A stretch of DNA of 64,000 nucleotides, taken from Puniceicoccaceae bacterium. Lineage in GTDB: Bacteria > Verrucomicrobiota > Verrucomicrobiia > Opitutales > Oceanipulchritudinaceae. The notes beneath the pieces are model-generated. The model had not been told where the DNA came from. It searched no databases and saw only the letters and a program-made list of their open reading frames with translations. The stretch is taken from positions 29,255 to 93,254 of the forward strand of contig JBFOMH010000011.1 of NCBI GenBank assembly GCA_040830765.1. The letters run 5' to 3'. Below are positions 1-64,000 of this stretch, piece after piece. The translations under genes and the position numbers were made by a program. Every line of letters starts with the position of its first letter. Positions within the stretch are counted from its first letter, which is position 1.

Positions 1-1166
1 TCGATGGTCAGGGAAATCCAGCCGGCGAAATTGATGCCCATGTCGACGAGATAGACGCCGGGCCGGGTCTCAATGATGGACTTCGGGGATATCGTATCCA
101 CCTTGCGGGTGGGGGGTAATAGCTGGGACTCGAGCCGTTCAGGGACAGGTTGATCCGGATCGGGCCCGGCAACAGGGCCCCATTCAAGGTCTTGTTCCGT
201 TACCCGACCGTCGCAAACCTCGCCTGAATAGATATTGGCCTTTGCCAGCTGACTGGGAGCGGCTTCCCACTCTTCCCCTGTGGCAATGGTTTCGGTGGAG
301 CCGTCCGTGTAGAGAATTTCCAGTTGGGCAAGGACAAGTGGCTTACCGTACCGGAATGTTGGGTCGAAGAACCCATGGCTTTGCCCGTACCAACCCTCCG
401 CAAGATGAATGCGGAGTTCGTGTTCCCCCTCCGGCAACCGTTCGTCAAGGATGTCGATGTTATACAGGGCCCGGATCTCATAGTCGGTCTGGGAAGGATC
501 AAGGACCCGGTCGTTCAGTTTTTTTCCGTCGAGAAAGACCTCCGCATAACCAAGGCAGGCGGTATAGAGTCTGGCTTTCCCCACGGGGCCCTTGATTAAA
601 AATCGACGACGGAGCCAGGTCGCGGGCAAGGCAGCCTTGACGGTTTCGATCCTATCGGGCCTTTCGGCATTCGCCCGTTCATCAAGTTTGCGCTCCCGTT
701 CGTACCCACCATCGCTGATGGGGCGATAGACAACCTTCTCACACCAGTCATGAACCAGCGGATCCTCCACCGGGACCTGCCTGGCGGAAGCAATCCAGGC
801 TGCCTGCCAGTCGGCCGCTTCAGTCAGCCCCATCTCCCAGCTGGCTGGTTCCGCAGAGGTTGCCTGGTTGCCATGATTGTCCCAGACAGTAACGCGCCAA
901 TAGGCTACCATTCGGGAGGAGAGCGGTATCCCCTCATAAGGAACAAGATGGGATTGCTCACTTTCCACCCGGCCACTGTCCCAGAGGTCCGCTTTGCCCT
1001 CGGCGAGGTTTCCAGCAGAGCAGGCGACTTCAATCCGGTAGGCTTCCTGAATTGTATTTCCATGCCCGGCCAGTAGTTTCCAGCTGAGCCTTGGCGAACG
1101 CGTGTGAATGCCAATTGGCTGCCGGATATTCTCGCAGTAAAGGTCGTGGAGGGAGAAAGTGGGCAT
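1..1166 (-). CDS. GH78 alpha-L-rhamnosidase, N-terminal part (runs off left edge)
   Basis: Not in the ORF track. Manual translation from ATG 1166 is open to the edge: MPTFSLHDLYCENIRQPIGIHTRSPRLSWKL...DLWDSGRVESEQSHLVPYEG...LGYAEVFLDGKKLNDRVLDPSQTDY...YLVDMGINFAGWISL, the typical GH78 N-terminal domains. No signal peptide. Confidence 0.9.
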   Translation of the reverse strand, partial: MPTFSLHDLYCENIRQPIGIHTRSPRLSWKLLAGHGNTIQEAYRIEVACSAGNLAEGKADLWDSGRVESEQSHLVPYEGIPLSSRMVAYWRVTVWDNHGNQATSAEPASWEMGLTEAADWQAAWIASARQVPVEDPLVHDWCEKVVYRPISDGGYERERKLDERANAERPDRIETVKAALPATWLRRRFLIKGPVGKARLYTACLGYAEVFLDGKKLNDRVLDPSQTDYEIRALYNIDILDERLPEGEHELRIHLAEGWYGQSHGFFDPTFRYGKPLVLAQLEILYTDGSTETIATGEEWEAAPSQLAKANIYSGEVCDGRVTEQDLEWGPVAGPDPDQPVPERLESQLLPPTRKVDTISPKSIIETRPGVYLVDMGINFAGWISLTI

Positions 1167-1446
1167 GAGGCTTTTACGTGAGATGTTTGAATTTGGGTAA
1201 CTTGGGAGCTTTTTACTGATTCGCCGGCGCTGAAAAGGGTCATTCTATTCCATGCCTGTGGTACAGTTCCGTAAATGCGGATATTCTCCTAAGTGTAGGA
1301 ATACGAGTCGGGAGAGGCAGGGAAATTCGAAAATGTACATCTTTATCCGGATTAATCGGGTTGAGGAGTTGATGTGGATGGTTTCTTTTTGAACAACTGA
1401 AGGGAGCTTTTAAGTAGAAGTTCATAAATCCAAGAATAAGAATATC

Positions 1447-4400
1447 ATGACTCACAACAGGATACTATTGTGCAGCTCAGCGGTTTTTCTGTTAGCCATA
1501 AGCCTTTCACAGGCCCAGTCACCAGCGGAATTTAGCGACCCATCCCGGGACTACCATCCCAAGACCTGGATGCATGCCATGAACGGAAACCTAGGCAGGG
1601 AAGGATTTGACAAGGACTTCGAGGCATTGGCCGATGCTGGCATCGGCGGGGCCATCCTCTTTCATGTCGACCGTGGATTAACCCCGAAGGGACCTGTCTC
1701 CTTCGGGAGTGAGAAATTCATCGACACGCTTGTGCATGCGGTGGGCGCTGCTGAAGAGGCAGGGATTGAGATGGGCCTGCACAACTGCGATGGCTGGTCT
1801 TCCAGTGGGGGTCCATGGATCACTCCGGAGTTATCGATGAAGCGGATAACCTGGCTGGAGGAAACCGTGCCTGGTGATCGCCTTTGGCGGCCCGGGGTCC
1901 CCCTCCACCTACACGGCTTCTACCGCGACATCGCGGTGCTGGCCTGGCCCGCTACCGTTTACGACCGGGAGGATGCATTTGAGACAATGCGATTGTCTTC
2001 CTCCGTCGATGCGGATCCGGCCGTGCTGCTGGACAATGACTGGGATAACGGCCTCGAGCTGGAACCTGATGGGCAAGGATTAATCTGGATCCAGATCGAC
2101 CTTGAGGAGCCGGGCAAACTGCATGCTCTGCAGATTGAGGCGAAGGGGCACCGTTCCTGCCAGGGGGAACTACAGGTTTCCAGTGACGGAAAGAGCTTCC
2201 GGACTGTTGAGACATTGAGTTCCAACATGATTGCCAATACCAAGACCTGGAGCTACAGCCCTTCCTTTGAGGCGGTTGAGGCCAAGCACTTTCGCATTAC
2301 ATTTTCGATACCGGTTGCAGTGCATCGACTTGAACTTTGGCCCAGTCCGAGGGCCAAGGGCTGGATTCCTTCCACCTCGATGGCGCGGGGCACTCCAAAT
2401 CTGCTGCCCACGGTTCCCGGGGATGCGATCATCAATCGGGAGGACCTCGTGGTCCTTAACCGGGGTACATTGCCCGGGGAAGGAATTCAAATCCCGAAGG
2501 GCATTTGGCGGGTTGTCCGCTTCGGCTACACGACAACGGGTGCTACCAATACGCCAGCTAGCTCAACGGGACACGGCCTGGAATGTGACAAGCTGGATAA
2601 GGAAACATTTCGATTCCACTTCGAGCAATATGTCGGAAAAGTGGCCCGGGCAGCTGCAGAAAGGGGCTATACAGGATTAAAGTTCAGCGAGATAGACAGT
2701 TACGAGGTGGGGGGGCAGAACTGGACTGAAGACCTCGATCGGGCCTTCGAGTCCCGGTACGGGTATGATTTCATTCCCTGGTTACCGCTTGTCACCGGAC
2801 GGGTCGTCGAGTCGCCTGAACACAGCGGGGCAGTTCTTCAGGAATTCCGAAAGCTGATCGCCGATCTGATGGCGGAAAACTATTTCGGGGCCTTCACCGA
2901 ACTATGCCACCAGTATGGCATGGAATCCTACATTGAGCCATACGGGATTGGTCCCTTTGACGAGTTGAAGACCGGTGGAATGGCCGACCGGACGATGGGC
3001 GAATTCTGGGTCCGCGAGGGTCCTTACCGCGGTCGCCTGCCATCCGCAGTCTCCTCAGCCCGCATATACGGGAAAGAAATCATCTCCGCCGAGGCCTATA
3101 CTTCCTTGCCGGAACTGAATTGGCGGGGTTATCCGTATCACTTCAAGCAATTCGGCGACCATGTCTGGTCACAGGGGATCAACGAAATGATGTTTCACCG
3201 CTACGCCCATCAGCCGAACACTCATGTCGTTCCCGGCGCGACCATGGATCGCATTGGTTCCCACATCGACCGGACGCAGACCTGGTGGAGCAATGGGGGG
3301 GTAGCCTGGTTTAACTACCTTGCACGCGGTTCCTACTTGTTGCGGCAGGGAGTCCCGGAGTCGGAGTTCCTTGTCCATCTCGGGGATGTTTCGCCCATCG
3401 GAATTCCTAATCCTAACTTCACCAATGTACCGCACGGTTTCAACTACGACTACTGCAATTCGGATGTCCTGATTAACCGGATACATGTTTCTGACGGATG
3501 GCTTGTCCTGCCGGAAGGAACACGCTACCGTGCGCTCTATCTTCACGACAGTGAGCACCTCGAGGTGGAGACGGTGCAACGAATCCGGGAACTGATTGAG
3601 CAGGGTGCCACGATCATTGGAAGGAAGCCGTTGGCTCCCATTGGATACAGTCAATGGAAGTACCGTGAGGCATTTAATGAGGCGGTAGCTGCTGTTTGGG
3701 GAGATGGTGAAGAAGCGATACGGTCCGTCGGCAAGGGTAAGGTCTGCACGCTCCCGATCGGCCAGGCGGTTGAGTCACTCAGCTACGAGGAGGATCTCCG
3801 CATCGACGGTACTCCCGTTGAATTTTTCTCCCACCGGCGGATCGGGAAGAATGACCTTTATTATTTCTACAACCGTTCACCGGAATTCATGGATGTTGAG
3901 GTTGATATTCGTGACGGTGATGGGCAGCCGGAGCTATGGGATGTTGATACCGGAAAGGTTGAACCGTTGACTCACTACACTCGAAAGGGGAAGAGACTGT
4001 TGGCTTCGATGCGGTTGGAGCCCCATGCTGTCCGCTTTGTCCTGATTCGTCGGGATGGAGAATTGCCGCTCTACAATGGCGGACTAAGCGCTCTGCTTGA
4101 TGCTGTGTACGGCAAGAAGGGCAAGGAATTACAAGGATCCTGGGTGGCGGACTTTGATCCGGCATGGGGTGGCCCGGGAACAGTGATTCTTGATGAACTC
4201 ATTGACTGGACCCGACACGCGGAGACGGGAATCAGGCATTATTCCGGGACCGTCCGCTATACCAAGGAGATTGAACTGACTCCCGGACAAGCTGATTCGG
4301 GCAGCCCCGTTTATTTGGATCTCGGGGATGTGCTGTATGTTGCTGAGGTGACAGTGAACGGGAGTAAACTGGCCACCCTTTGGAAACCCCCGTTCGCGCT

Positions 4401-4686
4401 GGATGTCAGCCAGGCATTGCAAGCAGGAAAGAATGTCATCGAGGTGGAAATCACGAACACCTGGACGAATCGCCTGATTGGCGACGAAGCGTTGGAAGAT
4501 ACCAGCGGGTACAGTCTCGAAGGGGACATGGTGGAGTGGTTCGCCAATAACGAACCGCCTCCGGAAAGTGATCGGGTCACCTTCACGACCTACAACTTTT
4601 ACGAGAACGAAGTGGACCGGGTCCTTCAACCCTCCGGGCTTATTGGACCGGTTCGGCTGATTGAGTCGAGCTGGACTGAAAGGTGA
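1447..4686 (+). CDS. GH106 alpha-L-rhamnosidase, secreted
   Basis: Signal peptide; PKTWMHAMNGN, HNCDGWSSSGGPWITPE, GLECDKL, IDSYEVG, MGEFW, SAEAYT motifs; C-terminal jelly-roll (LDLGDV..VAEVTVNG, NTWTNRLIGD). Confidence 0.9.
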   Translation: MTHNRILLCSSAVFLLAISLSQAQSPAEFSDPSRDYHPKTWMHAMNGNLGREGFDKDFEALADAGIGGAILFHVDRGLTPKGPVSFGSEKFIDTLVHAVGAAEEAGIEMGLHNCDGWSSSGGPWITPELSMKRITWLEETVPGDRLWRPGVPLHLHGFYRDIAVLAWPATVYDREDAFETMRLSSSVDADPAVLLDNDWDNGLELEPDGQGLIWIQIDLEEPGKLHALQIEAKGHRSCQGELQVSSDGKSFRTVETLSSNMIANTKTWSYSPSFEAVEAKHFRITFSIPVAVHRLELWPSPRAKGWIPSTSMARGTPNLLPTVPGDAIINREDLVVLNRGTLPGEGIQIPKGIWRVVRFGYTTTGATNTPASSTGHGLECDKLDKETFRFHFEQYVGKVARAAAERGYTGLKFSEIDSYEVGGQNWTEDLDRAFESRYGYDFIPWLPLVTGRVVESPEHSGAVLQEFRKLIADLMAENYFGAFTELCHQYGMESYIEPYGIGPFDELKTGGMADRTMGEFWVREGPYRGRLPSAVSSARIYGKEIISAEAYTSLPELNWRGYPYHFKQFGDHVWSQGINEMMFHRYAHQPNTHVVPGATMDRIGSHIDRTQTWWSNGGVAWFNYLARGSYLLRQGVPESEFLVHLGDVSPIGIPNPNFTNVPHGFNYDYCNSDVLINRIHVSDGWLVLPEGTRYRALYLHDSEHLEVETVQRIRELIEQGATIIGRKPLAPIGYSQWKYREAFNEAVAAVWGDGEEAIRSVGKGKVCTLPIGQAVESLSYEEDLRIDGTPVEFFSHRRIGKNDLYYFYNRSPEFMDVEVDIRDGDGQPELWDVDTGKVEPLTHYTRKGKRLLASMRLEPHAVRFVLIRRDGELPLYNGGLSALLDAVYGKKGKELQGSWVADFDPAWGGPGTVILDELIDWTRHAETGIRHYSGTVRYTKEIELTPGQADSGSPVYLDLGDVLYVAEVTVNGSKLATLWKPPFALDVSQALQAGKNVIEVEITNTWTNRLIGDEALEDTSGYSLEGDMVEWFANNEPPPESDRVTFTTYNFYENEVDRVLQPSGLIGPVRLIESSWTER

Positions 4687-4851
4687 TCTACGAGCGTGGC
4701 GTGCTCCGGTTGGCCGGCCCTCATGCTGGGTTCACTTAAATTCTACAGTGGAGAGGGATGTACTTTTGTTCTTTTATTAGTGGGAATGCTTTTGTTTTTA
4801 AATGCGACTTTCCCGGTGGGAAATATACCGTATAACCATACCTTTCCTGAA

Positions 4852-6321
4852 ATGAATTACCCAATCTGCAAAACTCCTGCCGAACCCTTCAAAACCGCTG
4901 CTTTCGGCATTCGCTTGCTGACAGGTTTTTTTACTGGGCTATCCCTCTTTCAGACGGGTTGTGCCAATCATGATGCAGTTGAATCCAGTGAGCCGGTCGA
5001 GATGGTGGATCATTTCGCCGATAATGCTTTTGGCAATCCTCTGGCAATTGTTCAGCACCCCGCCGGCATTCATCACGAGGGCATCACCTACGTGTCCTAC
5101 CAGGGGCCCCTCGAGGATCCCTACGTCGCCTCCTACAACCATGAGACGGGCCAATGGAAAGGACCCTTCAAGGCCGGAACCAGCGCCATGGGCAAGGACC
5201 CTGATCGCAAGACGGACAACCATGGCAAGCCAACGATCCTGATTGATGACCTTGGCTACATTCATGTCTTCTTCGGAGGGCATGGGGGGATTCCTGCTAT
5301 TCACGGCGACAATCCCCTCGGCAATCATCATTACGGGGAAAACAAGCATGCGGTCTCCAAGCGTCCCCTGGACATCACGGAGTGGGAGGAACTGGATACG
5401 ATCACGCCCTTCGGCACCTACAACCAGGCCATCAAGATGGACAACGGGGATATTTACCTCTTTTACCGCCATGGGGCCCACCGCAGCGACTGGGTCTACC
5501 AGAAGTCGACCGATCATGGACGTACCTTTGATCCGCCTGTGTCTTTCCTCAAGCACAAGCGGCGGAACGATCTGGCAGCCGTCGACAGCTGGTATATGTG
5601 GGCCACCCGGGGTGAGGGTAACGACATTATTGTCAGCTACGACTACCACCTTTGCTGGGATGCTGATGGGGCGCCGGATGAGCGTGGCCATACCACCGAG
5701 CGGCACGACGTTTACTTCATGATTTTTGACACCGCTACTGGCATCTGGCGCAACATCGAAGGCGAGGAACTGGCGATGCCTATCATCCGTGAATACGCTG
5801 ACGAAATCACCCTCGTGGCCCGGACAGGTGAGCGCTGGACTTTCAACGGATCAACCCACCTCGACTCCGAAGGCCACCCGCACATCGCCATGAATATCGG
5901 AGAGGACATTGGCTTGAAGACCGGTGGGCCGAAGCAGACCAGTCATTACCGCTGGACCGGTTCTGAGTGGATTGGCGGCAATGCGGTCAATAGCGAAGTC
6001 GAGGAATCCCGGGGCGATTTTCTGGTTGGATCTCCTGGCGACATCCAGTTTCTCCTCGGTTACCGCGGAGCATCCGGAGACGGTGTGGTTGCCTGGTGGA
6101 GGAGCACGGATGGTGGAAAAACCTTCAACAAGGGAGAGGAGCTCCTGCGCCGTGAAAATGCCGGCTGGGCAGTGACCTCGCTTATCAAGAATGCCCATCC
6201 GGATGCGCGGGTCATCGTTGCGGAGAAGCCTCCCGGAACCGATTGGAGGCGGGTTTACCTGCTTGGTGACAAGGGCCCGGTGCAGCGCCCACTGGCCGAG
6301 ATCCGGACCCTTGGGAACTAG
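4852..6321 (+). CDS. PL25-type ulvan lyase (BNR_4 seven-bladed propeller), lipoprotein
   Basis: Lipobox-like FQTGC. Motifs QHPAGI, DNHGKP, GGHGG, FGTYNQAIKMDNGDIY, RHGAHRSDW, YDYHLCWD, RGHTTERHD match the recalled sequence of Pseudoalteromonas PLSV_3936. Start moved to ATG 4852. Confidence 0.85.
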   Translation: MNYPICKTPAEPFKTAAFGIRLLTGFFTGLSLFQTGCANHDAVESSEPVEMVDHFADNAFGNPLAIVQHPAGIHHEGITYVSYQGPLEDPYVASYNHETGQWKGPFKAGTSAMGKDPDRKTDNHGKPTILIDDLGYIHVFFGGHGGIPAIHGDNPLGNHHYGENKHAVSKRPLDITEWEELDTITPFGTYNQAIKMDNGDIYLFYRHGAHRSDWVYQKSTDHGRTFDPPVSFLKHKRRNDLAAVDSWYMWATRGEGNDIIVSYDYHLCWDADGAPDERGHTTERHDVYFMIFDTATGIWRNIEGEELAMPIIREYADEITLVARTGERWTFNGSTHLDSEGHPHIAMNIGEDIGLKTGGPKQTSHYRWTGSEWIGGNAVNSEVEESRGDFLVGSPGDIQFLLGYRGASGDGVVAWWRSTDGGKTFNKGEELLRRENAGWAVTSLIKNAHPDARVIVAEKPPGTDWRRVYLLGDKGPVQRPLAEIRTLGN

Positions 6322-6408
6322 AACTGGAGCCATGCGGCAAACGGTCTCGAAACAAGTACCTTGTCTTCGTCGCTGGAATTGTCAGTATCTGACGCAACGC
6401 CGGGATTC

Positions 6409-7290
6409 ATGAAATACGAACGCCTTCTCCTGCTGATGCTGACTTGCCTGACAACAGGAACCAACGCCGAAGAGACGATCCCTGTAGACGGTATAGGCCA
6501 CGTGGCGTTCGAGGTGGTTGATTTGGAGAAGTCACAGGCCTTCTACACCAAACATTACGGGTTCCTGTTCGCCTTCAGCGTCGATGAGGGACCGGAAGCA
6601 AGGTATCTGAAAATCAATGATGACCAGTTCCTGAAGCTTGTTGGGAAGCCGGAGGGAACGGATGATGACAGGCTGGTCGAGGTGGCCTTCGAGGTTTCTG
6701 ATCTTGAAGCAACCGTCACTTTGCTGCGGGCAAGGGGATTGAACCCGGGGCCTGTCAGGCGGAGGGCCGATGGCACATTGGCAAGCGTCCTCAGCGACCC
6801 CGAGGGCCATCGCCTGGTATTCGTCGAGTACGTTGATGGATCAGAGCAGGTTCTTGCTCGTGGTAAGCACCTGGGCGCGAACCGTGTAAGTGAGCGTCTC
6901 TGGCATGTTGGACTGACCATATCCGATGAAGCCGTGGCCAACGCCTTCTACCGAGATAAACTAGGCTTCGAGGAAGTCTGGCGAGCTTCCCGGACAGATG
7001 GCGGCCCGGATGCCTGGGTCAACATGCAGATACCGGGTGAGCGGGGCGACTACATTGAATACATCCTTCTCAACGGCACGACGCCTGATCGCCAGCGTCT
7101 GGGGACGATGCACCATGTTTGCTACATGATTGACGACATTGGGGAAGCCCATGCCCATCTGCTCTGCAATGGTTTGGCCGACCTCAAAAAGTACGAGCCG
7201 AGGATTGGACGTAATCAGCGTTGGTTGCTCAATGTGCACGACCCCGATGGGACACGCAGTGAGTTGATGGAAAACAGGCTAGCGGACTGA
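6409..7290 (+). CDS. secreted VOC (glyoxalase-fold) protein, two paired VOC modules
   Basis: Signal peptide MKYERLLLLMLTCLTTGTNA; GIGHVAFEV, DPEGHRLVFVE, LWHVGL, DYIEY, HHVCY, DPDGTRSELME motifs. Confidence 0.8.
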   Translation: MKYERLLLLMLTCLTTGTNAEETIPVDGIGHVAFEVVDLEKSQAFYTKHYGFLFAFSVDEGPEARYLKINDDQFLKLVGKPEGTDDDRLVEVAFEVSDLEATVTLLRARGLNPGPVRRRADGTLASVLSDPEGHRLVFVEYVDGSEQVLARGKHLGANRVSERLWHVGLTISDEAVANAFYRDKLGFEEVWRASRTDGGPDAWVNMQIPGERGDYIEYILLNGTTPDRQRLGTMHHVCYMIDDIGEAHAHLLCNGLADLKKYEPRIGRNQRWLLNVHDPDGTRSELMENRLAD

Positions 7291-7328
7291 AATTTCCGTG
7301 ATTGCCTGCGGTGATCGGCGTATTCCTG

Positions 7329-10193
7329 TTAGCGCAGGATCCCAAAGCAGTAGTGCCCCGAACCTAACCTGACTTTCAAGCAAGGCATCCTTGCGTCATC
7401 GGCCTTCTCAATACTCATGATCCCGTCAGCCTCGCCCAGCGGTATTCCCGATTCCAGCACAGTACGGGCATCAATGGCTGGCAGATAGACAATTCCCTCT
7501 GCGTTCACGGGGACGTGAACTTTCCATTCCAGGCCATCGATGGTCTGTTTCCAACGGCTTTCAATGGGGCCGTAGGGAGAGGCGGTTAACACTCTCGCCC
7601 AATCCCATTGGAGTGTCAGACGCGGCCGAAACTCCGTTACGCGATAGCCGGGACCTTCTTCTGAAGGCCGGATGCCGCCCAGTCCCTCATAGAAAAACGC
7701 GGCAAACCCGCCCTGCATCGGATGGTTCATGGAGTTGCGGTAGCGGGGCTCCTCATCCCAATTGAACTGCCGTTCGGGCCAGGTCGAAAAGCCGTAGTCG
7801 GCAAGGTATCCCGGGCCAGGGAAGTCCCGGTCCAGGAGCATGCGGGCGACCAGCTCCTCGTGTCCAAAATCGGCCAGCACGGTGTAGAGGTGACGCAGGC
7901 CGTGGATGCCGACGGAATGTTGGCCAGAGTTGACGGTCTCGATGTCGTGGACCAGTCCATCGATAACGGACTCGAGTTGATCTTCAGGCACCATCCCCAT
8001 CTGGAGAGCCATGATGGTGGCTGTCTGGCTGCCGTAGAATTTGGTATCCGTCCCCGGTATATCCTCAAGATAAGTCTTGTTGAAAGCATCCCTGACCTCA
8101 TTCGCCAGCAAGAGGCAGTATTCACTGAACTCATCCTCTTCCTGGAGTTGCGCCATGGAAGCAACGATTCTCAGGGCGGCGTAATAAAAGGCGGTACCGG
8201 AAACATGGGGGTGGCAGTCCATGTACTCGGGAGCCAGGCGCCGGTCCCAGAGGGGAGGGCACCAGTCGCCAAGGCCGTTGGCGAGAATCTGGCCGGGCTC
8301 GCGCATCGACTCGTAATAAGCAATGAAGTTCTTCAGTGCTGGATAATGACGTTCAAATACGGTGGGATCACCAGTGTGGAGATAGAGGCGCCACGGCAAG
8401 AGGACATAGGCCACCCCCCAGTCGATCTCGGCTGGCCTGTCAGTGGCGCGTTTCCCCGGTGCGACACGTGGGGGAACGCCCTTGCCGACGCCGACAAACT
8501 GCTGATAGCGGTCATTGGCCACCAGGCTGTCCTCGATATCACGGCAGTACTTTGCGAGGAAACGCTTCGTATCGTATCCATAGAGGCTGATATCGACCGT
8601 GGCATGGGCATCACCGAGCCAGCCGCACTTTTCGCGGGCGGGGCAGTCCTCCGGGATGGAGTGCCAGTTGGCCTCAAGGGTGTTGCGGGTGATGGTGTAC
8701 TGCCGGTTCACCAGCTCTTCCGAGCACTCGAAACTGCCGGTTTCGGGCAAGTCGTTATGGACAAGGACAGCAGTCAGGGAATCCGTTGTTGGCTCGGTGC
8801 GCAGGCCGCTGATTTCCACGTACTGGAATCCATGGTAGGAAAACCGGGGGCTCCAGGTTTCGGTTCCTTCGCCTTTGGCAATATAGATCATCTCCTGGAC
8901 CCTTCCGGGTGCACCCCCGGTAGTCAGGGTGTTGACCGTCACTCCGTCCGGTTCCATCCGCTCGCCAGCAAGAATGGTGATGATGTCCCCAGCTTCCTGT
9001 TCAACCTGGATCTCCACCCAGCCGGCAATATTACGCCCAAAGTCGACGATGTACTTACCGCCCTCAATGGCCTTGATGCTGACAGGTTGAAACCGCTCCT
9101 TGACGCGAATGGGCGGGATATCCTGGGCTCGCAGGTTTTCCCTACGACAGGGTTCTTCGAGAACCACAGCCTGCTGCCAGGTGCTCGTATCACAACCGGA
9201 GCTGGCCCAGCCGGGGACTTCCTTCCGGGCATCATAAGTCTCGCCCCAGTAGACATTGTCGAAGACAATGGGTCCTGTCGTTGCATGCCAACTACAGTCA
9301 GTGCCGAAGACCTCCGTGCTGCCGTCAGTGTACTCCACAAATACCTTTGTCCGGGCCCGTGGCTGACCGTAATTAAAATCATGCTGCCAGGCCACATTCT
9401 GGCCGAAGAAGCCATTTCCCAGCCAAAGCCCGATTGCGTTTGAGCCTTCCACAAGACGGTCACTGAGGTCATGGACCGTGTAGAAGGTTTGCTTGTCGTA
9501 GTTGGTCTGTGCGGGATCGAGGACAGCGTCGCCAACTTTCTCGCCATTCAGGTAAAGTTCCCCATAGCCGACTGCCGCTACATAAGCGAAGGCCCTACGG
9601 ACCGGATGGGTCAGGAAGATTTCCTTCCGAAGAAGAGGGGAGGGATAGGACCGCTTCATTTCCGGCTCCGGCATGAACATGTATTCGCGCTCCGCATGGG
9701 GGGAATCACGGGTGTCCTTAGCCAGTCCGATCCATTTGGATCCTTCCCAGTCACTGGCATCCAGCAGGGCCATCTTCCAATAGGCTGGTTTTGACCATTC
9801 GCTTGGCCTGCCTGCCTCGTCCCAGACCATCACCTTCCAGAAGCAGGCCTGCCGGCTGGTCAGCGGTTGGCCTTCGTAGCGCACGGTAATCGAATTACTG
9901 CTTTGAATTCGTTGACTATCCCAAAGGTCGGCTTCATCCGCCTGCAACCGTTCGAGGCTGGTCGCCACAAGGATACGGTAGGCACTTTGTGAGCGGGACC
10001 TGTCAGTCGTTGATTGGGCAAGAAGCTTCCATCTGAGGACCGGTTGTGGATTGTCGATCTCAATGGGGTCAGTGCGATCGTCGCAGCGAAGGTCGATTAC
10101 CTGCAAGGGACTGCTCCCTGCGACTGGAGCAACCAAGCCAACGAAGATAATGAGGGCAATGAGCGCTTTCAACTGTCTTGATGGTTGGACCAA
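7329..10193 (-). CDS. GH78 alpha-L-rhamnosidase, secreted
   Basis: Signal peptide; DFGRNIAGW, FSYHGFQYVEI, IPEDCPAREKCGWLGD, GLGDWCPP, SMNHPMQG motifs. Confidence 0.92.
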   Translation of the reverse strand: MVQPSRQLKALIALIIFVGLVAPVAGSSPLQVIDLRCDDRTDPIEIDNPQPVLRWKLLAQSTTDRSRSQSAYRILVATSLERLQADEADLWDSQRIQSSNSITVRYEGQPLTSRQACFWKVMVWDEAGRPSEWSKPAYWKMALLDASDWEGSKWIGLAKDTRDSPHAEREYMFMPEPEMKRSYPSPLLRKEIFLTHPVRRAFAYVAAVGYGELYLNGEKVGDAVLDPAQTNYDKQTFYTVHDLSDRLVEGSNAIGLWLGNGFFGQNVAWQHDFNYGQPRARTKVFVEYTDGSTEVFGTDCSWHATTGPIVFDNVYWGETYDARKEVPGWASSGCDTSTWQQAVVLEEPCRRENLRAQDIPPIRVKERFQPVSIKAIEGGKYIVDFGRNIAGWVEIQVEQEAGDIITILAGERMEPDGVTVNTLTTGGAPGRVQEMIYIAKGEGTETWSPRFSYHGFQYVEISGLRTEPTTDSLTAVLVHNDLPETGSFECSEELVNRQYTITRNTLEANWHSIPEDCPAREKCGWLGDAHATVDISLYGYDTKRFLAKYCRDIEDSLVANDRYQQFVGVGKGVPPRVAPGKRATDRPAEIDWGVAYVLLPWRLYLHTGDPTVFERHYPALKNFIAYYESMREPGQILANGLGDWCPPLWDRRLAPEYMDCHPHVSGTAFYYAALRIVASMAQLQEEDEFSEYCLLLANEVRDAFNKTYLEDIPGTDTKFYGSQTATIMALQMGMVPEDQLESVIDGLVHDIETVNSGQHSVGIHGLRHLYTVLADFGHEELVARMLLDRDFPGPGYLADYGFSTWPERQFNWDEEPRYRNSMNHPMQGGFAAFFYEGLGGIRPSEEGPGYRVTEFRPRLTLQWDWARVLTASPYGPIESRWKQTIDGLEWKVHVPVNAEGIVYLPAIDARTVLESGIPLGEADGIMSIEKADDARMPCLKVRLGSGHYCFGILR

Positions 10194-11618
10194 TCAACGG
10201 GAAAACAGCTCCACAAATTCTTGGTGGACTTCCGGGTGATCAGCGGAAAGCTCGGTGGCCTCACCTGGATCCTGATCGAGGTTGAAGAGCTCGACCGGGT
10301 TTCCGTGGCCGTACTGGACCGCCTTCCATGAACCTTTGCGGGCAGCCTTGCGGACTGTCCCGACTATCCCGGAATTCGGGTCGCCAGCCTGCTTACCAAA
10401 AACCCAGTAAAGGATCCGTTCCGGTAATTCCGCAGGGTTGTCCCTTAGTAGCGGGGCAACCGATACGCCATTGGAACGCAAACGGGGAACAGCCAGGGTA
10501 TCGACGCCCGTAAGGTCAGCCAGAGTCGGGAGGACATCGGCAAAGGCCCATGGGGTATCATCGACACGCGCCTCCGTAATCTGCTCCGGCCAGTGGACAA
10601 TCATTGGTACATGTATCCCGCCCTCGTAAAGATCCCGCTTGATTCCCTTGTAGGGGGCGGCTGCCTTCATGGCGATGGGGTCGGCACCCCCTTCAGCGTG
10701 AGGTCCGTTATCTGAGGTAAAGAAGATGAGGGTGTTATCAGCGATTCCCAGCTCCTCAAGGGTCGCATAAATCTGACCGACATAATCATCAAGCGCCGCA
10801 ACCATTCCGGCCAAAGTGGCACTGGGGTGCTGGACCGGCTCCGGGTAGTACCTTGCATACTGGGGGCCTGGAGGGCCTTTGGACAACCCGACATACGGCT
10901 CATCGTCAAAGGTCTCGAGGTACGGATCGATGTATTCCTGCGGTGCGGCCAGTTCAGCATGCGGGGAGGAGTAGGCAAGGAACACGAAAAACGGATTCTC
11001 CCGTTCCTCCCGGATGTAGTCGATCGCTTCACGGGTGAACAGCTCCTGGGCATAGGATCCCTGCTTTCCGCCCTCGTTTTCGGGCAATCGAATCTTCACC
11101 CCGTCCCGCCACAGGAATTGTGGATATTGCCGGTGCCCCTCGAGGATGTGGTACATGCCGTACCAGGTGTCGAAGCCCATCGCCAGGGGATCGGTGACAC
11201 CCATTTCTGAACCAATGGAATACTTGCCAAAAAGGGCGGTGTCATAACCGGCATATTTCATGATGTGCCCGATTGTGATGTCGGCCGCTTCGAGCTGGAC
11301 CGAGTTTGAGTGGTCGCGGAGAAGGAGGCTGTCCCGTCCCGTGAACAGGGAAACCCGGGATGGCGAGCAAACAGTGCTTCCTGCGTATGCCTGGGTGAAG
11401 TTGATCCCGTTGTCGGCGAGTCGATCAAGGTTCGGGGTCCTGATCGTACTGCTGCCATTTGCCCCCACCTGATTGAATCCAAGGTCATCGGTGAGGATGA
11501 AAATGATGTTCGGCCGCTCCGGTGCAGTGGAACCAGAGGATATCGATGGGGTCAGGGCCATTGCGGTTGCGACAGCCAAGCGGAGGAGGGGGTAGAAGGA
11601 GCGGGTGATTTTGTTCAT
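10194..11618 (-). CDS. S1 (formylglycine) sulfatase, secreted
   Basis: PNIIFILTDDLG, CSPSR active-site motif, FTSDNG, EGGIHVP; signal peptide; directly abuts the GH78 gene. Confidence 0.92.
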   Translation of the reverse strand: MNKITRSFYPLLRLAVATAMALTPSISSGSTAPERPNIIFILTDDLGFNQVGANGSSTIRTPNLDRLADNGINFTQAYAGSTVCSPSRVSLFTGRDSLLLRDHSNSVQLEAADITIGHIMKYAGYDTALFGKYSIGSEMGVTDPLAMGFDTWYGMYHILEGHRQYPQFLWRDGVKIRLPENEGGKQGSYAQELFTREAIDYIREERENPFFVFLAYSSPHAELAAPQEYIDPYLETFDDEPYVGLSKGPPGPQYARYYPEPVQHPSATLAGMVAALDDYVGQIYATLEELGIADNTLIFFTSDNGPHAEGGADPIAMKAAAPYKGIKRDLYEGGIHVPMIVHWPEQITEARVDDTPWAFADVLPTLADLTGVDTLAVPRLRSNGVSVAPLLRDNPAELPERILYWVFGKQAGDPNSGIVGTVRKAARKGSWKAVQYGHGNPVELFNLDQDPGEATELSADHPEVHQEFVELFSR

Positions 11619-11633
11619 AATAGGATGGGCAGC

Positions 11634-11696
11634 AGATTAGGCATACGGCTTAGCCAGTTCAATTTGAATTGACGGTTTTCCTTTGTGCTTTTGCAT
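11634..11696 (-). promoter_or_regulatory. sigma70-type promoter of the sulfatase-GH78 operon with upstream candidate AraC site
   Basis: On the minus strand: ATGCAAAAGCACA (11696-11684), 21 nt, TTGAAC-N17-TAATCT. Confidence 0.55.
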
Positions 11697-11731
11697 ATTT
11701 GAATTCGACAAGGCGGCCTGCAGATGTACAA

Positions 11732-12670
11732 ATGCAGTTGATGAGCACTGATGCTGAGAAACCGGATTCTCCTTCCCCTGGTTTGACTCCTGAAATGATG
11801 AACCTTTCTCCGGCAGTGTGCCGGGCTGGCTATTTGCAATTTTCTGGCGAGCGCCGCTTCACCAATTCGCATGTGCAGAGCCGTGCTTTCTTTTGGTGTA
11901 AAAGCGGAACCGGCCGTTTCATCGTCAATGGCGAGACTTTCACCATCAAACCACGGGACCTTTACATCTTGCCATGGAACCGGACAATCAGCTACGAACC
12001 AGACCGGAAGGATCCCATGTTTACGGGTCATGTCCACCTGATCCCGGACTATCGGATTGGTTCTGAATGGATTCCCAACGTTCCCCACCGGGTCAATGAC
12101 GTCGCCTACAATTCCCCGGATCGACGAGATGCGGACTGGCCCAATCTCCGGGGAGTGCCGCGGTTCACCATCCTTGGCAACGATCGCATCGCCCTTCTTC
12201 TGGACTACACCATCCGGTGGTTCCGGCGCAGAAACGGCAGCAACGAGGCGGAAGCACGCCACCTCGGCCACCTGCTGGTGGGGGAGCTGATGCTTCTCCG
12301 GGCGAACGAGGAACAAAAGGGTCAAAACCTGCCCGAGGAGCTGCGACGCATGGTTGGCCATATTGATGCCAATTACATGCGCTCGCCCACGGTTACCGAA
12401 TTAGCGAACATCATTCAGCGCAGCCGTTCCCACGTCCTCAAGCTCTTCAAGAGTGAGTTGGGCATTTCCGCCAAGCGATACATCATCAACAAGCAACTTG
12501 GCGAGGCCTGCGAACAGCTCCTCAGTACAACCAAGTCGATCTCTGAAATTGGTCATGCGGTCGGCATCTCCGATCCCTATCACTTTTCCAAACTGTTCAG
12601 GCGACATATCCATCTTTCACCAACTGAATATCGCCGAAATCATGGACCGGTGGACGTTTCGGCGGAATAG
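11732..12670 (+). CDS. AraC-family transcriptional regulator
   Basis: N-terminal cupin; C-terminal double HTH (SISEIGHAVGISDPYHFSKLFRRHIHLSPTEYR). Start codon uncertain (11732/11741/later). Confidence 0.9.
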   Translation: MQLMSTDAEKPDSPSPGLTPEMMNLSPAVCRAGYLQFSGERRFTNSHVQSRAFFWCKSGTGRFIVNGETFTIKPRDLYILPWNRTISYEPDRKDPMFTGHVHLIPDYRIGSEWIPNVPHRVNDVAYNSPDRRDADWPNLRGVPRFTILGNDRIALLLDYTIRWFRRRNGSNEAEARHLGHLLVGELMLLRANEEQKGQNLPEELRRMVGHIDANYMRSPTVTELANIIQRSRSHVLKLFKSELGISAKRYIINKQLGEACEQLLSTTKSISEIGHAVGISDPYHFSKLFRRHIHLSPTEYRRNHGPVDVSAE

Positions 12671-12707
12671 GATCCCTTTGCAGGCACTGGCATTTACACG
12701 TGGTTGA

Positions 12708-12770
12708 ATGCAAAAACACATGGGCCTGCTGACTTGTCCATTGATAAGGGAAGGGTCACTGGGATATGAT
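12708..12770 (+). promoter_or_regulatory. promoter of the GH5 gene with upstream candidate AraC site
   Basis: ATGCAAAAACACA (12708-12720), 20 nt, TTGATA-N18-TATGAT. Confidence 0.55.
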
Positions 12771-12817
12771 TTTTGCCAGCAACATCTGTTGCGATATTTC
12801 ACCATCTCCATGTTCCC

Positions 12818-14233
12818 ATGAAGACCATCAAACTCCTTTCCTACGTTCTAATCCTCACCCTGGCCCATCAGGGCCTGGCCCAGATCAGGGGCGCCCTTCG
12901 GGATGGGCAGGGCCGCCACGTCATCCCGCGGGGATTTGTCGTCAACACCAACGACCATGTTGGCCCGGTTGAGTTCAATGCCGATGACTTCGCCCGCATG
13001 GTCAGGCTGGGGGCCAATTATCAGGTTGTCCGGTTGGAGCTGGGCCGTCTCAGTACCTATCCGGGTTACCAGTTTGAGCCGAGCTATCTCGACAAGTTGG
13101 AACGCCTGGTCCGACTCGGGCGCGAGGCCGGCATTAAAACGGTCTTCAAGATGACGGTCTACACCGTCAAAGGCTTCTCCTGGGAGGATTTCTGGGCCAA
13201 TGAGGACAATGAGCAGGACATCTACCTTCAGGCATGGCGGCACGTCTGGAAGCGCTTCAAGGACGAGCCTGCGGTCGTCGCCTACGACCTCGTCAACGAG
13301 CCGCGCAAGCTGACGATGGAGATTTCCTATACGGACCTGACCAACAAACACCTGATTCCGTTGTACGAACGCCTGATTGACGAAGCACAGATGATCAGTG
13401 CGGACAAGTTGTACCTCTGCCAGACGATTTTCATGAACAAGGGTGAGGCAATTAACCATAATCAGTATGCGGAAATCACCAAGCCCATCAAGCGGGACGG
13501 AGTTGTGTTTTCACCACATATCTACCAGGACAAGATCGAATTGATTGAGCCCATCATGCGGCGCTTCGAGAAGGAGGCCCTGATGCTCGATGCGCCGATC
13601 CTCATCGGTGAGTGGGGCTTCCCGACCTATGAGTCGGCCGATACATCCGTCGAGGAGCAACTGGCCTACATCGAGATGTATGTCCGCACCGCGGAGGTTT
13701 TCGACGCCATGGGCGTCGGCTCCATCAAGGCCTGGTTTCTCGGTAACCGGACGATGCAGGATTTCCTGCCCGGCGGGCGCTCCACATGGGCCATCTTCAG
13801 TGACGAGGTTGCCGCCGGGACGGTGGAGAGGAAGTACATCACGGACGTCATTGCGCGACCCTATCCGCAGACCATCGCCGGGGATATCCATTCCTTCATG
13901 TTCAACCATGCGACTCGCGTCCTGGATTTCAAAATCACTCCCGACAACAGCACAGGGGCCTCCCGGATCTTTGTCGCGGCCGACCGGCACTATCCCGACG
14001 GCTTTTCCATCCATTGCGGGGATGACCTTGTCCTTTGTTACAATCCCCTCAATGCCAAAGGTATCGAGGTCATCAAGGCCGGCGCATCGACCAATCCCAG
14101 CGACTTTATCTGGAACCCAGCCACCCAGCAGCTCATCGTCCTCCGCTGGCCGGTGGACGGGGAGGAACTGACAGTGAAGATTGTCCCGGGGATTGCGGTG
14201 GTGGAGTCACTCAGACTTGCTGAGGGAAACTAG
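12818..14233 (+). CDS. GH5 glycoside hydrolase, endoglycoceramidase-like architecture, secreted
   Basis: Signal peptide; YDLVNEP acid/base and ILIGEWG nucleophile motifs; RPYPQTIAG leading into a C-terminal beta-sandwich. Confidence 0.8.
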   Translation: MKTIKLLSYVLILTLAHQGLAQIRGALRDGQGRHVIPRGFVVNTNDHVGPVEFNADDFARMVRLGANYQVVRLELGRLSTYPGYQFEPSYLDKLERLVRLGREAGIKTVFKMTVYTVKGFSWEDFWANEDNEQDIYLQAWRHVWKRFKDEPAVVAYDLVNEPRKLTMEISYTDLTNKHLIPLYERLIDEAQMISADKLYLCQTIFMNKGEAINHNQYAEITKPIKRDGVVFSPHIYQDKIELIEPIMRRFEKEALMLDAPILIGEWGFPTYESADTSVEEQLAYIEMYVRTAEVFDAMGVGSIKAWFLGNRTMQDFLPGGRSTWAIFSDEVAAGTVERKYITDVIARPYPQTIAGDIHSFMFNHATRVLDFKITPDNSTGASRIFVAADRHYPDGFSIHCGDDLVLCYNPLNAKGIEVIKAGASTNPSDFIWNPATQQLIVLRWPVDGEELTVKIVPGIAVVESLRLAEGN

Positions 14234-14252
14234 ATTAGCTTACCTTAACCGC

Positions 14253-14990
14253 TCACCGGTTCATCAACTCCTCGGCCAGAAGGGCTTCGGCTGCAGTGGC
14301 CAGGTCGACCAATTCTGTTAGTAAGCGCAGCCAGTCCTCATGGGTGTCTTCGGCCCAATAAAAGCCGTTTTTAACGATTGGATCGGCAAGCAGGGCGTCG
14401 AAATCGTAGTTTATACGGCGTTTTGGCTCGTAGATCAGGCCGCCGGCTGCTGACGCGCTGGGTGGTGACCTGTCTTCCGTGTAAAACTCAACGAGCGGGG
14501 AGATGTGTTTTTCCAAGTCGAGTGGAATGTTCCGCCACCATGAGAAATGGCCCTTCATCGTTTCTTGTTCGGCAAACAGGCTGGAGAGGGTCCTACGCAG
14601 GTCTTCTGATTCCAATCGGGCGAACATACCGGAAAAAACCATCTCGTCGTAGGCACTGCGGTTGACGGTAAAGGTCGGAAGGTGGCCGACGTAAATCAGT
14701 CCATGCTCAAAGAGATCGGTATTGCCATTAATAATCTCCCCTTGGTTGAGCGACTGGTAAACAAAGGAAACGCCTTCAAGATTTTCCCCGATGAAGGAAA
14801 GGATGGATTCCGAATCCGAAATAAAAACCTTCAACTCCTCATCCAGTCGCTGCAGGTATTGTGTCTCTGAACGGTGGTAGGAACGGGCTTCCCTCCACTG
14901 GTCGACCTGAAGGGCAATGATGATACCGATGAAAACAACAGAAAGGTCAATGAAGGCCGTCTTTAAAGTGGAGTTGAATCGTAATCGCAT
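14253..14990 (-). CDS. hypothetical membrane-anchored protein (DUF6090-like N-terminus)
   Basis: VVFIGIIIALQVDQWRE single TM segment followed by a helical domain. Confidence 0.65.
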   Translation of the reverse strand: MRLRFNSTLKTAFIDLSVVFIGIIIALQVDQWREARSYHRSETQYLQRLDEELKVFISDSESILSFIGENLEGVSFVYQSLNQGEIINGNTDLFEHGLIYVGHLPTFTVNRSAYDEMVFSGMFARLESEDLRRTLSSLFAEQETMKGHFSWWRNIPLDLEKHISPLVEFYTEDRSPPSASAAGGLIYEPKRRINYDFDALLADPIVKNGFYWAEDTHEDWLRLLTELVDLATAAEALLAEELMNR

Positions 14991-15034
14991 GATGCCTGTT
15001 GAATTATGAAGAAGCGTCTTTTGGAGACCGGACC

Positions 15035-16156
15035 TCAGGGCGTAATTTTCAGCGTGAAGGCCCGGCCTTGGACGGCGTGGTTACCGACGCCGACAATGAT
15101 CGTGTCCTCTGAGATGACGGCCAGGTTGCTGGCACCACCACCGGATTCATTGGCATAGGTGACCTTGCCCTTGGCCATCTCGAGCAGGTTGACCCATTCG
15201 TTCCAAGTCTCGCCCCCGTCGTCGGAAATCATCACCAGATGGCGGTAGATGGGTTGGCTCTGGTCAGTGGCCGACATGATCCAGTAGTCCTTCCCGTCGA
15301 AGGAGAAGGGAACACACTGCCCAAGAAACCCTTTTTCCCAGAACTGGTGGGCCTTCTGCCAGGTTTCCCCGTTGTCCTCGCTCTTGAAGAGGGTAGCAAT
15401 CCCGGAGGCGAGGACGTAGATGTCGTCGCCGGACTTGAAGAAATCCATCAGGTCGCGGGCAGCCGGGAATTCGGCTTTCCGGGTCCAGGTCTTTCCGTAG
15501 TCATTCGATTGATACACCTTGCCGGATCCTTCAAAACCGACTCCCGCATAGACGGTCGGGCCGCCCCAGTAACCGAAACAGGTTGTGTTCTGGCGCGGAG
15601 CCTCCGCGTCGACCACGATCCAGTTAAAGGAGGCGAAGTGGTCGCTCGACCGGAGGATGCTGATCAAGTTGTTCCTCGACCGCCGCAAGCCGACAAGGAT
15701 GGAGCCGTCATCAAGCTGCACTAGACCGACCGTTCGCGAAGCAGGTGCCGTGGCCATGATGGACCAGGTATCTCCGTCATCTTCTGATCGGCCGACGGTG
15801 CCTGGTTCGGTCGTCGTAATGTAGATATTGCCATCTTCGGCCCGGATGTAGTTTCGGACATCCGCAATGTCCCATTCGTCCCCGCCATCGAAAACCTTTG
15901 TCCAGGACATTCCTGCATCGCTCGTCTTGAAAATGTCACCGGTCTCCTCGGTGCCGATGAGGCCAACACCTTCCGCAACCCGGAATGAGGAGCGGACATT
16001 GGACTCCCCTTCCGGTTCGAAGATGTTGACGATTTCCGCGGTGGGAAAGCGGTCCTTCGGCTTTTGCCCCGGCAGGGACATGTCGACATCCACGTCGACC
16101 TGGCATCCAAATAAGAATAGGGAACAGGGAAGTAACAGGATCTGGTTTCGATTCAT
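15035..16156 (-). CDS. Asp-box (BNR/sialidase-like) beta-propeller lipoprotein
   Basis: Lipobox LFLFGC; six SxDxGxTW-like repeats (TSDAGMSW, SEDDGDTW, SSDHFASF, SNDYGKTW, SEDNGETW, SDDGGETW). Confidence 0.75.
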   Translation of the reverse strand: MNRNQILLLPCSLFLFGCQVDVDVDMSLPGQKPKDRFPTAEIVNIFEPEGESNVRSSFRVAEGVGLIGTEETGDIFKTSDAGMSWTKVFDGGDEWDIADVRNYIRAEDGNIYITTTEPGTVGRSEDDGDTWSIMATAPASRTVGLVQLDDGSILVGLRRSRNNLISILRSSDHFASFNWIVVDAEAPRQNTTCFGYWGGPTVYAGVGFEGSGKVYQSNDYGKTWTRKAEFPAARDLMDFFKSGDDIYVLASGIATLFKSEDNGETWQKAHQFWEKGFLGQCVPFSFDGKDYWIMSATDQSQPIYRHLVMISDDGGETWNEWVNLLEMAKGKVTYANESGGGASNLAVISEDTIIVGVGNHAVQGRAFTLKITP

Positions 16157-16293
16157 CGGAACTGATTGAATTAGAGTACCTTAGATTTTCCTTCAAGCGT
16201 GTTTTTGGTCGGCCTGTATGCGGCTATTGACGATGGGGACGACCCTTGACCCCTTCAGATCTACCTTTCACCATGGTACCCAGCCAACCTCAT

Positions 16294-17703
16294 ATGATGA
16301 AAAAGTCTCTCCTGATCCACCCGGCCTTACTTGCCTCCATTGCTGGATTCGCGGCCCCGCCGCCCAACATTGTCATCATATTCAATGATGATCAGGGGTA
16401 TCAGGATTTGGGCTGTTACGGCTCGCCCGACATCAAGACCCCACGGGTTGATCAACTGGCGCAGGAGGGCATGCGTTTTACTGACTTCCTGGTGGCCTCG
16501 CCGGTCTGCTCGCCTTCGCGAGCGTCCCTGCTGACTGGTTTGTATCCCCACAAAGCGGGTGTGAGGGGAGTCTTTTTTCCCAACCGGGGCTATCATGGAT
16601 TGGCTCCGAGTCAGGTGACGATTGCGGAAACCCTGCGTGATGTGGGTTACGCAACAGCCGCAGTCGGCAAGTGGCACCTTGGTGATCATGTGGACTTCCT
16701 GCCAACCAACCAGGGCTTTGATAGTTATTTTGGCATCCCCTACAGCAACGACATGTATCCGGCCCAGGACATGCGGTATGCCGCTGACTGCATCTATCTG
16801 GAAGGGGAGACACCCGAGACGATTCGGCAATCCTTTGAGGAGGAATTGAGGAGAGGCAATCCCGTGGCCATGCGAGACAAGGTTCCCTTGATGCGGGATG
16901 AGGAGTGCATCGAGTTCCCGGCAGACCAACGGACCATTACCCGCCGCTACGCCGACGCAGGTATTCGCTTCATTCGGGATAGCGTGGATTCCGGCAAGCC
17001 ATTCTTCCTCTACCTGGCCAATACCATGCCCCATGTCCCGCTTTTTTCGTCCGAGCCATTCACCGGCAATAGCGAGCGAGGACCCTATGGGGATGTCATC
17101 GAGGAAATTGATTTTTATACGGGAAGAATCCTCGATTGTCTGGAGGCGCTGGGTATCGAGGAAAACACGATTGTCATCTTCACGTCGGACAATGGCCCCT
17201 GGCTGACCAAGGGCGAGGAGGGTGGCTCCGCTGATCCGCTTTTTGAAGGCAAGTTCTCAGGCTTTGAAGGCGGTCATCGGGTCCCTTGTATCATTCGTTG
17301 GCCGGGCAAGATCCCGGCTGGAAGTGTTTGTGCCGAAATAACCTCTACAATCGATTTTCACCCGACCCTGGCGGGTCTGGCAGGTGCGGAGCTCCCCGCA
17401 ATTGAGCTGGATGGCAAGGATGTGCTCGACCTGTGGCTGGCCAAAGAAGGAGCAGAATCCCCGCACGAGTACTTTTTCTATGTGCACCGGGGGCAAGCGG
17501 TCCGTTCGGGCGACTGGAAGTACCACTTGAAGGAAGTGTTTCCCGTCAAGGCAACCGCCCGCGAGTACACAGGTCCATCATTGTACAACCTTCGCGACGA
17601 CATCGGGGAGGCGAACAATGTGATAACTGAGTATCCAGAGGTCGCGGAGCGCCTTTCAGCTCAACTGGACGCCTTCCTCAGTGACTGGGCCAAGGAGGAA
17701 TAA
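16294..17703 (+). CDS. S1 sulfatase (arylsulfatase A-like)
   Basis: PNIVIIFNDDQG, CSPSR, GKWHLG, GIPYSNDM, FTSDNGPW. Confidence 0.92.
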   Translation: MMKKSLLIHPALLASIAGFAAPPPNIVIIFNDDQGYQDLGCYGSPDIKTPRVDQLAQEGMRFTDFLVASPVCSPSRASLLTGLYPHKAGVRGVFFPNRGYHGLAPSQVTIAETLRDVGYATAAVGKWHLGDHVDFLPTNQGFDSYFGIPYSNDMYPAQDMRYAADCIYLEGETPETIRQSFEEELRRGNPVAMRDKVPLMRDEECIEFPADQRTITRRYADAGIRFIRDSVDSGKPFFLYLANTMPHVPLFSSEPFTGNSERGPYGDVIEEIDFYTGRILDCLEALGIEENTIVIFTSDNGPWLTKGEEGGSADPLFEGKFSGFEGGHRVPCIIRWPGKIPAGSVCAEITSTIDFHPTLAGLAGAELPAIELDGKDVLDLWLAKEGAESPHEYFFYVHRGQAVRSGDWKYHLKEVFPVKATAREYTGPSLYNLRDDIGEANNVITEYPEVAERLSAQLDAFLSDWAKEE

Positions 17704-17730
17704 TGGCAGGTCGGGGATCCGTCGCTTCGA

Positions 17731-19080
17731 TCAATCCTCATTAAGGCGGTTGTAGGAGACAGTGGCGCGGATGTCCGTCTGGACGTGGCGCTCGACGATC
17801 GGCTTGCGGGAGCCGCCATCCTCTTCGCCCCAGACAACCTTAACTTCGGAACCGTCGGGAACCTCCTCATCCAGCATGGCCAGGGAGAACCAGGACCGGA
17901 CATTGGCGGTGTAAACGGTGTAGGTTGAGAGACCCACCATGCGGTCGCCGACAAGCACCTTGTCGAACGGCAGGATGGAGTAATAGGCGTTCGGTACTTC
18001 CATGTACTTGTAACGCTCACCTTCGCCCAGCTGACTGGCGAAGACCTTCATCACATCCTCGTCGTTCCCCTTCAGCCAGAGTTTCCGGCGGTGGGGCTGG
18101 TCGACCATCTTTTCCAGTGCCTCGCGGCCAATGAAATCGTGATCGAACTTGATGTGCTTGCCGTAGCCGAGATCCCACGGGGTCTGGTAGTAGTCCTCAA
18201 TGTTGTCGGCATAGAAACTGCCCCCAAGGGAGGCATTGGCCTCGAAACCGTTGGCCGGGAGCCATTCGCGGTAGGCCTTCATCTTGTCCCCGGCATAGAT
18301 GGCCGGCATCGGAGAGGGGATCCAGCCGCTTTCGGGGGAGACAGTCGAATAGGCACGGCTGCCTCCCATGACCAATCCAAATTCCGGCCCCTTCTTGAGG
18401 ATTGCCTCAAGCACGACATCTCGGTCCTCGACGGGGCCATGGAGCTCAAGTCCACCCATTCTGGACATGTTGTGGTTGAGGGCACGCACTTTCTTGCCGG
18501 CGATCGTGAGGTCACCGAGATTGAAGAACTTGATTTCCGGGAATTCCCCTTCGTGGACGCTCTTGATGAGGTCGAGGGCGTTCGGTCCCTGAATCTGGTA
18601 CCGGTAGATGAGGCGGGAACCGTCATTGCTGACCGTGCGCTGGTCGCGCGTCACCTTGACATCGTAATTTCCGGTCTCGGCATGGAAATTGACCCAGTTG
18701 GGGACGGAGGGACGTCCAACCACGCTGACCTTGTCATCCGTGTGGCCAAAGAGAATGGCATCGCCGATGACATAGCCATCGTAATTACAGGCGACAATCT
18801 GCTTGGCCTTGTTGGCGGCAAAGTTCTTCAAGGTATTGACCCCGACGTCGGAAAGCAGGCGGCGTACGTCCGGCCCCTCAAAGTAGATGTCGGTCATGTG
18901 AAAGGACTGGTCAAAGAGGACGACGCTGTTCTGCCACGCCTGTTGTTCCTCGCGCCAGTTGGTGTATTCGCCCGGGAAAGGGAACTGGTAGCCGCCTACC
19001 TGTGCATGGCGGAGCATCTCGACGGGGCTGGGGTATTGCTGAAGCTTGGCTTCAAGACTGGTGGGTTGTTCTGTACTCAT
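17731..19080 (-). CDS. ligM: tetrahydrofolate-dependent aryl O-demethylase (LigM/DesA family, GcvT fold)
   Basis: VEMLR, NWREEQQAW, LFDQSFHM, AKQ, IGDAILF, VGRP, GSRAY, ESGWIPSPMPAIY, GGSF..NIEDYY, KFDHDFIGR, WGEEDGGSRK..VERH are colinear with recalled Sphingobium LigM. The ligM-versus-desA assignment is tentative. Confidence 0.85.
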   Translation of the reverse strand: MSTEQPTSLEAKLQQYPSPVEMLRHAQVGGYQFPFPGEYTNWREEQQAWQNSVVLFDQSFHMTDIYFEGPDVRRLLSDVGVNTLKNFAANKAKQIVACNYDGYVIGDAILFGHTDDKVSVVGRPSVPNWVNFHAETGNYDVKVTRDQRTVSNDGSRLIYRYQIQGPNALDLIKSVHEGEFPEIKFFNLGDLTIAGKKVRALNHNMSRMGGLELHGPVEDRDVVLEAILKKGPEFGLVMGGSRAYSTVSPESGWIPSPMPAIYAGDKMKAYREWLPANGFEANASLGGSFYADNIEDYYQTPWDLGYGKHIKFDHDFIGREALEKMVDQPHRRKLWLKGNDEDVMKVFASQLGEGERYKYMEVPNAYYSILPFDKVLVGDRMVGLSTYTVYTANVRSWFSLAMLDEEVPDGSEVKVVWGEEDGGSRKPIVERHVQTDIRATVSYNRLNED

Positions 19081-19131
19081 AATGGATAGTGGTTGATGTT
19101 GTGAGAGATTGAATATTGTAGTTGAAATTGA

Positions 19132-20412
19132 TTACACGGCCATGGGATTGAACTGGACGCCGCTCCGTGCCCGGGCCTCCTTGGCGCGGTCACGAATCTG
19201 GCGCAGGAATTCGTCGATAAGGGAGGGCGGCATCCCGAAGTTCATGACATGTACGCCAGCAGCGCCAACCTCGATGACTCCCTCAGCGATGCCGAAGGCC
19301 CAATCAAGGGCAGCCCGCTGGAAGTCTTCCTGTTCCATGATGGCGTGCAGGGACGGATCCACGTAGACCCCGGGCAAGCGGCAGAGTACCTTGAAGAGCT
19401 TCTGGCTTCCAACCAGGGGCAGTGAAGGAATGGTCAGCTTGGGGGCGTCCTCCCGTCCGGACCGGACCTGCTTGTACCATTCGGCAAAGGTCGGGACGTG
19501 GGTAATGGCCTGGGTCTGGCAGAAACGGGCCCCCGCGTGACGCTTGAAGGCCAGCCGGTCGACGCTGACATTCATCGGCGTGGAAAATGGATTGGCCGCG
19601 CAGCCGAAGAAGGGGACAATCCCAAGGCGGCTCTTCCAGTCTTCCAGTTCTTGGTTGGCGAAGTGGATCATCTGTGAGCTGTCCATGGGAAACCAAGTCT
19701 GCTGGGCCACCTTGCGCTCCTTGTCCGGGAGCCAGTCGCCGGTCAGCAGGAGGAAATTCCTGTAGCCCATGTCCATCGCCTTTTCGACCTCGCGGAGGAA
19801 GTCCTCCCGGTCGTGGTCGCGTCCGCAAAACTGGATAATCGATTCCACCCCATGGGCCATCACGACCTTGCCGGTCTCCGTAGAATGGAGCGACGGTACT
19901 CCTCCGGCATTGGTTGTGGTATTGACTGCATCGACCTGGTCATGGGTCCGGGCCATGATCTTCTCAACCCGCCAAAGACCGTCCTTGTTCAAGGGTGAGG
20001 CGATTTCCAAGGTGACAACAAACTCCCCCCGGCCCATTTTTTGGGCAAGTTGGGAACTGGCGGCAATATGGGTCGTGTCAATGAATTCGTGGGGGAGGCG
20101 GGTTTCCCGATCCTTGCCGTTGACGAAATTCACATAGCTGGCCGTATTGAGCAGCTCCTCCTTGGGCGGGAGGTGGATTTTCTGCGGCTTCTTCTGGTCT
20201 TTCTTTATCTCAATGTTCGTCCAGACGCAGTCCAGTTCCGGCAGGACTTCGCATTTGCCGTCGAGGGTCCCGCCACAGGGTCCGTTTCGCAGTCCCTTGG
20301 GACAATTCATCGGACAGATCAACTTGGTATGAGTAAGGATGCACTGGCCGCATGTCTGGCAGCCAAACATCTTTTCCTTCATCCATTTTTCTGCCTGGAA
20401 GATGACGCTCAT
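19132..20412 (-). CDS. metF: methylenetetrahydrofolate reductase: Cys-rich MetV-like domain fused to a MetF flavin barrel
   Basis: N-terminal FGCQTCGQC..CPMNCPKGLRNGPCGG..KCEV..CVW; then VVTLEI, QFCGRD, LLLTGD, AANPF, GARFCQTQ, GVHVM. Confidence 0.85.
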   Translation of the reverse strand: MSVIFQAEKWMKEKMFGCQTCGQCILTHTKLICPMNCPKGLRNGPCGGTLDGKCEVLPELDCVWTNIEIKKDQKKPQKIHLPPKEELLNTASYVNFVNGKDRETRLPHEFIDTTHIAASSQLAQKMGRGEFVVTLEIASPLNKDGLWRVEKIMARTHDQVDAVNTTTNAGGVPSLHSTETGKVVMAHGVESIIQFCGRDHDREDFLREVEKAMDMGYRNFLLLTGDWLPDKERKVAQQTWFPMDSSQMIHFANQELEDWKSRLGIVPFFGCAANPFSTPMNVSVDRLAFKRHAGARFCQTQAITHVPTFAEWYKQVRSGREDAPKLTIPSLPLVGSQKLFKVLCRLPGVYVDPSLHAIMEQEDFQRAALDWAFGIAEGVIEVGAAGVHVMNFGMPPSLIDEFLRQIRDRAKEARARSGVQFNPMAV

Positions 20413-20460
20413 AGGGACCTGATTGGGCAGGGAAGTGTTTCCTGCCGGTCGGGAATGGTC

Positions 20461-20522
20461 ATTATAGCAGATTTAGCGGCTTTATCTTGGATTATCCGGA
20501 TTTGTTTGATTGTATTATCCGG
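20461..20522 (-). promoter_or_regulatory. promoter of metVF-ligM with a tandem 13-bp direct repeat (candidate AraC sites)
   Basis: Minus strand: CCGGATAATACAA and CCGGATAATCCAA (20522-20510, 20499-20487), then extended -10 TGcTATAAT (TATAAT at 20466-20461). Confidence 0.6.
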
Positions 20523-20524
20523 CA

Positions 20525-21394
20525 ATGGATAATTTGAATCAAGCATTCAGGCGCCGCAAGGCCCCTGCCCGGATTGAAGTTCCGGAAGGGCAGGTCCGTG
20601 TCCTCGAAAGCCATCATGATGTCGATTTCCAGATGCCTGTCAGTACTTGGTCATTCCACAAGATATGCTGGGTGGCGGTTGGTAAGGGAGAGCTGGAGTC
20701 GGAAGAGGGCAGGTACTCCCTGCGGGCGGATGATATTCTTCTCCTGCCGGCAGATTGGCCCCACCGGTTTGTGGATGATCCAAGGGAGCCACTGACGCTG
20801 GTGATTCTTTGCATTTCCGGGAAATTCATGGAAGCCACCGATGGTGGTGGGAAGCCATCGCTGTGGGAATCGATTCGCGAATCCACAGCTCCCGGAAAGC
20901 CTTTAAGGGCCCGGACCGCTTTTCACCGCAGCAATTTAATCGAGATGTTCCGACTGGCCCTGCAGGAGCAGGGGAGGCAGCGCAGGGGTTGGGAGACCAT
21001 CCTTGAGACAATCGCCAGTCGGGTTCTGGTCAGCTTCGCCCGTGGGCACCTGGAGGAAGGAGAAGTCGATGGAAATTCGAGCCTGCGCTCTGTGGAAGGG
21101 GCCATCGAGTACATTGATACCCATGTCCACGAGCGGCTGACAATCGAGGAAATGGCCAGCCGCAGCAATTTATCTCCCCGACGCTTCACGACCCTCTTCA
21201 AACAGCTGACAGGAGAGACCTTCAGTAACTATTTGAACCAGAAGCGGATTGAGTACGCCTGCCAACGGCTCGATGAGACCGGCCACATTCTTTATGCCTG
21301 TCACGGATCCGGCTTTAACGACGTGGCCTATTTTTATCGCGTATTCAAGAAATTCACCGGGATGACGCCGGGTGAGTACCTTAAAAAAGCTTAG
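20525..21394 (+). CDS. AraC-family transcriptional regulator
   Basis: Cupin domain plus HTH (SGFNDVAYFYRVFKKFTGMTPGEY); divergent from metVF-ligM. Confidence 0.9.
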   Translation: MDNLNQAFRRRKAPARIEVPEGQVRVLESHHDVDFQMPVSTWSFHKICWVAVGKGELESEEGRYSLRADDILLLPADWPHRFVDDPREPLTLVILCISGKFMEATDGGGKPSLWESIRESTAPGKPLRARTAFHRSNLIEMFRLALQEQGRQRRGWETILETIASRVLVSFARGHLEEGEVDGNSSLRSVEGAIEYIDTHVHERLTIEEMASRSNLSPRRFTTLFKQLTGETFSNYLNQKRIEYACQRLDETGHILYACHGSGFNDVAYFYRVFKKFTGMTPGEYLKKA

Positions 21395-21424
21395 TCACAA
21401 TTTGTTCGGAGTTTATGAAATGAC

Positions 21425-21454
21425 AAGGGTGGGCGCTGTGAAACGCCCACCCTT
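21425..21454. terminator. hairpin between convergent genes (probable bidirectional terminator)
   Basis: AAGGGTGGGCG-ctgtgaaa-CGCCCACCCTT perfect 11-bp stem. Confidence 0.7.
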
Positions 21455-21487
21455 TACTCATTCTGCTGCAAGGTGTACCAGCAGGTA

Positions 21488-24400
21488 TTACATCGGTGGA
21501 GCCACTTCGAGGACCAACGCTGTCGTTGCCTGTCTGCTGCCAAGGCTCAAGGGGCCGCTGGCCGCCATGTAATCGACACCGGGTACCGGTTGGAAGACTC
21601 CGCCACCTTCCATGTAGAGGGCGACGACGACATGATAGTCGCCGGTTAAACCCGCATCCGGGAAGGCTAGGACGAGGTTCTTGGAGTCGCTGAGGATATT
21701 GTCGATATCCCCGATGCCATCCCCGTCCCCATCAGCATTGCTGATCTCCGCCAGGACTGCGGCAGGCGGTCCCATCACCGGCAGGCTGTGAGCCAGCGTG
21801 ACCAGCAACTTGCTCTTGTTGCCAGTGAATCCTTCCGGCAGGGAGATATCCACCACGAGGCTGCCTTCAGGATGGACTTGCTCCATGATGAAGGCCTTGC
21901 CGAAGGTCATGGTGGTACCGACCCAGTCATCATCACCATCATCATCCATGTCCTGCATGGCAAAATCACCCGGCAGGCGGATGTTCCTGAAGATGAGGTT
22001 CGGTTTCCATGGGGGCGGTTCCCCATGACCGGGATTCTGGTGCCAGAAACCGCGGTGGGCCGTATGGTCGGCACTGCAGACATCCATCAGGCCATCCTGG
22101 TCCATGTCGGCCAGCCACATGTCGCTGGGTGAGGTCAAGTCATCAATGATAATTTCCTGGGCCCATGGATCCATGAGGACGCCGCCCGGATTCCAGTAGC
22201 GGGTGACTGTAGAATTGAAGATCTGGTTGGCGATGAGGTCCTTGAAGCCGTCACCATCGAAGTCATGGAACCACATGTCGGCTGCTGCCCAGTTGTCGTC
22301 ATCTATGACGACCATGGGCCAGGGGTCGCCCCAGTGGCCCGGACCCGGATTGATGGCCAACCAGATCTCCCCGCGGTAGCGCGGTGGGTTGGTGTCCGGA
22401 ATATCAAACATGGCATTGTAGATGATTTCCGGGTAGCCGTCGTTATTGAGGTCGGCGCTCTTGTAGGCAAGCGTTCCCCGGATATGGGGATCGGTCGCCG
22501 GGTCCATCGGCAAGAGGTGTTCCACCCACGGGATCAGGGGAATCCCGGTATTCTCCAGCCAGCTTCCGACCGCCGAGGTTTGAAAGGCCCCGCTCAAGGC
22601 GAGGTCCTCGTCCCCGTCATTGTCGATGTCGGCGGCGACCACGATCATCGCATTGTAATTGGTCACGGTTGGGTCCGGATTGTGCCGGACCACCGAGCGG
22701 ACCCAGAGGTCACCTTCCTGCTTGTAGGAAAGAACAATACCCGAACCTTCTTCAAGCGGAGCCAGTTCGGGGATATTGCATCCGACAATGATCATCGGCG
22801 CACCGCTATGCTCGATAACCTTGACCCCCCATGGACTGTAGAAGAGGGGATCGCCTTCCGACCAGGAGTCGAGAATTTCCGTGGATTTCACGGTCATGTC
22901 TGGATTCATGTAGTAGACACCCAGCTTGAGGACCTCCAGCGGCAACTCGGGCTCTTCAAAGTGCGGTTCACCAACCATGATGATGTCCTTCACGCCGTCC
23001 CCATCGAGGTCGTAGACATCAAGGTAGATCGCTCCCGGGACAAATCCATCCTCACCCAGCATGTGTTCTTCCCAGAGAAGTGGCCCAGTCAGACGGTGTG
23101 GGTGGTAGGGATTGATGTCGCTTGGATTACCCTGCGGGATGAATAGGTCAAGGGCACCGAAGTCAGCTGCCTGGTCAGGATCGAAGATCAATGTCCCTGC
23201 TGAAAAGCCCCGGGCGTCGGTTGGCTCGACAACGAAGTTTGCGGCCACGCCGGTGACAACAACGAGACCGAGCCGCTCACCTATCAGTTCCTCACCGGAG
23301 AAGGTGAAGAGGTTGCCCTCGATGGGAATGTGGATGTCAATGGGGAATTCGGCCGGGACGGGAACGGTTTGTGTAACCACTGCCGTCGGGGTTGGCAGGG
23401 TCAGGTAGCCTTGGGGCCAGTCTTCCTCGGCGGTCTTGTAGAGCATCAGCTTCAGATCCGGTCCGGTCACTTCCTCAGCGTGGACCGTGACACAGATGGT
23501 CCCGCTTTCACAACTTGGCCCGATGATGGGCAGACCGAGATCCACCCGGCCGAAGTCGAGGCCCGTCTCCATCGAGTAGACGGCGGTATGGGTTGAGAAA
23601 CCACGCGGATCGTCCGGATCCGCTACCATGTCCGCCGAGGAGAGGATGGCCAGGCCAAGATGGGCCCCTTGGATGGGTTTGCCGCTCAAGGGCATAATGT
23701 TGCCATCCGGCGGAATACGCAGGCGTGCCGGGAAGGATTCGGGGACGGGCTGCGGTACGGTGATCATCCAATCCGGCATAGGCAGCCCGGTAAAGTCATC
23801 CGGCCACATGCCAGCCGACAAGTCATAGAGCATCAGCTTGAGATCATCCTCGACGGGAACAGTCGAATCCAGCACCACCGAGAGGGCCCCGGGTGGGTTG
23901 TAGTGGGATTCCTCATACATGTCCGGGGCGGTTTTCTCGAGCGCCTCCATGATGGCGATTTTTGCCAGGAACTCCAACCCGTCCCGGAAAAGTTCCTTTC
24001 CCGGTTCAAGATCGGCAATTCCGGTCGAAGTGTAATAGACCGTCATTCCCGAAGCGCGAACTTGGGTGACGACACCTTCTTGCGGCAGGACAGGTCGCCC
24101 CACAGCGGGATTGGCGACATCATACATCGTATGGATGGCCGCGGTCGGGAAGGCCGATGGTACCACCACGACATGGGTGTACCCCTCGTATTCAAATTCC
24201 GCCAGCGCATCACCAATTTCCGGTGTTGAGTAATTCATCCGTCCGGTCTTGGAGGCCCAGGGCAGGGACATGGCGATTTCCTCGTGAAAAGCGTCTTCCG
24301 TCTGGATTAGCTCCGAATAGATTTCCCCTTCCTGCCATCCGAACTCAGGGTAGGGAGGGACATAGGGAGTCCCGTGGGAAGCCAGCACCACCCCAATGTT

Positions 24401-25288
24401 GTGGTCCTGAACCCCCTCCGGAATGAATTCAGACAGGTACCAAGTCATTGAGACAATGGCATCGCGGAGGCTTTTGCGCATGTAGGGGACTTCAAAGAAG
24501 GGTTCCGCGACCATCACATCCATCCCATGGGTGAGGTGCTCCACCTCTTCCATCTGGCCGGTGATTTCATCGGTATGCGTTGATTTGGCGACCAGCATGG
24601 GGACAACCACCAGTTCATCGTAATCCCCCTGGGCGATTTCGTAGACAACATCCGGGATTCGCGGCACCTCATCCAGTAGAGCGAGAAAGACATCCACCTT
24701 GGCGCCGTGCACCTTGATATCGAGACTGTCGACATGGGCCTGTATGCTGTCGTTGTGAGGGCTGTAGTTTCCGGTCTCCGCGTAATGCATGTAAATGAGC
24801 CCGTGAAAGGCCTCCCAAGAGAAGAAACCGGGAACATCCCCGTGGGGAACAATTCCCACTTCATGGATGATGCCGTTGCCATTGATGTCGCCAAAGATGT
24901 AAGCCAGAGCAGTGGCAATTTCCTCGTAAGCCGCTGCCCACTCCGTGTACTGGAACATGGGCGGCACGCCCAGTTCAACCCCGTGCGGGCCAAATTCGGA
25001 TCCGTCCGGAAAAACAATGGGAATATCACCGTCCTCGGCGGTGGCGGGCTCCCCGTGGCCAACATACATCAGGGCCACCTTGGGAATGCGGTTATTGTCT
25101 TTGGGTTTGTTGACGGCGGCGCGTGCCTTATCAGAGGCCTGCGGAGGAAGCTGGACTTCCGGAGCGTATCTGTCGGCAAGTGTCCGGGACAGCTTTGACT
25201 TGAAAGCCTTGGCTTCCAGCGTGGACAATCCGAGCGGGGTAAGCAGCAATGCGGTGGCTATGCACCATGCGAGCGTGCGGATTTTCAT
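21488..25288 (-). CDS. secreted multidomain protein: class II (HemH/CbiK/CbiX) chelatase-like domain, two tandem ~120-aa domains, FG-GAP beta-propeller, C-terminal domain
   Basis: GGAGGA SD before ATG 25288; signal peptide. Chelatase motifs VGHGEP, HYAETGNYSPH, VVVPMLVAKSTH, VVLASHGTP, YSTPEIGDAL, VVVVPSAFPTAAIHTMYD. Repeated DxDxDG loops (DLDGDGVKD, DIDNDGDED, DLNNDGYPE, DFDGDGFKD, DMDQDGLMD, DMDDDGDDD). Confidence 0.8.
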   Translation of the reverse strand: MKIRTLAWCIATALLLTPLGLSTLEAKAFKSKLSRTLADRYAPEVQLPPQASDKARAAVNKPKDNNRIPKVALMYVGHGEPATAEDGDIPIVFPDGSEFGPHGVELGVPPMFQYTEWAAAYEEIATALAYIFGDINGNGIIHEVGIVPHGDVPGFFSWEAFHGLIYMHYAETGNYSPHNDSIQAHVDSLDIKVHGAKVDVFLALLDEVPRIPDVVYEIAQGDYDELVVVPMLVAKSTHTDEITGQMEEVEHLTHGMDVMVAEPFFEVPYMRKSLRDAIVSMTWYLSEFIPEGVQDHNIGVVLASHGTPYVPPYPEFGWQEGEIYSELIQTEDAFHEEIAMSLPWASKTGRMNYSTPEIGDALAEFEYEGYTHVVVVPSAFPTAAIHTMYDVANPAVGRPVLPQEGVVTQVRASGMTVYYTSTGIADLEPGKELFRDGLEFLAKIAIMEALEKTAPDMYEESHYNPPGALSVVLDSTVPVEDDLKLMLYDLSAGMWPDDFTGLPMPDWMITVPQPVPESFPARLRIPPDGNIMPLSGKPIQGAHLGLAILSSADMVADPDDPRGFSTHTAVYSMETGLDFGRVDLGLPIIGPSCESGTICVTVHAEEVTGPDLKLMLYKTAEEDWPQGYLTLPTPTAVVTQTVPVPAEFPIDIHIPIEGNLFTFSGEELIGERLGLVVVTGVAANFVVEPTDARGFSAGTLIFDPDQAADFGALDLFIPQGNPSDINPYHPHRLTGPLLWEEHMLGEDGFVPGAIYLDVYDLDGDGVKDIIMVGEPHFEEPELPLEVLKLGVYYMNPDMTVKSTEILDSWSEGDPLFYSPWGVKVIEHSGAPMIIVGCNIPELAPLEEGSGIVLSYKQEGDLWVRSVVRHNPDPTVTNYNAMIVVAADIDNDGDEDLALSGAFQTSAVGSWLENTGIPLIPWVEHLLPMDPATDPHIRGTLAYKSADLNNDGYPEIIYNAMFDIPDTNPPRYRGEIWLAINPGPGHWGDPWPMVVIDDDNWAAADMWFHDFDGDGFKDLIANQIFNSTVTRYWNPGGVLMDPWAQEIIIDDLTSPSDMWLADMDQDGLMDVCSADHTAHRGFWHQNPGHGEPPPWKPNLIFRNIRLPGDFAMQDMDDDGDDDWVGTTMTFGKAFIMEQVHPEGSLVVDISLPEGFTGNKSKLLVTLAHSLPVMGPPAAVLAEISNADGDGDGIGDIDNILSDSKNLVLAFPDAGLTGDYHVVVALYMEGGGVFQPVPGVDYMAASGPLSLGSRQATTALVLEVAPPM

Positions 25289-25443
25289 ATTAAATCCTCC
25301 ATAGAGCTTGTTGTTGTTCAAGGGACCCGGGGGGGTCCCTTCGGCGAGATGTTTTGGGGTGTAGTCGCTTGAAAGAAACGACTGAGTCTTGATATAGGGT
25401 ATTTACCTTAAGGTCAAGGTTGAATCTATTCCTTGGATCCAAT

Positions 25444-25490
25444 GAAAAGGGCCTGCCTCCGCCAGTTATGGCGAAAGCAGGCCCTTGAAA
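25444..25490 (-). terminator. rho-independent terminator of aqpZ
   Basis: Minus strand AAGGGCCTGCTTTCGCCA-taac-TGGCGGAGGCAGGCCCTT followed by TTCATT. Confidence 0.75.
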
Positions 25491-25518
25491 TGTAGTGAAG
25501 CGTTCCTTGAGGCTTATC

Positions 25519-26211
25519 TTATGCCGCTTCCTTGCCTCCGATAAACTTGTAGACGACGGCGCCGAGGATGCCGCCGATGATCGGTGCCACCCAGAAGAGC
25601 CAGAGCTGGCCGAGGGCCCAGTCACCGGCAAAGACGGCAACGGCTGTACTGCGGGCAGGATTAACGGATGTATTGGTCACGGGAATACTGATGAGGTGGA
25701 TCAGGGTCAGTCCGAGACCAATGGCGATGGGTGCCATGCCAGCAGGTGCCCGCTTGTCCGTTGCCCCAAGAATAATGATGAGGAACATCATCGTCATGAC
25801 GATTTCACAGACCAGCGCGGCCACCATACCATATCCGCCGGGCGAGTGTTCGCCGTATCCGTTGGAGGCAAATCCGCCGGCGAGATCAAAGCCTGCCTTG
25901 CCGCTTGCAATGATGTACAGGACGGCCCCGGCCAGGACGCCGCCAACAACTTGGGCGACGATATAGGGCAGGAGCTCCTTGCCCTCAAAGCGGCCGGCGC
26001 TCCAAAGACCGATGGAGACGGCGGGATTAAGATGGCAACCGGAAATGTGGCCGATGGCATAGGCCATGGTCAGGACCGTCAGCCCGAAGGCCAGGGAGAC
26101 ACCAAGAAGCCCAATTCCAACTCCGGGGAAGGCCGCGGCAAGGACGGCACTACCGCATCCGCCCAATACCAGCCAGAAAGTTCCCACAAGCTCAGCTCCA
26201 TATTTTTTCAT
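25519..26211 (-). CDS. aqpZ: aquaporin Z
   Basis: [35 protein letters not shown] and [10 protein letters not shown] (two NPA motifs). Confidence 0.96.
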
Positions 26212-26366
26212 ATTATCATTCATCACATACCTTGATTAGGGGTTGTTCCATACAGGGGAGAGTAGCGCTAATGTACTGGGATACAACTGCTTGGCAATGC
26301 CAATTGTTGTGCGGCAGCCTGGTCCTGAAGTCCCAGCTGCGGATCATAGCAAGTATTGAAATCTTG

Positions 26367-28076
26367 TTACTCGTGCAGATGAGCACGGTAAAAGGTGTGT
26401 CCCGACCAGGATGCCCGCATGGCTTTTCCGGAAACGACCTCATCAAAGGCAACTCTTTCCGGGGTCGGTTCAGCTTCGGGGCGGAAGATACCTTTTTCTA
26501 CCTGGAACAGTCGTGCTTCCTGTCCGGCCGAGGTCTCTCCGCCACCTGCGGTCACACTCCACAGTTCCCCTCTGCGAATAAATACGGAAAACCCGGGAAA
26601 CCATGGACTGTGGGAGTGGTATGTCCCCACATAAGCCTGCCAGTCCTTGGGTGGGGTGAATTCAGTCGGTCCGGTGTAATGCTGGTTGGCAAGCCAGCGC
26701 GGGCCATGGGTCACATAGATCACCTGGCCTTGGTCGTCCCGTTCAAACTTCAAGTAATAGCGGTCCAGGTCTGGATGGAGCGTGTAGAAGGTGTCACTCC
26801 ATACGTGTTCCAGTTGGGCAAGCGAATCCTCCAAGCGAATCCACAGTTCATCTCCCCTTGCTTCAACCTGAATCGTTTCCCCGTCTGGCGACGTGAATGA
26901 ATCCGCGTAATCGGCTGCATTATCCACCTTGGAAGGGTTCCGGTTTTCCGGGATTTCAGGTAGTGGTAAGTCACGACTGAGTGCGTTCATGACTTCAATT
27001 GCGTAACGCGCAATCCGGTAGGGCTGGCCCGGACCATTGCAAAGCACGACGACCCCGAAACCGGTCTCCATGTCGGCCATGGCATAGGCAGTGAATCCGA
27101 CCATTCCTCCGAAGTGGTGGAGGATGAACCGGCCTTCACGCCTATCCACGCCTATGCCGCAGGCATATCCCCCGCCATTCTCGTTTGGTATCCCCGGATC
27201 GATGAAGTCTTTGAATGCATTTTCAGACAGTATCCGGGTCTCACCGACATGCCCCCGGTTGAGCAAGAGGCGGACGAAGATGGCCATGTCCTCTGCCGTT
27301 GAACTGATGCATCCATCACCCATTGCATAGGGAAAGTGGGGAGCCTCAGCCAGTTCCCGCGTCCTGTGGGCCGGGCGTTCGGCGTCAGCCTGGATGTAGC
27401 CGATGGCCTGACGGCTCCGCGTGGCATAGCTAATCCCGGGCTCAGAATTTGTCATGCCCAGTGGTCCGATGATACGTTCATCAATGACGTCCGCCCATGG
27501 CTTGCCGGCAACGGATTCGACGAGCACGCTAAGGAGCTGGTAACCGACATTGGAGTAATGTAGTCGAGTACCCGGTGCCCAGGCCGCCTCTTGCTCACGA
27601 ATGGCAACAGCCATGTATGGTGAACTCGGCAGATCGTCCCGGTTCGCGGGAATGCCGCTGGTGTTGGTCAGCAAATGGCGGGGCGTGATCTCCGGGTATT
27701 CGGTTTTGATGGAGAACCAGGGCAGTTCCTCCGTGATAGGGGCATCCAGATCCAGCTTGCCTTCCTCCGCGAGGGCGAGCAGCGCCACCGCCGTGAATGA
27801 CTTGGTGATGGAGCCGATCTGAAGGAGTGTCGTTTCCGCAAGGCGCTTACCGAGTTTGCGATCGGCAAAACCGAATGTATCCGAATAGAGAGTCTTTTCG
27901 GATGACGTTAGCGCAATGGAAATACCCGGCGTTCCTGACCAGTCCTGCGTCTGCTTCGCATAGGCCTCAACCAAATGGAAGGCCTGCGTCAATTTATCCG
28001 GTTCAACCCCTGCCAGGCCACTACCTTGGGAGAGTGGGAATAGAAATAACAGGATTAGGCCCAGCCTGGGTTTCAT
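26367..28076 (-). CDS. serine hydrolase, class C beta-lactamase-like, secreted
   Basis: IGSITK (SxxK), HYSNVGY (YxN), HFGG motifs; signal peptide; extra C-terminal domains. Confidence 0.85.
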   Translation of the reverse strand: MKPRLGLILLFLFPLSQGSGLAGVEPDKLTQAFHLVEAYAKQTQDWSGTPGISIALTSSEKTLYSDTFGFADRKLGKRLAETTLLQIGSITKSFTAVALLALAEEGKLDLDAPITEELPWFSIKTEYPEITPRHLLTNTSGIPANRDDLPSSPYMAVAIREQEAAWAPGTRLHYSNVGYQLLSVLVESVAGKPWADVIDERIIGPLGMTNSEPGISYATRSRQAIGYIQADAERPAHRTRELAEAPHFPYAMGDGCISSTAEDMAIFVRLLLNRGHVGETRILSENAFKDFIDPGIPNENGGGYACGIGVDRREGRFILHHFGGMVGFTAYAMADMETGFGVVVLCNGPGQPYRIARYAIEVMNALSRDLPLPEIPENRNPSKVDNAADYADSFTSPDGETIQVEARGDELWIRLEDSLAQLEHVWSDTFYTLHPDLDRYYLKFERDDQGQVIYVTHGPRWLANQHYTGPTEFTPPKDWQAYVGTYHSHSPWFPGFSVFIRRGELWSVTAGGGETSAGQEARLFQVEKGIFRPEAEPTPERVAFDEVVSGKAMRASWSGHTFYRAHLHE

Positions 28077-28169
28077 GCCATGGGATTATTCATTCCAAAT
28101 TCGCTCTTGGCAATAGCGTGTGCAGAATGAGCCACTCACCCGGAGTCTTGTCATGAAGTCTCGGTCGTC

Positions 28170-29717
28170 TCAGCGGTCGCTCCTGTAGCCCGACCAATCG
28201 ATACCTGCCAGTCCGGCAAGGTCCTTGTCCCAACTGGCAAGGTCCTCCTTGTTAAACTGATTGAGGTGGTCGTGACCACAGGCACGGGCCATGACCTGCA
28301 TCAGTTCAACACTGGCCTCGAAGAAGTTGGCCAGGCGTCTGGCTGCGACGTCGACCTTGAGCCGCTTGCGGAGCTCGGGCTTCTGGGTGGCGATGCCGGC
28401 CGGGCAGAGGTTGGTGTTGCAGATACGCGCGCCGACACAGCCGATGGCCTGCATGGCGGAGTTGGAGACGGCGACCCCGTCAGCCCCAAGGGCCAGTGCC
28501 TTGGCAAAATCCGTGTGGGTGCGCAATCCACCCGTGATGATAAGGGTGACCCTTCCGCTGGCGCCTGTCTTGTCCAGATAATGCCGGGCCCGTGCGAGGG
28601 CGGGAATAGTAGGAACAGAAATGTGGTTGCGGAAGAGCAGGGGAGCCGCCCCGGTGCCGCCGCCCCGTCCATCAAGGATGATATAGTCGGCTCCGGCAGC
28701 TACCGCGAACTCGATGTCCCGCTCAATGTGCTGGGCACTCAATTTGAAGCCTACCGGGATCCCGCCGGAGACCTCCCGCACGCGGTCGGCAAAGTGGGAG
28801 AAGTCCTCCACCGTGCTCAAGTCGGAAAAGGTTGGCGGGGAGACCGCCGGCTGGCCCTCCGGGATGCCCCGGACCTCGGAGATGCGGCCGGTATTCTTGT
28901 TGCCGGGCAAGTGTCCCCCGGTTCCGGTCTTGGCCCCTTGGCCGCACTTAAAATGAAAGGCCTGGACCCGCTCAAGAAGGGATTCCTCGTAGCCAAACTT
29001 GGCCGAGGCCAGCTCGTAGAAGTAACGGCTGTTGGCTGCCTGTTCATCGGGCAACATGCCGCCTTCGCCAGAGCAAATGCCCGTCCCTGCCAGTTCGGCC
29101 CCCTTGGCCATGGACACCTTGGCCTCCTCGGAGAGAGCGCCAAAACTCATGTCGCTGACGAACAGGGGAATCTGCAAATGTAGTGGTTTTTTCGCTTCAG
29201 GTCCGATGACGAGATCGGTTCCGACCTCGACATCCTCCATCAGCGGCTTTGTCGACAACTGGGCTACCATGAACTGGATTCCATTCCAGTCCGGCAGTTC
29301 GGAGCGGGGGACGCCCATGGCACCCATTTCCCCGTGATGGCCCAGTTTCTTGAGTCCATCCTTTGCTAGCTGGTGAATGAAGGCGACTGTCGGTTCTTCC
29401 GGAGTGGGTTCCGGTTCCGGCATGGCATCATCACCAGATGACGATTCGAGGGCGATTGCCTCCCCGATCTTGTCGTCGGGGATCCGCGCATGGGTACCAT
29501 CACAAAAGGGAGCGTTGGCTGACTGCTTGCACTGGCAAAGATGGGCTTCCCCGTCTTCTTCCGCAACGAAGGGCTTCGGGCTGAATCCGGTTCCTTTGTG
29601 TGAGCCGTCGCAGAAGGGCTGGTTGGCCGACTTGCCGCAAGTGCAGAAATAGTATTCTTCACCGGCTTTGAGTTCGATTCCCACCGGCTTGTTGTTGGCA
29701 ACGATTGGCTTATTCAT
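28170..29717 (-). CDS. glutamate synthase FMN-domain-like protein with two N-terminal CDGSH Fe-S domains
   Basis: CTCGKS..PFCDGSH and CQCKQS..PFCDGTH; DMSFGALS, CSGEGG, GQGAKTGTGGHLPG, DGRGGGTGAAP, C-x5-C-x4-CPAGIATQ. Confidence 0.88.
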   Translation of the reverse strand: MNKPIVANNKPVGIELKAGEEYYFCTCGKSANQPFCDGSHKGTGFSPKPFVAEEDGEAHLCQCKQSANAPFCDGTHARIPDDKIGEAIALESSSGDDAMPEPEPTPEEPTVAFIHQLAKDGLKKLGHHGEMGAMGVPRSELPDWNGIQFMVAQLSTKPLMEDVEVGTDLVIGPEAKKPLHLQIPLFVSDMSFGALSEEAKVSMAKGAELAGTGICSGEGGMLPDEQAANSRYFYELASAKFGYEESLLERVQAFHFKCGQGAKTGTGGHLPGNKNTGRISEVRGIPEGQPAVSPPTFSDLSTVEDFSHFADRVREVSGGIPVGFKLSAQHIERDIEFAVAAGADYIILDGRGGGTGAAPLLFRNHISVPTIPALARARHYLDKTGASGRVTLIITGGLRTHTDFAKALALGADGVAVSNSAMQAIGCVGARICNTNLCPAGIATQKPELRKRLKVDVAARRLANFFEASVELMQVMARACGHDHLNQFNKEDLASWDKDLAGLAGIDWSGYRSDR

Positions 29718-29747
29718 GATGGTACCCTGCGTGGATGGTTAGTGGGC

Positions 29748-30143
29748 TCAGTCTGCCTGCTTGATGGCCAGCTTGCAGAAGGCATCCCGCTCTGCCCAGA
29801 GCAGGAAGGCGGAGAGCACGGTAACAAGGACCACTACCGGGTCAAATAACCCGCCTCCGACGAGGAAGACGTGGAAGGCGAGGATGTTGACGACGATCGG
29901 CCCGAGAACGAGAAGCCCGAGCCCCCGGGTCTTCGGCACGGCCACGAGGACGCCACCGATGATTTCCAGGACCTTGATGAAGGTCAGGAAACCGGTGGTG
30001 TAGGCAGCCCCCATGAAGGCGGCGGCCGGTGAGCCTTCCGGCAATGGCGGGATCGGAATGAATTGGAGGAAGAAGTTCAGTCCGAAGACGACGAATACAA
30101 GGCCCAGGAGGCCGCCGGCGATGAGAGAGAGTTTTTCTTTCAT
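29748..30143 (-). CDS. DoxX-family membrane protein
   Basis: LLGLVFVVFGLNFF, LEIIGGVL, PIVVNILAFH; four hydrophobic segments. Confidence 0.8.
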   Translation of the reverse strand: MKEKLSLIAGGLLGLVFVVFGLNFFLQFIPIPPLPEGSPAAAFMGAAYTTGFLTFIKVLEIIGGVLVAVPKTRGLGLLVLGPIVVNILAFHVFLVGGGLFDPVVVLVTVLSAFLLWAERDAFCKLAIKQAD

Positions 30144-30174
30144 GGTTCTTTGCTTTTTTGATTATGGTTGTTGT

Positions 30175-30909
30175 TTAAGAGAGACGAAAGACGAGGAACT
30201 TGCTTTCGGCGGATGCGGTGATGTCAAATCCATCAGGAGCACCCTCGATGGCCAGTCCGTCGGCGGTTTTGAGTGTTTCCCCAAGAACATTGACTTCACC
30301 GGAGATGACTTGCACCCAGGCATGCGGCATTGTTTCTGAAGGGGAAACGGTAATGGCTGTGCCAAAACCATCCGAATTGACTTCACCATAGTGGATTTCC
30401 GCGTCCTGGCGGATCTGCGTCGAGCCGTCGCGTCCATCCCCTGAATAGAGCAGGGTCAGGGCATTGGGCTGGGCCAGCTCGGCCAGGGGCTTCTCCATGT
30501 AGCGGGGTTGTCCACCCTTTTCATTCGGCAGCAGCCAGATCTGGTAGAGTTCGAGCTGCTCGGTATCGGAAGGATTGAACTCGCTGTGGAGGATTCCCTT
30601 GCCGGCACTCATGTACTGCAGGTTGCCGGGCGTGAGCACGGCCCCGTTACCCAGACTGTCGCGGTGTTCCAGCTGTCCCTCGATGACATAGGTGAAGATT
30701 TCCATGTCCGAATGGGGATGGGTTGGAAATCCACCCTCCGGTTGGACAGTGTCATTGTTCATGACCCGGAGGGAGCGGAAGCCCATGTGGTCCGGATCAA
30801 CATATTCGGCAAAGGAGAAGGTGAAGCGGGCCTGCAGCCAACCATGGTCGGCGCGGCCCCGCTCCTCTGCCGGGCGCTTGTAGGTTCGTGGTGTGGTTTC
30901 TGTTTTCAT
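30175..30909 (-). CDS. pirin-family protein (YhhW-like)
   Basis: RGRADHGWL..RFTFSFA, GFPTHPHSDMEI, HRDSLGN, MSAGKGILHSE, QIW. Confidence 0.92.
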   Translation of the reverse strand: MKTETTPRTYKRPAEERGRADHGWLQARFTFSFAEYVDPDHMGFRSLRVMNNDTVQPEGGFPTHPHSDMEIFTYVIEGQLEHRDSLGNGAVLTPGNLQYMSAGKGILHSEFNPSDTEQLELYQIWLLPNEKGGQPRYMEKPLAELAQPNALTLLYSGDGRDGSTQIRQDAEIHYGEVNSDGFGTAITVSPSETMPHAWVQVISGEVNVLGETLKTADGLAIEGAPDGFDITASAESKFLVFRLS

Positions 30910-30985
30910 GCACCTACCATAACCCGGTTCTGGTAATTCGTCTAATACCTTGTTTTTTGGGTGCTATGCGTTTTAGTTATACCTA

Positions 30986-31885
30986 ATGGAACTTAGGCAT
31001 TTACGGTACTTTGTCATGGCGGCTGAGGAAGGGAACATCAGCCGAGCCTCCGATCGCCTGAACGTATCCCAGCCAGCGGTCTCGCGTCAAATCAAGGACC
31101 TCGAGGAGGAATTGGGGGTCCAGCTGTTCAACCGCGAGCCGAACGGGATGAGCCTGACTGAGGCCGGTAGGTCGGCGCTGGCCCATGCGCGGGAGGTCTT
31201 GCGGCAGTCCAATTCGATGGTCGAGGCAATGGAAGCACTGGCCTCCCGGGGGAGGTCCCAATCCATCAAGGTGGGCTTTTTACCGACCGCACTTCCCGGC
31301 CTCCTGACCAACGCCTTGCGGACCTTCAACAACCACCACCAGGCCTATTGTGTGCAAATCCACGAAATGTCCCCGACCCAGCAGGAGGAAGCGCTCCGCA
31401 AGGGCGACATCGACCTCGGACTCATCGGCGAGGCCTGCCCGGAGATCAAGCGCGACTTCCATGTCGATACCATCCGCCGAACTGAAGTGGCGGTGATTGT
31501 CCCGGATAATCATCCCCTCGCAGGCCGCAAGTCCGTCGACTTGGTGGAGTTCGCCGGGGATACCTTTGTCACCTTGCACGAAGAACGCTTTCCCGGACGC
31601 AAGGAGCTAATGGCCGATATGTTCTCCAAGGCTGGTATTCAACCGGATGTCGCAATGCGGGCCGGTGGGTTGTCTGAGCTGCTGGGCCTGGTCGGAGCCG
31701 GTTCCGGGGTTGCCCTGGCCCCGGCCGACCTCGTCAACCTGCCTCACCCGGGTGTCGTCTTCCTGAAGCTGAAAAGGCCCCAGCGAGCAATGTTCTTCAC
31801 CGCTGCCTGGCGCAAGACAGGCGATCTCACTGGTGTCGAAGCGCTAGTCCATCAAATTCGTGTCGAGGGAGGCCTTGAGGATTGA
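30986..31885 (+). CDS. LysR-family regulator
   Basis: MELRHLRYF...SQPAVSRQIKDLEEELG HTH; divergent from pirin. Confidence 0.94.
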   Translation: MELRHLRYFVMAAEEGNISRASDRLNVSQPAVSRQIKDLEEELGVQLFNREPNGMSLTEAGRSALAHAREVLRQSNSMVEAMEALASRGRSQSIKVGFLPTALPGLLTNALRTFNNHHQAYCVQIHEMSPTQQEEALRKGDIDLGLIGEACPEIKRDFHVDTIRRTEVAVIVPDNHPLAGRKSVDLVEFAGDTFVTLHEERFPGRKELMADMFSKAGIQPDVAMRAGGLSELLGLVGAGSGVALAPADLVNLPHPGVVFLKLKRPQRAMFFTAAWRKTGDLTGVEALVHQIRVEGGLED

Positions 31886-32009
31886 ATGACGATTTTGTAA
31901 ATAATCCCGGATTAAGCTTGTTCGCATACTGTGCCTGTGGATAATTCTTCCTTGTGGAAGGGCAGCACGAGGCAGCCCGACGACTCTTCTCTCTTAACCA
32001 CAAGGAAAC

Positions 32010-32480
32010 ATGAAAGTATCCATTTCCCTCCTTTCATTGGGCATCGCCTCGATGATAATCCCCAGCCTGTTGATCGCGGCTGAGAAGGATTCCGATCTCT
32101 TCGATACGATTTACGCGAGAAAGCAGCTTTGGGCCAAGTTTTACAATGCCGATGATGCCGCCTCACTGACTGCAATGTACACGGAGGATGCAACGGTCAT
32201 CGCCCCGAATTTCCCACCCGACAAGGGACATGCCGCGATCCAGGCAGGGCTGGAAGCTGAATTGGCTCTCGGCGATGGTACCATCCAATTGAAGACACTC
32301 GAAGTTCACCGGATTAACAAGAAGACCGCGTGGGAGCTAGGGTCCTATGACCTGAAGATTGTCCTCGAGGAAGGGGAACCCATTGTCGACGTCGGCCACT
32401 ATGTCATCATCTGGAAGCTCATCGATGATGAGTGGCTGCTCCATATGGATACCTGGAATACCAGTCTGCCATTGGAATAG
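32010..32480 (+). CDS. secreted SnoaL/NTF2-like (DUF4440-type) protein
   Basis: Signal peptide; YNADDAASLTAMYTEDA, GHYVIIWK..WLLHMDTWN. Confidence 0.8.
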   Translation: MKVSISLLSLGIASMIIPSLLIAAEKDSDLFDTIYARKQLWAKFYNADDAASLTAMYTEDATVIAPNFPPDKGHAAIQAGLEAELALGDGTIQLKTLEVHRINKKTAWELGSYDLKIVLEEGEPIVDVGHYVIIWKLIDDEWLLHMDTWNTSLPLE

Positions 32481-32609
32481 TTTCTTCCGTTTTTCCAGTA
32501 CTGGAGATTCTTGGCCAGCGTCACGCTTGGCCAACCTGAGGGTGTGCATTGGCGACATTGACATGCTGCTGCAAATATGCATCAAATTGCACTATAAGCC
32601 CAAGAAGTC

Positions 32610-34529
32610 ATGTCTGTTCATTTTACTCCCAGCCAGTACTCTTCGATGAGAGAGTGTACCCGGATTTCATCGCGTGTCGGGAAGTGCTTTTTTTCCCTGT
32701 ATTTCCTGCTGGTGCATGCGATGGTTGCGCAAGGATTGCCGGTAACGGTCATGGATCCCGGCAACGATCCCCTGGCGTTAACCGTTGAAGCGGCAGATAC
32801 AATCCTCGAGCTCAAGGAAGAAATCCTCACCGCCCGTGGGTATCCGGTGGAGGAGCAGGTGCTTGTCTACGACGGGAGCCGGCTGGCTGACAGCAGTACC
32901 ATTGAGGAGAATGCAATAGTGTCCGATGGCGTCCTGTACCTGACCCTTGAGACAGGGGAGGGTATGGGGATCTCCAACGTCACCCTCGGCCCGGAGACAT
33001 TGGAAATTGACACAAACCGGATGACCATGGGGATCAGCCATGTTCTTGAACATTCCCCGGAGCTTACGGATCCTGCCGTGTGGAACAGCGAGGCTGAAAT
33101 TGTTGCCACATCAGCGGCGGACACCCTGACCATTCCAGCGCCGGAGGAAGCCTCTGCCTTTTACCGTGTCCGTGAACGGAATCCCCGCCCGCCGGTGACC
33201 CAGTACGAGGGTTACGAATTGATTTGGCATGACGAGTTTGAAGGACCTGATATCAATCCGGAGAACTGGGAACATCATCTTGGCGACGGGAGTCTGTATG
33301 GACTTCCTCCGGGTTGGGGAAATGCCGAGATGCAGATCTATACCGCTGAGCCGGCAAACTCGTCCATTGTTGGTGACGGTGAAGGGAATTCGGTCTTGCT
33401 CATCCAGGGGCAGCAGGATCCCATCGACGGCGGTATAACCTCGGCGAAGTTGGTCACCCAGGACCTGCAGAGTTTCCGCTACGGGCGCATTGAGGCGCGG
33501 ATCCGGTTGCCGTTTAGCAAGGGAGCCTGGCCTGCCTTCTGGATGTTGGGGATCAATCAGCCAATCGTCCCCTGGCCGGGCTGTGGCGAGATTGACATCA
33601 TGGAGATGCTTGGTGGCGAAGAGGACACGATACACGGAACGGTTTTTTATATTGATGCCGACCGGCAGCCAGGTGGATCCACGGATTTCGTGACGAATCC
33701 GTCCGGCCTATACAGCGATGCCTATCACATCTATCGTATCGACTGGACACCTACTGAAATCACTTGGTCAGTTGATGGCGTACCGTACCATACAACGCTT
33801 CTGGAAGATGACATGAAGGAGTTCCAGAGGGGCTTCTATCTTATCCTGAATCTGGCAGTGGGGGGATTCTGGCCAGGCAATCCCGATAGAACTTCCGTGT
33901 TCCCGATGCGCATGTTTGTGGACTGGGTTCGCGCCTATCGGGATGTGGATCTGGTGGATCCGGGCGAGCCGGCGTTGGATGTTGAAGAGGAAACGATCGA
34001 CGTGATTATTTTCGACGGCTCTGCGGCGATCAAGGAAGGCTTTGAACCGTTCCAGAATCTGGCCACCAAGACCTGGGGCCCGGGTGCACCAGAGGGGATG
34101 CTTTCCTTCGAAGCAGTTGACGGAACTTACAGCGTGCTGGACCAATGGAAATCAAACGGCTATGGCGGCATGTGGTGGGTGTTCACGGATCCCCTTGATG
34201 CGAACAAGGTTGTCCCTCAGGACCTCAGCGCCTATGAGGGAGGCAATCTGGTGATGGCCCTCAAGGTGCCTGAAACTGTTGCCTTCTATTTCGAGGTGAA
34301 GCTCGAGTCTTCAGGCCCGTTCGGCAAGGTTAACCTTCTCGATTACACCCCGGTGCCACTCAGCGGGGGCTTTGCCGAATACACCATCCCTCTGGCCGAT
34401 TTTACTTCCCAGGGATTTGACCTCACCAAGGTGACGATTCCTCTTGGACTCTGGAATCCCCAGAGTGAGCAGGGGGTTTACGTGGATGCAGAGGTCTTGA
34501 TCGACAACGTCCACTGGACGCTTCCGTAA
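32610..34529 (+). CDS. secreted GH16 beta-glucanase (laminarinase-like) with N-terminal ubiquitin-like domain and C-terminal CBM-like domain
   Basis: LIWHDEF, GWGNAEMQ, YGRIEARI, WPAFWMLG, GEIDIME catalytic motif, LILNLAVGG. Residues ~43-113 align without gaps to ubiquitin. Start may be ATG 32646. Confidence 0.88.
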   Translation: MSVHFTPSQYSSMRECTRISSRVGKCFFSLYFLLVHAMVAQGLPVTVMDPGNDPLALTVEAADTILELKEEILTARGYPVEEQVLVYDGSRLADSSTIEENAIVSDGVLYLTLETGEGMGISNVTLGPETLEIDTNRMTMGISHVLEHSPELTDPAVWNSEAEIVATSAADTLTIPAPEEASAFYRVRERNPRPPVTQYEGYELIWHDEFEGPDINPENWEHHLGDGSLYGLPPGWGNAEMQIYTAEPANSSIVGDGEGNSVLLIQGQQDPIDGGITSAKLVTQDLQSFRYGRIEARIRLPFSKGAWPAFWMLGINQPIVPWPGCGEIDIMEMLGGEEDTIHGTVFYIDADRQPGGSTDFVTNPSGLYSDAYHIYRIDWTPTEITWSVDGVPYHTTLLEDDMKEFQRGFYLILNLAVGGFWPGNPDRTSVFPMRMFVDWVRAYRDVDLVDPGEPALDVEEETIDVIIFDGSAAIKEGFEPFQNLATKTWGPGAPEGMLSFEAVDGTYSVLDQWKSNGYGGMWWVFTDPLDANKVVPQDLSAYEGGNLVMALKVPETVAFYFEVKLESSGPFGKVNLLDYTPVPLSGGFAEYTIPLADFTSQGFDLTKVTIPLGLWNPQSEQGVYVDAEVLIDNVHWTLP

Positions 34530-34694
34530 GTAAGGGAGGATAGCCGGTAAGGGGATTCGAGAAACTTATAAACGACTCATGACGAACAGGTTAGCGGTCT
34601 ATCCTTAGGTATCATCTATTCGATTCTATCCGGAATTATAAAAAGTTATTCAAAAAACCAGCTGCTCTTATGACCTCTCTGGACAGGGGATCGG

Positions 34695-36254
34695 GTGTAT
34701 CTAACATCCGGTGACATGGAAGGACTGGTAGAATTATTCGCTGAAAAAGTTGTTGGCTCCGGGATTGTCGATGTGACGCAGGTGAGGCAGATCCGCAATA
34801 CATGCGGAGAGCCAGCGGACATTATTGTCTTCGGGGAGGCCCTCCTGAAGCATTTCCCGGACAAGTTTGAAGCGGTCCAGGGCCTACTGGACGAGACAGC
34901 GGATGCCTACACCAAGGGTGAGCGTGCCAACGGCGATCCGTTCGAGGCTGAATCCGCAATGCCGGAAGAGCAGGTAACAACTTCTTTTGAGGCAAGTCAG
35001 CCTGCTCCAGTAAAGGTATCCAAACCCGTCCCGCAAAAGCCGGTCAAACCGGCGCCACAACCCGAGGCAAGCGCTACTGTTCAACCCGGAAACGATTTCA
35101 CCAAGCGTCCTCAGGAAACAGTGGTATCCGCTGCGGGCATCGAGGCGGGTATCCCGGACTTTTCCTCCCTTGACCCCAGCAACCGGGAACAGATCGCCTC
35201 GGCCCTGATTGGGATGCTTTTGGAGCTCGGTGGGCACGACTTCAGCGACCTGCACATTTCCGGTGGATCCCGTCCCTTTGGCCGACGCTTCGGCAAGCTG
35301 GAATATATCGCTGAGAGCCCGATGGACGATGCACTGGCGGAGGCCTTTGGGATGGCCCTGATTTCGGATGAACAGAAGGCTTATTTCGAATCCTGCCAGG
35401 ACTATGACTTTGCCATCGCGCTGGATAATGGCCGCCGCTACCGGACCAACCTGATGCAGCACCGGGATGGCTTGAAGATCACCTTCCGGCTGGTCCCGGA
35501 AAAGGTGCTTTCCCTTGAGGAACTGGGCTTTGGCGCGCACACCGAGACCATCAAGAACCTTCTGGCTTATCACAACGGGCTCATCCTGGTGACGGGACCG
35601 GTTGGCTGCGGCAAGACGACCACCCTCGCAGCGATGGTGGATGAGCTGAACAAGACTCGAACGGACCACATCATTTCCGTCGAGGACCCGATCGAAATCG
35701 TCCATCGCTCCGACCAGTGCTCGGTGACCCAGCGCGCCGTTGGTCCCCACACGAATAGTTTCAAGAGTGCGCTCAAGGGCGCTCTCCGACAGGACCCGGA
35801 TATCATTGTCATCGGGGAGATGCGAGACCTTGAGACAATTGAAATGGCCATTAGTGCCTCGGAGACGGGTCACCTTGTCATCGGGACAATGCATACTTCC
35901 GATGCGGCGATGACCTTGAATCGCCTCCTGGATGTGTTTCCGCCGGCCGCCCAGTCGCAGATCCGGGCCATGGTTGCGGAATCGCTCCGGGGAGTTATCT
36001 GCCAACGCCTCCTGCCGGGGACGAGCGGGCACTCCGTGCTGGCTTCCGAGATCCTGATCAAGAACATGGCCGTTTCCGCCCTGATCCGGGATGGCAAGCA
36101 GGCCGGGCTTGGCAACATCATGGAAACGGGGAAAAGGGAAGGCATGATCCTGATGGATGCCTGTGTCATGGAACTTTTTCAGGGTGGAAAAATCTCCGCC
36201 GAGACGGCCCGGGCCAACATCCAGAACGAGATCATTCGCCGCAACATTACCTAA
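34695..36254 (+). CDS. pilT: PilT/PilU-family pilus retraction ATPase with long N-terminal extension
   Basis: SDLHI, GLILVTGPVGCGKTTT, EDPIE, LRQDPDII..GEMRD, ETGHLV.GTMHT. Confidence 0.9.
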   Translation: MYLTSGDMEGLVELFAEKVVGSGIVDVTQVRQIRNTCGEPADIIVFGEALLKHFPDKFEAVQGLLDETADAYTKGERANGDPFEAESAMPEEQVTTSFEASQPAPVKVSKPVPQKPVKPAPQPEASATVQPGNDFTKRPQETVVSAAGIEAGIPDFSSLDPSNREQIASALIGMLLELGGHDFSDLHISGGSRPFGRRFGKLEYIAESPMDDALAEAFGMALISDEQKAYFESCQDYDFAIALDNGRRYRTNLMQHRDGLKITFRLVPEKVLSLEELGFGAHTETIKNLLAYHNGLILVTGPVGCGKTTTLAAMVDELNKTRTDHIISVEDPIEIVHRSDQCSVTQRAVGPHTNSFKSALKGALRQDPDIIVIGEMRDLETIEMAISASETGHLVIGTMHTSDAAMTLNRLLDVFPPAAQSQIRAMVAESLRGVICQRLLPGTSGHSVLASEILIKNMAVSALIRDGKQAGLGNIMETGKREGMILMDACVMELFQGGKISAETARANIQNEIIRRNIT

Positions 36255-36266
36255 TCTTTCTTAGCC

Positions 36267-37316
36267 ATGCCAATCATCGATCAATACTTGCGGACCATGC
36301 TGGAACAGGATGGATCCGACCTCCACATCAGCGTCGGGGCCCCGGTCAAGATCCGGGCCGGTGGGGCTGTCCAGTCCATCACGGGAGAGGAACTTTCGGA
36401 CGATTTCACAGCCCAGATGCTGCAGGAAATCGTCAGTCCGGAACGCTGGCAACATTATCTCGAAACCAAGGATTTGGACTTCGCCTATGAAATTGATGGC
36501 CTGGCCCGCTTCCGCGGAAATTACCTCTACAACCACTGGGGCATGGCCGCGGTCTTCCGGCAAATCCCCGCCAATATTCTTTCCTTTGATGACTTAAACC
36601 TGCCCGAGGTCTTGAAGCAGGTCTGTGAGTACAAGGAAGGTCTGGTCCTGGTAACCGGGCCGACTGGTTCCGGGAAGTCGACCACCTTGGCGGCCATGAT
36701 CGATTACATCAATACGAACGCCAACAAGCACATCATCACCATCGAGGACCCGGTTGAGTTTGTTCACCCGCGGAAGAACTCGGTCATCGTGCACCGCGAG
36801 GTCGGCATTCATTGCGACAGTTTTGCCAGTGCGCTCCAGGGCGCGATGCGGGCGGACCCGGACATTGTCCTGGTGGGAGAAATGCGTGAGCTCGAGACCA
36901 TCCGGCTGGCGCTGAGTTGTGCCTCCATGGGAATGCTGGTCTTCGGGACCCTGCACACCAATAACGCTCCCAAGACGATTGACCGCATCATCGATGCCTT
37001 TCCGGCCGATGAACAGGAGCAGATCCGGATCATGCTGGCCGGATCGCTTTCCTGCGTTGTTTCCCAGCTGCTGTGCAAGAAGGTCCCCAAAGGCAGGGTG
37101 GCCGTTCATGAGATTCTTCTCAAGCATGACGCCCTTCCCAATACCATACGCACGGGAAAAATTTCCGCCATCCGGGGAATCATCGAGAGTTCCAGCAAGG
37201 AGGGCATGTGCCTGATGGACAATTCCATCATGGATCGTTTGCAGAACGGCGAAATAACGGCAGGCGAGGCCTACATGAAGGCCACCGACAAGGAACGGTT
37301 CAAGGCCCTGGTTTAG
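36267..37316 (+). CDS. pilT: PilT twitching-motility ATPase
   Basis: GSDLHI, GPTGSGKSTT, TIEDPVE, RADPDIVLVGEMR, GTLHT. Confidence 0.93.
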   Translation: MPIIDQYLRTMLEQDGSDLHISVGAPVKIRAGGAVQSITGEELSDDFTAQMLQEIVSPERWQHYLETKDLDFAYEIDGLARFRGNYLYNHWGMAAVFRQIPANILSFDDLNLPEVLKQVCEYKEGLVLVTGPTGSGKSTTLAAMIDYINTNANKHIITIEDPVEFVHPRKNSVIVHREVGIHCDSFASALQGAMRADPDIVLVGEMRELETIRLALSCASMGMLVFGTLHTNNAPKTIDRIIDAFPADEQEQIRIMLAGSLSCVVSQLLCKKVPKGRVAVHEILLKHDALPNTIRTGKISAIRGIIESSSKEGMCLMDNSIMDRLQNGEITAGEAYMKATDKERFKALV

Positions 37317-37391
37317 TTGCCGGATGTCCTGACAATCTTTCTTAGGAGTGCATTGACAGTGCATGGCAATTAAGCCTTCGTTGACCCGATC

Positions 37392-37748
37392 ATGTGGAGC
37401 AGCATGAAAAGGCTAGGCGCCATTTGCCTCACCCTTTGGGTTCTGGTGCTGCAGTTTGCGGGAAGCAGTCCCCATCTGCACGCATTCCTGCACGGGGATG
37501 CAGAGACGCGGCAAACTTGTGCGGGACATGGGCCTTCCGATGATCCCTGTTCCGGGGAGTCAGAATCTCCGGAACCCAGCAATGCCTGTACGGTTATTCT
37601 TCTGGCAGATGGCATCATCACAGCCGAGGGCCTTGATTTCAGGCCTGTTTCGGGTGAATTACTCGCTGTTCTTGACCGGATACTGCCGGTTTCCCCGGAG
37701 GAGGAGTTCCTCCTGCTCAACAGTGCCCGGGCACCCCCGGTTCTCTAA
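37392..37748 (+). CDS. DUF2946/CruR-like leader protein with C-terminal RAPP arrest motif
   Basis: N-terminal hydrophobic segment, HLHAFLH plus His/Cys residues, ends NSARAPPVL*; lies directly upstream of a metal TonB receptor. Confidence 0.7.
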   Translation: MWSSMKRLGAICLTLWVLVLQFAGSSPHLHAFLHGDAETRQTCAGHGPSDDPCSGESESPEPSNACTVILLADGIITAEGLDFRPVSGELLAVLDRILPVSPEEEFLLLNSARAPPVL

Positions 37749-37786
37749 TACAGTCGTACTCCTGAACGCCAGCGTTCAGAATGTCC

Positions 37787-37812
37787 GAGGTTCACCGGAA
37801 CCTCCCTGTTTT
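37787..37812 (+). terminator. candidate attenuator/terminator between the leader ORF and the TBDR
   Basis: GAGGTTC-accg-GAACCTC followed by CCTGTTTTGT; preceded by a second hairpin CTGAACG-ccag-CGTTCAG (37762-37779). Confidence 0.45.
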
Positions 37813-37846
37813 GTCCTGTATTTAAGTCACGAGAACCATTCTATCC

Positions 37847-39970
37847 ATGAAACCATTTAGCCATATCATCATTTTATCCTTACTGGCATCTGCCTCCACC
37901 ATGGCAGGAGCCACCGATCATCCAGAATCAAATTCCCCTTCATCCCATGAGCATGTCCATGACTTGGATCCCTTTGTTGTGGATGCCACCCTGGCCCCGA
38001 GGAACAGCCGGGATATGCTCAACCCCACGACAGTGGTCACGGCGGTTGAACTTGAACAAACACGAACAGCGACCATCGGGGACACCCTTGATGGTCAACC
38101 AGGCGTCCACTCGACTGCCTTTGGTGCGGGTGCCAGCCGTCCGGTAATCAGGGGACTGGAAGGGGTGCGTTTGAAAGTCATGGAAAGTGGCGTCGACAGC
38201 GGCGACCTTTCCGCTGACAGCCCGGATCATGCGACGGGCATTGAACCGTTCTTCATCGACCGTATTGAAGTCCTGCGGGGGGCATCGACCCTTCTCTACG
38301 GGAGTTCGGCCATCGGGGGCGCAGTCAATGTCATTGACCGGCGGATTCCGCGGCAAATGCCCGAAAAGGCTACTGCCGAAGGTCTTCTGAGCTACCAGTC
38401 CGCTGCTGAAGGATGGACCTACGGGGCTCTTGTTGAGGTTCCAGTGGAGCAGTTCGTCTTTTCGGCCAGTTACCTGGACCGGGACCATGGGGACTATTCC
38501 ATCCCTGGAATTGCTGAACTGGAAAGCGAACATCATGACGAAGATGAGGACCATGATGAAGACGAACATGAGCACGAGGATGAAGAGGTCGCCGGCATTC
38601 TGGAGAACTCCTTTCTGGGATTGAGCACGGCTTCGTTGGCACTGTCCTGGTTCCCGTCTGATCAGACCCGCTTTAGCATAGCCTGGCAGACGACAGACTC
38701 CCTTTACGGCGTTCCCGGACATGCCCATGGGCACGAGGAAGACGAGCACCATGAAGATGAAGAACACGAGTATGAGGACCACCATGAAGAGGAGGAAGAG
38801 GAGGGGGTCGCCATCGACCTGGAGCAATCCACACTTGATCTGGAACTGGAACACCGGTTGAACGGTAACTGGTTGAAGTCCTTCGAGGGACGGATCCGGT
38901 ATGTGGACTATGAACACCAGGAGCTCGAAGGCGACGAAGTCGGGACCGACTTTGACAAGGAATCGATCGAGGCCCGGCTCCTTGCAACATATGCCACAAG
39001 CAACGAGAATCCCGGGGCCATTGGCGTCCAGTGGAGTCGCCTCGATTCAAAGTCGGTTGGTGAGGAATCCCTGACCCCAGAGTCGGAAACCACCGACTTT
39101 GCTGTTTTCCTGGTTCAGGAGTGGCACTACGACAACTTCCGCATCGAGGGGGGCTTGCGCACCGAACACAGGGACATCGACGCCATGGGTACCGGAGGCT
39201 ACGGAGACTGGGCCTATTCCGCGTCGGCAGGCTCCCGGTGGATCCTCACCGAGCAACTGTCCCTGGGCTTGCTGTTCAATCATGCCCAACGCCATCCAAC
39301 AACGACCGAGCTTTATGCTAATGGGCCACATGCGGCGACCCGGCAGTTCGAAATCGGGAATCCGGACCTTGGGGTTGAAAAGGCCAATGGCCTGGACCTG
39401 TCCCTGCAGTATACCGGTTCCCAATTTAGCTTTGGGCTGACGGCCTTTGCAACCGACTTCGCTGATTACATCTATGCCGCACCGACGGGTGAGGAGGAGG
39501 ATGAACTGCCGGTCTATGTGTTCGATCGGGCAGATGTGGAATTCGTCGGCCTGGAAGCGGAATCCACCTGGCATGTATGGGACAGGGAAGATGCCTGGCT
39601 GGACCTCGGCCTTCTTTTCGATTGGGTGGATACGGATATCAAGGACTCTTCAGATGCCTTGCCACGGATTCCTCCCGCCCGGGCAGGGATCCAGTTGCTG
39701 TATGGTTCCGACCTTATGACCTTCAGCACCCGGGTAATGAGAAGCTTCAAGCAGGACGAAACGGCCCTGAACGAGTTGCCAACGGATGCCTACACCGATT
39801 GGACAGCTTCGCTTGCCATCAATCTGCCAATCCAGGAAGGAAGCTGGCGGCTGGTTGTTTCGGGTGAAAATCTTCTCGATGAGGAGATCCGGGTCCACAC
39901 CTCTCCGATCAAGGACCTCGCCCCGTCTCCCGGTCGGCATGTCCGTGTCACCTTGTCGGCGGCATTTTAG
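37847..39970 (+). CDS. TonB-dependent receptor, ZnuD-like (His/Glu-rich loops)
   Basis: FGAGASRPVIRG, SPDHA, IEVLRG..TLLYGS.AIGGAVN plug; two His/Glu tracts; ELYANGPHAAT; C-terminal Phe. Confidence 0.88.
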   Translation: MKPFSHIIILSLLASASTMAGATDHPESNSPSSHEHVHDLDPFVVDATLAPRNSRDMLNPTTVVTAVELEQTRTATIGDTLDGQPGVHSTAFGAGASRPVIRGLEGVRLKVMESGVDSGDLSADSPDHATGIEPFFIDRIEVLRGASTLLYGSSAIGGAVNVIDRRIPRQMPEKATAEGLLSYQSAAEGWTYGALVEVPVEQFVFSASYLDRDHGDYSIPGIAELESEHHDEDEDHDEDEHEHEDEEVAGILENSFLGLSTASLALSWFPSDQTRFSIAWQTTDSLYGVPGHAHGHEEDEHHEDEEHEYEDHHEEEEEEGVAIDLEQSTLDLELEHRLNGNWLKSFEGRIRYVDYEHQELEGDEVGTDFDKESIEARLLATYATSNENPGAIGVQWSRLDSKSVGEESLTPESETTDFAVFLVQEWHYDNFRIEGGLRTEHRDIDAMGTGGYGDWAYSASAGSRWILTEQLSLGLLFNHAQRHPTTTELYANGPHAATRQFEIGNPDLGVEKANGLDLSLQYTGSQFSFGLTAFATDFADYIYAAPTGEEEDELPVYVFDRADVEFVGLEAESTWHVWDREDAWLDLGLLFDWVDTDIKDSSDALPRIPPARAGIQLLYGSDLMTFSTRVMRSFKQDETALNELPTDAYTDWTASLAINLPIQEGSWRLVVSGENLLDEEIRVHTSPIKDLAPSPGRHVRVTLSAAF

Positions 39971-40050
39971 GATCACTTCTATCTAGCCGGATAATTCAAC
40001 AAAGATTCCTTTTAAAAATGGATCCGCGCGTGGTAGTGTAGGGAACAGTT

Positions 40051-40701
40051 ATGATGAACACCAAACGGGCCCTCATAATCTACGGCGGCTGGAGCGGGCA
40101 TGAGCCTGACAAGGTTGCCGCCATTTTGAAATCCGAGCTGGAGACGTCTGGCTTTTCCGTCGTCTGCTCAGACAGCCTGGAGGTGCTGGATGATGGAGAA
40201 TCCCTGACAAGATTCGACCTGATTATTCCTTGTTGGACAATGGGAGCGCTGAGCGAGGACCAGACAAACAACCTGCTCGCAGCGGTCCATGGCGGAGTCG
40301 GACTGGGCGGGATTCATGGAGGAATGGGGGATGCCTTCCGGGGAAATACCGACTACGAGTGGATGGTCGGCGGTCATTTCGTGGGGCATCCGCATGTCGG
40401 TGATTATACGCTGAGCAAGACAGCGGTAGTCCATCCGATCACCGATAACTTCCCCTGCACCTATGCGTATAATTCCGAGCAATACTACATGCTTATCGAC
40501 CCCGTGGTGGAAGTCCTGCTTGAGACGCAGTACACCTACGAGGGCCGCACCTGCACCATGCCTGTGGTCTGGACCAAGCACTGGGGAAAAGGGCGCGTAT
40601 TCTATTCCTCACTCGGGCACCTGCCCGCCGAGTTCACGGATTTTCCGGAGGTCCTGCGCATGACGGTCGAGGGCCTGAAGTGGGCCGCGGATAAAAGCTG
40701 A
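40051..40701 (+). CDS. ThuA-like (class I glutamine amidotransferase fold) protein
   Basis: GGWSGHEP, GGHFVGHP, SEQYY, WGKGRVFYSSLGH. Confidence 0.85.
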   Translation: MMNTKRALIIYGGWSGHEPDKVAAILKSELETSGFSVVCSDSLEVLDDGESLTRFDLIIPCWTMGALSEDQTNNLLAAVHGGVGLGGIHGGMGDAFRGNTDYEWMVGGHFVGHPHVGDYTLSKTAVVHPITDNFPCTYAYNSEQYYMLIDPVVEVLLETQYTYEGRTCTMPVVWTKHWGKGRVFYSSLGHLPAEFTDFPEVLRMTVEGLKWAADKS

Positions 40702-40758
40702 ATCTTTTTGTAGCGAAATTTGAGTACGCTTCAATCACCTGAATAATTTCCACCTTCT

Positions 40759-42180
40759 TTATTCAGGAGGCTGATAAGGATCGGGAGTCCCCAGTTGGAT
40801 GGGTGGCTCCTCTGCGAGCGTAGCCTGGAATTCGACGATCTTCTTGAACATGACCGGGAGAACCCATGTCGCCTCAGCCGCCATATTGTATTCCTCTTTG
40901 GGGTCCGATATGAGGTTATAGACCCGCGGAACGTTCAGTTGCCGGGGTTCGCTGTTCATGTTCTCCAGCTCGACCAGGTGCATCTTCCAGTTGCGCCATT
41001 TGTAGCCATATACATCATCGTTATTGAAGACGATAAAGCCCTCGCGGTTCGACTTTGCCTGCTTGCCAAGGAAGAAGTCCAGTTGGTCGACGCCATCGAT
41101 GATGCGATCGTCGGGTACCGTATAGTTTGCCACGCGACCCAACGTCGGGAGGATATCGACCACGTGGACAATCTCATTGCTGACGCTGCCTGCAGGAATC
41201 TTTTCGGGCCAGCGGATGAGGAAGGGAACCCGTAGCGAACCTTCCCAGGCGGTAAAGTAATTCCCCCGCCACGGACCGGCTGTGCCATGCCATGGATAAA
41301 AGTATTCCGGACCGTTGTCGCTCAACCAGATCACGAGCGTATTGTCCCGGATGCCAAGGTCATCGATGGCATCGAGGACCTGTCCAGACCGGTAGTCAAT
41401 CTCAGCGAGGACATCCGCGTAGTGGCCATTGCCAGTCTTCCCCTCGAAGTCCGGATGGGGCAGGGTGGGAAGGTGTGGTTGGGTGAAGGGGATGAAGGCA
41501 AAGAATGGCTCTTCTTCGGCCGTGCTTTTATTCATGAAGGCGACCGCCCGTTCGACCAGTTCACTGTCAATGGTTCGCCTCGCGGCCACGTCATACGGTT
41601 TCACCTCGGTCGGGATTTCCCCTTTCCTCGCTTCTGAAATGACGGCATTTACCCCGACATCCGGGTCGAATTGGAATTGTGAGGAGTATTCCGATTCGTC
41701 GGTCGTGTTGGCCACGCCATACCATTCGTCGAAGCCCTGATCCGTGGGGAAGCGGCCTGGTGTATCGCCGATGTGCCACTTTCCGAACATTCCCGTCTTG
41801 TAGCCAGCGTCTGAAAACAGCTCGGCCATCGTCACCTCCCAGTTGGTCAGCCCGTAGAGCATGCCCCAGACGACCCGCGTTGTCCCCGAACGGATAGGAC
41901 GCCGGCCGGTCATGAAAGCGGACCGTGTTGGCGTACACTGGGGCTCGACGTTGAAGTTCTGCAAGAGCATCCCCTCCCTGGCCAGTTGATCCAGTCGAGG
42001 CGTAGCGGCTCCCCTCAGTTCACCCCCGCCATAACATCCAAGTTCTCCCCAGCCAAGGTTGTCGACCATCATGACAACCACATTTGGTCGTTCCGGAACG
42101 GATTCGGCATGGGCCGTGACTCCGGCTATGAATGCAATCGTGAGGACTATTCCTGCAATTTTGGTTTTGCTCAGATTCAT
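40759..42180 (-). CDS. S1 arylsulfatase, secreted
   Basis: PNVVVMMVDNLGWG, CTPTR, GKWHIG, SDNGP; signal peptide. Confidence 0.92.
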   Translation of the reverse strand: MNLSKTKIAGIVLTIAFIAGVTAHAESVPERPNVVVMMVDNLGWGELGCYGGGELRGAATPRLDQLAREGMLLQNFNVEPQCTPTRSAFMTGRRPIRSGTTRVVWGMLYGLTNWEVTMAELFSDAGYKTGMFGKWHIGDTPGRFPTDQGFDEWYGVANTTDESEYSSQFQFDPDVGVNAVISEARKGEIPTEVKPYDVAARRTIDSELVERAVAFMNKSTAEEEPFFAFIPFTQPHLPTLPHPDFEGKTGNGHYADVLAEIDYRSGQVLDAIDDLGIRDNTLVIWLSDNGPEYFYPWHGTAGPWRGNYFTAWEGSLRVPFLIRWPEKIPAGSVSNEIVHVVDILPTLGRVANYTVPDDRIIDGVDQLDFFLGKQAKSNREGFIVFNNDDVYGYKWRNWKMHLVELENMNSEPRQLNVPRVYNLISDPKEEYNMAAEATWVLPVMFKKIVEFQATLAEEPPIQLGTPDPYQPPE

Positions 42181-42344
42181 CTTTTAGTGGGGTTTTGGGT
42201 TCTTCGAAGAATCGCCGATAGCGAATGACTCATTAGTACCTTTTTGATTGGGCAAGGCAATGATTTACCAAACTGTCGTATCCGGGAGCAGAATCCAGAC
42301 TTGCCCGATTCGGGCTTAGCTTCAAGATACTTCCCATAACTCAC

Positions 42345-42383
42345 GGGGGCGTAGCTCAGTCGGATAGAGCAACGGTCTTCTAA
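42345..42383 (+). pseudogene. 5' half of tRNA-Arg(TCT), truncated after the anticodon loop (probable att junction)
   Basis: GGGGGCG-TA-GCTC-AGTCGGATA-GAGC-A-ACGGT-CTTCTAA. The following GGCCA cannot pair with ACGGT, and no T-arm or acceptor 3' strand follows. Confidence 0.85.
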
Positions 42384-42510
42384 GGCCAAATGGCCCGTCT
42401 TGTTTGAATCAGCCTGAGTCGGCTGGAAGCTGTAATCGCCCTAAATTGGATGGCTGGGGAAGAGATGGCAGTTGGCTTATGTCGGCCTGAATCCGCTTAA
42501 ATTTTTCCGT

Positions 42511-42536
42511 CGGGTTACAAAAACGGGTTACAAAAA
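42511..42536 (+). repeat. perfect tandem repeat CGGGTTACAAAAA x2 (candidate integrase arm-type sites)
   Basis: Read directly from the sequence, ~130 bp inside the tRNA junction. Confidence 0.75.
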
Positions 42537-42563
42537 TCGAGACATGGATGACTTAGGTGAATT

Positions 42564-42884
42564 CTACTTTACTTCGATTGGAGTTGGTAATTTATAGTCT
42601 TCGAGTTCCTCCAGCTTCGGCTCATAGACCCGCATGAGGAAATTCCAGCCATCGACGATCGGAAGATTGTTTTTAACATCCTCACCGCACTCTCCAAAAT
42701 AAACGTCGAACGTTCCGTCCTCATTGAATTCAATATTAAACTCATTCAGGATAGCCCGGTCGCTGAACATCCAGCCATCGGCGTCGTACATGGTGATGGA
42801 AAAGAAGCCGCCTTCATTGAACGGCGGGACCTTGTAAGTGGCCTTGTAACAGCCTTGGCCATCCTCCTGACCGTAGGCGATGTA
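42564..42884 (-). pseudogene. C-terminal fragment of a DUF1214/DUF1254-type protein
   Basis: YIAYGQEDGQGCYKATYKVPPFNEGGFFSITMYDADG...NEDGTFDVYFG..NNLPI..GWNFLMRVYEP; in-frame TAG immediately upstream, no N-terminal part. Confidence 0.7.
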
Positions 42885-43854
42885 CTACTGGGCATTCGCC
42901 GCCGGCAAGCACGTCTACTCCGCCGTACCAACTGCCACTACACTCGAGGAATTGGAGAAACTGGTCGAAGCGGTACGGCGAACGGGTCTGGTGTACATGT
43001 TGGGCGAGACTAGCCAGTACGCCGGCGCCCGCCTTTTTATGAAGGAAAAGTGGGATGCTAGCGCATTCGGTCGCTTTGTTTACGGGGAGGGCGAATATTA
43101 TCACGACATGAGCCACGGCTTCTATGAAGCTTATCAGTACTTAGGCGGCGACGCGTGGAAGGCAACGGCGAGCTATCCCCCAATGCTGTATCCGACGCAC
43201 TCGGTTGCCATGATCCTCTCTGTCACGGCGGCGCGTGTCACGAAGGTCTCCTGTTTTGGCTATGTTGACCAGCACGAGGACGGCGTGTTTGACCCGAAGC
43301 TCTCGCTCTGGAACAACGCCTTCTCGAACCAGTCCGCCTTGATGCGAACGGACGACGGAGGCATGCTTCGAATCAACGAATTTCGCCGTCTTGGTCAGGG
43401 CGCAGGGCGTTCTGTCCGGGGTAGTCTCTTTGGCACGGAAGGCGCCTACGAGGAAAAAGCGAACGGTGGTATTTGGACCACTCGCAAAATGGAGAAAGCC
43501 CAAGAAGTCGAGAATATCATCAAATGCGGCGGTGTGCATAGCCATGATCAGTGGGAATCTGTAAAGGTCGATGTAGCGCTCAAAGGTGATTTCACAAGCG
43601 GATTTGGAGAGATTCTCCAAAAGTACCGCTCGCGATTACCGAAGAGTTTCAAGCTTCAGCCGAACGGACATGAAGGCTCCCATCAGTTCCTTACAGACGA
43701 TTTTGTCACCGCCATCACGCGCGAACGTCAACCCTCCGTCACCGTTTGGGATGCTGCCCGCTACAAGGCCCCGGGTATCGTCGCCCATGAATCCTCCAAG
43801 CGCGATGGGGAACTGCTGCCCGTTCCCAACTTCGGTCGCTCCCCCTCTGCATAA
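42880..43854 (+). pseudogene. 5'-truncated Gfo/Idh/MocA oxidoreductase
   Basis: Begins at AAGKHVYSAVP, normally internal; Rossmann GxGxxG region absent; YMLGET, GEYYHD, YPTHS, GHEGSHQFL retained. Confidence 0.75.
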
Positions 43855-44578
43855 GCCATCCCAAACACGGGGTGTTGCCATAAAGGCTGGGACATTAAAA
43901 GACTTTAATTCCTGAATGGCACCTTCAATTGGGGATTTCCGTGCCCCGCCAGGCAGGGTGGACGAAGTGAAATGAAACGGGCAATGTTTCCTTGCGGGAC
44001 GCCATCATACCGGTCCACATGATGTCGTTGATTTCACTCGAGATAGGAGGATGACCTCTGGCAGTTCGAACTTGCGATCGCGGATGACCTTGGAGAACTG
44101 TGAATTTCACGCAGGGGTCTGGTTGAAAAATTCCGGACCGATCCTTGTCCATATGATCAATGATATCAGCATATGGTTGAGAGAAAATGGAAGCCGATCA
44201 GGATGATCCAAGCCTGTCTTATGATAATCGGATCGTCTTTATCCGAGTTTCTGTTCTCATTTAAGGACACCCAAGGATGCAGGGCTGGCTTTATGCATTT
44301 CATGTCATCACCCCAAGTCATTCGCTTCTACAGACGCGGTAAACTCGTGAGCGGCGCACTGGCGAACACCTCCCCTTTGTGGCTTGGCTGCCATTTCGCC
44401 AAGTGAGTACGAGTATTATCAAGGCCTTAGCAAAATCATCCGCTAGGGGAGGTTTCGTAAATAAAATTTCATTGTCTAAGAGTTTTATGCAACGGTGCGC
44501 ATCCTTTCCAATTAGCCTATACAAGCCTTGAGTTCCTTAATGGTTAAAGGATTTTGAACCTAAACACCATTACCGACA

Positions 44579-46006
44579 ATGAGTGATCAAAAAGTACGGA
44601 CAATTGAAGCGCCTGAAAGATCTCTTCCAGTAATCGACGAAGCAGATGTTGTCGTGGTTGGAGGAGGATCCTCCGGCTTCAATGCTGCCACAGCCGCTGG
44701 CCGGATGGGTGCACGGACGATACTGATTGAACGCAATGGTTACCTCGGAGGTTGTACAACTGCGCCCTATAATACATCTGTAGGAATCATATATGACTCC
44801 GATGGGAACAAGATTATCCGGGGAACCTGTGAAGAGTTCGTAGACCGGATGATATCAGACGGACAGGCCAGACATGAAAGTACCCACAACCAATTATGGC
44901 CTCCTTATACGATGAAGGTCGCCATCGACATGATCGAGGACTCTGGAGTAGAGCTTTATCTCTATACCTTGGCATCAGACATCGTTTTTAAAGACGGGAT
45001 TGTCGAGGGTATCATAGTCGAAAGCAAACAGGGCAGGGGGGTAATCCTATGCAAGACAGTCGCTGACTGTAGTGCTGATGCAGACATCGCAGCCTGGACT
45101 GGTGCCCCCTTCCGTATGGAGGATCCGGACGATCTTCAGCAGATAAGCAGCGACTTCATTGCCTGTGGAGTAGATCACAAACGGGTGCGCGAGTGGGCCA
45201 TTGCTAATAAAGAACAATTGAATCTCAAGGTGACCGGACTGGAAAGTGAGGTGAAAGATTTTGGTGCTCAAGAGATGCTAACAATCACTATACCGAATGC
45301 TTCTTCCTCAGTGGATGAAACCGGAAGAATGCATCATGTCGGAGTGATGCCAACAGTGAAGCTTTGCCTCTACAGGGAAGCGGTTCGAATCCAGGGCAAC
45401 GTCAATGTCGATCCTTTGGACCCAAAAGCCCTAACGGTTGCTGAGAAAGAAGGGATCAAAGGAGCCATCGAGCACCTCGAGTACCTAAAGGAGACAGTGG
45501 AGGGATTTGGTGGAGCTTTCATCGTTACAAAGTCTCACTTGGGTGTTCGTGAATCGCGTCAAATACTTGGGGATTATTACATTTCGCTGCATGACGTGAA
45601 GAATCAGGCACGCTTTGACGATGTTATCTGCCTGAATTGCCGAGCTCTGGACTACCATTTAAAGGGCACCGTCTTTAAGATCGAATTTCTGAAAGGCAAT
45701 CACGATGTGCCCTTACGGGCTCTCCTTCCAACGACAGCGGAGAATGTCGAAGTCGGTGGTCGCTGCATTTCCTGCGATCACCTTTCTCAAGCATCCATAC
45801 GAGGCGCAGCCACATGCATGGCTACTGGCCAGGCTGCCGGGCTAACTGCTGCGATGGCGGCGCTCCAAGGTAAGCAAGTGCGCGACTTAGATGTACGTGA
45901 AGTGCAAAAAGCCCTTATTGACCAGAGTGTTGTCCTAAGTACAGTCGACAGTCGCAAGCCTTGGAAAGAAGAACCCTTTACCCTAAGAGAGCGTTTCGGA
46001 AACTAG
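44579..46006 (+). CDS. FAD-dependent oxidoreductase (PF12831-type)
   Basis: DVVVVGGGSSG, LIER.GYLGG, DCSADAD, GVRESRQI.GDY, VPLRALLP, GRCISCDH, CMATGQAAG. Confidence 0.88.
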   Translation: MSDQKVRTIEAPERSLPVIDEADVVVVGGGSSGFNAATAAGRMGARTILIERNGYLGGCTTAPYNTSVGIIYDSDGNKIIRGTCEEFVDRMISDGQARHESTHNQLWPPYTMKVAIDMIEDSGVELYLYTLASDIVFKDGIVEGIIVESKQGRGVILCKTVADCSADADIAAWTGAPFRMEDPDDLQQISSDFIACGVDHKRVREWAIANKEQLNLKVTGLESEVKDFGAQEMLTITIPNASSSVDETGRMHHVGVMPTVKLCLYREAVRIQGNVNVDPLDPKALTVAEKEGIKGAIEHLEYLKETVEGFGGAFIVTKSHLGVRESRQILGDYYISLHDVKNQARFDDVICLNCRALDYHLKGTVFKIEFLKGNHDVPLRALLPTTAENVEVGGRCISCDHLSQASIRGAATCMATGQAAGLTAAMAALQGKQVRDLDVREVQKALIDQSVVLSTVDSRKPWKEEPFTLRERFGN

Positions 46007-46258
46007 ATGAGTATATCACTGGCGCTACACCAGATCTCGGAGAAGTTCCTGCAGTACTTGCAATCCATGGGTCCTGGAAATGTGGAACCCATGGCATTTT
46101 GTGGCGACCGTGATCTCATGGATGCGGCAGGAGTTGCTGTAGAATCCTGCTATTATCGGGGCAAGACAACTACCGGAGATGACGATTACTACAATCGATT
46201 TCCGGGTTATCAAGCAGTTGGAGAAAAATCTAAAGTCGCTGAATGCCACAATAATTGA
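46007..46258 (+). CDS. short hypothetical protein or gene remnant
   Basis: ATG abuts the upstream stop (TAGATG); no recognisable motif. Confidence 0.3.
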   Translation: MSISLALHQISEKFLQYLQSMGPGNVEPMAFCGDRDLMDAAGVAVESCYYRGKTTTGDDDYYNRFPGYQAVGEKSKVAECHNN

Positions 46259-46377
46259 TGAAGATCGGGCCTCTATATAAGCTGTATGAAAGGCCGGAAA
46301 GATTGATTTGGAGCCGAATGAATCATCATCACTCCCGATGGAACAATTTCTGATATCTTTTGATCCTATTACATGAA

Positions 46378-49056
46378 ATGAAAGGAATCTATTTACTTTT
46401 CCTTGCCGTAATTGGAGCTACCCTGAATGCAGGGCTCATCATAACTGAGTTTCTTGCCTCCAATGGCAGTGGTCTGGATGACGAGGATGGAAATTCTTCG
46501 GATTGGATAGAAGTGCATAATGATTCGCCCAATGCAGTGAATATTCAGGGATGGTTCCTGTCAGATGATGCTGCTAACCTCACGAAATGGAGGTTTCCTA
46601 ATGCGGTGATACCAGGAAATGGCCATCTTTTGGTATTTGCCTCCGACAAGAATCGAAATCCTATCGGCGGTGAACTGCATACGAATTTCAAACTGTCCAG
46701 TGACGGAGAATACCTTGCCTTGGTGAGACCCGATGGAGTCACTGTTGAATGGGAATACAGACCCGCATTTCCTGAGCAGACACGGGATGTGTCCTATGGC
46801 TTCAGCCTGGATTCTTCACAGTATCAATACTACCTGAACCCGACCCCAGGTGAGGAAAATTCAAATGGGATTGCCGGTTTCATCGGAGAAATCCAGTTCA
46901 GTGTACCTCATGGTCTATATGATCAGGGACTCAAGTTGAGCCTGTCTACCGACACCCCAGACTCCGAAATTCGCTATACACTCGATGGAAGTGAGCCCAA
47001 TCAAAGTCATGGGGAAATCTACGAAAACCCCATTACAATCGATAAGACAAGTGTTGTACGAGCGATGGCGCATAAAAGCGGATTGATTACTCCTTCAGTA
47101 GTGACGCAATCCTACATATTCCCTGCCGATGTGGTTAATCAGTCTGTAATGAATGGTGACTATCCGGATTCTCCGGGAATAATTATTGAGGCCCTGTATT
47201 CACTGCCCACCGTATCCATAGTCGGGAACCATGAAGACATTTTCGGATCCTCAGGGTTTTACAACAATGGTAGCGACAACAACAATGCGCGTTGGGAACG
47301 GCCAGGTTCCATTGAGTTGATTTACCCGGATGGTCAGGAGGGATTCCAGGCCAACGCAGGCATGCAAGGTCGCAGTTCACGCCTGAAGAAACGAAGCGTT
47401 CAGATCGACTTCAAGCGCAAGTACGGACCATCAAAGCTGGATTTTCCGGTTTTCGAGCACGCCATCGTCGGTAGTGATACAGTTGAAGAACCGCACGACT
47501 CGTTGGTGCTCCGCTCGGGCAAGGCGGAAAACCTTTCGGCCACCGGATACAATCCGATCCTTGTGATATATTTTCGTGATCCGATGGTGCGCGATGCGGA
47601 GTACCTGATTCAAGGGTACGGAACACGAAACCTGATGGTCCACCTGTATATTAACGGTCTGTACTGGGGACTGTACAACCTGACAGAAAAACAGGAGATA
47701 GACTTTTTCCAGAAGTACTTTGGCGGCGAAGAGGAAGAGTGGTTCGAAGTGAAGGCTAAAGATCGGAGCGACTTTGACGGGAATGATGGGATATTTGATA
47801 AGGATCACCCCGGTGCCAAGCGATACACTGATTTCCTCAACTTTATCGCTAGCGCTGACATCAGTGACCCAGAGAATTACACCCGGGTCCAAGAGGACCT
47901 CGATATCTACAATTTTACGGATTACCTGATATTCTATAATTTCTATGCCGTTGGCGACTGGCCGGATAACAACTGGACATTCTGCATGCGCGGGGGAGAT
48001 CGTCCGCTTCCTGGACGTTTCCTGGCCTGGGATGCGGAAAAGGCGTGGTTTGAAAATGATGACAACCAGTCCTACAAGCATGGCTGGTACAGTCCATGGT
48101 TAAGAGGGCAGGGTGGATCAAACTACCAACCAACAATCAAGCGGATATGGCAGGGGCTTATCCAAAATGAGGAATACCGGTTGTTCTTCTCCGATCGCCT
48201 GTACAGGCATACCCATCACAATGGAGTGCTTACTGATGAAAAAGCACAATCTCGAATGATTGCTTACAAGGATCATATTGACCTGGCTGTCAGGGCGGAG
48301 CGTATGCGTTGGGGCGACGATACACGACTGTCGCACCTTTTCACTCATGAAGATTTTCAGCAGGAATTCGATCGGGTGATGGTGAATATTCAGGGCAACG
48401 TGGAGAAGACGATTAAAGGTTTTAGAGCAGGCGGTATCTATCCTGATCTGGATCCGCCAGTTCTCAACCAGCATGGGGGGAACATCCCTCCTCAGAAGCC
48501 GCTTCTATTTGTCAATCCAAACGCCCGGGGTGACATGTACTACACCATTGACGGTACAGATCCGCGTGGCTCCTCATTACTTGGAGAAGTCTCTGAAACA
48601 GCTGTTCGCTATACCGGTCCATTCGCTCTTGGGAAAGGTGGCCTTACCCTCCTGAAGGCCCGTGTACTTGATCATGGTGAATGGAGCCCGGTAACCTGTG
48701 CATGGTTTAATGGAGATCCTCAGGAGTTTGAGGATTACATCGCCGACGTAGCGGACCTCAAGTTCTACGAACGGTTCGACTACATGTTCAAGAGCTTCAA
48801 TTTCGGTACCTTTCACACCAATTTCTTCCCTTGGATTTTCCATAATTCAATTGGTTACTTTTATGTTGTCGGAGATGAACTCGAATGGATCTATCATCTT
48901 GATCTTGGTTGGTTGTGGATGGATCCTGATGATTATCCACTTGCATGGGATTACCAGAATCAAAACTGGATCTGGTTCTACATGGAAGGTAATGGTTCTA
49001 TCTCAGGGCAGCGCTATTATTATGATTTTGGCTCTTCATCCTGGATAGGATATTGA
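46378..49056 (+). CDS. secreted lamin-tail + Fn3-associated + CotH kinase-family protein with Trp-rich C-terminal domain
   Basis: IITEFLASN..DEDGNSSDWIE (LTD); IRYTLDGSEP; HLYINGLYWGLYNLTE, DWPDNNW, WDAE (CotH); C-terminal PWIFH..GWLW..YP. Confidence 0.85.
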   Translation: MKGIYLLFLAVIGATLNAGLIITEFLASNGSGLDDEDGNSSDWIEVHNDSPNAVNIQGWFLSDDAANLTKWRFPNAVIPGNGHLLVFASDKNRNPIGGELHTNFKLSSDGEYLALVRPDGVTVEWEYRPAFPEQTRDVSYGFSLDSSQYQYYLNPTPGEENSNGIAGFIGEIQFSVPHGLYDQGLKLSLSTDTPDSEIRYTLDGSEPNQSHGEIYENPITIDKTSVVRAMAHKSGLITPSVVTQSYIFPADVVNQSVMNGDYPDSPGIIIEALYSLPTVSIVGNHEDIFGSSGFYNNGSDNNNARWERPGSIELIYPDGQEGFQANAGMQGRSSRLKKRSVQIDFKRKYGPSKLDFPVFEHAIVGSDTVEEPHDSLVLRSGKAENLSATGYNPILVIYFRDPMVRDAEYLIQGYGTRNLMVHLYINGLYWGLYNLTEKQEIDFFQKYFGGEEEEWFEVKAKDRSDFDGNDGIFDKDHPGAKRYTDFLNFIASADISDPENYTRVQEDLDIYNFTDYLIFYNFYAVGDWPDNNWTFCMRGGDRPLPGRFLAWDAEKAWFENDDNQSYKHGWYSPWLRGQGGSNYQPTIKRIWQGLIQNEEYRLFFSDRLYRHTHHNGVLTDEKAQSRMIAYKDHIDLAVRAERMRWGDDTRLSHLFTHEDFQQEFDRVMVNIQGNVEKTIKGFRAGGIYPDLDPPVLNQHGGNIPPQKPLLFVNPNARGDMYYTIDGTDPRGSSLLGEVSETAVRYTGPFALGKGGLTLLKARVLDHGEWSPVTCAWFNGDPQEFEDYIADVADLKFYERFDYMFKSFNFGTFHTNFFPWIFHNSIGYFYVVGDELEWIYHLDLGWLWMDPDDYPLAWDYQNQNWIWFYMEGNGSISGQRYYYDFGSSSWIGY

Positions 49057-49101
49057 GCTATGTGTATTGAATTTTCACTCTAACCTAATAATACGATCCC
49101 T

Positions 49102-50565
49102 ATGAAGCATCCCAACCCTGTCCGGGGAAATCCTGATCAACCAACTGTAGAAAAGAAAGCAAGGCAACATCACGTAACAAAAGATAGGGACCGCGTTCCA
49201 TTTATCCAAAAACTATCCATAGGGATTGGGGAAATGCCGTCCTTTGGGCGCCAGGGAATTGAGAACCTGGCACTGCCAATTTATAATATCGTTCTGGGAG
49301 TAAATCCCCTCCTGGTGACCATTGTCATGAGCTTAACCAGGCTGCTGGACGCCATAACAGATCCGATTGCTGGATCAATCTCAGACAATACCCGTTCCAG
49401 ATGGGGACGAAGAAAGCCCTATCTCTTCGTATCGATTTTTCTATGTGGATTGCTATTTCCGCTCATTTGGTTAGTCCCCGAGGGATGGAGTGAAATGGCA
49501 TATTTTTACTATTTTCTTGCTACGGCGCTGCTGTTTTACACGGCCTATTCATTCTATAATGTTCCTCTAATGGCACTTGCGCTTGAGGTAACGCCGGATT
49601 ACCACGAACGGACCCGCGTTATTGCCTTCAAGAATGTTTTTGTGCAGCTGATGACCATCTTCAGCGTGTGGCTTTTTGCTTTTACGCAGTTGGACAACTT
49701 CGAGAATACCATGCAGGGTGCCCGGTGTAGCGGACTCCTCATTGGCGGAATTGTGCTATTGTCTGGGATAATCCCCATTGTCTTTGTCCGGGAGGGATTC
49801 CGAGAGGTTGCGCTAAAAAAGAAGGGATTGCCTTTTTTCGCTGGTGTCCGCGAAACGCTCACGACAAAGCCTTTCCTGATCATCTGTTTGGTGGCTCTAT
49901 TTACGGGCCTACCGGGTGTGCTTTCGCAAACAATGGGTCTCTATGTAATGATCTATTATGTTTTTGATGGAAATCTCAAGGAGGCGGCCATTTTGAACGG
50001 CGTTGCTGGTACTGTTCAGCAAGTAACCACCATCCTGGCGATCCCGTTTGCCGCTTGGCTGAGTGTCAGAATCGGTAAGGTGCACGCCCTCAAGCTATGC
50101 TTAGGCTTTGTCTTTCTTGGGGAGATTTCCAAATGGTTCTTCTACTCGCCTGACTTTCCATACCTGGCCATCGGAACTGCCGTGCTACTTGGTCCTGGAT
50201 CCACGGCACTATATACTTTGGTCGGATCCATGATTGCGGATGTCTGCGATTATGATGAGCTGAAAACGGGCCGACGGCGCGAGGGTATGTATGGTTCCAT
50301 ATATTCATGGATAAGCAAGGCGATTGGATCTATTGCTACGGTCCTGACAGGGATTATTCTGGTGATTGTTGGCTTTGATGCTGCAAAGACTGGTCACCAA
50401 GATCCTGAATCCATTACCTATATGAGAGTTTCCTTCTCCCTCATTCCGACAATCGGGGTCATTTTTGCTTTCTTTGTGTTGAAATTGTACGATCTCAATG
50501 AAGACAGGGCTTATGAAATCCGTCAGGAGTTGGAAAATCGGCGGGGATCAGATTACGTAGAATAG
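49102..50565 (+). CDS. MFS glycoside-pentoside-hexuronide (MelB-like) transporter
   Basis: DAITDPIAGSISDNTRSRWGRRKPY, EVTPDYHERT, ADVCDYDELKTGRRREG; ~12 TM segments. Confidence 0.92.
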   Translation: MKHPNPVRGNPDQPTVEKKARQHHVTKDRDRVPFIQKLSIGIGEMPSFGRQGIENLALPIYNIVLGVNPLLVTIVMSLTRLLDAITDPIAGSISDNTRSRWGRRKPYLFVSIFLCGLLFPLIWLVPEGWSEMAYFYYFLATALLFYTAYSFYNVPLMALALEVTPDYHERTRVIAFKNVFVQLMTIFSVWLFAFTQLDNFENTMQGARCSGLLIGGIVLLSGIIPIVFVREGFREVALKKKGLPFFAGVRETLTTKPFLIICLVALFTGLPGVLSQTMGLYVMIYYVFDGNLKEAAILNGVAGTVQQVTTILAIPFAAWLSVRIGKVHALKLCLGFVFLGEISKWFFYSPDFPYLAIGTAVLLGPGSTALYTLVGSMIADVCDYDELKTGRRREGMYGSIYSWISKAIGSIATVLTGIILVIVGFDAAKTGHQDPESITYMRVSFSLIPTIGVIFAFFVLKLYDLNEDRAYEIRQELENRRGSDYVE

Positions 50566-50655
50566 TGAACGCACCAATAGAGGGCAGGCTCCCTTCCGAC
50601 TGGTGCCATGGAAGCCCTGTTGAGTGCTCATCAAATGTCTCTAGCAGATAAAAAT

Positions 50656-51531
50656 ATGAAAAGGAATAGAATCGGATTTATCGGTACAGGAGTCATGGGG
50701 TGCAGCATGGCAAAGCATCTTATGAATGCAGGGCATGAACTCTTTGTTCACAATCGTACCCGATCAAAGGCGGCAACATTGATTGCAGACGGCGCCATCT
50801 GGTGCGACTCAGTGGCTGCACTGGCACCTCATGTAGAAGTTGTGATCTCCATCCTCGGCTATCCTTTGGATGTTGAGCAGACTTACCTTGGCGATAACGG
50901 ACTTATAAAGCACGCCAAATCGGGCACCCTACTGATCGATATGACAACCTCTCGACCCGAATTGGCACTCCTGATTGAAAATGAGGCTGAACAGATGAAT
51001 TGTGAGGCCTTGGATGCGCCAGTATCCGGTGGTGATATAGGGGCGCGGGAAGCACGACTCTCGATCATGGTTGGCGGTAATCCGGATACTTTCGCAACCG
51101 CACTTCCAATCTTCGAAAGAATGGGTCGCAATATTGTCTATCAGGGGCTTCCCGGGAGTGGACAGCACTGCAAGATGGCAAACCAGATTGCCATAGCTTC
51201 CGGCATGATGGGAGTTTGCGAGGCCATTGCTTATGCGAGCAAGGCGGGTTTGGATGCAAATCGTGTCTTGCAAAGTATTGAAAGCGGGGCTGCTGGAAGC
51301 TGGAGCCTCAGCAATCTCGCCCCACGCATACTCAAGAAAGACTTTACTCCAGGATTTTTCGTCAAGCACTTTATCAAGGATCTGGGGATCGCACTGGAAT
51401 CTGCCAGAACCATGAATCTGGAGCTGCCCGGTTTGTCCAGGGCCCTGGAATTGTACCAAAGACTTGCCGATGCCGGCCATGCAGACGAGGGCACGCAAGC
51501 TTTGTATTTGCTTTACGGAGAAGGTGAATAG
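50656..51531 (+). CDS. beta-hydroxyacid dehydrogenase (3-hydroxyisobutyrate DH / tartronate semialdehyde reductase family)
   Basis: IGFIGTGVMG, IDMTTS, LDAPVSGGD, GSGQHCKMANQ, FIKDL. Confidence 0.92.
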   Translation: MKRNRIGFIGTGVMGCSMAKHLMNAGHELFVHNRTRSKAATLIADGAIWCDSVAALAPHVEVVISILGYPLDVEQTYLGDNGLIKHAKSGTLLIDMTTSRPELALLIENEAEQMNCEALDAPVSGGDIGAREARLSIMVGGNPDTFATALPIFERMGRNIVYQGLPGSGQHCKMANQIAIASGMMGVCEAIAYASKAGLDANRVLQSIESGAAGSWSLSNLAPRILKKDFTPGFFVKHFIKDLGIALESARTMNLELPGLSRALELYQRLADAGHADEGTQALYLLYGEGE

Positions 51532-51701
51532 CTTTCATGAAAGCAGGTTGTTTCAGGCTTAATGGAAGCGGTCTGCGATAGGAAAAATTGTGCGCCCTGT
51601 TGAATAACCGTTATTTCCAATGATTTGACGGAAAAGAATGTTGACAGGCAAACGATACGCCACTCAACTTGTCATATAAGTAAAATAATCATACAAAAGC
51701 C

Positions 51702-52751
51702 ATGAAGAAAACTTACTTTCATCGAGTCCTGGATCTTACGCCCACGAAAATGTGGTGTAATAATGTAACGTCCGAAGAAGCGCAGATGGCCATCGAATCA
51801 GGTGCGCGCGGCTGCACACAAAATCCCGCTTACACGTGGAAAATGCTGACCCATGCGAAGGGAAAGGATAATGCCATGGAATTGCTGGATGCTACTCTTT
51901 CCGAGAGTGAAGACGACAATGAGGTACTTTGCAGTCTTCAAGGAAAATTAATTTCTGAAATCGCCAAGGTTTTCATGCCGGTATGGGAGGAGAGTAATGG
52001 TGCCCATGGATATGTCAGCATTCAGGGGGATCCCATACACGAGGAAGATCCTCAAGTCATTATTAATGAAGCTCGCCGAAACCGTGAGTTTTCCCCTAAC
52101 ATGATGATCAAGATCCCTGCCACGGAGGCCGGACTAGAAGCAATGGGGGTTCTGATTGAAGAAAATACACCGTTGAACGCTACTGAAGTAATGGGAATGA
52201 GCCAGGTTGTCGATCTCTGTGAAATGTATCAGAAGATCACGGCCAAAACCAAAACCAAACCCGTCATGCTTGTTTCCCTGATTACTGGAATTTATGACGA
52301 ATGGTTGGCTATGGATGTGAAAGAAAAGGGCATCGCGATCAATCCGGACATACTCTATCAAGCAGGCATGGTCATCGCAAAGAAGGTCTATCAGGTTATG
52401 CATGACCGGAACTATCCTCTCGGTTTTATCGGTGGTGGTGTACGTGGATTACATCATTTCACCGAGATGGTGGGCGGCGATGTAAATATCACCATGAACT
52501 GGTCTGATATTCTAAAGCTGATGGAAGCTGACCAGCCAGTGGTATCACGCCTTTTCAACCCATCTCAACCTGCGGTTCTTGAAACCCTTCTTGATACTTT
52601 GCCTCAGTTCCGGCAAGCTTACTTTGAAAATGGCCTCAAGATAGAAGAATACGAAGAGTATGGGCCTGTCGATTTCTTCCGGCAATCCTTTATCAAGGCA
52701 TGGAATAATGCCCTTGGTGTGATTGCCGAAAGACGATCTGTAAGGTCATAA
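51702..52751 (+). CDS. transaldolase-family protein (atypical)
   Basis: GCTQNP, GYVSIQGDP, MIKIPATEAGL (Schiff-base Lys), LNAT. Confidence 0.82.
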   Translation: MKKTYFHRVLDLTPTKMWCNNVTSEEAQMAIESGARGCTQNPAYTWKMLTHAKGKDNAMELLDATLSESEDDNEVLCSLQGKLISEIAKVFMPVWEESNGAHGYVSIQGDPIHEEDPQVIINEARRNREFSPNMMIKIPATEAGLEAMGVLIEENTPLNATEVMGMSQVVDLCEMYQKITAKTKTKPVMLVSLITGIYDEWLAMDVKEKGIAINPDILYQAGMVIAKKVYQVMHDRNYPLGFIGGGVRGLHHFTEMVGGDVNITMNWSDILKLMEADQPVVSRLFNPSQPAVLETLLDTLPQFRQAYFENGLKIEEYEEYGPVDFFRQSFIKAWNNALGVIAERRSVRS

Positions 52752-52968
52752 CTACCAAGATGCCCGTTAGCGATGATAAGGCCGAATAGCTGTACTGTCC
52801 ACTTTCGGGGTCCGATCATCCACCGCGATTTTCCTCCCATATTGGTTTGTGTGCAACGGTGGGCACGCTGACAAACTTTCTTCTGACTCAATCCCGTTTT
52901 AGTCAACTTAGTACCACAATGATTCACTGCATATTGCTCCTGAACCCCGAACCTAAACAGATACCACT

Positions 52969-53949
52969 ATGAAAAAAATAAAACACCTGTTGATATCCGT
53001 CACATCACTTCTGCTGGGCTCCAGCCTGTCAATGGCGCAATTCAACATGCAGCCAGCATCTTTTGATTCCAGTTCCGCACCCCTGGATGGGATGGTGATG
53101 GGATTGCAAGAGGAAGGCTTCGACTTGGCTTGGTCCAATACCAACTTTGCCGGCGGTGATAGTCCCGGGGAAATTGGCGGAACTTTTGCCCGTACAAACA
53201 ACGCCTGGGGACATTTCTGGGCGGACAATACCATTGATGACGATGGCGAGGTCACGCGATTCGATCGGCTGGAAATGAGCGGAAAGTTCATAATTGCCGA
53301 AAACCTCAACATGGACGGTTGGGCCGTCATTGGTTGGACAAGTTTGGAAATCGCCGAGACCTTTCCCGATGTGGAATCCCAAAATCAATTAGGGATGGCT
53401 ATCATTGAACCCGGGGATGAGCAAGGATTCAGGGTGATCGCCATGTCCAATACCTCTGCATTTGAGCGATTCCGTGGAAGTGTCGTGAAAATTCCCGCAG
53501 GGGTTGAAACAGAATTCCATTTCCTGTGGGAGCCGAGTGTATTTGAAGATGGGACTGGCACCATGACCCTCACATTGACACTGGAAGATGGAACCGTACT
53601 CGTTTCGAGCGGTGAGGACGTGCGTATCCCAGAACCTGCTGATTGGAATTTCGACGCTTTCATGATTGGCGGCTCACCTGCGGCATCAAGCGATCCCGCC
53701 AGGCAAGCTCGTTACTATTTTGACGACTTGGAATATTCCGTGAATCGTCAGGTTGTCGATCCCGGCGGTGGTGAGAAATGGGAAGGATACGATGTTCTTC
53801 CGAGCGGCGATGCTGACACTGGCGAATGGATGGGCTGGGTTTATGTAGCCGATGCACCTTACGTATACAATTACTCATTGATTTCCTGGATGTACGTACC
53901 AACCGGAAGCGCTACCCAAAGTGGTGGCTGGGTTTGGATATTCAACTAA
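52969..53949 (+). CDS. secreted hypothetical protein (beta-sandwich-like) with Trp-rich C-terminal domain
   Basis: Signal peptide; C-terminal WEGY..GDADTGEWMGWVYV..APYVY..WMY..GGWVWIFN. Confidence 0.75.
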   Translation: MKKIKHLLISVTSLLLGSSLSMAQFNMQPASFDSSSAPLDGMVMGLQEEGFDLAWSNTNFAGGDSPGEIGGTFARTNNAWGHFWADNTIDDDGEVTRFDRLEMSGKFIIAENLNMDGWAVIGWTSLEIAETFPDVESQNQLGMAIIEPGDEQGFRVIAMSNTSAFERFRGSVVKIPAGVETEFHFLWEPSVFEDGTGTMTLTLTLEDGTVLVSSGEDVRIPEPADWNFDAFMIGGSPAASSDPARQARYYFDDLEYSVNRQVVDPGGGEKWEGYDVLPSGDADTGEWMGWVYVADAPYVYNYSLISWMYVPTGSATQSGGWVWIFN

Positions 53950-54059
53950 TCGTCATCCAGCAATAGATGGTTGTTTATGGACTTATGATGCATTAATTGA
54001 CGCTCGGTGCCATACAGTGGTTGCCCGGGCGTCTTTCCTTTAGAATCTATATTCCAATC

Positions 54060-56411
54060 ATGAGACCGCTTCTTCGAATTATCCCATTGTTTAGCGTATT
54101 CCTCGGCATAAGTACACAATTGATGGGTCAGGAAACTGCCCATGTTCCAGCGGAAGACCAAGTGTACGAACTGTCGCCCTTTACCGTCACGGAAACGGCA
54201 TTCGGCTATGCGGCTGACCTGTCTATTTCGGCCTCCCGGGTTGCTGTTGAGTTGCGGAAATTGCCCAGGTCCCTGAACGTCATCACTTCTGAACTGTTGG
54301 GCGATTCTCTTTCCATGGATGTACTGGACGCCATCCGCTTTGCCAGTTCTGTGGATCCGTCTGAAAACGACAGCGGAAGGCTCGTGATCCGTGGATTTGA
54401 TGTTAACACGCGCTATCGCAACTTTAACCCGACTCGCAGTTATACATGGGGTCCTTTCATTGATCGTCTGGAAGTTGTTAAGGGTCCGGCATCCACTCTT
54501 TACGGACGCGCCAGCCCGGGGGGATTAGTCAACGTCGTTACCAAGCGGCCGAACTTCAATAAGGCAACGGACATCAACTCATCATTTGGGGTTGACGGGA
54601 TTGACCTTACCCGGGTGATACTCGACCATCAAAATTCGCTGGAATATGCAAACGGCATTGGTTATAGAATCATTGGGGCGTGGGAAGACAAGGATGGGCC
54701 TGTTGATTATACTCCGGAAGAACGATACGGCATACTTGCTTCAATCGAGGGACGACTAACCTCCAGGGATGCCATCATTTTTGAGTACGAATACGATTAT
54801 TCGGAAAAATGGTGGGGGTACACGGCTCCCCACTGGAACTGGACCGATACAGCAACGATGTCTGTCGAGCAGACACCATGGGATTTTTCTGATGACAACC
54901 GTCATAGCCTTGGTTTGCCCTTTGAATACGCTGACGAGAAAACCACTAAATTTTTTGCTGAATATCGGCGCAGGTTTTTCGACACCTGGAATCTAAGTGT
55001 CGTCTATGAGAAAGACAATGACGGTCTGAATGACTGGTCAGCCAACTTTCAAGACGTCCCGAGATACCGGAGTCCGGATGAGGACGGAGAGTATTTTCAA
55101 AGAGGCAATTACAATTATAAAACGGGAGACATAAAGTATGGATTCGATGTCATTGAAACGGATATCGATGCGGATGGACTTTATGCCAATCTTACCGGTC
55201 AATGGGATTTCTGGAAAATTGAAAACAGATTTCTGTTTGGTGCCAGTTCCTATGACCTGATCAATACCACGGACACGCGCACAGCCAGTGAAAACCGGGT
55301 CACTAGATCAGGACTCCTCGTGAATTCCCAGGCCTTTTTAAATATGACTCTGGACGAAGCAAGGGCGTTCGATATCCTCTACGAATTAGAAACAGAAATT
55401 GACGATAATGGTGACGGTGCCAATGATTTCCAATGGCGATTTGGGCAACATGAAATAACCAGATTCAAGAATGTCGCCTACTATGCAACCGTGAATTCCG
55501 CGTTCTTCAATGACACTTTGCGCATTCTTGCAGGCATCCGCTATGATGAGTTGCAGCAGTATCGGTATTCTGAGCGCCAGGTTCGGACAAAGGATGGTGA
55601 TATTATTGTGGAAAACGAAGATCCATGGCAAAAGCAGAATGACGCAACTGGTCAATATGCGATCATGTATGATGTGTTTAGCTTCGTCAGTCTTTATGCT
55701 TCTTACAGTGAATCCTTAGTCCAGCAATTCGGCAGCGTTCGTGAGCGTTTCTTTCCGCCTGAACTTGCCGACCCAGCCAAACCCCTTACAGGAACAGGAG
55801 CTGAGATTGGTTTGAAGTTTGATCTGTTCGATGGAATCGTCAGCGGAACAATTGCTGCTTTCGATCTTAAGGAAACAGGACGGGTTCGCAACATCGGTAC
55901 TGATACCTACGGTCCATATCAAAGTGTAACAGAGGAAGATATCACAGAGGGGATTGAAATGGATCTCATTCTTGCCCCTACGCCAAACTGGCAAACCATA
56001 ATTGGTGTTTCATATTTGGATACAGAGTACTTTGACGCAGATTCCCAGGATCCCACTTTTGATAGTTGGGAAAGACGGCAGAACGTACCACTCTGGCAGG
56101 GTAATATATGGACGCGTTATTCAGTTGATGATGGAATTCTAAAGGGCTGGACTGTTGCAGGGGGAGCTACATATAAGGGGGATCGCTCGGAAAGCTATTG
56201 GCCGGGTCCCAGGAGACCCGTTCAAACTTATGCGCATTTAGATGAATACCTCGTCTGGGACGCTATGGTTGGATATGATTGGAGTTCCAAAACTATTAAC
56301 TGGGCATTTAGGCTGAATATCCAGAATGTCACGAATGAGCATTACCACCCTGCAGGATTTGAATATGGAAATCCCCGGAATTTCATTTTCAGCGTAAAGG
56401 CCTCGTTCTAG
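54060..56411 (+). CDS. TonB-dependent receptor
   Basis: YELSPFTV TonB-box region, IDRLEVVKGPASTLYG..SPGGLVN plug, LNIQNVTNE, C-terminal VKASF. Confidence 0.92.
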   Translation: MRPLLRIIPLFSVFLGISTQLMGQETAHVPAEDQVYELSPFTVTETAFGYAADLSISASRVAVELRKLPRSLNVITSELLGDSLSMDVLDAIRFASSVDPSENDSGRLVIRGFDVNTRYRNFNPTRSYTWGPFIDRLEVVKGPASTLYGRASPGGLVNVVTKRPNFNKATDINSSFGVDGIDLTRVILDHQNSLEYANGIGYRIIGAWEDKDGPVDYTPEERYGILASIEGRLTSRDAIIFEYEYDYSEKWWGYTAPHWNWTDTATMSVEQTPWDFSDDNRHSLGLPFEYADEKTTKFFAEYRRRFFDTWNLSVVYEKDNDGLNDWSANFQDVPRYRSPDEDGEYFQRGNYNYKTGDIKYGFDVIETDIDADGLYANLTGQWDFWKIENRFLFGASSYDLINTTDTRTASENRVTRSGLLVNSQAFLNMTLDEARAFDILYELETEIDDNGDGANDFQWRFGQHEITRFKNVAYYATVNSAFFNDTLRILAGIRYDELQQYRYSERQVRTKDGDIIVENEDPWQKQNDATGQYAIMYDVFSFVSLYASYSESLVQQFGSVRERFFPPELADPAKPLTGTGAEIGLKFDLFDGIVSGTIAAFDLKETGRVRNIGTDTYGPYQSVTEEDITEGIEMDLILAPTPNWQTIIGVSYLDTEYFDADSQDPTFDSWERRQNVPLWQGNIWTRYSVDDGILKGWTVAGGATYKGDRSESYWPGPRRPVQTYAHLDEYLVWDAMVGYDWSSKTINWAFRLNIQNVTNEHYHPAGFEYGNPRNFIFSVKASF

Positions 56412-56865
56412 TCTAGGCTCCTCTTTCAAGCTATGCTGAATCGTGCCGGGATCTCATTATTTACGTATAACCTTGTCATTGCAGATAAGACGGCAGTGGG
56501 CTGGTAAATAGCTGAGTCACCCTGAAAGTCTGGGTAAGAGGTATTTAGCCTGAGATTCATTTCTACGAAGGAACGCTAAGCGATCAAAGTGGAGATTCGG
56601 AGTGTCAAAGCGCTTCAAATCGCACCGGTGCGGATTCGATGGGAATATACTCCATCTCGTCACCAATGCTGAACCGGATAGGGACGCCTTGGAAAGTGCA
56701 GCATTGGGAAGTGGTAATCGCTGGGGGATATGCTTTTTGAGGTCATTTTGCGCCAAGAACACTTGACCGCACAGAAACACATCATATGAGTATACAACAC
56801 GCATTAATAGGATTGAGGGGCCAAGCACGTCGCCGAACTCCAAAACATTCATAAAGTCAAAAATC

Positions 56866-59076
56866 ATGGCAGAAACACTAAAAATACCCACCTTTGCTGA
56901 GGGAATCGAACATTTCAACAATCCATGGGATCAGCACGAGGCCTTTGGAGCAACTAGCATAATCAACAGTGGCGATACTGCCGAGGCAAGCAAGGCGATG
57001 GCCTACCAGACGCTAATGGCGGCCGATGCGCTACGTTACCTGACAGTACTCCTGGCAGCCTCGAAAGCATCAGGTCATCCGGGAGGATTCTGCAGTAGTG
57101 CGGACTCTCATGCCGCCTTGTACATGCTAGGGCACAAGAACATCCTCACTGAAGTAGGGCATCATGCGCCGGGATTTTACAGTGGACTGTTTTTGGACCG
57201 GTCTCTGGAGAAAATGGGAATCAACACGGTCGCTGAGATGTGTTCACGCTTCCGTGAAAAAAATGGTCTTCTGGGTCATCTTTCGGGTGCGATACCGGGA
57301 GTATTGAATCCTGGCGGGCCCCTGGGCCAAGGGCAACACTTTGCCCTCTCAGCTGCTTACTTGAATCGCGATACGCTATTTCCGGTGACAATAGGAGACG
57401 GTGGGATGGGGGAGCCATATGTAATGTCAGCTTTCCAGCATTTCATTACTGCCTTTCCCAATATTTCGAATTTCTTACCGGTACTAATTTGGAATGGGTT
57501 CAGTCAAGAGCATCACTCGATGGTTGCTACACTGAATAACGAATCCATGACTGCATACTGGAGGGCACACGGTTTCAGGCGGGTGGTGCTCGTAGATGCC
57601 TCTGAGTATGGAGACTCTGGCAATTCAGATGATTATGTCGACAGTTCTGAATTCCCACTCAGCCAACGACTGGAGTTCATGCAGGCTCTTCTTTCCGGTG
57701 TGAAAGAAGCTGCAGCTACCGCTCTTGGTTTGGATGGAAAGGCCCAACCGACGGTCTTTATCATAAAACAGCTCAAGGGTGCTGGATCACACGCGAAGGG
57801 CTCAAAATCACACCATTTGTATCCGCAATACACGCTAGATCACCCTGTGATCCAGGAAGGGCTTCAGCGTCGTGCACTTTGGCCGGAAGCATGGTCGGTC
57901 GTACGCCAAAATTTCTGTAAAGCCGGTGGCGGTCCCGCTTCAGAGACCGTCGTATCCGAGAAGGAGCGAAATATTGCTGCCTTGCCTGAATTAGAGCCTG
58001 AAGATTTTGCTGTGGAGGAGGATCTGCAGATCCCGTCCACGTCAATGGGAAAACTCGTGGTCAAGGTGGGTCAAGCAGATCCCTTGTTCCTGGTGGCCAA
58101 TGCCGATGGGAATGAGGCTTCGGGCTTTCGAAACGTCAGTGATGGATTGGTAATTCGACATCCGATTAAGGATGATCTATACAGCCAGGGACCTGACGGA
58201 CGTGTCTTTGAACCGATCAGCGAGGATGCCTGCGCCGGACTTACATCGGCAATCTCACTGTTTGGAGGACGAAGCTTGTGGTTTTCCTATGTTAGTTTCG
58301 TAATTAATGGACTCCCCATGTTGCAAACTGTTGCGCAAGCAATGTGTGAGCTAAGGTTGAGGAGGCCAGCCCATATCTCCTTTTTCACAGCAGGTGCTCT
58401 GGAACAGGGGCGTAATGGCTGGACTCACCAGCGGCCAGAGGTAGAGGCATATTTCGCAGCGCTTATGCGATCCGGAAATGTGTACCCGGTTTTTCCATCA
58501 GATGCCAACGGAGTCCAAGCAGCTTATCTCTGGGGGCTGGAGCAGGAAAATAAGGTTATCGGTATATTCGCATCGAAGAGTCCTCTCCCGGTTCGATTGA
58601 CCGCAGCCGAGAGTCGTGAGGCTGTTGAAAAGGGTGCGTTTGTTTATCATGAGACAAACTCCGGAGAACATCCTGATCTCGTCGTAGCAGCCGCTGGAGA
58701 CATGATTCTTCTTCCGGTCATGAAGGCCGTATCGAAACTTGAAGAAACCGGCAGGAATATTCGGGTTGTTCTTGTTGTCAATCCGCGCCGATTTTTCCAG
58801 CCAAATGAAATTGCCTGGGAAAATGCACAGGCTGGTGATGGCCAGTTCCTTAGCCAAGATGAAGTAGACCGGCTTCTTGGCAATGCTCCCTTGCTGGCAG
58901 TAACAGGGGGGGCATCGGCCGTTTTTGAGCCCTTGCTGCTTCGGGCACGGACTGCAAAAAAGACTACTGCTGCTTGGCAGCGTGGTGAGACAACAGCAAC
59001 TCCCGACGAGCTTTTGGCCGTGAGTAAACTCGATCCCGAGAATCTGATCGAAAAGGCCGAGGAACTACTCGCCTGA
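56866..59076 (+). CDS. TPP-dependent phosphoketolase/transketolase-like enzyme
   Basis: SKASGHPGG, EVGHHAPG, LLGHLSG..PG..GPLGQG, TPP motif GDGGMGE..N, NADGNEASG, EPISEDAC, RNGWTHQRP. Confidence 0.82.
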   Translation: MAETLKIPTFAEGIEHFNNPWDQHEAFGATSIINSGDTAEASKAMAYQTLMAADALRYLTVLLAASKASGHPGGFCSSADSHAALYMLGHKNILTEVGHHAPGFYSGLFLDRSLEKMGINTVAEMCSRFREKNGLLGHLSGAIPGVLNPGGPLGQGQHFALSAAYLNRDTLFPVTIGDGGMGEPYVMSAFQHFITAFPNISNFLPVLIWNGFSQEHHSMVATLNNESMTAYWRAHGFRRVVLVDASEYGDSGNSDDYVDSSEFPLSQRLEFMQALLSGVKEAAATALGLDGKAQPTVFIIKQLKGAGSHAKGSKSHHLYPQYTLDHPVIQEGLQRRALWPEAWSVVRQNFCKAGGGPASETVVSEKERNIAALPELEPEDFAVEEDLQIPSTSMGKLVVKVGQADPLFLVANADGNEASGFRNVSDGLVIRHPIKDDLYSQGPDGRVFEPISEDACAGLTSAISLFGGRSLWFSYVSFVINGLPMLQTVAQAMCELRLRRPAHISFFTAGALEQGRNGWTHQRPEVEAYFAALMRSGNVYPVFPSDANGVQAAYLWGLEQENKVIGIFASKSPLPVRLTAAESREAVEKGAFVYHETNSGEHPDLVVAAAGDMILLPVMKAVSKLEETGRNIRVVLVVNPRRFFQPNEIAWENAQAGDGQFLSQDEVDRLLGNAPLLAVTGGASAVFEPLLLRARTAKKTTAAWQRGETTATPDELLAVSKLDPENLIEKAEELLA

Positions 59077-59114
59077 TTTATCCTCTTGCAGGCAACATAT
59101 GCAAACAGTCATTT

Positions 59115-59837
59115 TCAGGCTGACTTGGTCCTGTTGCGTTTGCGTTGTGACCGCTGGAATGTGTTTTTGCAAAAGACCAGATGCTCCCGCGCCTTTTTAC
59201 AGGCCAGGACTGGATCGCCCTTTTTTATCGCACGATAAATCCCCTCATGCTCATTGATCATTTTTGCACGGTCTTGGGCATTCGTAGTCAGTTGAGATAG
59301 GTAGTGCCGGATGTGACTGCTCAATGCCTCCAGCATCAGGATCAGGAATCGATTCCCGGAAATTTCAGCAATTTCCCTGTGAAAGGCAAAATCACACTCC
59401 GCGAACAGTTTTGGATCTTTCAGGATGCTCTGGGTGTAGTTCAGCTTGCTCTCCAAGCTCTTCAGTTGGTCGACAGTTGCATATTGCGCGGCGCGTGACG
59501 CGGCTTCCCCCTCGATCAGACTCCGGGCTTCCACCAATTCGTGCATCCGGTCGATGCTGTCATGGGGAAACAGGGGAATCAACGCATCCCCCACTGTTGC
59601 CGAATCTACATCCGCACATACAAAAGCTCCTTTCCCCTGCGAGACCCGGATGATACCCAGCCCGTTCAATCGGGCAATGGCTTCCCTCAGGGGTAATCGA
59701 CTCACCCCATAATCAGTCTGTAGTTGTCGCTCGCTTGGCAATTGCTCGCCCGCTCGGAATTCACCGTTTCGTATTCGATTCTTCAGGTCATTAACAATAA
59801 GGTCAGGAGCTGATAAACGCTGCTTCAAAATGGACAT
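59115..59837 (-). CDS. GntR/FadR-family regulator
   Basis: LPSERQL..YGVSRLPLREAI wHTH; FCD domain (DFAFHREIAEISGN, EHEGIY). Confidence 0.93.
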   Translation of the reverse strand: MSILKQRLSAPDLIVNDLKNRIRNGEFRAGEQLPSERQLQTDYGVSRLPLREAIARLNGLGIIRVSQGKGAFVCADVDSATVGDALIPLFPHDSIDRMHELVEARSLIEGEAASRAAQYATVDQLKSLESKLNYTQSILKDPKLFAECDFAFHREIAEISGNRFLILMLEALSSHIRHYLSQLTTNAQDRAKMINEHEGIYRAIKKGDPVLACKKAREHLVFCKNTFQRSQRKRNRTKSA

Positions 59838-59977
59838 ATTCTATAGACTGAACTTAGTGCACTTTGTAGTCAAGACAGATGTAAAAGCAGCATGGGCGGG
59901 GAGGGCTTCCATAAGCGAGAAGGAATAGCAAATATCATGGTTGACAGGCATCCCGTTCATATTGGTAATATAAGTAT

Positions 59978-60655
59978 ATGAGTGAAGAAAAGACCCTTGC
60001 CCTGATTCACACCAGCATGGTGTTTGTCAAAGTTGAAACAATGATGTCGAATCTCTTCAGGGAGATAATTCCGGGTGTCCGATTGATCAATATTGTGGAC
60101 GACTCGCTGTTGCCAGATGTGATGTCAGCCGGAATGATTTCTGATGCGGTCCAGGAAAGGATGAATTTGTATGTTGAGTCCGCGGAAAAGACAGGGGCGA
60201 ATGCCGTGTTTTCACTCTGCTCCTCCCTGGGACCTACTATTGATGCGGCTCGTCAACAGGTCGGAATTCCTGTCGTCAAAATTGACGACGCCATGGCCAT
60301 GGAAACAGTTAGACTGGCTTCAAGAATCGGGGTAATGGCGACTGTAGAGACGACCTTGCAACCAACATGCGATCTCATTGCCGAAAAAGCGACAGAAGCC
60401 GGAAAACAGGTGGAAATCACTCCGCATCTGGTGGGAGGAGCTTTCGAAATGCTGATGGGGGGGGGCAAGGAAACGCACGACTCCATGGTGGAATCTGATG
60501 CCATTGAATTGGCCAAGAACGTGGAAATCATAGTCTTTGCCCAGGCCTCGATGACTCGTCTGGCACCGCATATCACGGAATCAATCGGTAAACCAGTCCT
60601 AACTAGCCCACGACTGGGGATCGAATATGTTAAGAAGGTGCTTGAAAACTCATAA
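59978..60655 (+). CDS. Asp/Glu/hydantoin racemase-family protein
   Basis: LALIHT, NIVDDSLL, LCSSLG, KIDDAM, VFAQASM, VLTSP. Confidence 0.8.
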   Translation: MSEEKTLALIHTSMVFVKVETMMSNLFREIIPGVRLINIVDDSLLPDVMSAGMISDAVQERMNLYVESAEKTGANAVFSLCSSLGPTIDAARQQVGIPVVKIDDAMAMETVRLASRIGVMATVETTLQPTCDLIAEKATEAGKQVEITPHLVGGAFEMLMGGGKETHDSMVESDAIELAKNVEIIVFAQASMTRLAPHITESIGKPVLTSPRLGIEYVKKVLENS

Positions 60656-60725
60656 GCTGACAGAAAGCCATCACTCAATCGTTGAGTTCTGAAGCACATC
60701 GAAATCCTTTCAGGCAGGTTAGGTT

Positions 60726-61754
60726 TTAGTGCTTGGCGATTGTTTCCCCCACCTGCCATTGCCCTTCAAGGTATGTGACAGAGGGATTTTTTGGGAGACC
60801 TCGCTGATTTAGGTGGATTTGGGCAACTAATAGTTCCACTGCCCGAGATCCCAATTCCTCTCCCAGGTGATCCACCCCGGTAAAAGATGGAGTAAGGCAG
60901 CAATGGTCCAGATTGATAATTGCGAGGTCCTCCGGCACCCTGAAGCCTGCCTCTTCAGCCCAATCGATGAAGCTGTTATTGTTGCCGACAAGAATTGCAT
61001 CTGGTTTGGACTCTTGGAGCCAGGTTTTAAAAGACTCCGCCTCATAGGACTGAACAAAGCAGGGAGGGAGGCGGTCTTCCGGGGTCAAATCCTGCTGATG
61101 CACTAGATAACTAGCTTCATATTGGCGATTTGAATTCAGGTTTTGCAAGGCATACAGGTAAAGGCCGATTCGGCGATATCCCCGCTTCATCAGTTCGCTG
61201 AATATGATTCCGACAGAATTGAAGTGATGATGGACCACACGGTGGCACCTTGGGTTAACGTAACTGAAGCCGATGGCCACCATGCTGAATGAGTCCCAGT
61301 CTAGAGCGAGACCGCGGCTGAATATGCTTGGGCCAAGAACAACCCCCAGGATGCCACGCGAGATGAGAATCTGTGAAAGGCGCTGCTCTTTGTAGTTAAC
61401 TTCAGAAAGTGCAAAATTGTCTAGTTGAAATCCTGTCTCATCCGCTTTTTTACGGGCTCCAAGTAACATTCGGCGCCAGGTGTCATGGGGTGCATGACCG
61501 ATGGGCGGAATGTCCTTCCAGTCCGAGATCAGCGCGATGGTTCCTCGGCAGTTCGGGCGCTTATTGGCCCGTACCTGTTGCATGAGTGAAGAAACCAATG
61601 GATTAGGCTTATAATTCAGTGAATCAGCCAGTTCCAGTATACGTTTTCTTGTCCTGGGTGAGATGCGGGGGTCGTTTTTAAGTGCCCTAGACACTGTGGA
61701 ACGCGAAACTTGTGCTAAATCCGCGAGTTCCTGATGGGTAGGAGAAGCACTCAT
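60726..61754 (-). CDS. LacI-family regulator (Opitutae-type)
   Basis: PTHQELADLAQVSRSTVSRALKNDPRIS, YKPNPLVSSLM, RGYRRIG, C-terminal GQWQVGETI. Confidence 0.9.
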   Translation of the reverse strand: MSASPTHQELADLAQVSRSTVSRALKNDPRISPRTRKRILELADSLNYKPNPLVSSLMQQVRANKRPNCRGTIALISDWKDIPPIGHAPHDTWRRMLLGARKKADETGFQLDNFALSEVNYKEQRLSQILISRGILGVVLGPSIFSRGLALDWDSFSMVAIGFSYVNPRCHRVVHHHFNSVGIIFSELMKRGYRRIGLYLYALQNLNSNRQYEASYLVHQQDLTPEDRLPPCFVQSYEAESFKTWLQESKPDAILVGNNNSFIDWAEEAGFRVPEDLAIINLDHCCLTPSFTGVDHLGEELGSRAVELLVAQIHLNQRGLPKNPSVTYLEGQWQVGETIAKH

Positions 61755-61840
61755 GATCGGATTTAAGGACATGGGGACTGCCATTGCAACCTTTCGGTTA
61801 CGATTATGAGTTGGGATTTATCTAGTTCTTTCGATTCTCA

Positions 61841-63274
61841 TTAGACTTTCCCTGGCGAAGCCAGACCGGCTATCATGTCAGATTTCAAGTAACGCTGACG
61901 TTGGCTCGTTTCAAAGCCATTTGCTTGGAGCTTAGCTTGCAATTGGGCCACAGGCAAAGAGCGAGGTGTGATTCCCTGCATGGCCGCCATTGCTGCTGCC
62001 GTACCTCCCGCCTGCCCTGTACGATGAGAGACTTCCTGCAAGCGAGTTGTTGAATTGGCGATGTGGTCGCAACTCATACAGCGACCCACGACGATGATAT
62101 TTTCCAATCCTTTTGGCAATAAGCAGCGGTATGGAATATCTACCACGCCTTTAACATTTTCCAAGATGTAACCACTCACATCATGAACATCAAAAGAGAT
62201 TTTCGATGTCAGCACAGCGTCTTCAAAAGTCGCATTACGCCGGCAATCCTCTTCCGTGAGTGTGTAGTCACCGACGATCTCCCTCGTTTCGCGAACCCCA
62301 ACCTGTGCAGGAGTTTCAACAATCATTGACTGCTCAAAACCCGGTACATAGCTGCGCAGCACTCTCCAGATAGCATAGGATTGCTGGCGGGTAATAACTT
62401 CTCCTTGTGAGAGATCTTCCTCAATCGTTCCATCGAGATGGTAAACTCTAGTAGCGTTGAGCGATAACTCATTCGGACGGATGCTGGAACAGTTAAAGTA
62501 GCTTTTCTCGGGCAGGTGTGCCGCATCTCCGCCATGGCTCTTGAAGAATTCTGACAAATCGCCCAACATGAAGAATGCTTTCCCGTTTATTGCCTTTTCT
62601 CTCAGGCTTTCCCAATCTTCACGGGAAATATTCTTATACATACTGCGATGTTCCCAAACCCAATCAAAATACCGTGGAAAATTGATGTGCCCTATGCGGA
62701 ATCGCAAACTCATTCCCTGGACCTTTCCATTGTCACCTTTGGAGAATTGGGCCCCGGCACGAGTACAAACATCTCCATCTCCAGTTGCATCAATTACTGT
62801 TTTGGCAAGCAAGGCTCTGCGCCCGGACTTTGTTTCCGTCACGACACCTCGCACCGAACTGTCTTCAGTGATAACGTCCGCAATCCAATTATGGAATCTT
62901 AGGTCGACCCCGGCTTCCTGTAACATCGTCAAGGCCACAATCTTAACAGTTTCCGGTTCCATGTGATTATTGTCGCTGAATGGGTTGGGTCCCTGCTGGA
63001 AATCGCCTACGCGCTGAGCAAATTCAGTAAGGATCCCAGAGTGATGGTCGTTCAAACAATGCCAACATGGCATGATCGAGAATGCTGCAACACCTCCAAC
63101 AAATCCATATCTTTCGACGAGACCAACCTTCGCACCTTCCCGGGCAGCAGCGATTGCGGCGGGAATACCTGCAGTACCACCCCCGCAAACAAGAACATCA
63201 TATGTGGCTGCGATCGGTAGAGTATTGGCAGTCTCCAAAATATGCTCCCCTGAGTTTTCAATAGTAAATGCCAT
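61841..63274 (-). CDS. FAD-dependent oxidoreductase (PF12831-type), second paralog
   Basis: YDVLVCGGGTAG, IDATGDGD, GVRETREIVGDY, IPYRCLLP, GRCMSCDH, GQAGG. Confidence 0.9.
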   Translation of the reverse strand: MAFTIENSGEHILETANTLPIAATYDVLVCGGGTAGIPAAIAAAREGAKVGLVERYGFVGGVAAFSIMPCWHCLNDHHSGILTEFAQRVGDFQQGPNPFSDNNHMEPETVKIVALTMLQEAGVDLRFHNWIADVITEDSSVRGVVTETKSGRRALLAKTVIDATGDGDVCTRAGAQFSKGDNGKVQGMSLRFRIGHINFPRYFDWVWEHRSMYKNISREDWESLREKAINGKAFFMLGDLSEFFKSHGGDAAHLPEKSYFNCSSIRPNELSLNATRVYHLDGTIEEDLSQGEVITRQQSYAIWRVLRSYVPGFEQSMIVETPAQVGVRETREIVGDYTLTEEDCRRNATFEDAVLTSKISFDVHDVSGYILENVKGVVDIPYRCLLPKGLENIIVVGRCMSCDHIANSTTRLQEVSHRTGQAGGTAAAMAAMQGITPRSLPVAQLQAKLQANGFETSQRQRYLKSDMIAGLASPGKV

Positions 63275-63786
63275 ACCTGAATTGGTGCGAATATACTGTT
63301 CAGTTAAAATATCCGAGGTATGCGCCTCGTTGCATCGTATTCCTCGAAGTGGTAACATGCTCTCACTGCGTTTGATCAAGTGGCAGAAACCGGGATCTGA
63401 TTCGAGTGAATAGAGTGCTTATCAATGACACAAAGACTATGTCAGTATGGATTAATTACCTTTCTGGGAAACCGGCTATTTCGATGAAATCCAGGTTGAT
63501 CGCTAATGCCTAAAGGTGGCCGCGTCTCTTCAATCCTCTGCAGCTATTGAAAAACGGTTGAAGGGAAGGGGCTTTACATCTCCAAGTAATTTTAGCGAAG
63601 GGCTAAAGGTCCAATTTTTGTGAGATCTCCCAGGCAAATCTCTCATTGGTCTGGAACGCTCTGAGGGCTCAGCTTGCTGCTGCGCGAAGGATTATCGTGC
63701 AACGGTTGCAGTTTCAAACCTCATGACACCATGCGGCCATTGTCTTTATTGATAGTCGAATCATAACCCCAACTACTTACATAACA

Positions 63787-64000
63787 ATGGATAACTATAA
63801 TATACGACTTCTCAAATTTGTTGCTCTACTTGTGATCGCTTCAAGCGCATTTGCAGATACGGTACCGGTAGCGCCATACATGCCGAACGGACCATCAGTG
63901 GATGGAGTGCTGGACATCGCGTGGCAGTCAACCGAAGCGATGCCGTTGGCGATCCAGATAGATACGGGGACGCCACCGCCGAGCGCGGAGGAACTCTCTG
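63787..64000 (+). CDS. secreted protein starting with a CBM9-like domain (partial, runs off right edge)
   Basis: Manual translation MDNYNIRLLKFVALLVIASSAFA-DTVPVAPYMPNGPSVDGVLDIAW...AEELS; PxVDGxLDxxW is typical of CBM9/DOMON starts. Confidence 0.6.
   Translation, partial: MDNYNIRLLKFVALLVIASSAFADTVPVAPYMPNGPSVDGVLDIAWQSTEAMPLAIQIDTGTPPPSAEELS

Follow-up and report, generated by a model that had tools for sequence, protein, structure and literature searches.

Which methyl ether would a folate-dependent O-demethylase cleave in the midst of glycan-degradation genes, and where would the methyl group go? These questions are raised by a locus in a stretch of 64,000 nucleotides (here called the window) from a Puniceicoccaceae bacterium whose genome is 96.9% complete. 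According to a preliminary description of the window, ligM and metVF genes lie on one strand with an araC gene diverging from them, and this self-contained unit passes methyl groups from methoxy-aromatic compounds into the folate pool. The gene order was confirmed: all three open reading frames were found, with domains that agree with Pfam. The functional proposal gained support from LigM homology, pocket residues, conserved synteny and the lack of canonical ring-cleavage dioxygenases. Our preferred reading, to which we assign a probability of about 70%, is the regulated demethylation of a carboxylated methoxy-aromatic compound for one-carbon units.

The demethylase of 449 aa, a member of the LigM/DesA family of tetrahydrofolate (THF)-dependent enzymes by Pfam, NCBIfam, PDB match and clade, is encoded on the minus strand (17731–19080). 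It contains the GcvT-type folate-binding fold (GCV_T, PF01571; 113.9 bits) and matches the LigM structures 5x1i and 5tl4 (E=5.6e-135), with residues 3–442 aligned to residues 4–451 of the 5x1i chain. The NCBIfam scores were 582.6 bits for DesA (cut-off 800) and 536.4 bits for LigM (cut-off 580), and neither equivalog cut-off was reached; the demethylases of an Opitutaceae locus (L013) and a Thiothrix locus (L027) likewise scored below both. The Verrucomicrobiota demethylases form a separate clade (23 rows; SH-aLRT 99). Identity to the query was 81% or higher in each of the 120 best-scoring protein clusters listed. Representative P0127, which passes the LigM cut-off (700.2 bits) and shares 49% identity with the window protein, falls into another branch. 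The assignment to LigM/DesA thus stands as family homology, with an end-to-end LigM match, but not as equivalog status. Since both cut-offs were missed and the protein is placed outside the LigM-equivalog clade, the exact substrate is uncertain. Many Verrucomicrobiota records with this form of the module bear names of marine lineages.

Using LigM residue numbers from a HMMER alignment to 5x1i, we found that the motifs DQSFHM, VGRP and GSRAY, which had been singled out as retained, are present in the translation and align with H60/M61, R122 and Y247, respectively. Fourteen of the pocket positions checked are kept in 23/23 clade members (Y29, Q57, H60, M61, F110, V120, R122, Q165, Q167, F188, F189, E215, Y247 and W256), and two are changed in all 23, namely Y31 and H59, both to F. 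We take Y247 and H60 to be the catalytic residues of LigM (protonation), R122 to be the carboxylate anchor and further positions to be THF contacts; these roles reportedly go back to Kohler 2017 and Harada 2017. Of the 57 rows outside both the Verrucomicrobiota and the nine-row LigM-equivalog group, no more than 23 have Arg at the R122 position, which makes its retention informative. The same fold is found in DmdA, trimethylamine N-oxide (TMAO) demethylase and sarcosine oxidase, and the methyl donor might therefore carry its methyl group on N or S instead of in an ether (a DMSP-, betaine- or methylamine-like compound), as with other GcvT-fold demethylases. However, the NCBIfam matches to these three enzymes (35.3, 34.5 and 36.8 bits) were ~15-fold weaker than those to LigM/DesA, and the demethylase is nested within the LigM/DesA radiation with the LigM pocket kept. 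We consider such a donor extremely improbable.

Upstream of ligM, separated from it by 51 bp and likewise on the minus strand, a gene (19132–20412) encodes a fused MetV-like/MTHFR protein of 426 aa, which was characterized by Pfam, synteny, alignment, a structure model and a fold search. This iron-sulfur-fused MTHFR is the novel part of an otherwise known kind of system. Its Cys-rich MetV-like domain (residues 5–74; 20191–20400, minus strand; DUF5981, PF12225, 77 bits) precedes an MTHFR TIM-barrel domain (residues 123–390; 19243–20046, minus strand; PF02219, 71.7 bits). Both parts are encoded by a single open reading frame, and homologues are of equal length, instead of forming the two subunits MetV and MetF. 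Eight Cys residues of the MetV-like domain (18, 21, 24, 33, 37, 46, 54 and 62) were invariant in 10/10 and 42/42 aligned sequences; for the MetV of acetogens, two 4Fe-4S clusters are predicted in the part of PMC8760232 available to us. In the AF2 model, the blocks from residue 111 on mostly had pLDDT values >90, with dips to 44–81 around residues 161–180, 221–250 and 271–290, and the Cys-rich part was below 50. Foldseek placed the barrel closest to Escherichia coli MetF (1b5t; TM 0.75 on target, 16% identity), and a sequence comparison with S6MTHFR (7xg9) gave zero matches even at E up to 10. A separate canonical MetF is encoded elsewhere in the genome (298.9 bits, on C3), indicating that the fusion is additional to it and serves a task of its own. 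Named isolates of Pelagicoccus species carry the fusion, which makes experiments feasible.

We compared the window with 22 related loci, whose core is an araC gene divergent from MTHFR-ligM-purU. The MTHFR gene adjoins ligM in 21 of them, and the remaining locus is cut by a contig end. Twelve loci carry the window-type fusion directly upstream of ligM, seven (all from Opitutaceae) carry a fusion with the reverse domain order, and two (L006 and L007) a plain MetF. In the nearest non-verrucomicrobial locus (L027), a LysR gene diverges from ligM-metF-folD-purU and the genes of a TRAP transporter, a type known for carrying carboxylates; this again is a self-contained one-carbon module, whereas the module in the window has no transporter gene of its own. 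The plain MetF of L006 and L007 matches S6MTHFR (7xg9; E=5.2e-42 for L006), an enzyme shown to oxidize methyl-THF beside LigM (PMC11868366, as far as its text was available). The accessible text of the same source presents a 2025 classification in which THF-dependent demethylases are linked with a single MTHFR family, type 4. That three MTHFR types, one of them the type 4 of Sphingobium lignivorans SYK-6, fill a single slot argues, at the level of gene context, that they do the same job, and for this reason we propose that the fusion oxidizes methyl-THF.

The opposite direction is conceivable, with the fusion reducing methylene-THF to supply methyl-THF to methionine synthesis and adjacency to ligM reflecting shared regulation instead of a coupled pathway. 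In the portion of PMC8760232 at hand, MetVF enzymes are characterized as methylene-THF reductases, and those of acetogens are described mainly as such, with electrons from reduced ferredoxin; for type 3 MTHFR enzymes, PMC11868366 (also a partial text) holds reduction to be the likely reaction. Yet the genome already has a canonical MetF, and the oxidizing S6MTHFR type occupies the slot in L006 and L007. Moreover, purU lies directly downstream in 19/22 loci, which is sensible only downstream of oxidation. A search of 201 genomes of the order recovered the window-type fusion from a single one, that of the window itself, and never without ligM. We therefore regard the reductase role as very unlikely.

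The position of purU also bears on the suggestion that the cell harvests methyl groups for its one-carbon pool. Harvest as such fits, but refilling the pool is probably not the whole purpose, since in relatives purU closes the module, a sign that the methyl carbon is oxidized as far as formate and THF set free. The window, its nearest relative L005, L015 and L020 have no purU in the module. FolD, MetH and PurU are encoded elsewhere in the host genome (PurU on C4, 46.6% identity), and no formate dehydrogenase alpha subunit scored above its cut-off there. With neither a module purU in the window and L005 nor such a subunit, a complete oxidation route is hypothetical here.

The AraC-family regulator (20525–21394, plus strand) combines an N-terminal cupin sensor (AraC_binding, 28.6 bits) with a C-terminal double HTH (HTH_18, 70.5 bits; HTH_AraC, 64.9 bits). 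The open reading frame was called at 20510–21394 (+), 294 aa, with a TTG start; judged from the alignment, ATG at 20525 is the more likely start because CAT on the opposite strand was invariant in 10/10 aligned loci. Orthologues (53–81% identity) diverge from the operon in nine of the 22 loci, and six further loci have weaker AraC-like genes (27–30%). The control region between the divergent genes (20413–20524) contains promoter-like matches, with TATAAT on the minus strand at 20461–20466, and the sequence ATTATCCGG twice, at 20491–20499 and 20514–20522 with a spacing of 23 bp. Both copies lie inside conserved blocks (20485–20499 and 20508–20527) that were kept in all ten aligned loci, including two in which ligM instead of the MTHFR gene comes first. 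The operator is thus conserved along with the gene set.

What happens to the ring was addressed by the genome search for protocatechuate and gallate dioxygenases that the preliminary description had called for. Neither LigB-type (PF02900) nor intradiol (PF00775) dioxygenases were found in the 96.9% complete genome. Five other holders of the module gave PF02900 matches in 0/5 and weak PF00775 matches in 2/5 cases. The claim that no ring-cleavage dioxygenase lies nearby holds for the canonical types, with the caveat that a two-domain VOC protein in the window (6361–7290), 11 kb from the module, is weakly extradiol-like (HpaD, 54.9 bits; cut-off 321.4).

This protein is one reason to ask whether the module is the first step of ordinary aromatic catabolism, its product being cleaved by unrecognized enzymes encoded elsewhere, for example cupin or VOC dioxygenases, and serving as a carbon source. 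Others come from the Opitutaceae. In the four annotated of their seven loci (L013, L017, L019 and L026), ligM lies between the reverse-order fusion and purU. Three of the four (L013, L019 and L026) also showed a hydrolase of the FAH family and an OPT transporter; a bicupin was seen in L013 and L026, and none is annotated in L019. The bicupin and the FAH hydrolase adjoin the regulator and could cleave the ring as unrecognized enzymes. The window's own genome encodes homologues of both, a monocupin on C9 (40–43% identical to each half of the bicupin) and an FAH hydrolase on C17 (54% identity), but the two lie apart, neither is linked to the module, and the genes around them are unrelated. Furthermore, the bicupin matched neither the gentisate nor other ring-cleavage models of NCBIfam, its best PDB matches were generic cupins, and the FAH protein scored equally against a sugar-acid hydrolase and aromatic-pathway enzymes. 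Taken with the low HpaD score and the absence of PF02900 and PF00775 enzymes, these results make such a pathway unlikely, although it keeps some plausibility.

Beside the module, on the low-coordinate side, are genes for GH78, GH106 and GH5 enzymes, BNR proteins and two sulfatases, one of which abuts the ligM-like gene; a third sulfatase gene lies at 40759–42180. Sulfatases also occur within a few kb of the modules in L014, L016 and L024. The preliminary description had placed the module beside an algal-glycan locus and raised the option that O-methyl sugars are demethylated here by a route other than the P450 (CYP236) one of marine Bacteroidota. Such a route would be folate-dependent, and the sugars would be freed by products of the adjacent rhamnosidase and sulfatase genes. 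The adjacency itself stood, and the best NCBIfam match of the Opitutaceae FAH neighbour is a rhamnonate-pathway hydrolase (216.9 bits; cut-off 500). A conserved link did not stand. The flanks, which elsewhere include protein kinase, lactonase, polyphosphate kinase, transposase and planctomycete cytochrome genes, among others, differ in nearly every locus, and even in relative L005 (98% identical) the sulfatase and the BNR gene next to the module are missing; the glycan neighbours thus look incidental. With at least 49 sulfatase-like genes in the genome, proximity to one is cheap. The pocket residues expected for an aryl ether (Y247, H60 and R122) are invariant, and by general chemistry an alkoxide leaves far less readily than a phenolate when a methyl group is passed to THF. 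We know of no enzyme that splits sugar methyl ethers with folate or a corrinoid, and the genome encodes one P450 in a sulfatase/oxidoreductase context, a candidate not established as CYP236, that could do the job. The option gained no support and appears scarcely credible. The clade-specific Y31F and H59F changes, together with the recurrence of sulfatase and glycosidase genes close to the module, would allow another substrate, a methyl ether of an algal or animal glycoconjugate (an O-methyl sugar acid or a sulfated or glycosylated methoxy-phenolic) in place of a lignin monomer. We give this little probability; if true, it would mean a folate-dependent, oxygen-independent demethylation route in marine Verrucomicrobiota, powered by a new iron-sulfur MTHFR.

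For the demethylation of a carboxylated methoxy-aromatic compound, we propose the following sequence. The AraC regulator would bind the two ATTATCCGG repeats and, in the presence of its ligand, probably the methoxylated substrate, activate transcription of metVF-ligM. The LigM-like enzyme would transfer the methyl group of the aryl methyl ether, most likely of a methoxybenzoate-type acid such as a relative of vanillate or syringate, to N5 of THF, leaving a catechol-type acid. The MetV-MetF fusion would then convert 5-methyl-THF to 5,10-methylene-THF, its flavin and two iron-sulfur clusters relaying the electrons to an acceptor other than NAD(P). Housekeeping reactions of the FolD, PurU, MetH and GlyA type could carry the one-carbon unit into biosynthesis or to formate with THF freed. 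The ring would not be opened by a recognized dioxygenase and is probably released or handled by unrecognized enzymes.

To our knowledge, almost all work on folate-dependent O-demethylation concerns soil sphingomonads that afterwards degrade the ring. The Verrucomicrobiota have a conserved, regulated form of it in hosts without the usual ring-cleavage enzymes. This occurrence suggests that methyl groups of dissolved methoxy-aromatics supplement the one-carbon or energy supply of some marine glycan specialists, the catechols being left behind. In addition, one operon slot is filled interchangeably by MetV/MetF fusions of either domain order and by a type 4 enzyme, which offers a testable case for an iron-sulfur MTHFR working oxidatively, and a handle on its electron acceptor.

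Among known systems, CYP236-type P450 enzymes of marine Bacteroidota oxidatively demethylate 6-O-methyl-galactose and yield formaldehyde. Both there and here, methyl ethers would be removed in a marine glycan degrader, but the enzyme classes are unrelated and none of our results connects the LigM-like enzyme with sugars. In SYK-6, the regulators are DesR (MarR-type) and DesX, unlike the AraC-type regulator of the window. The SYK-6 operon ligM-metF-ligH resembles the module in encoding a THF-dependent aryl O-demethylase and a dedicated MTHFR on the same strand (PMC11868366, in the part accessible). A gene for a formyl-THF enzyme follows in SYK-6 and in relatives of the window, whereas the window has no purU. 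The demethylase aligns with SYK-6 LigM over its full length with pocket residues kept, but belongs to a different clade and scores below equivalog level; its partner is a MetV-MetF fusion without a detectable sequence match to S6MTHFR, and the host lacks protocatechuate 4,5-cleavage genes. The dicamba cluster of Rhizorhabdus dicambivorans Ndbn-20 presumably also holds purU and a dehydrogenase/cyclohydrolase gene, which would give it the same full set, ligM-metF-folD-purU, as L027. It resembles the module in pairing a LigM-family demethylase (Dmt) with a methyl-THF-oxidizing MTHFR, N20MTHFR (PMC11868366, same portion), and differs in its MTHFR type. The module in the window has neither folD nor purU. 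With the 'type III' MetVF of the acetogens Clostridium ljungdahlii and Acetobacterium woodii, which is not NAD(P)H-dependent according to the available part of PMC8760232, the fusion shares an MTHFR barrel and a Cys-rich MetV module. Unlike the acetogen enzyme, it is one polypeptide with MetV at the N-terminus, its proposed direction is oxidative, and it is partnered with a folate-dependent instead of a corrinoid-dependent O-demethylase in a marine verrucomicrobium that we assume to be aerobic.

The module at 17731-21394 is a regulated two-gene unit of a known kind, with demethylation as its predicted activity. The preliminary description was right in the main, and LigM homology, a kept active-site pocket and conserved synteny all bear it out. 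Its three ORFs are real, coordinates included. The ligM-like gene (17731-19080, minus strand) encodes a demethylase of 449 aa with a GcvT-type folate-binding domain. A gene for a MetV-MTHFR fusion (19132-20412, minus strand; DUF5981 module at residues 5-74, MTHFR domain at residues 123-390) precedes the ligM-like gene in the same orientation at a distance of 51 bp, and an AraC-family regulator (ORF 20510-21394, plus strand) is divergent. The host genome comprises 3.99 Mb and is 96.9% complete, with the window on contig C11; the closest relatives of the window proteins carry the names Puniceicoccaceae, Opitutales and Pelagisphaera. Contigs from two RNA-library runs (X2 and X3), labelled as mollusc metagenome and produced in the study from which the likely source sample comes, matched ligM, the fusion gene and araC at 99% or more, and one contig piece spanned the ligM/metVF junction (18893-19269). 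Because neighbouring genes were covered alike and DNA carry-over is possible for all of these contigs, the runs do not support module-specific expression or co-transcription.

Residues 3-442 of the demethylase align with the solved vanillate/3-O-methylgallate O-demethylase LigM (5x1i, 5tl4; E 5.6e-135). The NCBIfam scores were below cut-off for both LigM (536.4; cut-off 580) and DesA (582.6; cut-off 800). With E capped at 1e-30, a search of 1.84 billion representatives yielded 424 relatives. Among the 41 full-length representatives scanned, two passed the LigM cut-off (P0127, the LigM-equivalog representative, with 700.2 bits and P0123 with 586.6 bits) and none passed that of DesA. A maximum-likelihood tree was computed by a quick search without bootstraps; its 89 rows comprised the window, 40 representatives and 48 of the 80 fetched loci, and fragments, near-duplicates and P0251 were excluded. 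The 23 Verrucomicrobiota demethylases grouped as one clade (SH-aLRT 99), separate from the P0127 branch. Identity to the window enzyme was 73-98% inside the clade and 63% for the next relatives. As judged from sequence, the enzyme belongs to a sister clade in which the pocket is kept, and appears to be neither LigM nor DesA proper.

The three motifs singled out in the preliminary description are present in the translation and align with H60/M61, R122 and Y247 of LigM, the numbering being taken from the alignment to the LigM structure. Y29, Q57, H60, M61, F110, V120, R122, Q165, Q167, F188, F189, E215, Y247 and W256 are retained throughout the 23-member clade, and phenylalanine replaces LigM Y31 and H59 in every member. 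In LigM, we take Tyr247 and His60 to act at the ether oxygen and Arg122 at the carboxylate, with the other listed residues lining THF; these roles reportedly come from the LigM structure papers of Kohler and Harada and their co-workers, both from 2017. O-methyl sugars had been proposed as a minor substrate option. This option is weakened by the aryl-ether pocket, which is invariant across the clade, and by general chemistry, an alkoxide being a poor leaving group. The retention of R122 suggests a carboxylated substrate, since outside both Verrucomicrobiota and the nine-row LigM-equivalog group arginine occupies this position in just 23 of 57 rows.

We compared the module with 22 related Verrucomicrobiota loci, scoring purU by tblastn. 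In 21 of these, ligM has an MTHFR gene as its neighbour, and the remaining locus ends at a contig edge. The window-type fusion, with the MetV-like part first, occurs in 12/22 loci, a fusion of opposite order in seven (Opitutaceae, Cephaloticoccus), and a plain MetF of 284 aa following purU in two (L006 and L007). In 19/22 loci purU lies directly 3' of ligM; the module purU is absent by tblastn from the window, from its nearest relative locus L005 (98%), and from L015 and L020. Where relatives have purU, a convergent sulfatase gene in the window stops 27 bp from the ligM stop (17704-17730), and L005 has about 500 non-coding bases (L005:11351-11868). Divergent AraC orthologues (53-81% identity) were found in nine loci, and six others have AraC-like genes of lower identity (27-30%); in L012 a glutamate dehydrogenase gene takes the AraC position. 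The nearest non-verrucomicrobial locus, from Thiothrix (L027), has a LysR gene beside ligM-metF-folD-purU and a TRAP transporter, a layout which suggests that free-standing demethylation/C1 modules are the usual form in this section of the family. Within the order, 7 of 201 sampled genomes carry the demethylase, including none of the nine others of the same family and neither of the two of the same genus; the window-type fusion was found in the own genome only. This sparse distribution argues for a patchy accessory trait.

The region between araC and the operon contains two conserved blocks, each with ATTATCCGG, 23 bp apart and adjoined by the TATAAT of the operon. All ten aligned loci retain the two blocks, among them L006 and L007, whose operons begin with ligM. 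The repeat layout is that expected of an AraC-type activator, making the blocks a candidate operator. Given the conserved intergenic layout, ATG 20525 is the more likely AraC start.

Eight cysteines of the fusion protein (18, 21, 24, 33, 37, 46, 54 and 62) are invariant in 42/42 fusion homologues and recur in the reverse-order Opitutaceae protein. According to PMC8760232, the MetV of acetogens carries two predicted 4Fe-4S clusters and MetF has bound FMN; NAD(P)H is not used by the MetVF enzyme. In an AlphaFold model, pLDDT from residue 111 onward was mostly above 90 across the barrel but fell to 44-81 near residues 161-180, 221-250 and 271-290; pLDDT was below 50 across the Cys-rich MetV-like part, and the model gives no basis for docking this part on the barrel. 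The best fold match of the barrel was E. coli MetF (TM 0.75 on the target, 16% identity), and the own genome encodes, besides the fusion, a canonical MetF (298.9 bits). We found 410 fusion homologues with E no higher than 1e-10, the named ones coming from Opitutales, Pelagicoccus isolates, Methylacidiphilales and Planctomycetaceae. A literature search on MetV/MetVF fusions gave acetogen work only among the matches listed. A LigM-like gene is paired with a MetV/MetF-type protein in the actinomycete locus L031 too, as in Opitutaceae. Domain order is reversed between two sister groups: MetV comes first in the window type, and MTHFR comes first in Opitutaceae and in the actinomycete locus L031 (examples in L013:8325-9899, L017, L019, L026 and L031), with only the Cys-rich part clearly aligning to the window protein (36-39%). 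The opposite orders point to independent fusions or a domain swap.

The preliminary description had seen no ring-cleavage dioxygenase near the module. Searches for LigB-type (PF02900) and intradiol (PF00775) dioxygenases gave none in the own genome, and both detected these families in control genomes. Among five other module holders, PF02900 was found in none and weak PF00775 matches in two (52.7 and 42.6 bits). Candidates for an unrecognised ring cleavage remain. One is a two-domain VOC protein at 6361-7290, which reached 54.9 of 321.4 bits for HpaD. The others are a bicupin and an FAH-family hydrolase, which in Opitutaceae loci lie beside the regulator and are assignable to neither an aromatic nor a sugar pathway, together with their own-genome homologues, which are unlinked and sit among unrelated genes. 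Assignment of the bicupin as gentisate dioxygenase found no NCBIfam or PDB support. The hydrolase gene lies upstream of the AraC-like gene in L013:938-7262, L026:1618-7543 and L019:82-3591, accompanied by an OPT-family transporter and a bicupin in L013 and L026 and by an OPT transporter with no annotated bicupin in L019; this set may represent an as yet undescribed branch of the ring-opening or diketo-acid type. For the one-carbon unit, the own genome has FolD, MetH and a housekeeping PurU, and no formate dehydrogenase alpha subunit scored above its cut-off.

Rhamnosidase and sulfatase genes make up the low-coordinate side of the window, where the preliminary description had an algal-glycan locus beside the module. 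Such a region is typical of Verrucomicrobiota consuming sulfated methyl-pentose glycans (PMC8857213). We read the adjacency as incidental because the flanking genes change in almost every locus compared, L005 lacks the sulfatase and BNR genes that adjoin ligM in the window, and the genome has at least 49 sulfatase-like genes, besides seven GH78 and four GH106. Its only P450 (G000:C27:32619-33851; L087:7619-8851) follows a GFO/IDH/MocA oxidoreductase gene and an ORF of 104 aa, with sulfatase and PfkB kinase genes close by; a possible CYP236-like sugar demethylase, it had generic P450s as PDB neighbours.

Several other features of the window were recorded. Adjoining araC is a gene for a 1277-aa protein (21488-25321, minus strand; 96% identical in L005) with a CbiX/ferrochelatase-like chelatase region (residues ~178-403) and FG-GAP repeats. 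The gene at 28170-29717 (minus strand) joins a glutamate-synthase-type FMN domain to a pair of CDGSH iron-sulfur zinc-finger motifs. A GH16 protein of 639 aa (32610-34529, plus strand) carries an N-terminal ubiquitin-family domain (PF00240, residues 56-114; 40.4 bits, cut-off 25.4), an odd pairing for a bacterial glycoside hydrolase. Over ~43000-64000 the G+C content falls from ~0.56 to ~0.48. This part encodes an MFS_2 sugar transporter, a 3-hydroxyisobutyrate-dehydrogenase-like reductase, a transaldolase-family protein, a weak phosphoketolase-like protein, a TonB-dependent receptor, GntR and LacI regulators and two PF12831 FAD oxidoreductases; its acquisition as an island for the use of sugars or sulfo-sugars is possible.

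Among the literature matches listed, no title or abstract described the module in Verrucomicrobiota. What is new is a host without recognisable ring cleavage, an apparently Verrucomicrobiota-specific enzyme clade, and a putative iron-sulfur-fused MTHFR where the literature expects a type 4 enzyme, as measured against the main text of PMC11868366. In Sphingobium lignivorans SYK-6, the type 4 enzyme S6MTHFR was shown to oxidise the methyl-THF produced by LigM (PMC11868366). The MTHFR partner in the window is a MetV-MetF fusion, which gave no match to S6MTHFR (7xg9) even at E up to 10. The SYK-6-like feature is found among the relatives, where the plain MetF of L006 and L007 matches S6MTHFR with E 5.2e-42.

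Follow-up and report, generated by a model that had tools for sequence, protein, structure and literature searches.

The interior of eukaryotic cells is characterised by ubiquitin-family domains. Why, then, does a predicted secreted enzyme of a Puniceicoccaceae bacterium begin with one, and what might the domain do there? The question arises from a 64,000-nucleotide stretch of contig JBFOMH010000011.1 (hereafter the window), in which an initial annotation, made from the sequence alone, had placed a eukaryote-type ubiquitin domain at the N-terminus of a secreted GH16 glucanase. The longest open reading frame of the gene encodes 639 amino acids. Its likely start is M13, at position 32646, which gives a protein of 627 amino acids; a database copy (P0002) is 100% identical, with the same start and length. 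The gene and its parts are as follows.

32610/32646 to 34529, plus strand: whole gene (longest ORF 639 amino acids), a modular GH16 endo-β-1,3-glucanase, predicted to be secreted
32646 to 32735, plus strand: Sec-type signal peptide MRECTRISSRVGKCFFSLYFLLVHAMVAQG (translation, hydropathy), with a predicted cut after A-Q-G
32736 to 32951, plus strand: ubiquitin-family (PF00240) β-grasp domain (Pfam, PDB alignment, AF2, Foldseek)
32952 to 33179, plus strand: domain X, a predicted six-strand β-sandwich of about 75 amino acids with FYRVRE at its end (AF2 strands 79-148 of the module)
33180 to 33203, plus strand: short Pro-rich linker NPRPPVTQ (translation; D/NPRPPVTEY in orthologs)
33204 to 33944, plus strand: GH16 catalytic domain of laminarinase (endo-β-1,3-glucanase) type (PF00722)
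33588 to 33605, plus strand: catalytic motif EIDIME (translation)
33960 to 34526, plus strand: C-terminal β-sandwich, weakly galactose-binding-like and putatively carbohydrate-binding (PF18559, below cut-off)

The catalytic domain is of the GH16 laminarinase type as judged from its matches, with PF00722 scoring 83.4 bits and an ExDxxE motif present as EIDIME, its three acidic residues being unchanged across 13/13 sequences. The top PDB matches of this part are 2vy0 (E 6e-59), 2hyk, 3atg, 9voq and 3azx, all of them β-1,3-glucanases or laminarinases, and it may fall into CAZy subfamily GH16_3. The C-terminal domain matched PF18559 (Exop_C) at 18.8 bits, under the cut-off of 26.1. We infer export from the basic residues and hydrophobic core of the signal peptide (Kyte-Doolittle peak of 2.15 at ORF residues 26-40) together with the conserved A-Q-G site, the LAQG/F junction being kept in orthologs. 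The glucanase assignment of the initial annotation is thus borne out, and its secretion is predicted from the sequence. Overall, the gene almost certainly encodes an exported modular laminarinase-type endo-β-1,3-glucanase in which a signal peptide is followed by an integral ubiquitin-family domain, domain X, a linker, the GH16 domain and a putative glycan-binding domain. Immediately downstream (34695-37316) are two genes for T2SSE/PilT-like ATPases, which match a generic T2SSE/PilT-type Pfam family. The window also encodes algal-glycan degraders.

Is the N-terminal domain truly a member of the ubiquitin family? Positions 32736-32948 of the plus strand translate to exactly the 71-residue peptide that had been singled out by eye, and the opposite strand carries a stop in frame across this interval. 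The peptide alone matched PF00240 with 45.0 bits (E 9.3e-12) and the whole protein with 40.4 bits (E 2.5e-10), against a gathering cut-off of 25.4. The model PF11976 (Rad60-SLD) also matched the peptide (36.1 bits, cut-off 23.8), and a chance Hexapep match was the only other Pfam match at E≤10; the YukD, ThiS/MoaD, SLBB and DUF2604 models gave none at that threshold. The NCBIfam rad23 model scored 33.9 bits with the domain, far from its whole-protein cut-off of 207 bits. In a phmmer search of the PDB, residues 12-71 paired without gaps with ubiquitin 12-71, single-copy ubiquitins scoring 28 bits (E ~1e-5); a profile built from the 12 family members described below raised single ubiquitins to ~38 bits (E ~1e-8). 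The phmmer alignment holds 20 identities in positions 12-71 which, with V5, reproduce the 21/71 previously counted by hand, and hmmalign gave 20 identities in 59 aligned positions. All 12 family members matched PF00240 at E≤1e-3, and the core positions E18, K27, Q41, L43, D52, I61 and L67 are the same as in ubiquitin and invariant in 12/12 members. Among the PADLOC defence models, the whole protein had no match and the N-terminal module (the ubiquitin-family domain plus X, hereafter Ub+X) had one, at E 0.055, which gives no defence-system assignment. No second ubiquitin-family or X domain was found among the 617 six-frame ORFs of the window.

The predicted fold agrees with this assignment. The AF2 model of Ub+X has a pLDDT of 91.6 and a pTM of 0.78, and its first domain follows the order β-β-α-β-β-β (strands 2-7, 14-18, 42-46, 48-50 and 66-72; helix 24-35). 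Foldseek superposed the module model on ubiquitin with a TM-score of 0.91-0.97, an rmsd of 0.7-1.4 Å and 28-30% identity. Sequence and modelled fold thus identify a true ubiquitin-family β-grasp at the predicted mature N-terminus of the enzyme, and neither of the two outcomes that would have spoken against the initial annotation (a missing PF00240 match, another fold) arose. The ubiquitin-family domain and X are presumed to pack rigidly. The full-length model (13-row alignment) is poor, with a mean pLDDT of 50.3, values of 20-30 in the GH16 part and the last ~130 residues modelled best (pLDDT 74-95), and is therefore uninformative on the mutual placement of the domains. A predicted complex of Ub+X with the GH16 and C-terminal part had a score of 0.00, with the mark at 0.32, and weighs on neither side.

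Although it belongs to the family, the domain is not a protein modifier. Just as first noted, a C-terminal di-Gly is missing and Lys48 is replaced: the residues following L71 are ETGEGMG, from which the chain continues into domain X, and positions 48 and 63 are both Ser. A GG at the junction with X is absent from 12/12 members, and the sole lysine of the 71 residues is K27. A Pfam scan of 40 ORFs of the window showed no E1, E2, E3 or deubiquitinase among them. With no di-Gly, no free C-terminus, a single lysine and predicted export, the domain is not conjugatable, and it is best described as an integral ubiquitin-like (UBL) domain of the kind with which Rad23 and Dsk2 begin.

Domain X, which accompanies the ubiquitin-family domain, had been missed previously. 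Searches of Pfam, NCBIfam and the PDB sequences returned nothing for it, and a local HMM of X matched only the family that carries Ub+X and GH16 together, and nothing else in the window. Foldseek with the two-domain model returned ubiquitin matches only. Look-alikes of X in the Atlas are secreted proteins of Verrucomicrobiota and Kiritimatiellota (TM 0.73-0.82); for a domain of 75 amino acids, such a fold match is weak evidence, useful as a lead only. X has two invariant aromatics, W117 and Y144. The Pro-rich linker that follows starts at the exact point where the similarity of a relative, P0010, to the window protein begins.

How widespread is this arrangement? Among the best 120 of 2018 matches, the layout of Ub+X followed by GH16 was found in the window copy and 11 other proteins, all 11 of them metagenomic; the closest relatives outside the family in the same set are ~460 amino acids long, some labelled Bacteroidota, and are without the module. 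Word-based searches are weak evidence here: one with a profile against longer proteins had 10 matches, all from the family, and passed over P0005 and P0008, which are true members; another, with the peptide alone, had 3, likewise all from the family. A profile search of 1.84 billion representatives returned 7417 matches at E≤1e-3, and among the best 150 of these a single-stretch Ub+X was present in P0007, P0035 and the fragment P0216. These best 150 were mostly eukaryote-type poly-ubiquitin arrays (5 to 22 PF00240 stretches each in the 14 that were scanned), and single-domain relatives below ~147 bits fall out of view. Among the matches listed in the profile, word-based and peptide searches, Ub+X did not occur outside the family. 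A partial copy is found in a Pontiella MAG, assigned to Kiritimatiellota in the NCBI taxonomy. A scan of genome contigs found one locus (L001), which ends after 55 residues of the module. Its upstream genes differ from those of the window, and since it ends inside the gene, synteny of the downstream ATPases cannot be read there.

In the tree, a 12-member clade has support of 100/100. Within it the window enzyme (P0002) and P0010 are sisters (100/100), both falling inside a 5-member subclade (100/100). P0010 is equipped with a signal peptide of its own but lacks Ub+X, and its catalytic and C-terminal part is 71% identical to the window enzyme. The tree thus shows a single gain of Ub+X, at the root of a small clade of GH16 enzymes in marine PVC-group bacteria, and one later loss, in P0010. 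Otherwise it appears to be kept under purifying selection: mean pairwise identity over 55 pairs is 0.70 for the ubiquitin-family domain, 0.51 for X, 0.79 for GH16 and 0.70 for the C-terminal domain, statistics that are thin because the family comprises 12 sequences only. In ubiquitin numbering, the invariant positions of the domain are V5, P12, E18, K27, R34, Y36, Q41, L43, V44, D52, I61, L67, Y68 and T70, and a DPGNAP loop is conserved in the family as well. Sister GH16 enzymes in the nearest outgroup clade carry PD40, cadherin-like (PF17803) or Ig-like (PF16403) modules between the signal peptide and GH16. These share the slot of Ub+X, but have unrelated folds and families, and none is of the ubiquitin family.

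We also considered whether the domain could be a chance or compositional artefact, or part of an ORF that is not a gene. This is refuted by the Pfam E-value of 9.3e-12, the matches in 12/12 relatives, the fold model and the end-to-end conservation in 11 further proteins, which leave it with next to no probability.

Where the domain came from is less sharply defined. The initial annotation had suggested horizontal acquisition, and transfer from a eukaryote is plausible, with the neighbouring clusters in the Atlas listing that have recorded taxa being nearly all eukaryotic (one is archaeal). On the other side stand an identity to ubiquitin of about 30% and scores that are about alike against ubiquitin, RUB1/NEDD8 and the UBLs of Dsk2 and Rad23, such that no donor can be named. 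Nor does the ubiquitin-family segment have a foreign GC or GC3 signature, its GC3 being 0.69 and that of the rest of the gene 0.65.

The domain can be compared with two precedents. Like the UBLs of Rad23 and Dsk2, it is an unprocessed and unconjugated β-grasp of PF00240 type with which a larger protein starts, and Dsk2 UBL structures score 29.8 bits with it; as in those proteins, service as a docking surface is its most likely mode. In contrast to them, it belongs to an exported bacterial protein, is joined to a glycoside hydrolase and has a strongly acidic sequence with one lysine, and outside the cell there is neither a proteasome nor a UIM partner for it. The other precedent is BfUbb of Bacteroides fragilis, which is reported to be likewise a ubiquitin fold of a bacterium, exported from the cytoplasm and not normally conjugatable (PMC3352274, PMC5705921). 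However, BfUbb is described there as a free toxin of ~76 amino acids, 63% identical to human ubiquitin (PMC3352274), whereas the window domain is part of a 627-residue enzyme from another phylum, ~30% identical to ubiquitin. These differences in identity, fusion and phylum make independent acquisition of the two likely. The enzyme itself resembles GH16 laminarinases of marine and thermophilic prokaryotes (2vy0, 2hyk, 3atg and 3azx, E 1e-54 to 6e-59, with ExDxxE), from which it differs in its N-terminal module, covered by 0/38 of the matched PDB chains. A fusion of ubiquitin to a carbohydrate-active enzyme was unknown to the initial annotation, and none was found in our literature search. A ubiquitin-laminarinase fusion therefore seems to be undescribed.

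What, then, might the module do? We tentatively propose that Ub+X, itself without catalytic function, is an accessory unit that would dock or tether the enzyme onto another protein, probably one at the cell surface or in the outer membrane, and that laminarin, a major ocean glycan, would thus be cut close to the uptake machinery. This reading draws on Ub+X holding the N-terminal slot that is taken in sister GH16s by Ig-like, cadherin-like and PD40 modules, and on the best-conserved surface positions being those with which ubiquitin binds its partners. In this family we take that surface to comprise positions 44, 68 and 70 together with the β1-β2 and 34-38 loops. A secreted ubiquitin homologue that binds a SusCD-type TonB-dependent transporter is on record in BfUbb (PMC11467351). 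Nonetheless, synteny gives no hint of a partner, the upstream genes of L001 being different, and the conserved face of the ubiquitin-family domain might do no more than contact domain X. Moreover, P0010 does without Ub+X, and the module is therefore not essential to the enzyme. Taken as a whole, the identity, the architecture and the docking reading make up an account that we consider possible, if somewhat short of an even prospect. A narrower version, in which Ub+X plugs a laminarinase that is not a lipoprotein into a partner in the outer membrane, for instance a TonB-dependent transporter, is decidedly unlikely as it stands.

The same observations can be read with no specific partner at all. 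Ubiquitin is very stable and is used as a solubility tag, and Ub+X could be a passive N-terminal cap or spacer that aids folding yield, protease resistance or reach. Such a role is consistent with the unrelated β-rich modules that fill the same slot in sister enzymes, with P0010 existing without any such module, and with most of the invariant residues belonging to the ubiquitin core (K27-D52, Q41, L43, I61 and L67). Yet the invariant R34, Y36, V44, Y68 and T70 and the DPGNAP loop exceed what a spacer needs, and the ubiquitin-family domain is more conserved than X (0.70 vs 0.51), and we regard a mere cap as somewhat unlikely. A more active role for the position behind the signal peptide would be in secretion or maturation, with Ub+X being recognised by a type II-like export machinery or cut off as a pro-domain at the Pro-rich linker. 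The linker is conserved and the two T2SSE/PilT-like ATPase genes adjoin at 34695-37316, but these match a generic family of that type, and neither a protease site nor a di-Gly is present. The folding or secretion tag suggested at the outset is, as an obligatory device, also hard to maintain because the sister enzyme P0010 has its own signal peptide but no module. Altogether, a secretion device is highly unlikely.

Two further possibilities turn on what lies outside the cell. N-terminal accessory modules of carbohydrate-active enzymes are often carbohydrate-binding modules (CBMs), and Ub+X might be a CBM-like unit targeting laminarin or algal and particle surfaces, for which the invariant aromatics Y36 and Y68 in the ubiquitin-family domain and W117 and Y144 in X would be suited. 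Against this, its sequence is that of the ubiquitin family proper, with no SLBB or CBM match in Pfam at E≤10, a C-terminal galactose-binding-like domain is already in the protein, and no glycan-binding PF00240 domain is known to us. Secreted ligand-binding β-grasp domains are known in bacteria (PMC1796856, PMC1949818), but on balance glycan binding by Ub+X is unlikely. Finally, Ub+X could mimic ubiquitin towards an algal host, or be a weapon or import tag against bacteria. BfUbb is reported to be antibacterial, secreted and imported through a SusCD-type transporter (PMC5705921, PMC11467351), its action running through a periplasmic PPIase and import through ButCD (PMC11467351), and the window does encode degraders of algal glycans. 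However, the domain is only ~30% identical to ubiquitin and 19-20% to the BfUbb structures 8hm1 and 8hm2 by Foldseek. It also forms part of an enzyme instead of being a free protein, and no delivery system is apparent for this domain, predicted to lie outside the cell; lacking di-Gly and acceptor lysines, it cannot enter a host conjugation pathway. A role of this kind is very improbable, and the interaction with algal hosts raised in the initial annotation found no support.

Our combined findings add a second, independent case of an exported ubiquitin-family domain in bacteria, from another phylum, in which the domain is built into a polysaccharide-degrading enzyme and apparently kept by selection. 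They suggest that the ubiquitin fold can be put to new use extracellularly, without a conjugation machinery, and they point to a new kind of accessory module for marine carbon-cycling enzymes. If Ub+X is only a stable cap, the fusion would be a curiosity of domain shuffling. A role as docking tag might explain how PVC-group bacteria, which to our knowledge are without the lipoprotein system of Bacteroidota, hold enzymes near transporters. Should the partner indeed be a transporter, the enzyme would represent a non-Bacteroidota counterpart of enzyme-transporter surface complexes, a mirror image of the use that BfUbb makes of SusCD, and the first ubiquitin-family domain to take part in extracellular glycan capture.

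Our sequence and structure comparisons identified a ubiquitin-family domain (Ub) at the start of a GH16 glucanase. It is followed by a second small domain, X, and the two form an N-terminal module (Ub+X). The 71-residue Ub peptide, whose translation is identical to that quoted in the initial annotation, lies in a single long open reading frame; on the reverse strand the same stretch is interrupted by a stop in that frame. The protein's database copy, P0002, is 100% identical, starts at the second methionine (32646) and is 627 aa long.

32610..34529, forward strand: whole open reading frame, 639 aa
32736-32948, forward strand: Ub peptide
32952-33179, forward strand: domain X, a six-strand beta-sandwich of ~75 aa ending in FYRVRE
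Between X and GH16, forward strand: NPRPPVTQ, a short, conserved linker seen in the translation
33588-33605, forward strand: catalytic motif EIDIME, intact and invariant in 13/13 aligned sequences

The initial annotation had read the peptide as a ubiquitin domain, and a significant match to Pfam PF00240 (‘Ubiquitin family’) bears this out: the peptide alone scored 45.0 bits (E 9.3e-12) against a curated cut-off of 25.4 bits, and 40.4 bits in the context of the whole protein. PF11976 (Rad60-SLD, of the same clan) likewise scored above its own cut-off, and no other bacterial beta-grasp family in Pfam matched at E<=10. In a phmmer search of all PDB chains, Ub residues 12-71 aligned without gaps to ubiquitin 12-71, with single-copy ubiquitins at ~28 bits (E ~1e-5). 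This alignment holds 20 identities, which together with V5 (ubiquitin repeat) reproduces the 21/71 counted earlier; by hmmalign, 20/59 aligned positions were identical. Scores were about equal against ubiquitin, RUB1/NEDD8 and the ubiquitin-like domains of Dsk2 and Rad23.

The beta-grasp fold expected of such a domain was also recovered by modeling. The full-length AlphaFold model (13-row alignment) was of low quality (mean pLDDT 50.3). That of the module alone (12-row alignment) reached a mean pLDDT of 91.6 and a pTM of 0.78, which suggests that Ub and X are predicted to form one rigid unit. In this model, residues 1-72 have the ubiquitin order of elements (strands 2-7, 14-18, 42-46, 48-50 and 66-72; helix 24-35), and Foldseek against the PDB returned ubiquitin chains at TM 0.91-0.97 (target-normalised), with an rmsd of 0.7-1.4 Å and 28-30% identity. 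Two structures of BfUbb, the secreted ubiquitin homologue of Bacteroides fragilis, matched the fold as well as ubiquitin did, but with just 19-20% identity.

The remainder of the protein is that of a putative secreted laminarinase. The GH16 domain (PF00722, 83.4 bits) has endo-beta-1,3-glucanases/laminarinases as its nearest solved structures (2vy0 at 6e-59, then 2hyk, 3atg and 3azx), and the C-terminal domain weakly resembles a galactose-binding-like fold (PF18559, 18.8 bits, under its cut-off). The PF00240 and PF00722 matches confirm the earlier placement of a ubiquitin domain on a glucanase. Export is probable, judging from an apparent Sec signal peptide in which basic residues precede a hydrophobic core (Kyte-Doolittle values reach 2.15), with an A-Q-G site directly past which Ub starts; the ‘...LAQG/F’ junction is kept among relatives. 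In orthologs (compare window 32610-32700, forward strand), a common SS.RRVEFVSSRCWR-like stretch precedes the hydrophobic core, with conservation unusually high for an n-region. For domain X, neither Pfam, NCBIfam nor PDB sequences gave a match. Its structural look-alikes in the Atlas (TM 0.73-0.82) occur in many secreted proteins of Verrucomicrobiota and Kiritimatiellota, including a GDSL lipase, GH44, peptidases, and NHL and LVIVD repeat proteins. X may be an undescribed module of the PVC group.

The gene content around the enzyme, with three sulfatases, GH78 and GH106 rhamnosidases, GH5 and TonB-dependent receptors, fits a marine glycan degrader.

1-17703: cluster of two GH78 and one GH106 rhamnosidase with BNR proteins, a pair of sulfatases and GH5; the gene content suggests degradation of a sulfated, rhamnose-rich algal glycan
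21488-25321, reverse strand: 1277-aa open reading frame with an unusual pairing of ferrochelatase/CbiX-like and FG-GAP repeat matches
34695-37316 and 37847-39970, forward strand: immediately past the GH16 gene on its downstream side, a tandem pair of T2SSE/PilT-like ATPase genes, then a TonB-dependent receptor and a ThuA-like gene
40759-42180: third sulfatase
43000-64000: low-GC part (~0.48 over 44-64 kb, from ~0.56 over 1-43 kb) with FAD oxidoreductases, a CotH/LTD/Fn3-associated protein, an MFS sugar transporter, a TonB-type receptor and a phosphoketolase-like gene; it may represent a genomic island or a join made in assembly

How widespread is this architecture? Of 2018 matches in a search across 5.8 billion proteins, the best 120 include 12 in which PF00240 and GH16 occur together. 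These are the copy from the window itself and, at 51-64% identity to it, 11 more; all are metagenome-derived. One, P0035 (382 aa), diverges partway through the GH16 domain. PF00240 was matched by 12/12 module sequences at E<=1e-3. Where given, database names are ‘beta-glucanase (GH16 family)’, and ‘hypothetical protein’ for P0035. The next-best GH16 proteins in the same 120 are ~460 aa long, several of them labelled Bacteroidota, and are without the module. When one genome was scanned for each prokaryotic species, the only locus recovered was at the end of a contig from a Pontiella sp. MAG (Kiritimatiellota, PVC group, in the NCBI taxonomy), holding no more than the module's first 55 residues. 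This fragment matches PF00240 and shares 53% identity with the window protein across 89 residues. Directly upstream on that contig (1906-2820, forward strand) is a 304-aa exported-looking protein with a GH16-like ‘ELDFEF’ stretch by eye, yet no Pfam match at E<=1e-3; a RIO-kinase gene lies further upstream.

Searches with the module itself returned the same family. The Ub+X profile found 10 matches among proteins >269 aa and the Ub peptide alone 3 among proteins >126 aa, every one a Ub-GH16 protein. An exhaustive profile search with HMMER, covering 1.84 billion cluster representatives, returned 7417 matches at E<=1e-3. Its best 150 consisted almost entirely of eukaryote-type poly-ubiquitin arrays, with Ub+X as a single stretch only in P0007, P0035 and P0216 (a 111-aa fragment). 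These 150 score down to 147 bits, a floor that covers Ub+X fusions and not lower-scoring single Ub-like domains; because other fusions would exceed it, the two-domain module seems confined to this GH16 clade. Domain-by-domain rescoring put family members at 105-145 bits, against 44 bits for the next best and 36-38 bits for ordinary ubiquitin repeats. No second Ub or X domain was found in the window's 617 six-frame open reading frames.

In a maximum-likelihood tree of the catalytic and C-terminal part (58 sequences; P0035 excluded as truncated), 11 Ub-bearing proteins and P0010, a relative with its own signal peptide and no module, formed one clade (support 100/100). P0010 is sister to the window protein (100/100; 71% identity from the linker onward), within a 5-member subclade (100/100). 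The module was therefore gained once and later lost once. P0010 carries an extra 57-aa Trp-rich C-terminal tail (residues 478-534) of no Pfam or NCBIfam family, which may be a substitute anchoring device. In the nearest outgroup enzymes, the N-terminal slot holds PD40 repeats, a cadherin-like domain or an Ig-like domain.

Average identity between pairs of the 11 full-length family members
Signal peptide: 0.41
Ub: 0.70
X: 0.51
GH16: 0.79
C-terminal domain: 0.70

Given these identities, the Ub part is under clear purifying selection. Its GC3 (0.69) is like that of the entire gene (0.65) and thus gives no sign of recent foreign origin. A eukaryotic source is plausible: the Atlas clusters nearest to Ub, which serve as leads only, are nearly all eukaryotic where taxa are recorded, with one archaeal exception.

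A role as a protein modifier is ruled out, since the chain continues past L71 (ETGEGMG...) with no di-Gly, and the probable export also contradicts it. The lack of di-Gly and the replacement of Lys48 reported initially were both verified; positions 48 and 63 are serine and the sole lysine is K27. No E1, E2, E3 or DUB gene was found among 40 scanned window open reading frames. A free toxin of the BfUbb type was rejected because Ub is part of an enzyme, and PADLOC defence models did not match the protein.

The conservation pattern bears on what the module does. Invariant positions (ubiquitin numbering) are V5, P12, E18, K27, R34, Y36, Q41, L43, V44, D52, I61, L67, Y68 and T70, of which E18, K27, Q41, L43, D52, I61 and L67 are core or salt-bridge residues common to ubiquitin. 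The family-specific conserved set (the DPGNAP beta1-beta2 loop, R34-G35-Y36-P37-V38, V44, Y68 and T70) presumably maps onto the Ile44 and Ile36 patches, ubiquitin's partner-binding faces. This pattern, the occurrence of Ig-like, cadherin-like and PD40 modules in the equivalent slot, and the precedent of secreted BfUbb, which PMC11467351 describes as binding a SusCD-type transporter, lead us to propose tentatively that Ub+X serves for docking or tethering and would hold the GH16 enzyme on a surface partner. However, if Ub and X are one rigid unit, as modeled, the conserved face could instead be the Ub-X interface. The main rival, in which Ub+X serves passively as a highly stable cap or spacer, is only somewhat less probable. 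Glycan binding by the module is unlikely. Service in export or as a pro-domain is less likely still, as P0010 has lost the module; this loss weighs against the module being indispensable for folding or export, and so against an obligatory form of the folding or secretion tag first suggested. Mimicry or use as a weapon is highly improbable.

Database pipelines already tag Ub-GH16 proteins with PF00240. In a full-text collection that includes few subscription journals, we found no paper on a ubiquitin domain fused to a bacterial glycoside hydrolase, nor is one mentioned in the available text of PMC1949818 or PMC3482391. The architecture is thus present in databases and, as far as we have seen, apparently undescribed in print. 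It combines two known kinds, an integral ubiquitin-like domain and a GH16 laminarinase, and is no new kind of system. Within a small family, and with a role that is putative, the Ub-GH16 architecture is nonetheless clean, conserved and unexpected.
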